Source: Catajapyx aquilonaris (Eukaryota). Taken from it: a stretch of DNA of 56,554 bases. Below, in pieces: positions 1 through 56,554 of this stretch; position 1 is the stretch's first letter; each line of letters starts with the position of its first letter. The stretch is from contig JYFJ02002468.1 in the NCBI GenBank assembly GCA_000934665.2, positions 1 to 56,554 on the forward strand. The letters are read 5' to 3'. The position numbers were made by a program, and so were the translations under genes. A model generated the notes under the pieces. The model made no database searches. It was not told the DNA's origin and worked only from the letters and a program-made list of their open reading frames with translations.

Positions 1-613
1 TAGGGTTCAATTGGATGTGGGTTTCACATATATTTAAAAAATAATAATCGAAGACCATGACTGGGCACCCTCCGTCTGGATTGAAATGGAACCAGCCATT
101 AGAGGATGTAAGTGGGGAGAAAGTTAGGGAGGGGGAAGAAGGAATGAGAGGTGGGGCAGGGAGAGACAGAGAGACAGGGGAAAGTGGAAAGGACAAGACA
201 GTATCTCTCGTTGTCTGTCTCCTACCCCACAAAAAATCGGTCCAGTTTTGGAGGGCCTTCTAAGCTACTTCTGGCATAGCTCTTGCTGTTCTCAGAGCAC
301 ATAATCTCTACCAGAACATCAAGGAGGAGATACAATTTGAAGGACGCAAGGTTATGCCATGTTAAGATGTCTAAGATCATTTAAATTGGGACGTAGATCC
401 TCCCTTCAACTTTGGGCTGACAAAATACATCACTGTAAGATAACTATAACTGTTAGTGTATTTTGACTGGTTTGTAATTAAAGCTGGTGCTGTGTCCCCC
501 TAAAAGGGCCATGCGCTGTTATGGAGTGTTTAAAAATAATAATAAAAAATGGTCATTTAAATTTATTTTAAAAAACCATTATGTTTCTTAAACAGCATGT
601 GTAATAGGCATAC

Positions 614-3600
614 CTTAAAAGGCAACAGGGAAAGGCTGTACTCAATGACCAAGCGAATGAGGCGCTTGGAATAAAAGATGAACTCATCACGCGGTGTATC
701 CTTGTTGCGGATGAATGTGTGAAGGCCCTTGATCTGAGGCGTGGGAGGCAGCAGGTACAGGGAGTCAGGAAGGGGCTGTCCCACATGCGAGTTGAAGGCC
801 AGTTTTTCACGAACTTTGAAGCCACGCTGAAAGAAACCAGCAGAAGCCATGACATTCGCTGCTACAAAAACATGCTTATCGTGTATGTACAAATTAAGAC
901 CTCGGGGGAAGAACGATCAAAGTCCACTTTTTGTCAAAAATAGTTACATATCTCAGAAGATAGTTTCACTAGCATAGAATATGAAAGTTTGGTTGTGGTT
1001 TGGGAGTAATCATCATAGGTCACAATGGAAGGCCACAAAAATTGGATTTACAATAGAACCTTATGGGCCTTCGAAATTTGAAATGGCAATATCTCAGTTT
1101 CACATGAGGTGGACCTTGATCGTTCTTCCCCCGAGGTCTTCGAATTATATTATAGGGTCCAGTGATACAGTCTACTTGTCACAGTCTCACCCAGAATATG
1201 ATGCTTCCAGAATTTTACATGAATATACTCTTTTGTGGGACAGAGGACTTAAAACCATGGGGAGGGGGGATTGGCAAATGAAGAAGTACTCTATGACAGG
1301 GAGAAGAAGGGTACAGGCTTAAAAATATGAGCTGCGTTACATGGTCAGTCGCGTCGCTTCTATTTCAATACGAATCGGAAAGGTGCCCCTTCGGCAACGT
1401 GTTACATGTCTGGCCTCTGAAAGCAGTGGAGTCCCCCTGACCCCTTCTCCTTCTCCTGCAGCTGATCCCCACCCACTTCGAAAGCCAGTAATTTGGGAAA
1501 TTTTGGAGTTGGAGAAAAGAAGGGTCAAGCAATAAGGCAGTAGTAATCCTCTAAAAGGTGAGTGGTGCGCATCAAACCTTTTGATGTGCAGGTAAATGGT
1601 TGTTCAACTGGCTGCGGCTGACTGGCTGCTCAGTTCAGTTGATGCGCATTTTCACATGTTACATGCCCGAGATGCTGCTCTGTAAACTGTGCACCTTTCT
1701 GAACCGCCTCGAAGCTGCGTCATGTAACGTGCCTCTATAACAACATAGGATGTGCACATCCATATGGACGTGTGTTCCTTTTTGAAATGCTGGCTTTCCC
1801 TTCCCCTGCATTAATATTCCCTTCTCCCTGGTCATGCTGCCAAAAGAAGGGAGTTCATAAGTGTGAAGCTTATCTATGAAACTATGAAATGGGGAAGTCA
1901 TCTTTGAAGTCATCACTTGCCAACAGGGTTGTGAACCGAACTGAACCCTTCCTCCGTGAACCCAATGACATCGGAGCCACTCCGGAGCAGTAGAGCTGGG
2001 TCCGGAGTGAGTGTCGGAGCTTGGTTCGGGTTCGAGTTGGTTCAGGGGAAGAGTGGAGCCAAGGTCAGAGCGGGTCCGCAGTTTTGTTGGGAGCTTGCCA
2101 GCTTGCTCCGGAGTTTGGTTTGAGCCAATGGCTCCAGAACGTAACCCGGTTCTGGAGGGAGATTCGGAGCGGTTCAGAGCTTGGTTAGGTCCAACATATC
2201 AAAGCAGCAGGGGGAAAGGCAGAAAAACCGCTGGATTTACTCCAGGGTATGCGTCATGTTTTCATGGCGGCAGAATGACATTTCCAAGCACCCGCGATAC
2301 AAGGTGTACCGCAAATGTCACATTTTCATGTCATACGCATTGGTTGTATGTCACATTTTATGTCATACGCACTTTTTGTATGTTACAATATGATATTGTG
2401 ACATACAAAAAATGCGCATGACATAAAAATGCGCATGACATAAAAATGCGCATGACATAAAATGCGTACGGTATGACATGAAAATGTGACATACAACAAA
2501 TGCGTACGGTATGACATGAAAATGTGACATACAACAAATGCGTACGGTATGACATGAAAATGTGACATACAACAAATGCGTAGGTATGACATGAAAATGT
2601 GACATACAACAAATGCGTACGGTATGACATGAAAATGTGACATACAACAAATGCGTACGGTATGACATGAAAATGTGACATCCAAAAAATGTGTATGCCA
2701 TTTTGTGACATACCAAAATGCGTATGACATAGAAATGTGAATGACATAAAAATGTGACATTTGCGGTACACCCTGTATTGTGGGTGCTTGGAATTGTCAT
2801 TCTCCCACCATGAAAACATGACGCATACGCTGGAGTAAATTGAGCTGTTTTTCTGCCATTCCTACCGTTGCATTGGTATGTTGTGTCTAACCAAGCTCTG
2901 AACCGCTCTGAACCCCCCTCTGGAACCAGGTTCAGCTCCGGAGCCGTTGGCCCGAACCAAACTCCGGAGCAAGCTGGCAAGCTCCCAACCAAACTCCGGA
3001 CCCGCTCCGACCTTGGCTCCACTCTCCCCCTGAACCGGCTTGAACCCGAACCAAGATGCGACGCTCGCTCCGGACCCGGCTCAACTGCTCCGGAGTGGCT
3101 CCGCTGTTATCGGGTTCATGGAGCAAGGGTTCGGTTCAGTTCACAACCCTGCTTGCCATGGACAACTTTTACAACTGAATATGGCAATGGATGACCACCT
3201 GGGCAGTGATCAACGTGCTGGCAGTGCACAGAAATGAGAGAAAAGTCACCAATTTGACCCTAAATGTCCCCAAAAACTGCTCATGTAAGTTCAAGTGATG
3301 CAAGTCAAGACATGGATTTCCACAAGAATCAGACAGGCCCTGGAAGTTCTTGACCACTGACCACTGATGATGAGAATGAACGTCATAGTATGTGAATATA
3401 TCCTGCGAGTTGACTAAAGGTTAATAAAACTAAGAAAATGAAAAGGAAAATATTCTGAGTGTACATTTATGCAAGTATGCAGTGTGGCGAAATAATCATT
3501 GTGAATTTAATAAAGAATTATTACTTGTTGTACAATAACGATTTTTAATTTTTGATATTTACTGCATGTATTAAAATAGACTGGTAAAATAAAACATGGG

Positions 3601-6600
3601 CTGAGTCTTCATTAAATGTTTGTGTTAGCAAAAAATTGCTGAACATACATATTTACTAGAATCTGACAAAGTGTACTGTTAAAATGTGGGACACTATGCA
3701 ATGCAATCTCCCACATAATTCTTATGAGAGAAATAAAAGTTATTACTAAACCCACATCATAAACCTTCAAATCATTCCCTCTCTTCACTGATTTCTTGGC
3801 ACATCCCTCAGTAACAAAAATGACAGTCCCGTATGAACCTAGGATATATACTCACCGAATGCAGTTGAGTGTGTATGTGCTGCACGATGAGTGAGATTGC
3901 CACTTCATTTTCACCTCCTCGTGGAACAATAATGTCAGCATGGGCCATGGATGGAGCAATGTAGTAATCAAAAGATGGTTTTACGAAGCGCTTGTATTGC
4001 TTCAAAACTCCCTCTAAGTCTCGTCCACGTTCACTTATGTCCCGCTTTAACCGACGAGCCAATCGGACATCTGAGTCTGTGTCTACAAAGACCTTCATAT
4101 CCAGCATCTGCAAGGGAGACTTTCTTGTTTCAGATGCTCCAAGATGATTAATTCATTAAATACCTTCAGCACACTAGCATGGTAGAAAGCTAAAATGCCC
4201 TCAAATATGATTACAGTGGCTCCATACATGGTTTTCTGCAAATCAAAAAATACACTTAGCTGTCAAGTGCTTTTGCATTCATAACCCACACTTACAGTCC
4301 TGCTTTCCCGGCTATGGGTCACAAAATTGTATACTGGCACTTCCACCTTCTTGCCATCCTTCAAACGCTGCAGTGTCTCTGCCAGGAGATCAAAGTCAAA
4401 TCCATCTGGATGGTCAAAGTTGTACTCATTGGTTGCTGCCAGGTTGTGCTGCTGTTCATTCAAGACCTGCAATGGGATTAGTCATCAATGCAGGTCTCAC
4501 CTACAGCAATGTCAATCCACCTTGTAAAATGAATCCAAGCTGAGGAGGGTCACCCATGGAATGTCCAAACTCTTGATAATTTTGGTCGCTACTGTTGTCT
4601 TCCCAGATGCACTTCCTCCACAAATCCCTGGAGCAGAAATAATAAATAATAATTCGTAATAATTCGTACCCCGTTATCAGCCTATCGGCTCTTTAGGGGG
4701 GAAGTTTTTTTTTGCCTGGAACTCTTTGCTGCGCTTTTTGGGATAGGATAGGGACGGAAGGAAGCGGCTGTGGCCTATTAATAATTACGGAAGCAACTCC
4801 GGAATTTTCCTAGAAGGACCATGGGAAACCACAGAAAACCACGGTCAGAGTTGCCGGCCCGGGGATTTGATCCCAGAACCTCCCGATTAGCAGTCGGACA
4901 CCATATCCCCTACTCCAAACTGCTTCGGTTCAGAAATAATAAATTATACAATGTGTTCCAAGTATTCAGGTCTCTTTACTTTTCACAAATTTCGCTTGTC
5001 ACGCGAGCATTTGTTATCCCCGCCTCCAGGCCACCTCCCTCTGGATGAACTTGGCTGATAGCACAGGAGCCCATGTGCTTGCCAATTATTACACACTCCA
5101 AGTGGCATCAACTTTTTTTTTTTGTTCTCACATGGCAAAGAGGTGTATACAGTGTAGATCAAAAAATTTCCTTTCCACATGAGGCGGGATTATTAGCCTC
5201 CAACAGAGGTACTAGCTAGGGGAGTGCGAGTTATTGCATCAGCGGGAGGCAGCACCTCTGTTGGAGGCTAATTGGCAAGACCCGTAGAAGTGGCTGACCA
5301 CGGAACTGAGTAATGGCGGACACAAGGGGTTGACTGTCAGAGTCCTGCCATGCACGGGAATGGAAAAGGGAGTCAAGTGGTGACAACTGACAAGTAACAA
5401 ATTATGTTTCGTGGTGGGATGAAACTCGAAGTTGTATCAGTAGCCTACTACTCATAAAGAATGGTACGACTCGATATGGACGAAATGTTTATCCTGTTCT
5501 CAACCCCTGGGTCGCCAGCATGTTTTTTTAAGTGTCGCAAGGAAGTCCGGGAGAGGAGAATCAAAATAAAGTGAAAAACCGAAGCAGTTTGGTGGAGTGG
5601 ATAAGGTGTTCGACTGCTAATCGGGAGGTCCTGGGTTCGCGTCCCGGGGCCGGCAATCCTAACCGTGGTTTTCTGTGGTTTCCCACGGTCCCCCAGGAGA
5701 ATTCCGGGATTGCTTCCTAAATAATTAAGCCACAGCCGCTTCCTTCCGTCCCTATCCTATCCCAAAAAGCAAAGTAAAAATGAAAGCAAAGAGTTCCAGT
5801 CAAAACAAAATTGGGATGAACTCCCCCCCTAAAGAGCAGCCGGCTGATAACGGGGTATGAATTATTATTATTATTAAATAAAGTGAAAAAGATTAGAAAA
5901 AAACAAGCCAAAGTAGGAAAATTTCAGGGAGAATATTCACATCAAATCTACGTGAGCATTGTATAGTGCGGAAAACCAAAGGACGATCTGACATCATCGT
6001 TTCTTACATTGTTGCTTTTTGTTGACACTGTTTACTCATATTGTTCTGTGAGGGTATTTCCATGGAAACCCTGATGACGTCAGATAGTTGTTTAGTTTTC
6101 CGCACTATACCTGGTTGAACATTTTGGTAATTAAAATTTTTATTTAAAATTCGGGGTGGGTCATCCGAGTCACCAGAGGTCCAGAAAAGGTTTTCCTTAG
6201 GGTCGAGTCGAAATAAGGTAGGGAAAACTGCTGGGCATTGTGGATGAACATTTCGTACATAGAATCGTTCCATTCTTGATGAGCGGGACAGCTTTTTGTG
6301 GACGTCTCAACATCCATAAGTATCAGTCGTCTTGTCGTCCCGAGACAAAACCCCACTTTTTGCAGAGAGATTTGCTATTAAATTCCCGCGTAGAATTACT
6401 CGTAGGAATTTATTTTACTTATGGACATCGTCGGAACAATCGAAATCTCCTCTCAACGATGGGAACACTGTCACCCTTTTCCGAATCCTAGTTTGGCCAT
6501 AATTAATTCACAAAGGTCGCTCTGCATTCTGGACCTAGATTGTTACAGTCAACCAGCCATTTCATGTCCAGTGGTTTTTCCCGAGATATTCGCTATTTAA

Positions 6601-9600
6601 TTCCCCCGTAAATTAGCCGCCCGGAATGTAATATTTAATTGGACGTTGTCGGGACAGTCGAAATCTCCTCTCGATGACGGGAGCATTGTCACCCTCCTCC
6701 GATCTCTAGTGTGGATGCAATTAATTCCCAAAGGTCAACCTGTACCCCTGGACCGACACGGTTACAGCCTGCCAGACCTCTCTCGTCCACAGACTACCTT
6801 GTAAGTCCCACTATTTAATTCCCCCGTAAAATAACCCGTGGGTATCTATTTTATTTGTGGACGTCGTCGGCACTATCGAAATCTCCTCTCGACGACGGGG
6901 GCACTGTCACCCTCCTCCCACCTCTAGTTTGGTCACAATATATTCCCAAATGTCACCCTGCACATCTGGGTCCACTCCCCTACAGCGGCGGCGCCGGCTG
7001 GGCCCTGTGTTGCGTCACGCTGCTCTCCCAGCTATTTGCGTAGGTACCGGCTACCTCATCTGCCTAGGCCTGGGGCCTGCCCCACAGGCCCACCCGGGCC
7101 ATTTGTGTACTCCTCCCCCCTGACCCCCTCCCTGCCCAGTGCCCACATAGCTTGTGCTCATTCTCGTCTACTGCACTCCCGGCCTCATGCCAAGCTCATG
7201 CCCTGCCTGCTCAAGTACCCCATCCTATGGACATCATAGATTCGACTTCAGCGCCTCTACAGGCCATGGGTCTCGCGAATAATCCCACCTCATGTGGAAA
7301 GGAAATCCTTTAACCTACTGTACCTAACATTGGAATACCATGCAGTCTCCACCTAAGTGCTGCAAATCCAAGCAAAAAATTTTTTGTTTGAGATTCCAAG
7401 GGCGAATCAGGTGGCATCCCAGTTTCATTGTCTGTATTTATTTTATTTCTTATTTATTTTATTTTACCCCATTGAGAGATCGCGCTCTATTAGGGGGGTG
7501 GAACACCACCATATTTTCCATTTTCTTGATTTTCTTCGGCTCCGTGCAAGGATGAAGGGATATGGGGGTAGAGATGGGGATTTTTGGGGAGGAGACACAG
7601 GTGCAGTGCAATGTCAAACTGGGTCATGTGCAGTCCCCCAGGAGGTTAGGTTGCCAGACGCCTCCAAGGCGCGGGTCAGGGACACTGTGCTCTTATCGCA
7701 TTGTCCTGAATCGCCTCTAATAATATAATAATAATAATAATAATAATAACTGGGGTAGTGCTTTCACCCCCAACTGGGGGTATATCACACGTTCCTTTAT
7801 TTTTGTTATTATTATTTTTACAGTAGCTGGTGCAGGGACAAGGTAAGGATAGGGAGGGGGAACACTGGTGCATGTGCAATCTCTCATGTTGGGGGTCGTG
7901 TGCAGTCCCCCAGGGGGGTCCGTTCGCCATAGATGGCCCCCCTAGATGCGGGTCAGAAACCCCCGACTGACCCGCATCTCCTCCAGGACAGGGAAAGGAG
8001 GGAAGCGGCTGTGGCCTATATTACGGTACGATCCCGGAAATCATTCCTGGAGTGACCTTGGGAAACCACAGAAAACCAAGGTCAGGATCGCCGGCCTCCG
8101 GGATTCGAACCCAGGACCTCCCGATTAGCAGTCGGACACCATATCCACTACACCACTACTGCTTCGGTGAATCGCCTCTATGGTTTGGAAATGACGTCAT
8201 TTCAAATGGATTTTAAGTTTTCAAAATAGAAAAAAGTCTGCTGGCGCTAAGTCCGGAGAATAGGATAGATGGGCACAACAGATATCTGATGTTTTCCCAT
8301 ATAACTGATGATGAGGAACAATGTGTGAGCTGGCACGCTGCCATGGTGCAATATCCAAGTCTGGCTTTCCCCACCATTTAGGCCTCTTGCTCCACACAGC
8401 ATCCCTCAAATGCACTAAAACATCCCGGTACAACTATTTCTTTACCATTTGACATCATCACAGTCCAAATTCATAAATTCATATACAATAGAAAATGCAT
8501 TTCCAAAAAAAAAAATGCAACCAACACCGGTACGTCAGGTGCCTTAACCTTTGACTGATTCATCTGTGCCTTTTTGGGTCGAGGAGACCCTTCCCCAGTA
8601 TGCATGGTAAAGCAATTGAAATGTCTCCGTAAAATTTTACCAAGTTTGCAGCAGAATTTTACACAAACAAGCTCTTTCATTTTCACTTTGTCAATAATCC
8701 AACGAACAGCTTGTGCAAGTGATCACTTCAGTCAATGTATCTTGATCACCGATGGTCTTAGCGGAACGGGGTAAATGGCAGTTTGTTGTCAAGACATGTT
8801 ACTAGGTGCTGTCAGTAGCCACAATGCACTCTCTGTGCCGGTTGACGCGATATTTAAAAAAGGTTGGTCTTTTTTTGAACACTCCTCGTATATTTTATAA
8901 CCTTTCTAAGATTTATGAACACCTACAAGCACAAAGGGGATGTAGAAAAGCAAATATAATTATGCAAGACTTGTTTATATTACCAACAGATGTAATTTTT
9001 AAATTTTATTATGCACACCTAGGAGCCAGAGGGTTACTGCAATTAGCCTTCCTTCCCCTCCCACCCATCCAGCCAAGCAAGAGTTGAAGAAGCAGCTCAG
9101 CACAATTTCAGATCCTTACAAACACGAGCACAAAACTCTTAAAAGAATCCTCACTATGGCCAATGAAACCACAAGATTAAAATCATGTACATCAGCTTGT
9201 CACATACAGGTTATGACACAAACATGCTGCATATATCATTTGCTAGTAATCGACTTGTGGTACACCCAGCCCTCAATAAGTTCAACTACTTTGAATTATA
9301 CTCAGGTTACTTCTTTGTGTTAACCCTGAAACCGTGCCGTGGGGTCTTCTTGGACCCCAAGGAAAAAAATGCATTTAAATAATCATTACAATGAACTTTT
9401 GCCATTTTTTTTACAGTATATAACAGGAAGTGCAGGTTTATTTTGAATTAGCGATCATTTTAGGCATTGTTCAAAGAATGATTGTATATAGTCAATACAT
9501 TGAAAAGTATTATATAATAATTAATAAAAATTAAAATATGGTGGGGTCCGAAAAGACCCCACGTCACGGTTCCAGGGTTAACCTTTTGACAACGGAGTTT

Positions 9601-12600
9601 TTCAGCCATTGCCTTACCCCAGGGCCTGAGTTCTTTTCCCCTTTTCCAGAAATTTGATGAGTGATATTAATGAATAATAATCTGCAGACTGCCCGGATTA
9701 CCTGGATTACCTACAGTTACCTGATCAAAATGACCCTGTGACCCATTTTTGAGGGGGCAGAGGTCAAATTCTGACCTCACCGATTCTCTTGAAATTCAGT
9801 GCATTGGTAGCCCACCCCAAGGGATGAAAAACGCACCTATAGTTACCTGACCAAAATGACCCTGTGACTCATTTTTGAGGGGGGGGGCAGATGTCAAATA
9901 ATAAAATTCCAACCTCACCAATTTTCTTGAAATTCAGTGCATTGACATATCCCCCCCAATATGGGTCACAGGGTCATTTCGAGCAGGTCACTATAAGTGC
10001 GTTTTCATCCCTTGGGGTGGGCTACCAATGCACCGAATTTCAAGAACATCCTTGAGGTCAGAATTTGACCTCTGCCCCCCTCAAAAATTGGTCACAGGGT
10101 CATTTTGATCAGGTAACTATACGTAGGTGCGTTTTTCATTTCTTGGGGTGGGCTACCAATGCACCGAATTTCAAGAAAATCGGTGCGGTTGGAATTTTAC
10201 GAGTTGAAAAATGTCCCAAGTTGTCAGGGCCAATCTCAAGACATCATATGATGTCCGCAGGCCCTGCAGGTATGTGTGCTCGGACATCTTATGATGTCCG
10301 TAGTCGTCAAAGCGTTAAAATAGGAAGTTTGGTCAAAGGGAAGGAATGACTATTTCAGTTTTCATTCCTTTTTCAGACCATAACTTACCATGCATGCACA
10401 ATAGGCCTAATGCACAAGTACCTACCAATCACAAAAGGCTCTACATGTTGGCCAGCTGTGTTATACCATGGTGGACGCCCAGCTGTGTATATAGTCTTAA
10501 AGTTGCTCCTTATTATTGGTTCTCGACAAGGCGTTTGCGTTTGGGAGATTGTCCTCTGCCTGCGTGACCGAGGAGACTTTTGTGAACCTGGAAGATATTT
10601 AATTATTTGGCTGTTAAATAATACCAATTCTGTGTTGTAAAAGTCATCAGAACAAACATTAATTCCCTTAAACAATCCCTTGATCATGGATTTTTCACAA
10701 GCAGGACCTGTCCTGCCCAGGAGCCATATGCCATGATGAGTGCCATCATGCCTATTTCCCCCAACACCACAGTTAGTTGTCTAAATTTTTTGTATTATCA
10801 TTGACACTCTCCTGACACCTACTCTTGTATGCTTACCTCTCATTTGAATTAATGCAGGTAATTGCAAAGGTTCAATGTAACCCTTTCACAGCTCATGTGC
10901 CTCTCCAGCAGAGAAAATGGTATTGCAAATGTGTGTAATTAAATTCTTTTGCCTAGCATGATTGATCATAATCATCTGTCATTTCCTCAAGTCTAACCTA
11001 CCACCTGCATTGTGAGAAAACAGTTGTTAGAGAGCATGTAGAATATCATGAATATTTACACACTGAAAGCATGGACTGGCAGGTGGAGGGAAGGTTCATG
11101 AGTCTGAATCACTTCCTTCACATTCCAAGGTTACACGTGCAAAGAAACATTTCCTGTTCATCCATAAAATTCCATCCTTTTACTATCTGGTTCCCTTCTC
11201 TTTTCAAATGTACTGAATAGATTTAATTTCTTTAACAGACGCGTTACAAAATGCAGTCTTGTTAAAAAACCACTATGATGAGACTAGCACTAATCATTTT
11301 CCAAATGAACGAGATGTGATCAGCTCTTTAATTTGTTGTTACTAATCATGTTGAAGACAGATTGTGGGGGGGGATGGTAGTCTAGTGGCTATGCTACTGG
11401 CTAGCCAGGGTTCAAATCCTGTCCTCGTCACCTCTGCTTGGTCGGGTCTTTTTCCGCTTTTCACCTGACATGTCTGGGCAGATTTGCACTCCCTTCTCTG
11501 CCCAGGGCCAAGGGAAAAGGTCTGGTGTTTATGAGGGTCTGAAATGACTAGAAACTACTTAAGAGCGCCCTCCCTTGGGAACCTCCCCTCTCCTACACGC
11601 CCGTGGACCAGGGCATTGCGACAAAACATGATGTATGTAAAAATTGCAAAAAGAAATAAAGGTCCGTGTAATACCTTGAAAGAGGTACGCACTACCCATA
11701 AGAAGACAGATTTACTTACTAGCAGAGGAAGGCCTAGGAGGCAAAGAGTCCGTCTTGGGAGCAGGTTCATTCCCATCGTCAACTGAAAACACCTGGTCAT
11801 TGCCTGGCTCATCCCCATCATCACTGAAAGAAAAATCATGCCACCAAATCAACAATGTTATGGAATTTTGCAGCACTACAAAACCACCAATTTTATACAG
11901 CTGCAATATAGCATACACCTAGTAGTGCAGGGTAATTTCACCCAGAAACACATGCGCAATGCTCAACCAAGCCCTTCATGGGTCTTCTCTGTCACGTAGC
12001 TAGAGTCTGCCCAGGAAAAGACTGCACAGGATTTTTGGGATTTTGAAGTATAGTTGTCAGACGCAACTGGAACACAACAAAACCCACACCCATGTTGAAA
12101 AAAAATCCCACCTGGCACCTGTACCTGTCTCCAGGGTACACATACCGAGACAACGTGGTGGGGAGGAGGCCCAGAAAATTTTAAAACATCCATGTGGCCA
12201 TGCAGTCTTTTCTTGGGCAGTATATATAAAGCCAGGGTGCCATTATGCAGGGTGTTTGGAAAATATAATAAAGGAGTGATAACATTGACATAGGACATCA
12301 TCCTGAACTGATAAGGCCTGTGGCATTTTGCCATAAAAATTATTGCAGAGGCGCTCAAGCCCAGCAAAGTTTTCACAACAAGTTCTAAATAGTGGTTTGT
12401 CTAAAAACAATATCCATTAACACTGGGATGGTGACGTGGGCACTTTTTTTGCTGTAACATGTAAAGTATAGCACATTTGAGCATCACCTTTGAGAACATC
12501 TTCGTTTGATTCCCTCTTTGATGAATGGCATTTGGTTTATATTTTTTGAGCAAATTGCACGATCAGGAAAAAATTATTATGCACCAATGCATAGTTGGGA

Positions 12601-14468
12601 CCAAAACTGAATTCCAAGAATGATTCACATCATGCTTTACTGAGGCAGAATGGTGTTTATCAGTAGTGATTCGTGAACATGCAGAAATCTAAATTCAAAA
12701 ATGAAGCCAGCCTTCCCGCAACTTCAAAATATAAGCAAACAACTCCTGACCAGATCTGAATGCAGGCTCTCGGATGCAGGCTCTCGAAAAACCCGCCCCA
12801 GCCTTGGTGAAGAGGCCCCAACTATGCATTAGTGCATTTTGCCCCCTGACCATGTATTTTCTGCAAAAATATCAACTAAATGCCATTTATTGCAGAAGGT
12901 ATCAAACCAAGATTGTCTCACTGCAGCCTAATGCAGTATACGTCCCATGTTATAACAAAAAAATGTGGCTTGGTCACAAAAAAGTGCCCACGTCACCGGC
13001 GGGTGAACTTTTTGCACATCACCGTCGCAGTGTTAAGGATTGAGAAATGCCTCACTAGGCTAGTTTCACACATGGCTATGTATCAATATGCCCTATTTTT
13101 TAGGAATAATGCAGATTAGAATGTTCAGTGCCACTGGTTTAGTGCAATTAAAAGAAAACAAAATAACGTAATAAATAATGACAATCTATGTCCCTTTGAG
13201 GTGTTAATCACATTTTTGGTGGGATGACAATAGGTGGGCCAAACCTGACTTGTGTTTTTGGCTGGACTATAAATTTACAAATGACAACCAATGCATGATT
13301 CAGTGTCATCAGGCTGTAGGCTTGATAGAAGATATTGGATGACTGCACTATTATCTGGCCAAGGGGAGAAATTCAGCTGCAAATGCATCAATTTAAATGC
13401 AATACCTGCTCTAATATCCAACTAGCCATGATTGGCAGCTTGTGCATATAGAGGTAGTTGGTGTACCTACTTGTGATAAAACTTCTATAAGTCGAACTTC
13501 CCTAAGTCGAAGTTCTCTATAAGTCGAAGAAAATGATGAGTTTGGTTGGTCACTATGTAAAATAATAGGAAATAAACTTCCCTAAGTCGAATTTCTATAA
13601 CTCCAAGTTCTCCATAACTCGAAGTGCAGGCAGGGCCTTACGATGGGATATCAATGCATTTTCAGTCTCCCTAAGTCGAAGTTCATGTTGGCGAGTACGG
13701 ATAATTTTCTCATTTCCCACCCTAAGGGTCGAGAGTAGGCCACATGTACAGAAAGGCTCAATTTCCTGATCTCCTTCTACCAGACGTACCGAATGATGTG
13801 TTTGACTCGATTGTGACAATTGAATCCTTGAATCTAAGAGTAGACAAATGTCCATAACGGAGTTTTTTAAGCACTAAAACAACGAGGAACATTGTAAGTG
13901 TGATAGTGACAGTTATTTTGAAGTTTTGAACACCTTTTGTTGCGGGATATAATGGTAGGTTTCCTAATAGAGTTTTGTGCTTTAAAAATTTCAAACTTCT
14001 CTAACTCGAATCTTCTATAACTCATGTTTTTTCCCGGTCCCATGGAGATTCGACGTATAGAAGTTTTACTGTATTCCTAAATTTCTAAAAAGCTTACAAA
14101 TTTCACCATTCTTTTGCTAGGTAGGTTCAAGCCCAATACATAATCATATCACTCTGCTGTCAACAAGATATTGTACAAAAATTCACAGCGACCAATCGAC
14201 TAGTCACTTTGAAAAACCAGAATTATATTTAAAAAATTGCCTAATAAAACGTGGCATGGAAATTGCATGGCGCAGGAACCACATGGATAACTCTCAAGGT
14301 CATTTCTCATGTGTAACGCGTTTAATATGGCTGAAATTACTCCACATCTTATGAGACACATTGTTTTGTCTGGGGGAATCTTTTGGGAAGGGTAGATGAT
14401 GTAATAAACCAACTTTACCTATCACTGCTTGCGGAGCTGGCCGGATCAAACACAAAGCGCGCCGCCAT
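614..14468 (-). CDS. UCKL1: Uridine-cytidine kinase-like 1 (kinase domain plus start of UPRTase-like domain); 3' exons lie beyond the left window edge
   Basis: Phase-compatible GT-AG exons (-): 14468-14419 ([16 protein letters not shown]), 11823-11720, 10587-10426 ([23 protein letters not shown]), 4627-4521 (P-loop [12 protein letters not shown]...LDSFYK), 4466-4296 ([14 protein letters not shown]), 4235-4164 (IIFEGIL), 4107-3856 ([26 protein letters not shown]), 826-614 ([26 protein letters not shown]). Confidence 0.95.
896..1140. mobile_element. MITE with about 32-bp TIRs
   Basis: aagacctcgggggaagaacgatcaaagtccac (896-927) vs gtggaccttgatcgttcttcccccgaggtctt (1109-1140). Confidence 0.7.
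1924..3151. mobile_element. Non-autonomous hAT-like foldback element with internal minisatellite
   Basis: Termini CAGGGTTGTGAAC...GTTCACAACCCTG, inverted arms over 400 bp, 8-bp TSD cttgccaa/cttgccat. Confidence 0.85.
2408..2690. repeat. Tandem minisatellite: about 3 short aaaaatgcgcatgacat units, then about 6 x 38 bp
   Basis: Unit aaatgcgtacggtatgacatgaaaatgtgacatacaac, period 38 (2461, 2499, ...). Confidence 0.9.
4648..4930 (-). mobile_element. tRNA-derived SINE, family A
   Basis: Reverse complement of the 5579-5875 element; TSD cagaaataataaat at 4634-4647 and 4931-4944. Confidence 0.85.
5579..5875 (+). mobile_element. tRNA-derived SINE, family A (head resembles tRNA-Ser GCU)
   Basis: A box TGGAGTGGATAAGG, anticodon-like gactGCTaat, B box GGTTCGCGTCC, (ATT)n tail, 15-bp TSD aaataaagtgaaaaa at 5564-5578 and 5876-5890. 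Confidence 0.9.
5961..6110. mobile_element. 150-bp hairpin MITE
   Basis: gtatagtgcggaaaac ... gttttccgcactatac, plus inner inverted atctgacatcatc/gatgacgtcagat. Confidence 0.65.
6375..7030. repeat. Three diverged 218-bp tandem repeats
   Basis: Units start at ctatt(t)aattccc (6375, 6593, 6811); each contains ggac.tcgtcgg...cgaaatctcctctc.a.ga.ggg...tgtcaccct. Confidence 0.8.
7435..7685 (-). mobile_element. 5'-truncated SINE, family B
   Basis: catgtgcagtccccaggaggttaggttgccagac matches the reverse complement of 35028-35395; (TTTA)n tail at about 7435-7465. Confidence 0.75.
7720..8167 (-). mobile_element. Chimeric SINE (family A head + family B-like body and tail)
   Basis: TSD tgaatcgcctcta at 7707-7719 and 8168-8180; 8167-7990 matches family A and 7950-7750 resembles family B. 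Confidence 0.75.
8221..8890 (-). mobile_element. Degenerate mariner transposon (transposase pseudogene fragments)
   Basis: Fragments [13 protein letters not shown] (N-terminus), [11 protein letters not shown] and [13 protein letters not shown] (mariner catalytic motif). Terminus TACGAGGAGTGTTCAAAAAA on the - strand at 8890. Confidence 0.85.
9324..9577. mobile_element. piggyBac-like MITE
   Basis: TTAA-CCCTG...CAGGG-TTAA with TIR aaccgtgccgtggggtct; further copies at 20637 and 49002. Confidence 0.85.
9708..10200. repeat. Foldback made of about 125-bp units (two direct, then two inverted)
   Basis: agttacctga.caaaatgaccctgtgac...cttgaaattcagtgcatt appears twice, then its reverse complement twice. 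Confidence 0.75.
11364..11701 (+). mobile_element. tRNA-derived SINE sharing its 3' tail with the 16609 SINE
   Basis: A box TAGTCTAGTGG, B box GGTTCAAATCC, tail aataaaggtccgtg..tacct....gaggt..gcactaccc, TSD gaagacagatt at 11353-11363 and 11702-11712. Confidence 0.8.
12421..13032. mobile_element. TTAA-flanked piggyBac-like non-autonomous element
   Basis: TTAA-CACTG...CAGTG-TTAA; subterminal ggtgacgtgggcactttttt vs aaaaaagtgcccacgtcacc. Confidence 0.65.
13477..14071. mobile_element. pogo/Tigger-like MITE with repeated taagtcgaa subterminal motifs
   Basis: taaaacttctataagtcgaa ... ttcgacgtatagaagttttactg-TA. Confidence 0.7.
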
Positions 14469-15157
14469 CTTGACTGTACTTGTTGCCAAACGTCACAGAC
14501 AATCACGTTAATGACCATAAATGTAACTTACATTATTAACTCTTTATATTGCAATAAAATAATACAGTTGGTTAGTATATAATTAATGTAATTAAATTGA
14601 ATTAGACTGTAGTTATTAGAATTTCACAAGTGCCGTGTAAATTACATATGCGTTTTATATCCCTAATGTCGCAGATGTGTTCTCTTTCCTTCCTGGAAAA
14701 GTCGGTTGGTTTGCGTTTACCGCCACTTCTTAGATTAATTTTGTCAAATTGTCTACCCATTGGGTTACAGGAAACATACTCGTACTTCTGAGGTACGTAA
14801 AACCTATTTACCACGCCTAGAACTGCTTAGAACGCATGACGCATCTGCGATATCGCGATTATGATATGATCGTATTTGTGATTTATAATTTAAGGAATTA
14901 AACATCAGGTCTCGATTTTAATTTTAATTTGATAGATTTCATATCGAAGACTTAAAAGTGTAAATATTTTATAAAAACTACTTATTTATTTATTTTCTGT
15001 TAACAAGCCTGTCCTGTTCGGTTGCTAGGCGCCTAGCTGTTATTCTTTATTTAGTACTTTTACCGTCGACTTTTACATTTGAAGTGTTCGGATGTGGGTG
15101 CCCGGGACAGTTCGGCATTTTACCACCCCGGGCTAAGAAAAAAAACCCTGCAAAACC
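14469..15157. promoter_or_regulatory. Probable bidirectional promoter region, UCKL1 / DNAAF11-like
   Basis: Divergent ATGs about 690 bp apart. Locally CpG-rich relative to the introns. A YY1-type CAAGATGGCGGC overlaps the UCKL1 ATG. Confidence 0.6.
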
Positions 15158-18100
15158 ATGCAATCTGGTGAGTACAGAAAGTGTTTGTTACTGGTATGAA
15201 ATGACATCATAAAACATTTCTATATATTGGTAACACTTTATAGTGCCCTTCCAGGTTTTTGGGGGGCGGTACACATCTCTCTTGCTAGTAACAGTGCTAG
15301 TAACAATGACGGTGGTTCCTTTGATAGTATATTATGTGTGGAATTATGCAGTCATGTTATAAATAAGCACTTATTGTATTGGGTCACATAACAAATGTAG
15401 CATGTATAGGCCTATTATTGGGACGGTGGAAAGTGTGGGTGGAATTTTCGTCTCCCACTGCTAAACTTGGCAATACCAGTGTTTGCAATGGTACTGCTAA
15501 GTTACAGCAACTACAGGAGAGGGACGAAAATTTCACCCTATATGTCATTAATAATAACACAGGCCTGCGATGGATTTTTTCTTGAATGAGAGAGGTGTTT
15601 CTGATGTATTTTGTAATACTGATTTCGGGAAAAATACGCAAAATCTTCTATCACCCACAGTTTTTGAGATATATCGTTTTAAAACTTTGAACGATTTACT
15701 AGGGGTCTTTCCGAATCAAGTGGCCGAAATGTTGCTAGACCGTCTCTGATCTTGGTCAAAATAATCGCAGATGTACTCAACTATTCGTTAATGCTGCTTA
15801 TAAAATATTGCGCAATACCATGGCGAGGAAAAAAATCTGCAAATGACTGAAAATGAGGCCTTTTTGGGAGAATTTTTTTTCGGTTAGTGGAAGTGATCAG
15901 AACCCAATGAACATAATTATACATCAAAAGGAGAAACACCAGGAGAATGCGTCGCTGGAATTAGTTTTCCTCTAAAATGCTAAAGTAAATTTTTATAGCA
16001 TTTCATTGGTCACTTGCTCAGTCACATGCTCAAGAATTGTGACCTCAACAATTAGTGATGTGTTTGCGTTACGTCAGTCATATTTGGTGACACTAGTTGT
16101 GACTGACACAAGGTTCAGTATGTTAAGTTAGAGACCTTGGTCATGCATGGTTCGCGAGAAAATCATAGATAATAATAAATATTACAATATGTATCACAGG
16201 CCTGCGATGAAATTTTTTCTTCAAAGTGAGAGGTGTTTCGTATGTATTTTTTGATGCTGATTTCGGGGAAAATACGCAAAAACTTCTATCACGTACAGTT
16301 TCGACACAAATCGAGAATTTCTGTCTGGTTGCCTACATACTGGGCGCGCTGCTATAAAAATGTGTCAAACCAATATTTAGCTTAGAAAATTTGTATTTCA
16401 GATCAACGACGATAAATTGAAACACAGATAGTAGAGAAATGTTTAAATGTTAAAATTTGATTTATAACCTCTAATGTGGCAACACCTGAACCGCGCGCGG
16501 AAGGGTGGGTGCATAGAAAACATTTTTTTCCACGAGTACATGTAAGTACCTATTCATGTCATCTAGTTCATCTTGAAGGAGATGGACATGGCTTTGTAAC
16601 CTATTTTTAGGGAGGCGGAGTGGTGCTGCGGTAACGTGTACGCGCCCACGGATGTTAAGGTCCCGGGTTCGATCCCAACCCGGGGACACCACCTTCATCT
16701 CGTGCAGAGTTCAGGGTCACCTCTGGCTTCGTCTCGGGTGGTAATTCCAACAGACTAAACCACCCGGGGGAGTTCACTAAAAATGGCCACGTTTAAGACA
16801 ATCACTGCACCTTGCACATCCCCTCCTGTCATTCTGCCCGTGGGCCCGGGCGCTACGTAAAAAGGCTCAAATGTATTTGATGTAATAAATAAAGGTCCGT
16901 GCTGCATACCTCAGATGAGGTCAAGCACTACCCCGGATTATTAAAAAAATTATTATTAATTGTAACCTATTTTTTTCTCACGACTAGGAGTCAGCTGCAC
17001 AACTGAACCAAAAAGCTTTTTTAATCTGCTATACTCTTCTGTGTGATTTTCCTGAATATTTATCCTCACTTTGTGGAAAGACCTGACGTGATAGAGGAAA
17101 AAGCTCGGCATTTCTGAACTCAGCGTATCGAAATACATTAGAAGCACACAAAACTGTGCAGAAAAAAAGCATTATTTCGCAGGCCTGTGTTATTATATCT
17201 GACCTTTTCTGTTATCCGACAATGCCCCAGTCCCATGTTGTTAATATGATATTGGTGTTCTCAATGATAACATTGTTATGAAGCAAAACAGCGTAGATAA
17301 ATGAAGGGGTTAGTGCCATAACGTGCTAAGCCACACTTTTGTGTTTTTTGAGCTTGCACGTGTCTGAAAGTCCCACCATCGTGCTTCACAAGTGGGCATC
17401 ACGTAGTTAGAAAAATTCCCCATAGATCACGAGAAAATCACGAATAATGTTCCTTGTTTTGTATGATTTGCCATATTAAGCCAAACTTTTGAAAGCCCAT
17501 ATCTCAGAATGAAGGTTTTGTGGCTTAGCACGTTATGGCACTAGCCCATTCAAATTTGAATTACCTTCACAGTGTCATTGGATTTGATATGGGCCTCCGC
17601 CACAAGCGATCCCAAAAAGGACAGAATAATACCCGAGTCTGTTCTCAAAAAGGCTAATAATTGGGAAGAAGATGTCACTGAGCTGCACCTCAACCTCCAT
17701 ATGATCAGGAAAATTGGTATGGCATATATGCTATTTTACTAGTTACATGATGTGAAAGTCTAATGTTATTTTCTGTTGTGTTGCAGAAAACTTTGAGCCA
17801 TTGACAAACATAAAATACTTGGACTTATCTGCCAACAACATTGACACCATTGAAAATCTTGGATCTCTCACACAGCTGCAGCACCTTGACTTAGGTTCAA
17901 ACTATATTTGCTTCCTTTCTGCCATTGAAGAGCTAGAAGATTTGATTTTCCTGGAATCCTTGTAGGTACTGGTGATGATGCAACAACAACTGTGCACTTA
18001 ACAATTATTCATTTCAGAGACCTGAGTGGAAATCCATGCTCATTCTTTAATGACTACTACCTCTATGTTATTGCTGCATTGCCACAACTTAACTCTGTAG

Positions 18101-21100
18101 ATAAGAGGACGACAAATCCCTCAGAGAGAATTAAAGCCTTAGAAAACTTTGACGATTTGGAAGAAAGCATTGAGAACCAAGAGGAAAATGTCAGGAAGAA
18201 GCGAAGACTTCAGAAGATGCGTAGTTTCTATAAATGCAAGGCCATGCTAAAGTATAGTCATCTCGCTCTGGAGCAGCTGGATGACATGTAAATATGCAGT
18301 GGAATTTTGTCTTTTGCTAGGTCATAATATTTTCATTTCTTCTACAGTTTCAATGAGGCAATATATGTGGAGAAAGATCCACTGAAACTTGAAAGAGATT
18401 TAGCTGAGATGCAGTTACTTCCCTCCATGCAAATATATCCAGGAAAGAGGCTTCCCTATAAGCATCAACGCGTTCTCTTTGGTAATCTCAACATGCCTCT
18501 CAATGTCAATGAAGGACGTTTCAAGTTTCGCTTTGGTGACACAGAATATGGAAATGGCTACATACTGCAGGTTACCCTCTCTAAGTAAGTTTGTGAAGAG
18601 GAGTACCCTTCACAGGAGGCTAAGGAATAGACACCATCATTGTCCTGCATAAATTTATTGGAGAGAGTTTTGATGCCCTAAAACGCTGTTAATAGGGATG
18701 CTGGCGTGAATAGGGACGAAGGTTGCAAAAATGTATAGATTATGGAATTTTGCAAAATGGGAAGATATCAAAATAGGGTTTTTGCAGGAGTTAAAGAAAA
18801 TATTTTATGAGCTGCCATATAGCCTACATAGTTGTTTAAAAATTACACAGGCCTGCGAAATAACACTTTATTTTTTCTGCACAGTTTTCTGCGTTTTTAA
18901 TTTATTTCGATACGCTGAGTTCAGAAATGCCGAGCTTTTTCCTCTATCACGTCAGGGTTTTCCACAAAGTGAGGATAAAGATTCAGGAAAATCACACAGA
19001 AGAGTAGCCTATATCAGAGTAAAAAAGCCTTTGGTTCAGGCCTAGGTGGGGTTGAGTAGGTTTGAGAAAAAAATAGGTTACAAAGCCACGGTCACCTCCT
19101 TTAAGATGAAATAGATGGCATTAGTAGGTACTTACAGGTACTCGTGGAAAAAAATGTTTTCTATGCACCCACCCTACCGAGTGGTTCAGGTGTTGCCACA
19201 TTAGAGGTTATAAATCAAATTTTAACATGTTAACATTTTTCTACTTTCTATGTTTCAATTTATCGTCGTTGACCTGAAATATCTATTTTTCTAAGCTAAA
19301 TATTGGTTTGACACATTTTTATAGCAGCGCGCCCAGTATGTAGGCAGCCAGCCAGAAATTCTCGATTTGTGTCGAAACTGTACGTGATAGAAGTTTTTGC
19401 GTATTTTTCCCGAAATCAGCATCAAAAAATACATAGGAAACACCTCTCACTTTGAAGAAAAAATCTCACCGCAGGCTTGTGATATATATATTATAATCTA
19501 TATTATAATCTATTATTTTCTCGCGAACCATGCATGACCAAGGCCTCTAACTTAACATACTGAACCTTGTGTCAGTCACAACTAGTGCCACTAAATATGA
19601 CCGATGTAACGCAAAGACATCGCTAATTGTTGAGGTCACAATATATTCTTGGGCATGTGACTGAACAAGTGACCAATGAAATGCTATAAAAATTTATTTT
19701 TGCATTTTAGAGGAAAACTAATTCCAGCGACGCATTCTCCTGGTGTTTCTCTTCCTTCTGATGTATAATTATGTTCATTGGGTTCTGATCACTTCCACTA
19801 ACCGAAAATAATTCTCCCGAAAAGGCCTCATTTTCAGTCATTTGCAGATTTTTTTCCTCGTCATGGTATTGCGCAATATGGCGTAAATTTTATAAGCAGC
19901 ATTAAAGGAATAGTTGAGTACATCTGCGATTATTTTGACCAAGATCCGAGACGGTCTAGCAACATTTCGGCCACTGGATTCGGAAAGACCCCTAGTAAAT
20001 CGTTCAAAGTTTTGAAACGATATATCTCAAAAACTGTGGGTGATAGAAGATTTTGCGTATTTTTCCCGAAATCAGCATTATAAAATACATCAGAAACACC
20101 TCTCACATTCAAGAAAAAATCCATCGCAGGCCTGTGTTATTTATGTTTAGATTGGATCAGCTGTTATTTTGGCATCACATTTTAATGCAGTGGTTCTCCA
20201 TCTTTTTTCCTGATGAACCACTTTTCATGTTATGATGATTGAAGTACCACCAATACCTACAATTCCAAAGGAAAGCTGGAAAATAATTTAAAGACAGAAT
20301 AGTTTTATGTGAAAAACTATTTATTCCAAAATTGTTCCACATAATCACCTTCAAGCTTGCGTTCAAAGGGGATTTTCGGATTGATTCCAGACATTGAATA
20401 GCTAGGTTAACACCCTTGACATTGGATAGTGTATATGGGCCTTCATCAATCTTTCTCATTATTGCTTATCACTGGATAACACTTTCACATAACTTACCAC
20501 TGATGGTATGCATACCACAGATTGAAAACCACTGTTTTAATGGGATATTATTATTTAAAGTTAGATAAGCATTGTTGCTACTAATTTTATTGACATTAAG
20601 TGAATTTTAAATTGAATATAGCTATTTTGTGTTTAACCCTGCAGGAACCGTGTCGTGGGGTCTTTTTGGACCCCAAGGAATTAAAATGCATTAAAATGAT
20701 AATTACAATGAACTTTTGGCAATTTTTTTACAGTAGGCTATATAACAATAATGCATGTTTATTTTGCATTAGCGATCATCTTAGTCATTATTCAACGAAT
20801 GATTGTATATAGTCAATACATTGAAAAGTATTATATAAAAATTAATAAAATTTAAAGTATGGATGGGGTCCGAAAAGACCCCACGGCACGGTTGCTGTAG
20901 CCTATAACTTTCAGGCAAGGCACGGTTAAGTCAATTCTAGGCTAGAACTATAGCCTACGACACTGAGTATGTAATTTTTATAATGTAAATTAGAATAAAA
21001 TTAAGTAAGATAATAATTTTCAACTATTTTTGGCCGTTAAACATTTCTTAGAAACTAAAATTAAGTCTCAATTAACTACTGTTGTATGTTGAAAAGGTAA

Positions 21101-21722
21101 CTTATATTGAAAAAAACAGGTGTCCATATTCAGCCCACCTTTTTGTTTGTTTGTTTGTAGGCGTTTATTTATTCCAGGGTCGGTCTGCGGCTCGTGCCGC
21201 TTGGCCGACCCTCTACAAAAATTTTGTTGCGAACATAATACAATAATATAATACACTACTACACTAGAATACAGTACAATACTACAATACTATACATATC
21301 TTTCTTCTCCCTCGCTTCATCTCTTCCACCACACCTCCCCTGTCTGCCCGCTTCCCCTGTCCCTTTTTTTCTTTTTCTTCATCTTCCCTCGGTCCAGTCT
21401 ACACAACCCCCTCCCCTATCTTCTCCAAAACCTCGTCCTTTCTCTTTTTAACCAGACTGTGCAGGTATTTACATAGTGCCCCCCTTTTTTTAACATCATT
21501 CACATATTGGTAGACGTCGGCCCCACGCTTTTGTTCCACCCCCTGCAGCCAATCCGTCCTTTCCTTTTCCATCTCCCTGCAATCTCTGACTATGTGCTCC
21601 ATCGTCTCCCTTCCCTCTCCACACAATAGACAACTTCTGTCCTCCTCCTGCAGCCATGACCAGTTCCCTCTGTATATGGATCCAAATAAAATAAAATAAA
21701 ATAAAATAAATTAAAATAAATT

Positions 21723-21756
<34 letters not shown>

Positions 21757-24700
21757 CAGGCCTGCGATGAAATTTTTTTCTTGAAAGTGAGAGGTGTTTC
21801 GTATGTATTTTATAATGCTGATTTCGGGGAAAATACGCAAAATCTTCTATCACCCACAGTTTTTGAGATATATCGTTTTAAAACTTTGAACGATTTACTA
21901 GGGGGTCTTTCCGAATCAAGTGGCCGAAAGGTTGCTAGGAAGTTTATGTCTTTGTGGCACTAGTCCTATGCAATCCGAGCAATGTTTATTACTCTGAGAT
22001 AAAGGGGAGGTGTGGTAGCCAAGATGGTAACTTCTCGGGTTGCTGACGAGTGAAAGGTCCCAGGTTCGATCCCCGCCTTAGAGTTCCCTTTCACCTGCGT
22101 CAGGAGGGTCTCTGACCTGCACCTTGGAGGTGTCTGGCAACCTAACCTCCGGGGGGACTGCACATGGCCCAAACGTTTAAGACATTGCATCTGCACAAGT
22201 GTCTCCTCCCCAACAATCTCTATCCCAGGTACCCTACATCCTGAAGTCCTTGCACGGTGATTGAAGAAAAACAAGTTGGATAACTGATGGTGGTGTGCCA
22301 CTCCCCTAGCTATAACGACTTATAGTTGTATCACGGGGTAAAATAAATAATAAATAAGTAAATAAAAATATGGGGATATTGATTTGGAAATAATTAATTT
22401 TAATTAACTTTAATTAATTAATATGTACCGTCATATTATTATGTCCAACTGTCACTCTGGGACTCTTGCTCATCACATTGTCCAAACTACTCGTCTGTGG
22501 CAGTTTATTGAATATGCAGCTATATTTTGTGGCACAGATGATTGCAGAGAGGTGACAATAATGCCCTGCCTAACCAGGGTCCCGTCGAATTGTAATTTTA
22601 TTGAATTTTTAATTACAGAGAATTATAAATTTTAATTAATTGATTTGTATCATCATGGTGATTGAAGAAAAACAAGTTTGAAAACTGATGGTGGTGTGCC
22701 ACCCCCTATAACGACTTACAGTTGTATCACGGGGTAAATTAAATTTTAAACAAAAATTTTACTCTGAGATAATTCCACAATCGCACTTACCCTATATTGT
22801 GGGGCAATAAGTGCAGCACCGTGCACCACGTGCATATGTTAATTAATTTTTGGAGCACCCATATCGATTAATGTTATGCAATAGGCCACTTTGTAAGCCA
22901 ATAAGGTAAGGTATATTGTCCATTACTTTTTTTTCTCACTAGATAATTACTGAGGAAGTACACTAACATGCCTTTAAACTGCACCTAATCAGAATCCGTC
23001 CGCACTTACCCCAACTTACCCTTATTAATTTATTTTTAAATTATCGTGCCCGGGTACCCCACTACATCACTCCCTTTTGGCTATGCCATTTTAAAATAGT
23101 TCATGAAAATGAATGACATTATTCTGAACTTTGAACAAATTTGAGTATAAATGTTACTTGATATCAATTACTATTTTGCATACTGAAGGTATACAATATA
23201 CCACCAGTATTACAAAATCAATGCTACAACCTCCCATCATAGTAGAAGTGTGTAACTTTCTGCACTCATTTCACTCATATGTGCCCAAAATTCCGAAAAG
23301 CCAAACAAAAAAAGCAGAATCGAGGGGGGGGGGGGGGGGAACATTTGCTCATGCTGATGTAGCTGCATATAGATGGATTGATTCTGTACCTTGGGTCTTT
23401 CTTTGCTGAATAGTGTGACATACACCATTAATGCGATTCTGCTTACCCCAACTATTGCCTCCTTTGGGTCCCGGGACTCTCCTGTGCTTCTGAATGCACA
23501 AACTATGCCCTGGGGAAGTGCTAATAATAATGGCCCAGGACCAGGACTCTTGCCGAAGGGCAAATGGTGCAGAAGCAGGAGCTGCGAAACTCCGAGGACA
23601 GGATGGTGGGACCTCAGATGAAGCTCTGTAATCTCCACTTGTGGGTTTTCTGCACTACTGAGCATTTAATGACTTACATCATCTTCTTGCTGTCACCTTT
23701 TCTCTAATAATCATGAAAGCAGTTTTAGTGACACACAGCTTTTCATTTAACTCCATTGCATATCATTGACAATGGCCCAGGCTACAGGCTTCTGCCACCT
23801 TTTCAAAAATAAAAAAGTGAACTATCAAGATGCACTCTAACTTACACATTTTTAAAATCAAAATTTTCTACAGTAATGCACTGGTCGCATGTGGGATTAG
23901 CCTATAAACTGCAACTTTTACCATATTTGGGGTTGTCATTTTCCCAAAAGTCATTTGCAGTTTTCCTCACTAGTGTCACACACCAACAACAGAGAACAAG
24001 TATTCCTGCAGTAAATATCAACTGAGGTTTATAACCTATATAAGAGCATTTACATGAAAATCTTGAGATTGTTGACTCTGTCACTGGACTTGACCAATTC
24101 CCCTTAAGACCAACATAACATAGTGAAATCTTGTACCACTAACATGTGAGTTTCGCCATAGACCACATTTACATAATTATGAGTGATTCCATGAAACCAA
24201 TTATTGTTTGGGACAAATATAACAATTGCGTTTTGCTCCCAAACAATTGATCTAATTGCTCAGCTATGCTAATTGCTGCACATTGCTGATCAAATGGCTC
24301 ACATGTAAATGCGGCCTTATGTCTACTCCAACTATCTCCAGGGCATGTGTAATCCAGCTGATACCTATTAGTAGTTCAGACCCACCATTTACCTTTATCC
24401 CATCCCATACCCCAACTCAAATGCAATGTTCCCTCATGAAGAAACAATTGTCATATCATGAACAAGTTTACAGGATACCTGGTTTATACCATTAGCTCTT
24501 GTTTATACCCATGGCACAACAACTCTTTGTTCATCAGGGAACTATCATCCTCAGTTTTCACATTTGATTTGGGGTGTGGTTGTGAGATGGGAAAATAATT
24601 GCCACACGATATTGGCTGGACTAGAATAAATCGTTGTCATACAAGTGAAATCCACGAAGTCCAATTTTGGCAGTTTTGATAGTTGTATACACCACTAAGT

Positions 24701-27021
24701 AAATTTTTAATTCTCTATTGCCTGGTGAAGTCCATTTGGTCCTGAAGATTCATTATGGGCCAGCAAGCCAGGATTTTCTGTGATCACTAGCATGTAAACA
24801 AGTGCAAGGTCCAATCTTTGCCTTGCAGTTATCTCAAAACTGGTTTTTTGGATTTAGCGTGTGTCATGTATATGCTGACAAAACATACTGCAGATTAAGT
24901 GTGGTTAGTTTATATTTAATAATCATCAAGCTACTGATTTTCTTATCACATATTCCACTTCCGCCGTTAAAATTGTTTTCTTTTGGTGAAAGGAAGGGAG
25001 TGGTAGCCTTATCACATGCTTTAGAAATCAACCCTCAGGATATACATAGTATGAGGATAATGAGGATTCACTTAGACCTCCTCCTTTTGATGATGTAGGG
25101 GACAAAAGTCTGCAGGTCATTAGGTGAAACAGATATAACAGCATTGTATTGCATCATATCCACTTCACTTGGCACTCCATATATGCAACACCCAGGCAAC
25201 ACCTATATATGCCCTCTCTACAGCATCAGAAAGAGGTCTAGGTGTGGAATCTCCAGAAATCATTCCTACCTCAAGCTCCTTTACAACCCATGTATTCTGC
25301 CATTTCTGGAAGAGAGTGCTTTGTTGCTGCAACAAGACCTTACAAAGTGTGCTGATTATTTCTCTCCTTTTCAGTGACATTCCCACCAGTAGTATTGATG
25401 TGAACGTACATGATACGTATGTGCGAGTAATGGCAGAAGGTTGGATTCTGCAGCTGGCCCTGCCCTATCCCATAAACATCGACAAGGCAACCACTGAGAG
25501 GAATCAATTGACAAGTACCATGAAAATAACGATGCCGAAGGTAGGAACTTTTTGCAAGACTAAAAACTAGTGGCACCACATGCAAGTGCTAATTAAGGTG
25601 GTCTTGTTCTAAGGAGAATTATGAGTGAAACAAAGTTCTTTGAATGATACATTATTTCCTCTCTTGTTTTTATCCTCATCTGTCCCATCTATGTATCTTC
25701 TAACAGCCAGGTAGCCTTAGTTGGTTGGGCTCCTTCCCAATCAAACAACCATGATGAACAAAAATCCTGAAAATCCCACAAAACGTATACTCCTAATCTT
25801 GCCCTCCCTACTTGGCATGGAGGGTTTTCCAAACAACTCATATCCACCCAAACATACACTGAAAACCACAAATTTCACTACCGAGTCTCCCGCATTGAGC
25901 ATTAAAAATGTGTTATGCTCCATGGGAGACTCGGCAGTGATGCTTGCGGTTTTCAGTGTAGCCAACTGGAGAGTAATTAATTGGAATCTACTGTAAAGTT
26001 AAGATGGCATGACCTGTTGACAAGTGAATTAACTGTTCTGCCTAAGGACTAAAACTGGTTACCTACACAGTCAGTGCCAATAGGGTGGGCAAAAAAAGAG
26101 GAGTTGCAAAAACTCCCCAGGGGGTCACCACCGGACACAAATAGTGTAGATTTCAAGGAATAATTATGTCACCAAACCTTTCTTTTTTGAATGCCAAAGG
26201 CAACCTAAGGTGTGTGTGTGTGTGTGGCCATTTCTTTTGCCCAAAACCAAGCTGAAACTTCCGAGACCACATCAATGGAGCTGTGGCTCTGCTGAAATCC
26301 AAACTGCTACAGCCTTGCTGAACAGCTGGAGTATGACAATGTGCTTCCTCACCAATAACCACTTGCAGCAGCTTATTTGTTGATCCCTCCCAAAAAAATC
26401 CTACCCAAGTGCAGATGCCCACCACCTACTCATGTATGTGGCTTACCTGGTACCCTACACATGCAGGTGACTGGGCATGAAGAGGTTAACCTAGTGCAGG
26501 GTGAAAAGGGAAATCTTGTTGTGGCAAACATAATTTAAAAAGACCAATGTGATTCACATATGCAATGGTTTCGTTCTCTTCCTTCCTTCCTTTTTTTTAA
26601 AATCATTGTTTGAAAATCTTATTTTCAGATTGACACGAGACCAACAAAGATTGTCTACAAGATGAGCCCAGCTCAGAAGCAACTTTGCTACAAGTAAGCT
26701 ATAACTACTGCCTAGCACATAGCATGTACTATATCGCCCAAAAAGATAGAGACGATTTTGCATTTGACTCAAGTGCAACTTGCACTTGAATCAAATGCCT
26801 ATCGTCTCTATCTTTTTGAGCGATATAGTACTTCATGAGGTATATTGTAATCCCATAGGATGAAGCCCGTATACGAGACTCGCACCTTTGGTGAAGCTAC
26901 CAAGAGCTTCCTGAGCTTGCACATCATCCGCACAGAGGAAATGGAGCGAGCCACCTTCACCCAAATCATCCCAGATATAGGCACATCAAGCCTGTATCGT
27001 GGGCTGTATCGTGGACAATAA
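15158..27021 (+). CDS. DNAAF11: Divergent dynein axonemal assembly factor 11-like (LRRC6/tilB): LRRs + LRRcap + CS/p23-like domain, about 409 aa
   Basis: Exons (+): 15158-15167 (MQS), 17573-17716, 17787-17961 (IKYLDLSANNIDTIENL...LQHLDLGSNYI), 18018-18287 (LDLSGNPC...YVIAALPQL...SERIKAL), 18348-18584 (PLNVNEGRFKF), 25375-25540 (TSSIDVNVHDTYVRVMAEGWILQLALP...MKITMPK). Tentative phase-compatible last exons are 26629-26693 and 26859-27021; alternatively exon 6 reads through to the stop at 25570. The first and last two exons are less certain than the core. Confidence 0.82.
15555..17192 (+). mobile_element. About 1.3-kb non-autonomous TIR element, copy 1 (carries a SINE insert and an internal duplication of its 5' end at about 16195-16300)
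   Basis: TIR taacacaggcctgcga...tcgcaggcctgtgtta; near-identical inverted copy at 18843-20139. Confidence 0.85.
16609..16959 (+). mobile_element. tRNA-derived SINE, family C, nested in the TIR element
   Basis: A and B boxes (TGGTGCTGCGGT, GGTTCGATCCC); TSD ttgtaacctattttt at 16594-16608 and 16960-16974; absent from the inverted copy. Confidence 0.85.
17302..17552. mobile_element. MITE with about 33-bp TIRs, 20 nt upstream of a splice acceptor
   Basis: tgaaggggttagtgccataacgtgctaagccac vs gtggcttagcacgttatggcactagcccattca. Confidence 0.75.
18843..20139 (-). mobile_element. About 1.3-kb non-autonomous TIR element, copy 2 (inverted)
   Basis: Reverse complement of 15555-17192 without the SINE; same acacaggcctgcga termini. 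Confidence 0.85.
20637..20930. mobile_element. piggyBac-like MITE, copy 2
   Basis: Homologous to 9324-9577; starts TTAA-CCCTG. Confidence 0.8.
21140..21683 (-). mobile_element. 3' end of a non-LTR retrotransposon (LINE)
   Basis: CGEGRETMEHIVRDC zinc-knuckle-like ORF2 C-terminus, 3' UTR hairpin gggtcgg...ccgaccc, AATAAA and (CAAA)n tail. Confidence 0.7.
21752..21940 (+). mobile_element. Truncated third copy of the acacaggcctgcga element
   Basis: Matches 15556-15738; abuts a (CAA)n microsatellite. Confidence 0.8.
22003..22758 (+). mobile_element. Composite SINE, family B, with duplicated 3' end
   Basis: SINE 22004-22368; its 3' about 90 bp is repeated at 22657-22745; TSD ttactctgagataa at 21989-22002 and 22759-22772. 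Confidence 0.75.
26726..26831. repeat. 106-bp near-perfect palindrome
   Basis: gtactatatcgc.caaaaagatagagacgat...aagtgcaa-c-ttgcactt...atcgtctctatctttttg.gcgatatagtac. Confidence 0.85.
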
Positions 27022-28813
27022 CACAATACCATTTCGGCTCTAGTAGTAGTGGTCCTAGATATGGGTGCATGGGCTGGGATTGTGCATTAGCCCATATGCG
27101 CTGTATCTAGAGCCTTCTTCATAGTAGATCATAAATTAGTAAAACACCAAAAAAGTGGTTTTCTCACTTGTCTGAAAAAATATTCACTCCACAGATTCAA
27201 AGTCGTGTTCGGGAACGCTAGAGGTCTCTGCACAGCGAACGTCTCTTTTATTCCTTTCGAGGGGCAGACACAACCTCGGCTTGTTGCAGACAAAGTGAAC
27301 ATGTTAAATTCTTGTGAACAGTCATTAAGAAGCATGCGAGGGACTTGGGAGAGTACAGCGGTTGGAGAAGTTAAGAGCAACACACGAACACTTGGAAAGC
27401 AAATGCTGCTGAACCCTGAGGTAAGGGTTAAGGGAAGGGGGGAAAAAACAACTGCAGGAGTTGCTTTATACAATGTAAATTTTTATATAGTGCTTTTTTG
27501 GACCACAATGGTTGATGACCATTTCTCTGCTTGTGTAACAATTTCACAAAGGAGAGCCAGAGGCTCTCTGGGATCAGACATACAGTGTTAACCAAAGGAT
27601 ACAGGGTGCAACACTGCTATTATAAGGTAGCAAGTCTAATCATGCAAAAGAAAAACAACAACAAAAAACAGAAAGCAATTCCATCCCAACTACCTAACAA
27701 AAAAGCCCATCCTCCTCAATGTCAAACTCCAGATGCATGACAACGAGGCACAGTATTATTACAAGGATTAATCATCATCATTATTACTGGAAATTCTTTT
27801 TGTTGCAATTCACATTTTCTTAATATTGTAGAGAAAAACGAGGCAGGCAGGCAGGCAGGCAGGCAGCAATGGTAACGAGAAGGTGAGCGTTATCAACTTT
27901 TTTTTTGTCTTGGCTCAGTGCATTCGAGATTTTCTCTCACGCACACGCAAAGCCAAAATTGACTCCCGTTTTCTTCTTTCTTTACAAAAGGCAGGAAAGG
28001 TGGGTTGGAAAAAAACATGTTAGGTAAATGGTACAGGAGTAGGTTGGTAAAGTTTTCTTTCCCCCCAATTCCCTTTTCTGACATGATTGGTTGGCAAAAA
28101 GGAGACTAGTTGAATCCGTAGCATAATAGTCGTAAAAACATGGGCTTCTTAATTATGTCACGCACAAGCATACGCGCACGCACACATTCGCAAAACCATG
28201 CACACACGTACACAACTCGGCACTTTCCAATCTTCAGAATCGGCAACACATCATGCAGTTCCTTGTTTCCACAAGCGCATTCGGGCCAGGATATATGGCC
28301 CTGGTCATTACATGCATAGCACTTTCCAGCTCTTATAGTTTTTGGGGTACTGGCACTGCGCAAAACGCTTCCAAGTACTCTTTATGTGATGCATTGACAG
28401 AGAAAGAAGCACTTTGCATGACACTCCCTCCTGCGCTTGCAAACCCACTGACAAATATTCCAGTCATAGCCGTCCAGGTTTCCTGGATGTTCATCCTGCT
28501 TATAGTAGCAAATTAGTAGTAGTACCGCGTAACAACTAAAGAGTAATAAAAAAATTGAAAAAATAAATCAGAAATTGCCAAATAAATATGGTGCAAGCCA
28601 TTACACCGTTTCCAATGCAAATGCTAGTCTTGATATTATGCAATTCGGGATAAAATAACAGATGGAGAAAAATGTCCACTAAACTTGCCACTGGGGCAGA
28701 GAAGTAAAAAGCACAGAGTGACACTGCTAAGTCACAGGCCAGTGGAGTGGGCTGGAGACAAGGGGGGGAAGAGGCCAGGAAAAGAGGGTGTCAGTGGGGT
28801 TAGATGGCATTGC

Positions 28814-31800
28814 TCAGCAGCACTTCACTGCTATTCGCTCCATCTTCCTCTCTACCAGCACCTTGTCGGAGGCTTCCTGGGTGTCCTTTGAGGGGGTCTT
28901 GTTGAGGATGGCTTCAGCCAGCTCCATGAATGCTGCCTCAATGTTCATGTTCGCCTTGGCCGAAGTCTCCATAAAACGTACACCGTGTTCCCGTGCAATC
29001 TGAAAAGAAGGGGGCGAGTTATTTCAACCCTGCCAGGTAGAGAAACAAAGGTGATGGATGCTCACTGCTTGTCCCCTTTCTTTACTGACAACTCGCTGGT
29101 CCTCCTTGTCACTCTTGTTCCCAAGGATCATGGTTTCAACATCCTCATTGGCATGCTATTAAGATAAGTGTTGCTGAAGTGACATTCTGACACAAATTTA
29201 AATGCAGTCAACTCACTTCATCAATATTCCTCAACCATCGGGCAATGTTCTCAAAGCTCTTGATATTTGTGATGTCATACACCAACATGATGCCCATTGC
29301 ACCACGATAATAGGAAGTGGTGATGGTGTGGAACCTCTCTTGGCCAGCAGTGTCCCTGTGAAGACAAACAATTGATGGTCATGCACTTGCACATGTGCAT
29401 TCTACAAGGTTTCTTACCAGTCACTGATTGAAGGACGTAAATGAAAGTGACTATGCAATTGTTTACTGACATAAATATTCCACACATACCATATTTGCAG
29501 CTTGATTTTCTTTCCTTTAAGTTCCACTGTTTTGATTTTAAAGTCGATTCCTGCAAGAAGATACTTGGAATGAAAAAACAGCACGGACTTGGGATCCAAG
29601 GTCAGTTAGCATCACAAGTGGCACAGGAAGCTCCCTTTACTAGCATCAAGGGGAACCATTCACTCACAAAGGCACTCCAAGCATGAGTTTAACTCATTAA
29701 GGTTCATGGAACAAGTTGATTCATAATTATACACATCTTTATCTCCTATAAGTGTCAGGTAGTGGAACATTGTGGTGGCCACACATCCCAGTGAACAAAT
29801 TTGTTTGGTTGAGATCAATTGGCTCCTGATTTTTGACCTTGTGCCCTGAAAGGAAGCTGTGCTTAACTCACACTACCAGTGACCCAACATCCTTTTTTTT
29901 TTTGTCATGAATGTGTTGCAGTATGACACCTTCATGCATTATTGTGGGCATAAGGGGTGTGCTACACATAATCATATTCATCCTGAATATGTGACTCACT
30001 TCTAATCATATTAGAGCCTATTAGGCTGCTTTGATAATTCACGCTGACAACATTTATCATGTATAAATATGCACTCTAACCTCTGGCCCTGGACTTAAGG
30101 GTAGGCTATGTGAATCAGAATTCTAAGTTACCCAACACAAAGTACAAGATTTGCCCACATCTGGTCTAAGTCCAGCCATCAATCCTTTTAGATAAGTGCT
30201 GTTATGTAACCAGCCAAATAGGAAAGTGTTTGTTGAAGGCAGTTTGCAAGGTATGTAACTTTTTTTCTTGTAGGGAAGTTATGAATGCAAAATAAATTAC
30301 ACTGCCTATGACTCATTCAGCATTCCAATGCAATTGTGTGGGTCTGCACTTTGGCAAAACTTGACTGCCCTATTATCTTTCACGAAAATTAGTCTCGGTA
30401 ATACACATCTTTTTTTTCCCCCTTGTGAAGCCAAAAGGATTATAATTTTCACATAATTCCTGTAAGTAACAAAGAAAAATATCAAATTTTCATGCACTGT
30501 GAAAATTTTATAAACAATTCCACAAATCAGTTGCATTAATGATAAGTGTTTCACTTAAGACTGTTAGGTGGCTGTGAGTAGCAAAAAGTTGAGATCCACA
30601 GCCACATATACAAGAAAACAATGAAGAATGATAGTCCTGTCACCTAAGCACGTCAATACTGGAGTATCCTACAGGATGCAGCTACGAGGTTTTTTCTGCC
30701 AAAACAGCTCGAAAATGGTGCCTTCTGACATCTCACGGACATACAGAATCAAGCTTGATACTGACACATACAGTGAAACCTCGACCTATATATTTCCAGA
30801 TGTATCATTTTCTTGGATCCATCATTAAATTCCTAAGGTCCCAGAACAAATCGTACTTAATACAGGCTCCCACATTTAATCATATTTTATTCAGGTTGTG
30901 CATGGCGTCATGCATGGGGCTTTATTCCCACTAAATTCCAAGAAAGTCACAAGTAACACATTATTGAAGATATCAGGAGTTTCTCAGGCCTTAAAATTTT
31001 TTACACAATGAGATGAATGTGCAATAAAATTCCTGTCCCTTCTCCATCATGACTTCAGCGTTGAAACAGATTGAACAAGAAAGCTCATTGTAGTCTAATA
31101 ATATAGTGTTCTACGCCATGGTCGTAACAATTGGCAGATCTCCTGGTGTTGCGATTTTTCACTTTGTCAAAGAAGGATGATAATTCACAGCCATCGAGAG
31201 CAATTAAAACTGTTAAAGTCACTACTGGAAAAAGTGGAGATGTTTCCCATCCTGCTTACAACCTTATATGCCACCCTCTACTTTTAATCATTCAGAAAGG
31301 GTAAAAAGCCATCCACATCATGCCAAAAAACCTTCAGCAAGTGCTAATCGCAAAACTTATAGACCTTGAAGCAAAGATTGGAGTCTCAGGTAGAAAAAAC
31401 GCTTTAAAATTAATCATCTCCAAATAAATAAATCCTCAAAACTTTTAAATGTGCTCTCTTAATCAACAAATAACCTAACCTGCTCATCCACCTTGAAAAT
31501 GACTTCCTGAATAGTAATCCAATAATGAAGTGAAATCCTTCAGTATTGACAATTTCCAATCGGAATTGGAAAACAGAGCAACCTATTGGTACTACCGCCT
31601 TGGAGGACTTAACAAGCTATGAATTTCCTTAAATACGAGAGACATGCAGCATGACTAATTTCACAAGGGTTGCTATTACAAAGGACCCCTTCCAGGATTG
31701 TCGTCATCTAAAATTGCAATAATTCTTAGTGAGGGTGTTACCAAAAAATTAGATGAACAAAGCTGACTTTACCTACTTAGCTTGCATAGCTTTTTCAAAC

Positions 31801-32837
31801 TCCAAATTACCACAGGTGTTCGAGGCATTTAAAAATGTCCAGGTAAATTTTTTTCAGGAATGATAGGAAATTTGCAATTTTAAGCGTGCAAGTTACACAG
31901 ACTAAAATTGATATTAACAGTTAAAGTGTGTGAATTATTTGTTGTAACAGCCCATAAAATGGACAGTACAATGGGAAATCCCTTGCACTGTCCATTTTAT
32001 GGGTTTCCACATTGGGCAAACAGGTTTGCCCAATAATTTAACTTATAAATTGTTACTTTTCACGAACAATAAGCAAATCTAAAAATTAAGAATTTTCTAA
32101 CATCACCATAAAAATATATAAAAATTCTACAAAGCTTGTAACACTGTGGCCTTATAACGGAGGTAAAAATTGGAACTTCACTTAAAAACCAGATTTCTTA
32201 ATTGAGTATCCAATTAGTCAAAAAATGAGTTCCACTCTTTCATATATTATAATTAGGAACATGTACACTATAAATTATTACAACTGGAGCCAACAACGAT
32301 CCTGTCAGGATGTTACGACGTTTGTTAAAGTCACTGGTACTTCCCAATGCTATTTCGTATGGGTGATGCACCACAGAACCCATGACTTAGCCAAAGTTCC
32401 TGTACAGATAGCGCTGGTCAGAGCAGATAAGCCACCCCTGTGCATCCTGCCCACCCAATCCACCCATTAATTTCCGCCTGCTCACATCAGGTGCATCCAA
32501 ATCAGCACACATGCACCCGATACTGACAATCAAACCTTCCTAACCAGGCCCTTGAACTTGTTGACTACACTCAAGACACCCCAACCTGATTAGAGCACTC
32601 AAGGTCAATGCTTCCCAACGCCAAAAATCCAGCGACCTTCAAGCACAAGAGCCCATGACTCATCCCACAAGTGTCAAGAGGAAGCCAAACAATGGTGCCA
32701 CATCAATTACCAATAGTTGATATGAAGGTGGTGTTGAAGGCATCGTCTGAAAAGCGGAACAGGATGGACGTCTTGCCCACGCCCGAGTCGCCGATGAGCA
32801 AGAGTTTGAATAGCAAGTCGTAGGCCTTCTTCGCCAT
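28814..32837 (-). CDS. RAB10: Ras-related protein Rab-10, complete, 200 aa
   Basis: Exons (-): 32837-32711 ([43 protein letters not shown]), 29550-29490, 29355-29217 ([22 protein letters not shown]), 29155-29066 (GNKSD), 28999-28814 (ETSAK...KCC-stop). Total 603 nt, with a C-terminal CC prenylation motif. Confidence 0.96.
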
Positions 32838-33290
32838 CTTGACTGGGACTCCGAGGGAGTCGGCGCAGTAGGCTGCTACGGAGGCGCACTAGTCCTCCAC
32901 CGCACTTGTTGGCACTGGTTCCGCCCTACTGCCCTCTTCTCCGCCGCCTGCTGATGCATGTGCGGCCCCTAGTCCGCCCTCACTCACTATGCTTTAGCCA
33001 ACACCCCCCTTCAGGCCCCGAGCCTAGCTTCAATCAAAAGAGCTGACGTCACCCATCCTATCATTCATTTAGGATCACCTCACTACATGGCGCTACTTGA
33101 TACTACCAAAAGGTATGCAGCGCCTCGTGTAGGCGCATGTTTAGAAGTTTCTAGTAGCAGACATGACGTAGGTTGTTGAAAATTATCGATCTCCGAGAAG
33201 TCGCCTGACCATTGCGTGTGTATCCGAGGAGTTTGGACGTCAAGAGTGGTACACGGAGGCGGCACACGCCTGACCACGGGTGCTAGGTTG
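32838..33290. promoter_or_regulatory. CpG-rich Rab10 promoter/5' UTR, possibly shared with the divergent lifeguard gene
   Basis: CpG-rich stretch, CRE TGACGTCA at 33044-33051, DRE-like TATCGAT near 33184, and + strand donor-like GTTGGT/GTATGT at about 33287-33296. Confidence 0.5.
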
Positions 33291-34232
33291 GTATGTTTGG
33301 TGTGGCGGCTTGGTAAGAGCTGTGTTCATGACTTGCCAGATTTGGATGTTTTTGATGGTGTAGATGCAGTGTCGCAGGTTGGGTTGGGCGGGGAGCATGG
33401 TTGATGTGCTTCATGTAAGGTATCATGTCAACCGGGGGGACCGGCTGTGTCGTGGATTCAAACTGGCAGGGCACATGCTACGATTTTTTGGGCAGGTTTG
33501 ATGTGCCCTGTAGCATATAATATGGTTGTAATGCACCACAAAGATAACAGAAATAATAATTTGCATGTGGCTGTTCAATGTATAGTTGAAGGCCTGACTG
33601 CTTCAGCGATAACATTGGTTGGCCAGCTGGTCACATTATGAATCAGTCCGGGAGCAGCAATCCCGGGTGGCCACCAGGATTGGTCGATTGCATCATGTGA
33701 CCAGGTGGGGTACCAGCGTTACCTGGCAACCTGGGGTAGAATTTTCGTCCCACTGCTAGTTACTGCTAACTTAGCAGTACCAGTGTTGGCCATGGCACTG
33801 CTAAGTTAACAGTAACAAGCAGTGAGACAGAAATTCGACCCCTGGTCTTCAACTGCAACAGTGTGATGGCATCTGTACTTGGAGATTGCATGAGCCAACA
33901 GAAGTGTGAGATGTGCAGGTGGCCGTTCTAGCCTCTGAAGCTGAGGTGACCTGAAATGATTTTTGGTGTCATTATTTTCCATTTGCCTTTTATTCATTCC
34001 CTGGTAGTGACAAAAAAGCAAAAAAGTGTTACTGTCAAAAAACCTGGGAGAGTCATGGGTTAGTGACTCCTGGTAACATCAACAAAGTCCCCATTTGAAT
34101 GCCTCTTTATGTCGGTGTGGACCTTTTTATATATACTTATTTCTTGCCTGGATGGCATATGCACATGGGAGTGGACTCTCGTTAAACTATATCCTAATAA
34201 AGTTACGCTATCAGCAGGGTTAATACCATATA

Positions 34233-34443
34233 CAGGGTGTTTCAACTTTTTTGTCCGAACAGTTATCAGAAATATTGCACTAAGCCGCTACTTTGTAAGC
34301 AGTGTATGCCACTTCAACCTAAGATTCACAGGGAATATTCCCCATTCCTCCGACAAACCGATTGCAAGTCACTGCTTGCAAAGTAGCAGCTTATAGTGCA
34401 ATATTTCAGATAACTGTTCGGACAAAAAAGTTGAAACACCCTG
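34233..34443. mobile_element. Tc1/mariner-type hairpin MITE
   Basis: TA-CAGGGTGTTTCAAC...GTTGAAACACCCTG-TA with arms of about 70 bp. Confidence 0.85.
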
Positions 34444-35027
34444 TATAATGGAATGTAGCATTGAAACCTTCCCTTTTTGTTCTGTTCAATTGACTGTTGC
34501 AGTATGGCTGCTGGAGCTATGCTGCAGTTGCATATTGTTATATGGTAGTAAAATTCTCTTTAATAGCTTAACATAAAAAATTTCTATGCCTCACATGCTA
34601 CACAGGAAATAAATAATTCTAATTCAGATAAAAGAAGCTCCACACCAACATAAACCAAGGACTCGAGACAGCCATTTGTATGCGGACTTGGGTGACATTA
34701 CCAGGTCACATGTGAAACAAACTTCCTTCAACTAATCTCCTGTTACTGTATGAGAGACAAGCTGCAAATGCCTGTGACAAAGTCTCGCATGAGCGAAGCC
34801 CTGCCCCTCATTGGTAAAGAATGAGGTTTGAGAGTGAAGAGTGTCATGACCTAAAAGTATGATGAAGTATTGTCAGTTCTAGATTTCATAAGATTTTTTG
34901 CAATTAGTTACATGATGTAGACTGTTATATAGACTGTTGATCACACATTAAATATTGCCCCAGACACAACGCACAATATTTGTTTCTCATGTGACCAGGG
35001 CCTATGACTCCCATATATTTTGGAAGT

Positions 35028-35395
35028 GGGGAGGTGTGGTGGCCGTGATGGTAACGTCACGGCTTGCTGAGTGAAAGGCCCCAGGTTCGATCCCCGCCTG
35101 GGGAACTTTCCTTTCACCTGCGTCAGGAGGGTCTCTGACCTGCACCAAGGAGGTGTCTGGCAACCTAACCTCCTGGGGAACAGCACATGACCCATTAGCT
35201 ACGACATTGCACCTTGCACCCATGTTCCCTCCCCAAAAATCCCTACCCTTTCCCATTGTCCCTGTTTCCTTGCACCGGTGAATGAAGCAGAAAATATATA
35301 CAGAAAACTGACAGTGGTATGCCACCCCCCTATAGCACCCATAAGGGTCATCACAGGGTAAACTAAATAAAATAAATAAATAAAAATAATAATAA
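35028..35395 (+). mobile_element. Full-length tRNA-derived SINE, family B
   Basis: A box TGGCCGTGATGG, B box GGTTCGATCCC, (TAAA)n tail, TSD atattttggaagt at 35015-35027 and 35396-35408. Confidence 0.9.
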
Positions 35396-35537
35396 ATATT
35401 TTGGAAGTACTCCAGCATGCTAACAGTAAGTGTAACCACAGCCTAAGGGCCCCTGGTGGAGTACACACCAGGTCTGGCTTACTTAGGACTTTGTCTTGGA
35501 GGGGCTAAACCCACGGTTCTCAACCAGGTGTGTGTGT

Positions 35538-35817
35538 TCTTGTCTTCAATAAGGTGTGGGGACGGAAACAGGTTTGTTACTGTAAGTCTGGGGACGTTGA
35601 CCCAATTGTGGGGACATTTTAGGTCCCCACAGGGCCAAACAGCTTCACACACGAGAATATTACCGTTACAGTGGGGACATGTCCCCACTATTTCGTTTTG
35701 CACGGTATCACAAAAGTCCATTTCTCTCAGCCTAGGTTAGTTAGGGTAGGTTAGGTTACACTCACTTTGAAAAGTTGTTTTTTTCACGTCCCCACACCTT
35801 AGTGAAAACAGGTCTTC
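35538..35817. mobile_element. TIR element inserted in (TG)n, with repeated gtggggac motifs and a TTAGG-like tract
   Basis: taaggtgtggggacg vs cgtccccacacctta; TG repeats on both flanks; aggttagttagggtaggttaggtta at 35734-35758. Confidence 0.65.
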
Positions 35818-37778
35818 ATGTGTGTGTGTGTGTGTATCCACAAATTATGTGACTCAAAATGGATGCAAAAGTCGCACTGATTTGGGTTTTTAAAGCTTTT
35901 TTTTGGCCAATTTTCTATTGGGGGGGGGGGNNNNNNGGGGGGGGAGAGAGAGAGAGAGCGAGAGAGAAGAGAGAAAGAGAGAGAGAAGAGAGAAAGAAAT
36001 ATCTGAAATTACTTTCCATAGGAACCCGATGTAGTATAGGTTGAGAACTGCTGGGCTTGACCCAAAGGGATTCTTACATGTCATACAGAGCCACAAACCT
36101 TGTACTGTTCTCCCTTGCGAACATGCTCAAATTGGTCCCAGTGCATGGCTGAATGAAGGTCACAGTCACACTTCACACTTTTGTTACTTGATGTAATTAT
36201 GGAATGGCCCTACAGGCACTTCACAGTGAAATAATTTTGCATTGCATTGTATGAAAGCTTATCTGAAATTAACAAATTGCCTCAAATTGCTAAATGTATG
36301 CCTTCATACATGACCAAACTCAATGCTTGAGGATTGAAATTAGGTGGAAATCTCGAACCTTGGCCAACAGGTATGGGCGTGGGTAGGGTGAGAACTCTGG
36401 CCGAGGTATAAACCATTCCAGGATTCTGGCATCACTTGTGTACATGACATCTGGCCAAGGGTATAGATTTCTGCCTCCGACCAAAATATTTTTGGGTGGT
36501 TTCTGAACCAGCTGAGAGAAACATCAATTGATGAAGCTGAATAAAAAGTTCCCTGATTCAACATTTTACTGGGAAAATGTCAGTTGGGGACTGCAAGAGA
36601 CACAATAGTGTGTAATGATTAATACAACAATCTCAGTTGATGCCTGACTTCACTGTTGTTTTGATTCATCATCGTGTAGATAGAAGTCAAAAGTCTCCCA
36701 GCCTTGAGAGAACAAGCACATCGGCATGGCATCTCATCCACAGGGACAGCCCTCAGCCCCAGCCTATCCCGGATATCCTGGCTATCCAGGTCTCTTTTTT
36801 CAACTCTTTTTTGGTGTCAGCAAGCCAGGAGTATTCTAAATGGACTGAATGTGCCCCTTTATTGCTAACATTTTACACAGTGGATGAAAATTTTGTCACA
36901 TGATTGAAGTTAAAAGTGAAGAATAGGGATGATAATAATAACAATATTCTGCTTCACTTTTGACCTCAGATTATCTTCTTATGAGTTGGTCTATTCGTTG
37001 ATGGGGTGGTGTAGCCCTGGTGTAACACCAGTGTAAGCCCTTCATTAGTTTAAATTCCAGATCAGGGGGAGCAGAGGGCATGGCCTATCTTCACAACATT
37101 CATTTAATCCTATGTAATATCTGGTGCATGCTCTTATTGGAAAGTGAAAGGCCGGTGTAAGGCTTTATAACACTGCCTTACAATGTGATGCCACATGACA
37201 GTGACAACATTACACTGCCCCTTATGCTACACTGGCAGATGACCTAGTATTGTGAATGATTATCTGAAGATCTGTCCAAATTATCTTTTCATTCATCCTG
37301 AAATTAATAGTTCTTCCAGGCGTGACAGTCAGTGATGTCTACTATCTGTTTATTGAATATAGAGCCCTGTGTTTGACTCGGAACAACTTCCAGGCAAAAG
37401 GGCTCCGCCCTATCATGGGGTCGATTTTTTTTAAAAATAAATAAAACGTCCAGGAAAATAATCCAAAAAATTAATGTTATATATTGTTGGAAAGCCTTTT
37501 AAATCCATGTTAGATATGTGCGAGTTGTTTTCCTATCATCAGTGTAATTTTTTATCGCAAGAAGGTGGTGGAAAGGTGTCCTTTTTTGACCAGTTGTAGG
37601 AGGAGGAGAGAGAGAGAGAGAAATCAGAACGATCTGTAAGGGGTAGGCAATCTCCTCCATTGCCATTTTGGTCGTAAAGAGTGCCCTCACTCCTAATGGG
37701 CCAGGCGGACTGCTCCAAGCCCTAGGCATTGCCCGCTTAATACCTGAGCCGCCTTTTGTTGCACCTGGCGGATCACAT

Positions 37779-37987
37779 TGTCAGGGCCCTAGACCTGACC
37801 CCCTAGCTAGCTCGCAGGGTGTGGGAATAAGAGTCCGGTAGGAGGTTAAATCAGTGTATTGCTGGAGATACAGGAGAGAGTGTCTGGCAGGAAGCCCCCC
37901 CTGCTTTATATAGTGTACAACGTTCCCGCCACCAGGCGGCACTCCAATCAGTCAGGGGGATAAATGTCGGACCACGTGGACCCGACA
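37779..37987 (-). mobile_element. Solo LTR (209 bp)
   Basis: TGTC.GGG...CCCGACA termini, TATATAAA on the - strand, 4-bp TSD acat/acgt; absent from the paralogous host repeat at about 44165. Confidence 0.75.
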
Positions 37988-38132
37988 ACGTTACTTCCTT
38001 TTAAAGTGGACCTTTAAAAAAAAAAATATCAGACACTTAATTTTTTCATAATTCATCAGAGAGACTGGACAATCATACAGAATTATCTTGGATTTTTTAT
38101 AGGGATGGAAGCCACCTAAAAACACCCATGTA

Positions 38133-38134
38133 AT

Positions 38135-38181
<47 letters not shown>

Positions 38182-38454
38182 TCATACCCCGTTATCAGCC
38201 ATCGGCTCTTTAGGGGGGAAGTTTGTTTTGGCTGGAACTCTTTGCTTTCATTTACTGTGCTCTTTGGGATAGGATAGGGACGGAAGGAAGCAGCTGTGGC
38301 CTATTAATTACGGCAGCAACTCCGGAATTTTCCTGGAAGGACCGTGGGAAACCACAGAAAACCACGGTCAGAGTTGCCGGCCCTGGGATTCAAACCCAGA
38401 ACCTCCCGATTAGCAGTCGGACGCCTTATCCACTATGCCAACCTGCTTCGGTTG
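38133..38454 (-). mobile_element. tRNA-derived SINE, family A, with a long (TAA)n tail
   Basis: TSD aaaacacccatgta at 38119-38132 and 38455-38468. Confidence 0.9.
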
Positions 38455-38692
38455 AAAACACCCATGTAGATGTTGCAATATGGTGATGTCACCATCTTGT
38501 GCATAGTATGAGGCAGTTGATGCCCTCTCTCAATATTCAACATAGGTTGGTATGTCTCGCAATGCTCAGCCCCCTCTTGTGCATGAATTGAGAGCGAAAC
38601 CAATGATGCCAGATCCAGTGATGTTCACCTAGGGTGCTCTTTTTAAACCACCAGCCAAAGAGTGCATTATAGAGCGGGAGACAGAGGGTTAA

Positions 38693-39154
38693 GCATATTG
38701 CACACCTCTGCTATCTCGACCGTTTCTCATTCGAATTATTTCGCGATTGTATCAACGGCAAGCAGAAACATGCGTGATAAAATTACACCGTCCTCTTTTA
38801 AACTAAAAAATTTAAAAGTATTGTTTTATAGTAAATTTAATAGATCAAATACCCAGCCCACTTTCTGGCGGGAATAGACGGCGATCCTGCGGCTATCCGT
38901 AGTGGGGTAGGAAGGCCAAGAAGCCGTCTATTCCCGCCAGAAATGCCATAAAACCTCAAAATCAATCTATCAATTTCTGCCAGAAACCGAGCTGAGTACT
39001 TGGTCTATTAAACCAACTAAAACAATACTTTTAAAAATTGTAGTGTAATAGAGCATGGGGTAATTTTATCACGCAAGTTTCTGGCTTGCCGTCGATACAT
39101 TCACGAAGTAATTCAGACAAGAAATAGCCGAGATAGCAGAGGTGTGCAATATAC
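38693..39154. mobile_element. TTAA-flanked foldback MITE
   Basis: g.atattgcacacctctgctatctcg vs cgagatagcagaggtgtgcaatatac; inner hairpin ctggcgggaatagacggc/gccgtctattcccgccag. Confidence 0.8.
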
Positions 39155-40119
39155 TTAATTATAATTATCCAAATGTCGATTTTTGAGTTTTACATATATC
39201 ATTAGATAGACAAAGATTTGCACTATCCCGGGTTCACAGGGATTTTTTTGGACTTGGGAAGTGTCAGAAAAACATTCATTTTGTGGTGTAACGTCGGCAA
39301 CTGGTCAAAAGATGACACCTTTCCGCCTTCTTCTTGTGATAAAAAATTACACACTGATGATAGGAAAACAACTTTCACATATTATGTAGCGTGGATCTAA
39401 ACTAGCTTTCCAACAATATGTAACATTAATTTTTTGGATCATTTGCCTGGAAGTTGTTCCGAATCAAACACAGTGTACTATATTAAATAAACAGATAGTA
39501 GTACTTGTAGTTACACACTCCATAAGAAATGGAAGGTCTCATGTTGGTAGCCAAGTGGAACTACGTCATATAAAAGTGGCTAATATGTGACGTGTGTAAA
39601 TTAAAACTTTGTCCATTGAATTTTATAATATAGAAGCTGTTAAGCTGGTAGAATCAACATAACATATAACCTGCACATTGCAGCCTGACTAGGTTTTATA
39701 AAATGCACAGCTGGTGGCTATACAAGCATGCAGGTATACGGCAGGGTATGCAGGTACAGAATGTGGTTTTATCTGCAAAGAATACCTCAAGTGAAAACTA
39801 CAATAATTACTTCCAAGAAAGGGGAAAATGAGGGAAATAGAGCCGTCCACTCTCCCACATCAGTTAGCTGCCATTCATGAGGATTCTAATCTATCACTTC
39901 ACAACTTCTGACAAAAGGCAAACCTTCCTCTGAGCAAGGATTAATTTCAATTAATAAGCATGAGTTAACATTTGTACTTATACCCTGCCAATTGGTTTTC
40001 CCCTCCATATAAGGCATTATTGTAGACATTCAATAGTGGTTAAAATAAATGTATGTAGGCATAATACTGCACAGTGTGGGCAAACGCGTGAATGCTTGGA
40101 CAATGGCTCCCACTCCACG

Positions 40120-40456
40120 CGTATTTGTCACAATGGGATCATGACTTTCCTCTGATTTTTAAGACAAAAAGTAGCGAATTTCACTTTGAATGACACACCA
40201 AACGAAGGTCTAGATTCCCCAGTTGTAGATTCACCTTGTTTAAGTGCACATAATTGCACCTTTTGTCGGGGCAACATACTGCTACCCTGACAAATGTGAC
40301 CTGCTTTTAGAAAAATGCGGCATTATGTGGAATTGAAACGAAGTGAGTCTATAACTGGGGAGTTGAGTCTTTCCTTTAATGTGTGATTCGAAGTGAAATA
40401 TTGTGAAATCTGTTACTTTTTGTCTTTGAAATCACATGAATGACGTGACAAATACG
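40120..40456. repeat. Degenerate foldback / old MITE
   Basis: cgtatttgtcac...aagacaaaaagtag...ccccagtt vs aactgggg...tactttttgtctt...gtgacaaatacg. Confidence 0.6.
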
Positions 40457-41650
40457 AGTGATGGAGGCCTCAACAAAGGAGCGCGCGCCTGGCACTGATA
40501 TTTCAAGGTGACATTCAAATTGCTACATGAGAGTAAGTAGTACTTAGCCAGAGGTATTATATGCACAGATTAAAATCCAGATCAGCCTGAATTTGGAAAT
40601 GCGGTGACCTTTCTTCCATGACCATTCGAAGCCGACTGAATAGACACAAAAAGGTGGCAGGTGAACACTCGACTTCAGTACCTGGCTGATATAAAACCCA
40701 TCTCAATTGAACCTACCAAAGCGGTTTTTATTATTGTTCAGACATTACTTTCTTACACTAGGGCAGATTTGACACGACTCGACCAATTTGGTTTTTCCAT
40801 TTTTATTCAAGCAATTCCGCGTTTGGACACACTGCACTGGTTGGCCCAAGGTTGGCCAGCTACCTGGGGTATACCAACCCCCTGGTTGACCTTGTTTTAT
40901 ACCAGCATGTCACATTATGCAGGATAATACTGTGTGTTTTTTAAAATCTTCATAGAAACTTGAGTGAAAACAGATGGTGAACCATATGTTTCTGAAGTAA
41001 AGTGAGACATCTGTAAGTTACTGCATACTCAGAATAATGCATAATTATATTACAGTAGAGTATTGTGAGGTTGAAAATTTAGAGTGATTTTCAAATGTGT
41101 GTAAATTCTCATCCACATGTAGCACAAACTTGAACTAATGCACATTTCAGAACTCTCTGGAAAACTGCTTCTCTGTGTGCGTGAGGTGACACATTCAATA
41201 AGTCATTACTCTTGTGTAAGTCATGGAGGTGTATTGGACATTGTGCATAATTGCAATGTCAGAAATGTTGTGTGGAAAGTCCTGGCTATCTGCACCACTT
41301 TTTTCAATCCTGTTTGTTTTTTGGTAACATGTCATGTCCCTGCATATATGTCTGATTTGTTGTTGCATGTTGCTTTTAATGCTAACACATATGTAATGCA
41401 CCATGGCTCCTTGGTTCCAACCAGCCATTAGTATACTGACAAGGAGAATGTCTGATGTTTTGTTAAAAGGGTGTTGATGGTAAACAAGGTGTCAAGTGGC
41501 CACAATCAGCTTTCATAGCTCAGCAGCAGAGCATGGTGTTCATCTGCACATTTTGTAAGAAAAAGCCACTGCAAGATTCAGGTATGGGTTTGCCCTTGTT
41601 ATTAATTGTTGGCAACAATGAACCTAACAATAACAATAGCCAACCTGTAC

Positions 41651-41815
41651 ATACGGTTAAAGGATTTCCTTTATACCACATGAGGCGGAGAAATTAGCCT
41701 CCAACAGAGGTGCTGCCTCCCCCTGATGCAATGACTGGCACTCCCCTAGCTGGCGCCTCTGTTGGAGGCGAATTTCTCCACCTCATGTGGTAAGAAAATC
41801 CTTGAACCGACTATA
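41651..41815. mobile_element. Hairpin MITE of the same family as 5150-7320
   Basis: ccacatgaggcggagaaattagcctccaacagagg ... cctctgttggaggcgaatttctccacctcatgtgg. Confidence 0.8.
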
Positions 41816-42022
41816 CGGCCCCGAGCATAAAGTTTGAGACGCTACTCGCCATCTCTGACCTTCCTTTATCTGACTCAAATTAATGGACTATTTTTGGGCC
41901 GAGTTAGCTGCTTTAGGCGTGTGTTCGTGTATTTATAACTGTATATTTGATAACGTAATGGCGGGGACTGGTAAAGCTCCGTGCCGGAGGGGAGGGCCTG
42001 CTGTCTGCAACTCGGGACTGTA

Positions 42023-42354
42023 CAGTGCTGGACATAATAGCCGTCGCTGAATGTTTTTTTCCGGCGGCGGCGTTACCTGGCAACCCTGTCCGGCGGGCCA
42101 ATTCAAACATCAGCCCATGGAGACTGCTTCCATTGTTGCCACTGTTTACAAATCGAACGAGTGACGCGGACGACCCAGCGACGGGTCTCTTCAGCCTGCG
42201 CACTCACTCACTCGATTTGTAAACAGTGGCAACAATGGAAGCGCTCTCCATGTGCCGATGTTTGAATTGGCCCGCCGGACGGGGTTGCCAGGTAACGCTG
42301 CCGCCGTTTCCGCCGGAAAAAAACATTCAGCGACGGCTATTATGTCCAGCACTG
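42023..42354. mobile_element. Young GC-rich Tc1/mariner-type foldback MITE
   Basis: TA-CAGTGCTGGACATAATAGCCG...CGGCTATTATGTCCAGCACTG-TA; near-identical arms of about 130 bp with CpGs retained. Confidence 0.85.
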
Positions 42355-43849
42355 TACCTGAACCTTAATCTTGCTCTAGTGCAATGTGCTCCAGAAAGCC
42401 ACTAGGGCTGGAAAACCTGCGTTCAACTGTCAGTTGGGGCATTGCAGGGTCATCTAATTGCCAGGAAGTATGTTTATTGATATGACTGCATCACTTCCGT
42501 GGGTGATAATTTTAACAATGGCTGAAGTAGAAGTCGAGATGCCCATTGGGACGTTTGCCAATTTAGTCAGGGTGATGGTGGGAGCACATGCAACATCAGG
42601 AAGACAGCTGTTTATAGAATCTTGTGTTTATGCACTGAGGAAGTACCTGCCAAAGGTTAGCCTTGCCTTTCAGAAATGGGTTAACTTAAGTGATGATTGT
42701 GTGTATGTGTGCCCATTGAGAAATGACTGTCAAGATGCCATGCCTGTGACTTGTGTATGAATATTCTATGTCAAAACAGTCCAAATTTTTAAAATTGTTA
42801 TCAACCACAGAATTTTAGTGAAAAAATATCATAGTAATAAATCACGGGACTTGCCCTTGCTAAATGATTGCTAAATTCAAGATTTTAGATTCTTAGAAGA
42901 AAATTTGTCACAAATACAATATAACCAATAAAAATTACTGTTTTTACTAAAATGGTGTCAAGGAGCCTATTATATTGAGAAGGAGCTGAGTGTGAGAGAT
43001 ATATATATGTTGTCCACTTTTGGATACTTTAGGAATTTTTAAATGACGAGCCCACTCAGGAATGAAGGAACTTGAAGGTGTGCTCTGTTCATAATAATAC
43101 ACACAAAATTACGCTTTGACTAACAGGGTGCAATATTGCATCAAAAAGTGTGACCTCTTAAGATCATCCGCATGAAATAAATTTAAAGGGCTGCTTCAAT
43201 CAGGCCTGGAATTTTGTAAAGGACAAATTTTAAAAAAAACACAAAAAAAACAACTAAAGTATGGTATGGACCTCTGACTGTATTTATCTCGCCATGGCTG
43301 AAGTAATTTAACGTCTCATCAGTGACACAAGAATTGTTTGCCAGACATGATTTGTTTAGAAGGACAATTTTTACATGATTTTTTTAATAGCCCTATCATA
43401 GACTCGAACAAATTAGGGAAGAAATACTATTCATTCTCAGTGCAATAACTTACTGGGACCTACCACTGACCAGTTCAAATTTTGGATTCATTTGGTGTTC
43501 TGCGTTTATAACCTAAGGTAATTTTGAATGGTGGGTTCTTTGTAACGGACAGTAGATGATTTGAGGGGTGTGGTGGAAAAAGGTGATAACAAAGGTAATT
43601 TTTCAGGAGAGTGAATTGAAGCTTGCATTCTCTTCACAAATCATAGGGAATGTGGGTTTTGTTCTAGTCCGTGTATGATACGTGAACTTTGAGGATACCA
43701 AACTGTTTGTCATGTCTTTTACATAGTTGCTAGGTGTTTAGATCAAAAATTAGGGTTATCGCCATTTTTCACCACGACCCCTAATTTTATACTTGCTTGA
43801 CTGTATGTAAACCTTTGTCTCCCACTCGATTATGCACCCTTTGGGTGGG

Positions 43850-44320
43850 GGTTTAAAAATAGTACCCTAGGTGAAAATCACTGGCATTGGTTTCGCTCTT
43901 GATTCATGCACAAGATGGGGCTGAAGCATCCGAAACCTACCAACCTATGCTGCATTTTGATAGAGTGCATCAACCACCTCATATACTATGCACGAGAAGG
44001 TGACGTCATCCTATTGCGGCATCTACGCTGTTTTTGTAAGGCGGCTTCCACCCCTTGAAAAAATCCAAGATAATTCTATGTGATTGCCCACTCCCTCTGA
44101 TGAATTATGAAAACATTACATGTCTGTTTGAAAAAATTTAAAGGTCCAGTTTAAAAGGATGTAATGTAAGTCACCAAGCGCAAAAAAGATGGCTCAGGTG
44201 GCAAGCGGCCCCCGCCTCAAGCTCGGAGCAGTCCGCCCAGCCTATTAGGAGCGAGGCCATTTTCATGGCCGCAATGGCACCGGGGGAGTTTGCCTACCCT
44301 TCACAGATCTCTCTGATTTT
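43850..44320 (+). repeat. Interspersed repeat; inverted paralog at about 37620-38650
   Basis: ccctaggtgaa..cactgg...aaaaaatccaagataattct...gagcagtccgcc matches the reverse complement of 37620-38650 once the LTR and SINE are removed. Confidence 0.7.
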
Positions 44321-44695
44321 TTCCCTGGCGAGTAAGTCGCTGAATTTTGGGAATTTTTTAAATGGTTTTCAGCTGCACGTCCACTTACAGGGAAATATGC
44401 GGCAAGGAGCCACGTCTATTTAAATTCCTGGAGTAAGTGTTTGTTGAAAATGAACGAGACCTTTGGCCTATAATGTCATACCATTTACAATATCACGTGG
44501 GTTGTGTAAATACTCATGAACATATACTACAAACATTTCCTAGGGCTATGGTAAAGAAATTTCCATTGGGGTTATACCAGTGAATTTAAACAAAATTATT
44601 TTGTTACTTGCATTATAATGCAACCAACACGGCCGCGGGAGACAAAGGGTTAATATAATCTGAATGTGTCCCTAATGAATACACCGCTCTTCCAG

Positions 44696-45707
44696 ATCCT
44701 TTCTTAGCACAAGGCTATCCTGCAGGTGGTGGTGCACCTCCACCAGCAGGCTTTACCCAGCCTCCTCCATATCCAGGACCTGCTGCACCTTATCCAGCAC
44801 CTGGTGGATATCCACCTTCAGGAGGAGCCTACCCTGGCAACACAAGCTATCCTTCTGGTCCCTACCCACCAACTGACTTCAGTGCTGCTCGAGTAATTGG
44901 AGGGCCTGATCCACAAGCCATGTACGGTAGTGCATATGGAGATGAGCCCCTCACCGGGGAGGCTGCCACAAATTTTGCTGATTTCAATGAGAAAAGCATT
45001 CGCATGGGATTCATCAGGTTGGGCTAACAAATTTACATCTCAACATTGCAGATTGTAACCTCTCTTTGTTTTACAGGAAGGTGTACAGCATCCTGTCAGT
45101 GCAACTTCTCATCACATTTGGCTTCATCATGCTGTTTACCTTCGTAGAACCTGTCAGGAGATTTTCTTACCAAAATCCAGCCGTCTTTTACGTTGCAATT
45201 GCCCTGACCTTCGTGTGCATCATCACACTGGCTTGCTGCCCCAATGTGCGCCGAAAGACCCCAACCAACTTCATCGTCCTATTTATCTTTACACTGGCTG
45301 AGAGTTTCCTGCTGGGTGTGACTGCATCCAGGTATGGCTCAGATGTGGTGATGATGGCTGTTGGCGCTACTGTAGCAGTGTGCCTGGCACTCACCCTTTT
45401 TGCCATGCAAACCAAATGGGACTTCACGATGATGGGAGGTGCCCTACTGGTCTGCCTTGTGGTGTTTGTCATCTTTGGTATTGTGGCAGCCTTCTTCCCA
45501 GGCAAAACGCTGCGACTGGTGTACGCCTCTCTGGGGGCCATCCTCTTCTCTCTGTATCTCATCTATGACACTCAGCTCATGATGGGAGGAAAGCATAAGT
45601 ATTCCATCTCACCTGAGGAGTACATTTTTGCAGCTCTTAATCTCTACCTGGACATTGTAAACATCTTCATCTACCTCCTCACCATCATTGGCTCCAGTCG
45701 AGACTAA
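44696..45707 (+). CDS. GRINA: Protein lifeguard / TMBIM family (GRINA/Nmda1-like) multi-pass membrane protein; start-codon exon lies upstream and is not fixed
   Basis: Exon 44696-45017 encodes a Pro/Gly/Tyr-rich N-terminus ending EKSIRMGFIR. Exon 45077-45707 encodes KVYSILSVQL...FAMQTKWDFT...YDTQLMMGGKHKYSISPEEYIFAALNLYLDIVNIF-stop (Bax inhibitor-1 fold). A phase-compatible candidate first coding exon is 41533-41581 (MVFICTFCKKKPLQDS), unverified. Exact orthology within TMBIM1-3 is uncertain. Confidence 0.92.
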
Positions 45708-46324
45708 AAGGGTCACGACATCACTGTCCAAGGGTGGCATTATTAGTAGGTGTAGTCACTGATTCACTTGTCATAATGCCGACCATCCTTTCTTCTTCTC
45801 CTCCTATTGTATGAAGGGTGCTGATACAGGTTTAGCTGTGGCAATAACTAGCCGCTGAAAATTATTGTTGTAATCTGATGTCGAGGGACTGTCGTGACTG
45901 ATAAATTGTTTGAGGCATCACAATTGTGGTTGATGACACCTGTCATATATTTGGTCCAGTGTTTTAGTTTCGTGTCACCCAGAAAACTTGCACAAGGTGG
46001 CCTGTTTGTCACATTTTGGAAAGCTTTTGTTGCCATTTTGGACAGTGTGGTGTGTGTGCACCATTAGTACTGGGACTTACACATGTATGAAAAGTATTAA
46101 AAGGACATAGGAAGCTGTGTGATCAAGACTAGTGAGTGCAGATTACTGCGTCAGTCTTGCTTGTGCTCCCATTTATGTTATACATAATCCGTGATCCTAA
46201 TGGGCAACTCAGAAGTCCCCAAATCTAGTTTGATTGTTTCAGATTGCATGCATTTGTTTCTTGGCATACAAGGATTTATTCCACACTGTAATGAGTGCTG
46301 GCCTGACACTGATTCATTATAACA

Positions 46325-46550
46325 CAGTGCTTCCCAAACTGTGGGTCGTGACCCCAAATGGGGTCACGAACTTAATATTTTGGCGTCATGATGGAACAAT
46401 TCAGATACTAGATAATACTTATCCATGATTTTCATTTCACTGTTTATCTGTCTCTTCGTGATGGGGGGATCAAAATGTGTACATCTGGGGGTCACGAATT
46501 TTAAGAGAAGATTTTTTGGGGTTGCCAACAAAAAAGATTGGGAAGCACTG
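46325..46550. mobile_element. hAT-type MITE
   Basis: CAGTGCTTCCCAA...TTGGGAAGCACTG with 8-bp TSD ttataaca/ttctaaca. Confidence 0.85.
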
Positions 46551-46890
46551 TTCTAACATGTTGAAGGTCAAAGGGCGAGATCATGAGGTAGTTGCATGTA
46601 TTGTCCCACTTGAATTTTGACAATATATTATAATCCCACATGTTGATTAGTTTGAACTCTTACATATTTGTAAATCATGATGGTATTTTGCCCATGTACG
46701 TCAATAAAAGCTACACTATTGTAACACAGTTGTGCTCTGAGTCTTCGTGTCTTATTTCATTTCTGGGCAGTTTGGGGCATTCCTGGTACTTGTTTCAGAC
46801 CTGCTTTTCCTTTCTGTGCCATAAACACTAGACCACAAGGACCCCTTTTTCATAAGGTCTCAGAAAATCACTCCAAATGGGATGGCAGCG

Positions 46891-47840
46891 GCCCCAGCCA
46901 CCTAGAATCTAGGCGATGAGAACTCGACCGCCAGGTACCAGCTATACCTCCATTGCCTAGATTCTTTTCGCTTCCGTTCCACTTGCAAATAAGGACAAGA
47001 TATTTTACAAATAATAACAGCTATACTGTTACATTCATGCTCTACACACGGTCCCGGGTCTAATACCTACGGAAAAAATACCGGACGGGATAAAATACCG
47101 ACGGGAAAAAAGTGGAAAGGTATATGTTCTGTGTATATTTTCGGTAATAAAGCTGTCGGAAATTTATTCTGTCTGTATTATGTCTTTCGGTATTACGTAC
47201 CAGACCCTCTACGCAATGCATGTGTTGGAAATAATTTTACTCCCATTGAAGTCCTTAAATTAATTTCCAAAAAGATCTAGCTGTAAAAGATGAAAATCCA
47301 AGTACTACCAGCCAACTGTTAGGCTGATTTAATCATGGAGTATGTTAAAATATACGGAATAACAATCTTGAGAACCATGCCAGAAGACTTAGAAATCATT
47401 GTACTTTCTGAGAAATAAATTAATACTTTTCTGCGACTTACCTGTTACTTTGGATAACTCATTTACTTATTTCTCAAAACGTACGACGATTTCAGCAAAT
47501 TCATCGGGCATGCTTCTCAAGATTGTTATTCCGTAAATTTTCACGTATTTCATAATTAAATCAGCCTAACAGTTGGCCGGCAGTACTCGAATTTCGAGTT
47601 TTTACAGCGATATTTTTGGAAATTAATTTAGGGACTTCTATGGGAGGAAAATTGTTTCCAACACGTTCATAGTGTTTTCCATGATAGGGTAGGTATAGCT
47701 GTTGATATTTGTTAAATATCTTGTTCGTATCTTTCATGGCTGCACATGTGTAAGCAGAAAACTATGTGATGGCAGGTATAGCTGGTACTGCATGGTCGAG
47801 TTCTCATCGCCTAGATTCTAGGTGGCTGGGGGCAAAAGGG
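46891..47840. mobile_element. About 950-bp foldback element with a piggyBac-like right end and an insert at about 47045-47210
   Basis: ccccagccacctagaatctaggcgatgagaactcgacc vs its reverse complement at about 47794-47832; the arms continue inward to about 47420/47465; right end AAAAGGG-TTAA. Confidence 0.75.
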
Positions 47841-48846
47841 TTAAATGTAGGCATGAGTAGTAGGGGAGAGGAAAAGGTTGGGAATCTTGGTATAGAAGGG
47901 CCATTTCCAGGTCGGGGGACAAAATAAGCAGTGACTTGATGAGCCTGGTAGTGGGTATGCTGATTAGTAGATTGACCAATAGTGAATGATTGCATGATTT
48001 GCTGCTGATCAGTGGAATATATTTGAATCATACTTCCTGGTGTTGGTGTTAGCCAAGCTAATGTAATACTGTTTCTGCTGTTGAAGAGGCTTGGTCTCAA
48101 TTATTCACATTGATATCAGTGATCTCGAGAGTGATCTCGATGTAATCTTTTACAAAACAATTTCTATAAATTCTGTCTTTCAAAAACAGGTATACTGTTT
48201 GGCTGTAATAGATTTTAATAACATTTTTCTGACACAAATTCAGTAGCAATAATGGCATTTCTTGAACAGTGGTGCCAGATTTTGCCAGACTAGATTGGTC
48301 ATTCTCTCAAGAGTCTAGACTGTCGCCTTCCAAAAATATTTTAGAGGAGGCGAAACTAGTGTAAGTCACTAAATGCAAGGCCTGCACCATGGTCTGGATT
48401 GTTTGAAGAGTGCTCATAACATGCCCCACATGAACTGTTAAGCTTGTCGCACAACATACTATTCCTGATGGTGCAAAGCAGTGAAAGCACTATTTACTTG
48501 GGTTCACTCTTAAATAGTCCAAGTGGTGCAGCATGAAGCACCTAAACCATCAACAGGGCTGTTAACAGAGTGGTCTTAACATGTTTTGCTAGCCCTGGAA
48601 ATATATTGTTAGTCAGGAGAGAACCAAGATACATGGGAAGAGCTTTGATGCCATTGATGGCAAGAATGCTCAACACACATAATATACAAAATATGGTACA
48701 TTACTGGAAAAAACTACTTTAGAGGTACAGTACCAGAGCACCAAATTAATGCAGGTGTGAGTGGAAGTGCTTGCGGGATCAGGTTGCCAGGTTGATTCAT
48801 GCATGCTTCCACCCATGCCTGCGTTAGGAGAGCTGCTTGTACAGTA

Positions 48847-49462
48847 CACAGTTAAAGGATTTCCTAACCACATGAGGCAGAGAAATTAACCTCCAACAGA
48901 GGTGCTAGCTAGGGGAGTGCCAGTCATTGCATCAGGGGGAGGCAGCACCTCTGTTGCAGGCTAATATCTCTGCCTCGTCATGTGGTAAGGAAATTCTTTA
49001 ACCCTGGAACCGTGCCGTGGGGTCTTTTTGGACCCCAAGGAAAAAAATGCATCAAAATGATCATTACAATGAACTTTTGCCATTTTTTTACAGTATATAA
49101 CAGGAAGTGCAGGTTCATTTTGAATTAGCAATCATTTCAGGCATTGTTCAAAGAATGATTGTATATAGTCAATACATTGAAAAGTATTATATAATAATTA
49201 ATAAAAATTAAAATATGGTGGGGTCCGAAATGACCCCACGGCACGGTTCCCGTAATACTCGTAGGCACGGCACGGTTCCAGAGTTAGACGGGCCATGTGC
49301 AGTCCCCGAGGAGGTTATATTGCCAGACACCTCCAAGGCGCGGGTCAGAGACCCTCCTGATGTAGGAAAAAGGGAGCACCCAGGCGGGGATCGAACCTGG
49401 GACCTTTCACTCAGCAAGCTGAGACATAGTTACGTTACCATCTTGGCCACTGCACCTCCCCC
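48847..49462. mobile_element. Nested cluster: hairpin MITE (48847-49001), piggyBac-like MITE (49002-49285), SINE B head (49290-49462, - strand)
   Basis: Each part matches other copies in the window; the piggyBac-like MITE starts at the TTAA inside the first MITE's TIR. Confidence 0.8.
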
Positions 49463-49631
49463 AATGATAGCCTAATTGCGTATATCAAAATGATCAGGAA
49501 AGGTGTCCTTACAAGCATCACTTTTTATCCACATGTACTGTACAGTACAGGCACTAAATAAGTCATGTACTGGTAGTTATGATTGAAGCAATTGCAATAC
49601 AGAAATTTTATGTTAGTCAAGGATATTTTAA

Positions 49632-49786
49632 CCCTGTAATGCCCACTAATCTAAGTAATGCCCACTGGGTCATATCTGGCACACCATTTAGTGCAATTTT
49701 TGCAACTTTTGCAATTTTTATATTTCTTGTAAGTGCCAAATTGCACTAAATGGTGTGCCAGATATGACCCAAGGGGCATTACAGGG
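49632..49786. mobile_element. piggyBac-like palindromic MITE
   Basis: TTAA-CCCTGTAATGCCC...GGGCATTACAGGG-TTAA; gggtcatatctggcacaccatttagtgcaattt is inverted. Confidence 0.8.
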
Positions 49787-50401
49787 TTAATTATTTCCAA
49801 TTATCCTGCAACCTTGTTCTTAGTGTGCACTTGCTATAGGTTAGTGTACTGCCAATCAAGGTATGGGATTTTAAATCCCACCAAATGAGAGAAGAAATGA
49901 TCAGAGCCACATGCATTTGTCATGATTTCTGCTTCCCTTTGTGATGATCACTTGAGTGAACAATCTGTAACTTCTCTCCCTTGTAGTGTAGACTTGGCAG
50001 GCCTAGACCCTGGGTATAGCATCACTTGTGGGTTTTGCCATAAATTTTCCCTAGCTACTCCTTGTTTTTAGGAAAGAGTATAAAATCTGGTTATGACATG
50101 GGGATGAAATAGGGGGGAAGCATGAAAATGAAGGGGGGGGGGGGGAGATTAAGCTGGGAAGAGTGGTTCAGAATTGAGATGACTGATGTGGATGAAACAA
50201 TGTTAGCAATAACACCTTCAAATAACTAATTTTGCTTATTTGAACCTAAATTATATTATGTCCAACTATTTTGTCATGCCCAAATGTAATTTCCTGTTGC
50301 TAATGCCTGTAAGACAACATAATTGTTTTAAACAGCAATAACCATCGTTTATCTAACCTCCCAAAATTAATGGATACATGGCAGTCATAGTTATTGTGAT
50401 T

Positions 50402-50654
50402 TACTTTACACCCTTTCTTAACTTAACCTCCTAAAGTGAATGGATGTACAGCGATGCAGTTATTTAAATAAATACCAGCTACAGTGCTATACACCATCCT
50501 ATTATCAACTGCTGTAATCCACTAATAATAGAGATCGAAAAATTCACTCTTAATGACAATGTCACATCGATAACTAAGGGACTGACTACGTCCGGAAGTG
50601 TGACGGGAATTGATCCAAACCATGACCAAACATTGATATTTCTGCATGTGTAAC
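50402..50654. repeat. About 250-bp direct repeat, copy 1
   Basis: Highly similar to 52606-52851. Confidence 0.8.
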
Positions 50655-51295
50655 CCACTTTGACATTCTCCGATGTCTATAATTTAGAATATTTCACGTA
50701 AAATAGGGTAGCATTCCCATCAAACAGCTGCAAAGTCAGTCTTGACATAGCTCATGGGTAGCAAACAAGTCTCACAACTGCACAGTGCACATCCCACATA
50801 CAAATCCCTATGAATCTTTGACTGAAAATTAATGCCCCCCCCCCCCCACCNCACCCCTAAAATATAAAATCAAACAAATTACATAAAGCACTGCAGATGT
50901 CTCCCCCAGAGCCACCATGCCCTGTCCCAATGTTTTTGCACAACTGCACCAATAAGTGAATTTTGTTCTGCAGTTGGGGAGTGGGAGAGGATGTTAGTAA
51001 CACTACACATCAGAAATTACTAGTCCTGTATATGATTTCAAAATGCCACTTTCAGCAGAGTTTTTTTTACTGGTTGCCTCCACTTATTGTAACACTTCAG
51101 AAATTTATTTTTTAAAACTAGTTTTGCTCTGACAGTAGGATGCAAAGAATAAATCCCATACTCTCAACAATTCAACTTTTTAGTTTACTTTTCAAAAGGA
51201 ACACAACACGTACACACACCCACCCACATACCCACACACACACACACACAGTCCTGCGCCCCATATGGGCGTCCATGAGGTCGCTTCGAAAATCT

Positions 51296-54165
51296 TCAAC
51301 CTCCATATTGAGGGTCGTAAACCTCGACGACATCATTATTCAGTAAGTTTAGCGAGCCAGGTGTCTCCGTCATCTTTATCCTGTCCCCGTCATACAGGAA
51401 TCGAACTTCCTTCCAGGGTATCCCCTGTAAATTGATCGCATCATGAGCTCATCATTGAAAATATTCTAATTCTATGCAATGCTGAGGCAAGCTAAATGCT
51501 ACTGCAAAATCCTCCTGTCCAGTAGAAATCGCTGCCAGAAAAGGAGGCTTACATGGGACAAATCAAGGATGAAGTTTATAAGAAACACTCCATGGGAAAA
51601 TGATAAGTCAAGATCAGAAGTATTTTTTATGGTACTTACATGAAAAAAATAGTAAAACTGCAAAACTAGTCACACATTCTTGAGACTATGTTGTTGGAGT
51701 GTTATGAATTTTCCTAACAAAAAAAAAATCATGCTACCTACTACGGGACGTAATACGGTAGTATTAAAGATCTTAAGATCGTTCCATGGAATTGGTCATT
51801 TAAAAAAAGTGATGCACATTTTTACAGTTACTTATAATAACTTATTATGGATAATCATTTTACATTTGGAAGCATTGGAGCCTATTCATATGTTATGGAA
51901 GTAATTACATGTTTTACACCACTTCATTTTACCCTGATTCACAATAACGTCAGTCTCAAAATTACCTTTGGAAATTTGTTTAATAGGATAATTTTGCAAT
52001 TTTTTAAACAATCTAAATATATAAGAATAGCACTGTAACACTTCTGAGTCCAAACACACAACTGTATAACTGCTTCTTTTGGTTTTTGTGATGCAGTGTG
52101 GCATGGTGATATGTGAATAATATACAATAGCAGACAATAGGCATACTGTATTATTGGTCTCTGCCCTCCCCGAACTACTCTGACGGTCCAAGGGAAAAAC
52201 CCCGTATCTTGGAAAATCACATAAATGGAGATAAATGCGCGCCACCATTGCACTCCTCTTTGCAAGCCACACCTTTTTATACAAAGCTCATAACTGTAGG
52301 CGCAACCCTTGCAAAGTTTTGGCCAATTGAAATCATGAACTTCCACATACGATAATGGAAACAAAAAACTTCACACGTAAATATCTCGAAATGGCAAAAA
52401 GCCGAAATACAGGGTTTTCACTTGGGCCGTCAGTACTGTACCCATTATTACATTTCACTACTTGTACTGCAGTTTTTGCCAAAGAAAGGAAAGGGACACT
52501 CAGAACTCAACAACCCTCAACATGGAACCTCCCATATTACATGTGTGCATTAAATGTTTCAAATGCTCAGCACGATTCAAAACAGCAATAACAGCATCTA
52601 ATAGCTACTTTATACCCTCTCCTAACCTAACGTCCTAAAGTGAATGGGTGTATACAGGGATGCAGTTATTTAAATAAATACCAGCTACACTATCCTATTA
52701 TCCCCTGTTGGAATCCACTAATAATAGAGATCCAAAAATTCACTCTTAATGACAATGTAACATCTGTAACTAAGGGACTGACTACCTCCGGAAGTGTGAT
52801 GGGAATTGATCCAAACCATGAACAAATATTGATATTGCTGCATGTGTAACCTATCTCATTTACGGACCCTATAATTTTTTCTCGTTTTAAGTTGATTCAC
52901 TTTACACCACTGCACTGCGTTGCTGGAACCAATTATACTGGCATAAAACGGATACTTTCTGTACAACTAAAGTATAGGCCCCTACACCTGATTTATATCA
53001 ACACCAGATTAAGCCAATGTGAGTTCTAAGATAGTACTGTATACATGTTATAAAGGGGCCCTACATTTTATAAGTGAGCATCAATTATTTACTTGCAGAG
53101 TACAGTGATTAAATTTTTGCATTTGTCACATAGTCAGATAACGGGATAAACGTCTGACACTTCAGTAATACAGGTATTACATACATGTAGGTATCAAGTT
53201 CAAAAATGTGAAGAGTAGGAAAATTGCAATAATTATAAAAGTCACACTGAAGAGCTCCCATGCAAAAGCAGTTAGATCCAAACCGACCTCCAATCCATGA
53301 TTTTCAAAAATTATATTTAAAAATGCAGAAAAATACCATCTCATGACTCCCATCATAAATAATCACTTTCAGCTTGAAAGCGTTTCCATATCTTTTAATC
53401 CTTTTCAGTGATGAAAATGAGTGTTCTCCACTGAGTTTATTGGCGACCGTGAGTGACAAATATATTGATGGGTGAGGCATTTTCTACATAATTTTGGAAA
53501 ACAAGATTCCAAGGAATTGCATATTATCAAATGGTACAATTATAACTCTGCAAGATCTTGTTTGGCATGTGAGGGCAATGTGATAAGTAAGATCAGTTTT
53601 TAAAAGTTCATTAAATTGCACAAATTCTTCGCCAGTTTATTCAGGTGTAAACAACTGTAACTAATGAAGGAATCCATTATCCAAACACACAATTCACATT
53701 TTGATAAGCTTTCTGATGTTTTGACAGAGCAGAAAGCAAGCTGTGAATAATGAATAAAAGAAATATTCAGGATTTAAAATAATATCTGAGAAAAGGCGTT
53801 TGAGATTCAACATGTGAATCAAGAGTCCTGGAACAACTGAAATCATCATAGCCCATATGCACGGTTTCTCTTGTGTTGAGTGACCAACTGCATGGGCCTT
53901 GGCCCATACCCAAAAGTACAGAGTACATGCAAAAACCTTTGAAGTAAATCAAACCATGCTAAAATATCTGCATTAACCATTAGTTCTAAAGCATGATGCT
54001 AGCAAATGTGAAAATGCAATAGGAAATCAGAAAAAAATCAGTGGAAATACTGACCATGAGATGACAAAAAGCACGCCTTAGTGCCGACATCGGCTTTGCC
54101 GGATGGATTCTAAATCGGACCTGATGTCCATTTTGGGCCAGAACAGTGATTTTGATCATAGGTGC
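51296..54165 (-). CDS. Divergent SUMO-like ubiquitin-fold protein (about 77-80 aa)
   Basis: Exon 54165-54055 (APMIKITVLAQNGHQVRFRIHPAKPMSALRRAFCHLM) splices in phase 0 to exon 51424-51296 (GIPWKEVRFLYDGDRIKMTETPGSLNLLNNDVVEVYDPQYGG-stop). It aligns without gaps by eye to SUMO (IKLKVIGQD..IHFKVK.....KLK..YC...GVP...RFLFEG.RI....TP..L....DVIEVY..QTGG). An AATAAA lies at 51109-51104 on the - strand. Confidence 0.85.
52177..52438. mobile_element. Old Tc1-like MITE
   Basis: ctgacggtccaagggaaaaaccccgtat vs atacagggttttcacttgggccgtcagtactg-TA. Confidence 0.55.
52606..52851. repeat. About 250-bp direct repeat, copy 2
   Basis: cctaaagtgaatgg...aattgatccaaaccatga...ctgcatgtgtaacc, shared with 50402-50654. 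Confidence 0.8.
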
Positions 54166-54611
54166 CTGTAACGGGAAAAATCCAATATCAGTGGAAGTAA
54201 TATGAACGGAATATAATTATGCAGTGATGAGCAAATAAATGCGAGTGGACATCAACAAAAAGTACCGTAATCAGAAAACATACGTATTAATGAACCACAA
54301 TCATAAATAAAAATAAATTCGTATATGAGGGGCGTTTTTAATGTATGGAGTATTTCCATGAAGGTATTTTCTATTAGATATGAAAATTAGTCACCATGCA
54401 GAAGCATTCCTGCCCCGATTACAGGATATTTCATCATCCTCAAATGAAGCAAATGAAAGGGTGGAAAAAATCAATACAAAATTGCAAAATTGTTGCAAAA
54501 AATTGCAAAGTTGTCCACACGTGAAAAAGTGCAGTGAGTCGTCACCATGGCCAGTTTGGAGGATCGTTCTGTCAGCAAATATCTCACTCTGAAGAAGACG
54601 AGTGGTGCAGA

Positions 54612-54614
<3 letters not shown>

Positions 54615-54660
<46 letters not shown>
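54615..54660. repeat. (GAT)n microsatellite
   Basis: About 15 perfect tga/gat units. Confidence 0.95.
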
Positions 54661-54662
<2 letters not shown>

Positions 54663-54963
54663 TAATAGTAATATAATAATAATGACATGCCAGAGACACT
54701 GCCACACTGGGGTGTGATTGTCCATCATACCCAAGAGCTAAGTGTTAAGAGATGGGTTGCACGCTTCAAAGCCTAATAGGTGACCCTCACCCTGGAAGGC
54801 CTGCAATATATTGCTGTGAAGGAGGAAATTGACATGGTAATGGGAGACAGGTGGTTGACAGTGTGGTACATATAGCAGAGGTCATGGGCATCAGTTTGGC
54901 TTTGAGTTGAGCTGTCACAGGCCAACTTGGAATTTTTCTGCAACAAGGCTGACTATTTTACTC

Positions 54964-55545
54964 ACAAGGGAAGGTCACGGGGTGATAATGACGGATCTTG
55001 ATGAAATTTAACATGCTAATACAGGACAATATATGATACCCAAAAATGAAATATTTTGTGCGGAGGCCCATATTTGCAAAAGTTATGACGTCTTAAAGTT
55101 CCAATAATAATACATTTTCATTCATAATGGGATTACATTAGCGACCACATATAATGACATTGAAGTGTGTAATCAGTTTCTACACTTTTTCTCATCGGAA
55201 AAAAGTCCTACATAACGGCTCTGTATCTCTTACGGTTTAGGCCTTGATACCTGTCCACAGACGGACGGACGGACAGAGCCGTTATGTTCCTTCCGTTTTT
55301 TCCTATGAGACAAAGTGTAGAAACTGATTACACACTTCAATGTCATTATATGTGGTCGCTAATGTAATCCCATTATGAATGAAAATGTATTATTATTGGA
55401 ACTTTAAGACGTCATAACTTTTGCAAATATGGGCCTCCGCACGAAATATTTCATTTTTGGGTAGGCTATCATAATTATATTGTCCTGTATAAGCATGTTA
55501 AATTTCATCAAGATCCGTCATTATCACCCTGTGACCTTCCCTTGT
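54964..55545. mobile_element. Near-perfect 580-bp foldback element
   Basis: acaagggaaggtcac...catttt arm of about 250 bp is almost exactly inverted at 55275-55545; the spacer contains (GGAC)n. Confidence 0.85.
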
Positions 55546-56266
55546 CAGTTAGTGATTAAAAATGAAACTTTATGACTTCTCTTATTCCAAATATTTTTTT
55601 AAAAACCAACGTTGGGGAAGGGTCCTAAAGTGATTGCAGATGTGAAGGTGTTGGGTGGGGTTAATTCTTAAACAATATTTTGGGACCTGCTATAAAAATA
55701 TGGGAGAAATACATCTGGACAATGTGTTACTGTATCAACATGCAAGGGTACTATGTTGAAAAATAAAATATTTATGTTTGCCTGCCTGTTCTCTTCATAG
55801 AAAACCTCATTACTTTCCAAATGCCCCTTGTACAGGCTACAAGAAAACTGGACTTGGCCTGTATATACCTGGTCCACTATTTGGTGGCGCCAGCCTGCAA
55901 ACACACACATGTCATCTGATTGCATACCAATTAAATCAAGATGAAGCAGTTATATTGGCACCATAATGCCAATCAAAAAATCGAATATGTTGGCATGAAG
56001 TCAGCTGATGGGGTAATGTATACAGCAAGAAGTAAGAAAACCAAATATGTTCTTAAGTTAGACAACAACTATTTGGTTGCTAGGGACATAATTTCCAATC
56101 TTCCTGACATATCTGACTTCAATGTCAGCATGGAAGAATTCATTTGGTGGTTTACTCAGATTGTTTTGTTTGCCAAAGTCTTCATCCATGCTTCTGATCA
56201 ACAGGATTGGCAATATACCGTACTGTTTTTAGGAACCACAATAATAAGAGGACTAATATAATATAT

Positions 56267-56554
56267 GGGGGAGGTGTGGTGGCCGTGATGGTAACGTCTC
56301 GGCTTGCTGAGTGAATGGTCCCAGGTTCGATCCCCGCCTGAGAGTTCCCTTTTACCTGCGTCGGGAGGGTCTCTGACCTGCACCAAAGGAGGTGTCTGGC
56401 AACCTAACCTCCTGGGGGACTGCACATGGCCCAAAGACTGGACAATGCACCTGCACAAAGTGTCCCCTCCCCAACAATCCCTTTCCCTTCCCTATATCCT
56501 GAACAAATCCTTGCATGGAGATCGAAGAAAAAATTGAAAACATGGTGGTGATCC
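56267..56554 (+). mobile_element. tRNA-derived SINE, family B (runs off the window)
   Basis: Matches 35028-35330. Confidence 0.85.

What the first reader, a model, noticed from the sequence alone, without database searches (positions are those of the whole stretch)
51296..54165. Hidden, highly divergent SUMO-like modifier ending QYGG-stop
Seen: two short exons absent from the ORF track splice in frame (GT-AG, phase 0) into (AP)MIKITVLAQNGHQVRFRIHPAKPMSALRRAFCHLM|GIPWKEVRFLYDGDRIKMTETPGSLNLLNNDVVEVYDPQYGG*. Known: canonical SUMOs are very conserved, end QTGG (usually followed by a propeptide), have a disordered N-terminal tail and an acidic EEED patch, and SUMO1 has an intron at this same position before GVP. 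Here the fold-determining residues and di-Gly are kept. The SIM-binding groove lysines and the acidic patch are replaced, Thr becomes Tyr, there is no propeptide, and there may be almost no N-terminal tail (ATG at 54159, or ATG|GT at 54397-54395). Inference: a lineage-specific, protease-independent, conjugation-ready SUMO paralog that may have different readers and resist SENP cleavage.
Basis: partly seen in the sequence, partly recalled or inferred. Interest (0 to 1): 0.8.

Follow-up and report, generated by a model that had tools for sequence, protein, structure and literature searches.

The report
Divergent SUMO-like gene ending Gly-Gly-stop
Two short exons in this arthropod-type genome encode a complete but very divergent SUMO-type protein tag that ends exactly at the two glycines used for attachment; it looks like a preserved extra copy of SUMO, but whether it is expressed, stands alone or is attached to other proteins is still unshown.

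Summary
On the minus strand, 54165-54055 and 51424-51299 (TGA at 51298-51296) join GT-AG in phase 0. Together they form one gapless SUMO/Rad60-SLD domain ending QYGG-stop. Of 2,512 six-frame ORFs in the window, only these two hit a SUMO profile, and the spliced product scores 89.9 bits.

It is 29 of 77 identical to an arthropod SUMO1-type protein and at most 34 of 77 to any domain retrieved. No closer relative turned up among 1.8 billion representatives.

Neutral decay to this divergence would rarely keep the frame, the GG and the stop together (0.25-1.1% of simulations). It would also not keep 25 of 26 hydrophobic positions. The fold has therefore been under selection.

The central loop and the tail determinants are kept. 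Two of the most conserved SIM-groove basic residues and the acidic patch are replaced (PMC5319795).

No RNA data, whole genome or orthologue was available. The N-terminus, expression and conjugation all remain untested. Only 2.4 kb lies upstream, so it could be the last domain of a larger SUMO-like protein.

Earlier notes of this scan, unchecked here, report several other SUMO-derived genes elsewhere in this genome. Interest is modest.

The parts
54055..54165 (-). Exon A: 37 codons (AP, then Met at 54159-54157, then strand 1 to the end of helix 1 of the SUMO fold)
   Evidence: Translation. Pfam Rad60-SLD profile positions 1-32, E 0.013. SUMO2/3 chains, gapless, E 0.007-0.04. Own SUMO HMM E 3.6e-5, one of only two hits among 2,512 ORFs.
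54157..54159 (-). Candidate start codon, which would give a 77-residue protein with no N-terminal tail
   Evidence: Read directly. It is the only ATG in this frame between the upstream stop and the fold. The context CCTATGA is weak. Untested.
54166..54190 (-). Pyrimidine-rich acceptor (tttttcccgttacAG) directly before exon A. It implies an upstream exon, coding or 5'UTR.
   Evidence: Inference only.
54395..54397 (-). Spliced to exon A it would give M-AP-M...
   Evidence: Sequence read. Of the three frames at this donor, only this one stays open into exon A. Several out-of-frame ATGs lie just upstream. Untested.
51425..54054 (-). Intron of 2,630 nt (GT...AG, phase 0), 35.5% GC, carrying high-copy repeats
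   Evidence: Repeat depth of about 1,000-2,000 against about 30 for unique DNA at 52210-52470. Direct repeat 52686-52851 is 92% identical to 50490-50655.
51299..51424 (-). Exon B: 42 codons, from the loop after helix 1 to the C-terminal QYGG
   Evidence: Translation. Pfam Rad60-SLD positions 36-71, E 2e-5, 24.8 bits against a 23.8-bit cut-off. SUMO1 chains, gapless, E about 1e-6. Own HMM E 7.3e-17.
51296..51298 (-). TGA stop directly after Gly-Gly (no propeptide)
51104..51109 (-). AATAAA, beginning 187 nt after the stop. It is the only AATAAA/ATTAAA in the 1.5 kb downstream and a candidate poly(A) signal.
   Evidence: Weak evidence, because about one such hexamer per kb is expected in DNA this AT-rich.

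Best explanation
This is a real, lineage-restricted, fast-diverged duplicate of a SUMO gene, most like the arthropod SUMO1 type. It is kept as a two-exon coding unit.

Shown:
- The exons encode one complete SUMO beta-grasp domain.
- The hydrophobic core is intact.
- The central RFLYDG.RI loop and the tail determinants (Arg, Glu, Gln, Gly-Gly, which contact E1, E2 and Ulp/SENP in Smt3) are intact.
- The stop codon falls directly after Gly-Gly.
- This pattern of conservation is not what neutral decay gives.

Inferred:
- The product is most likely a small stand-alone protein of 77-79 residues, starting at the ATG at 54159 or one exon upstream.
- Because it is made already 'mature', the ordinary SUMO E1 (Aos1/Uba2) and Ubc9 could load it without protease processing.
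- Its SIM groove has lost two conserved basic residues, and the acidic patch that touches the back of Ubc9 is gone. Once attached, or as a free protein, it would therefore be read differently from ordinary SUMO.

My odds:
- Coding unit shaped by selection: about 0.85.
- Stand-alone small protein: about 0.5.
- Actually conjugated: about 0.35.
For: Domain and join: with a gapless single-domain alignment at 89.9 bits.

Selection on the fold:
- 25 of 26 hydrophobic positions of an arthropod SUMO1-type protein (P0088) stay hydrophobic, although only 29 of 77 residues are identical.
- In 5,000 neutral simulations run to the same identity the mean was 16.6 (SD 2.3), and 0.02% of runs (1 in 5,000) reached 25.
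- The frame stayed open in 7%, GG was kept in 17% and the stop in 37%. All three held in 0.4%.
- Four other starting sequences gave 0.25-1.1% for all three, and 0-3.5% for the hydrophobic count (000 runs each).

Conserved columns: 13 of the 16 columns with consensus frequency of at least 0.75 are matched, including R43, F44, D47, G48, R50, T56, P57, L60, D66, Q74, G76 and G77.

Mapped on the Smt3 table of PMC5319795 (passages read):
- Core: 8 of 16 identical, plus 7 hydrophobic swaps.
- Ulp contacts: 10 of 18 identical.
- E1 contacts: 5 of 9 identical (R71, E90, Q95, G97, G98).
- Sites of lethal single substitutions F65, Y67, R71 and G98 are all kept.

Composition: coding GC is 48% against 35.5% in the intron, and an AATAAA lies 187 nt after the stop.

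Copy number: exon A lies on a contig of unique-copy depth with no second contig at 88% likeness or more.

Placement: the tree puts it inside the SUMO1-type arthropod-like group.
Against: - No expression evidence of any kind could be obtained.
- No orthologue or close paralogue was found. The word search gave 0 scoring hits of 5 candidates. Among 108 hits from 1.8 billion representatives, the best single-stretch hits reach at most 57% identity to exon B. Conservation across species is therefore unshown, and recent loss of function cannot be excluded.
- Exon A starts at a good phase-0 acceptor only 6 nt before the ATG, and the ATG context is weak. The exon may be internal to a larger coding sequence, and only 2.4 kb of upstream DNA is in the window.
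- The replaced residues include equivalents of Smt3 R47 and R55, where R47E and R55A are lethal in yeast. E94, an E1 and Ulp contact, is Pro here. D61 is Lys here, and D61R is a conditional mutant in yeast (PMC5319795). Loading by E1 or use by E3s may be impaired.
- Tree support for its placement is not strong (81/62, 86/76, 83/78). Its branch is long (1.18), and its neighbours are other long branches.
- The simulations ignore indels and assume a canonical ancestor taken from another species.
Confidence: 0.45

Rival explanations
1. The two exons are the last SUMO-like domain of a larger protein whose earlier exons lie beyond the window end. That protein would be either a head-to-tail SUMO-like concatemer or a RENi-type (Rad60/Esc2/NIP45) or other multi-domain protein. 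The Met at 54159 would then be an internal residue, and the GG-stop simply the protein's end.
For: - Exon A begins at a strong phase-0 acceptor, and the frame is open across it.
- The window holds only 2.4 kb upstream, less than the 2.6 kb intron inside the domain itself.
- Many of the best database hits are multi-domain SUMO repeats, some ending exactly at GG.
- Earlier notes of this scan, unchecked here, describe three-domain and tandem SUMO-like genes elsewhere in this genome, one of them with seven exons for three domains.
Against: - No other SUMO-like ORF exists anywhere in the window on either strand.
- No credible Pfam domain was found in any of 67 ORFs of 55 aa or more between 45.8 and 56.5 kb.
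- The upstream 2.4 kb is mostly repeats: an inverted-repeat element at 54960-55549, a SINE-like copy at 56296-56384 and a CAT microsatellite.
- A Met sits exactly one residue before strand 1, as in ubiquitin.
- The concatemers noted earlier in this genome were reported to lack di-Gly, whereas this domain keeps it in register.
Confidence: 0.3
2. It is a SUMO-like protein that is expressed but never conjugated. It would act non-covalently as a SUMO look-alike or decoy, as SUMO-like domains of Rad60/Esc2 do, or as proposed for non-conjugated human SUMO4.
For: - E1- and E3-relevant positions are changed: E94 to Pro, D61 to Lys, and R47 and R55 lost (table in PMC5319795).
- In this genome SUMO-like genes without di-Gly seem common (unchecked).
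Against: - Gly-Gly and the stop directly after it are kept, together with the Arg, Glu and Gln tail determinants. A purely non-covalent protein has no need of them.
- GG survived in only 15-22% of neutral simulations.
- The acidic patch that SUMO-like domains use to bind the back of Ubc9 is the part that is lost.
Confidence: 0.15
3. It is a dead or dying duplicate: an unexpressed relic that merely has not yet picked up a disabling mutation.
For: - It is an orphan with no orthologue.
- It lies in repeat-rich DNA.
- The start context is weak and the exon B polypyrimidine tract is modest.
- Singleton divergent SUMO-like predictions are scattered in other invertebrates and look like gene birth-and-death.
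Against: - Divergence this deep with an intact frame, both splice pairs, GG, the stop and 25 of 26 hydrophobic positions is very unlikely under neutral change.
- Any death would therefore have to be recent, after a long period as a working gene.
Confidence: 0.1

Closest known systems
Arthropod SUMO1-type proteins (for example the retrieved P0088, P0083 and P0080; SUMO1 of hemimetabolous insects as described in PMC4866545)
   Same: - The same domain, aligned without gaps over 77 residues.
- The same G.P...RFL.DG.RI...ETP...DV.EVY..Q.GG framework.
- The tree places the window protein within this group.
   Different: - Only 29 of 77 residues are identical.
- No N-terminal tail is visible and there is no C-terminal propeptide.
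- The SIM-groove Lys residues at columns 19 and 26 are replaced, and the acidic E.E patch becomes N.L.
- Net charge is +3 against -1.
[quoted passage not shown] A third, divergent one is not mentioned in the passages I read.
Diversified plant SUMO paralogues: Arabidopsis SUMO5 and the grass GSUL2/DSUL locus (PMC6680281, passages read)
   Same: Lineage-specific, fast-evolving SUMO duplicates. Some keep the di-Gly and can still be conjugated (AtSUMO5, at a reduced rate). They sit beside relatives that lost it or fused into concatemers.
   Different: - A different kingdom and an independent origin.
- The plant cases have expression and, for some, conjugation data. This one has none.
- Here the stop falls directly after GG.
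Orphan divergent SUMO-like predictions in other invertebrates: P0089 (unnamed, 34 of 77 identical), P0052 (Oppiella nova, mite), P0096 (Coptotermes formosanus Cfor_02749), P0068 and P0092
   Same: - Single SUMO domains with GG, long branches and altered surfaces.
- P0052 and P0092 share Pro at the fifth position from the end.
- P0089 shares the NND motif and R/K-I-K after the DG loop.
   Different: - Identity is no higher than to canonical SUMO (31-34 of 77 for those compared by ungapped identity, against 29).
- Grouping support is weak and may be long-branch attraction.
- They carry N-terminal tails and mostly short propeptides.
- P0089 has no relatives of its own.
Human SUMO4 (recalled knowledge; the papers were only listed, not read)
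   Same: A SUMO paralogue with a Pro near the C-terminal tail, which is said to block maturation by SENPs. Whether it is conjugated is debated.
   Different: - The Pro here lies one residue further from GG than the recalled Pro90 of SUMO4.
- No maturation is needed here, because the gene ends at GG.
- SUMO4 is intronless, whereas this gene has an intron.

Membership tests
SUMO / Smt3 family (conjugatable small ubiquitin-related modifiers) | SUMO-type beta-grasp domain recognised by family profiles | tested here: met
   - Pfam Rad60-SLD: exon B scores 24.8 bits (cut-off 23.8); exon A scores 15.8 bits, collinear with it.
- Own SUMO HMM on the spliced product: 89.9 bits, E 1.3e-26, one gapless domain.
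- PDB hits are SUMO1, SUMO2/3 and Smt3 chains.
SUMO / Smt3 family (conjugatable small ubiquitin-related modifiers) | Gly-Gly at the canonical C-terminal register | tested here: met
   The protein ends QYGG, aligned end to end with the QTGG of SUMO1/2 chains and the GG of Smt3. GG was present at this register in 114 of 120 comparison domains.
SUMO / Smt3 family (conjugatable small ubiquitin-related modifiers) | Precursor with a C-terminal extension removed by Ulp/SENP (usual, not strictly defining) | tested here: not met
   TGA follows GG directly.
SUMO / Smt3 family (conjugatable small ubiquitin-related modifiers) | Residues that contact E1 and Ulp/SENP (Smt3 table of PMC5319795) | tested here: inconclusive
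   - E1 contacts: 5 of 9 identical (R71, E90, Q95, G97, G98). S32, D61, H92 and E94 differ, with E94 to Pro.
- Ulp contacts: 10 of 18 identical, including R64, L66, Y67, D68, G69 and R71.
- The register for exon B comes from the gapless 1euv_B alignment.
- The register for exon A is my inference from matching letters (I24, V28, F37, I39, L48, A51, F52).
SUMO / Smt3 family (conjugatable small ubiquitin-related modifiers) | SIM-binding groove with conserved basic rim | tested here: not met
   - The hydrophobic floor is kept (V, F, I, L, A).
- Columns 19 (K in 77% of rows) and 26 (K in 77%) are H and A, and column 34 (R in 61%) is L.
- These correspond to Smt3 K40, R47 and R55.
- Of the 11 listed SIM contacts, 4 are identical.
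SUMO / Smt3 family (conjugatable small ubiquitin-related modifiers) | Flexible N-terminal tail | tested here: inconclusive
   Only AP precedes the Met before strand 1. No upstream coding exon was found in the 2.4 kb available, and the true 5' end is unknown.
SUMO / Smt3 family (conjugatable small ubiquitin-related modifiers) | Activation by Aos1/Uba2, transfer to Ubc9 and attachment to lysines | not testable with these tools
   This needs biochemistry. No complex prediction was run, because no E1 or E2 sequence of this organism was available.
RENi family (Rad60 / Esc2 / NIP45) | Two tandem SUMO-like domains at the C-terminus of a larger protein | tested here: inconclusive
   No second SUMO-like ORF is present anywhere in the window, but only 2.4 kb lies upstream of exon A.
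RENi family (Rad60 / Esc2 / NIP45) | Last SUMO-like domain lacking a conjugatable di-Gly (recalled feature) | tested here: not met
   The domain ends GG-stop in the SUMO register.
SUMO-like concatemers (DSUL/GSUL2-type; poly-SUMO-like genes) | Several SUMO-like domains joined head to tail in one reading frame | tested here: inconclusive
   There is one domain only in the window. The phase-0 acceptor before exon A would allow an upstream domain outside the window.

The most novel reading that the evidence does not exclude
The animal makes a genetically 'pre-matured', tail-less third SUMO. The ordinary SUMO E1 and Ubc9 attach it, but canonical SIM readers see it poorly and SENPs remove it poorly. 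It would be an orthogonal, long-lived SUMO mark, and part of a lineage-specific expansion of the SUMO system. That expansion also includes SUMO-like concatemers and an extra PIAS ligase, which this scan noted elsewhere in the genome (not checked here).
Probability: 0.12. Interest if true: 0.7.

Novelty: new member of a known kind. Interest (0 to 1): 0.35.

Why it matters
SUMO is among the most conserved proteins of animals. The arthropod paper I read (PMC4866545, passages only) describes just two types in insects, SUMO1 and SUMO3.

A third copy at 38% identity that still keeps the attachment end and the enzyme-contact loop, but has rebuilt its reader surfaces, would be a natural experiment. 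It would help separate which parts of SUMO serve conjugation and which serve recognition. If expressed, it could mark a separate signalling channel.

A practical point follows from the Tyr before Gly-Gly (inference): chymotrypsin should leave a di-Gly remnant on modified lysines, which would make its targets easy to map.

As it stands, this is one more unexpressed-until-shown, orphan SUMO-like gene. Similar diversification is already known in plants and is visible as unstudied predictions in mites, termites and nematodes.

Tried and rejected
- Whole genome: none is held for this window. Upstream exons, paralogues and the organism's canonical SUMO could not be examined.
- Sequencing runs: no RNA holder is listed.
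- Laying contigs of three runs gave nothing on expression or splicing. Run X5, of unknown kind, touched only the repeats. No joint at 54055/51424 was seen. The bins over exon B (51293-51423) had no cover in any run, which proves nothing.
- Close relatives: the word-index search with exon B, longer proteins, gave 5 candidates and none scoring. phmmer of exon B against 1.8 billion representatives gave 108 hits, none closer than ordinary SUMOs.
- The nearest domain, P0089, has no relatives of its own: 1 hit, itself.
- Earlier-findings look-up by sequence found 0 windows, and look-up by place near this region found nothing.
Folding half-domains would be meaningless.
- Complex prediction was not used, because no E1, E2 or SENP of this organism was available.
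- dN/dS could not be computed without a relative's DNA.
- Transposon capture was rejected. The inverted 89-nt arms at 49337-49425 and 56296-56384 that bracket the locus are copies of a SINE-like element also seen elsewhere in the window, not terminal repeats of one element.
- A retrocopy was rejected, because the gene has an intron inside the domain.
- Literature searches (86 papers, 15 listed; 14 papers, 14 listed) showed no title on a third, divergent SUMO in crustaceans or other arthropods. This rests on listings only.
Full report
**What is there**

On the minus strand, 54165-54055 translates to 37 residues: AP, then Met, then a stretch that reads like strand 1 to helix 1 of a SUMO. 51424-51299 translates to 42 residues ending QYGG, followed at once by TGA at 51298-51296.

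The first block is preceded by tttttcccgttacAG and followed by GTCAGT. The second is preceded by caatttacAG. The join is phase 0 and removes 2,630 nt.

**Is it more than chance**

- Pfam's Rad60-SLD model matches the first block at profile positions 1-32 (E 0.013). It matches the second at 36-71 (E 2e-5, above the gathering score).
- Against solved structures, the second block aligns without gaps to SUMO1 (about 1e-6), SUMO2 and Smt3. The first aligns without gaps to SUMO2/3 (0.007-0.04).
- I built an HMM from 18 retrieved single-domain SUMOs and ran it over all 2,512 six-frame ORFs of at least 15 residues in the 56.5 kb window. Only the two ORFs holding these blocks scored (7.3e-17 and 3.6e-5), and the next best was 0.84.
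- The two partial alignments meet exactly at HMM positions 57 and 58. The spliced product aligns as one gapless domain at 89.9 bits.
- The 18 sequences had been selected through likeness to the second block, so the first block is the independent test.
- DNA contigs from two runs reproduce 52660-54606 without a difference.

**Setting**

The window is ordinary animal nuclear DNA. It carries:
- exons of a uridine-cytidine kinase-like gene with a UPRTase domain (563-916 and 3808-4152, minus strand);
- a DNAAF11-type CS-domain exon (25139-25570, plus strand);
- a Bax-inhibitor/TMBIM gene (44991-45707, plus strand).

Earlier notes of this scan call the genome arthropod-like.

The SUMO-like unit lies tail to tail with the TMBIM gene, in repeat-rich DNA. 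None of 67 ORFs of 55 residues or more between 45.8 and 56.5 kb has a credible Pfam match; two matches were at chance level. No second SUMO-like ORF exists in the window.

**How divergent, and related to what**

- The word-index search found nothing (5 candidates, none scoring).
- A full phmmer pass of the second block over 1.8 billion cluster representatives found 108 proteins. The top scores are multi-domain SUMO repeats. Single-stretch hits reach at most 57% identity to that block and are ordinary SUMOs.
- Over the whole 77-residue domain, identity is 29 of 77 to an arthropod SUMO1-type protein (P0088). The maximum is 34 of 77, to P0089, an unnamed orphan.
- A maximum-likelihood tree of 30 domains puts the window protein inside the SUMO1-type arthropod-like group. 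It sits next to other long-branch, divergent sequences: P0089, P0052 from the mite Oppiella nova, P0068 and P0092.
- Support for this placement is 81/62, 86/76 and 83/78, none of it strong, and its own branch length is 1.18. The grouping may be long-branch attraction.
- A divergent termite protein (P0096, Coptotermes formosanus) falls on the SUMO2/3 side instead.
[quoted passage not shown] The window gene would be an extra, SUMO1-derived copy. Earlier notes of the scan say an ordinary SUMO gene exists elsewhere in this genome (unchecked).

**Selection or decay**

I simulated neutral point mutation of a coding sequence for P0088 until amino-acid identity fell to the observed 29 of 77.

| Feature kept | Share of 5,000 runs |
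|---|---|
| Open frame | 7% |
| Gly-Gly | 17% |
| Stop in place | 37% |
| All three | 0.4% |

Hydrophobic positions that stayed hydrophobic averaged 16.6 of 26 (SD 2.3). The observed number is 25, and only 0.02% of runs (1 in 5,000) reached it.

Four other starting sequences were tried: a SUMO2 chain, a cnidarian SUMO1-like protein, P0089 and P0096. They gave 0.25-1.1% for the three features together, and 0-3.5% for the hydrophobic count (000 runs each).

Indels were not modelled, which makes the test conservative for the frame. The ancestor is assumed, which is a weakness.

Coding GC is 48% against 35.5% in the intron.

I conclude that the unit evolved as a protein-coding gene for most of its history. 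I cannot show that it is still active.

**What is kept and what is changed**

Against 114 aligned SUMO domains, 16 columns have a consensus frequency of at least 0.75, and the window protein matches 13 of them. The three departures are:
- Ile to Val at column 68;
- Lys to His at column 19;
- Lys to Ala at column 26.

I mapped the protein onto the Smt3 interaction table in PMC5319795 (passages read; its supplements were not seen).
- The register for the second block comes from the gapless alignment to chain 1euv_B.
- The register for the first block is my inference from matching letters at I24, V28, F37, I39, L48, A51 and F52.

| Smt3 surface | Identical | Notes |
|---|---|---|
| Core | 8 of 16 | 7 more are hydrophobic swaps |
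| Ulp contacts | 10 of 18 | Includes the whole R64-L66-Y67-D68-G69 loop and R71 |
| E1 contacts | 5 of 9 | R71, E90, Q95, G97, G98 kept; E94 is Pro and D61 is Lys |
| SIM contacts | 4 of 11 | K40, R47 and R55 equivalents become H, A and L; K38 becomes R |

The acidic run that faces the back of Ubc9 (Smt3 D82 and E84) reads N and L, while D87 and E90 are kept.

At the tail, the residue before GG is the most variable in the family: T 34, L 17, I 17, V 16, Q 12, F 3 and W 1 of 114. Tyr there is new in this set but not radical. Pro at the fifth position from the end occurs in 4 of 114 domains.

**Reading**

The enzyme-facing loop and tail look like those of a SUMO that can still be activated and handled.

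The gene ends at Gly-Gly, so no protease step would be needed. My best explanation is a stand-alone, SUMO1-derived extra modifier with altered recognition.

This is inference from sequence. The changed E94, D61, R47 and R55 positions could equally mean poor loading or poor E3 use.

**The open end**

Exon A begins at a strong acceptor only six bases before the Met, and the frame is open through it. There are three possibilities:
- an upstream non-coding exon is spliced on, and translation starts at 54159;
- upstream coding exons lie beyond the window.

The third possibility is serious, for three reasons.
- The window stops 2.4 kb upstream.
- Many database relatives are SUMO repeats.

I give the third possibility about 0.3.

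**Comparison with the known**

It works like, and by profile belongs to, the SUMO family. It fails the usual precursor feature and the conserved basic rim of the SIM groove. Conjugation itself cannot be tested here.

The closest described parallels are the diversified plant paralogues: AtSUMO5, which is still conjugated, and the GSUL2/DSUL cluster (PMC6680281, passages read). Human SUMO4 is a further parallel, recalled only, since the papers were merely listed.

Similar orphan predictions exist in a mite, a termite and nematodes.

**Verdict**

This is a real and neatly preserved but orphan SUMO-like coding unit, a new member of the known class of lineage-specific SUMO paralogues. Its functional claims are untested and partly overstated. 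Interest is modest until a transcript and the 5' end are shown.

Noticed in passing
window 563-916 (-) and 3808-4152 (-): Exons of a uridine-cytidine kinase-like gene: Pfam UPRTase (E 8.8e-9) and PRK/uridine kinase (E 1.1e-24).
   Followed up: partly
window 25139-25570 (+), perhaps with 17929-18291 (+): Exon with a DNAAF11-type CS domain (Pfam CS_DNAAF11_C, E 1.3e-13), probably a dynein assembly factor 11 / LRRC6-like gene. The 17929-18291 ORF had no Pfam hit.
   Followed up: partly
window 44659-45707 (+): Bax-inhibitor/TMBIM-type gene. One long ORF holds the whole Bax1-I domain (E 1.3e-44). It is preceded by an overlapping ORF, in another frame, rich in Pro, Gly and Tyr.
   Followed up: partly
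window 52210-52470 (inside the intron): High-copy repeat. Summed contig depth is about 1,000-2,000 against about 25-30 for the unique flanks, with many variant contigs.
   Followed up: no
window 50490-50655 and 52686-52851: Direct repeat of 166 nt at 92% identity. One copy lies downstream of the gene and one inside its intron, probably copies of a dispersed element.
   Followed up: no
window 54960-55549: Nested inverted repeats (arms of 168 nt at 98% and 74 nt at 96% complementarity). This MITE-like or foldback element sits 0.8 kb upstream of exon A.
   Followed up: no
window 49337-49425 and 56296-56384; similar translations at 7357-7728, 21966-22319 and 35002-35442: Copies of a SINE-like element in both orientations across the window. 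Two inverted copies happen to bracket the SUMO-like locus.
   Followed up: no
window 54607-54687 and 51207-51258: A (CAT)n microsatellite upstream of exon A, which reads as poly-His, poly-Ile or poly-Ser in the three frames, and a (TG)n run in the presumed 3' UTR.
   Followed up: no
window 21399-21710 (-): ORF with a weak zf-RVT match (E 8.4e-4, below the cut-off), probably a retroelement fragment.
   Followed up: no
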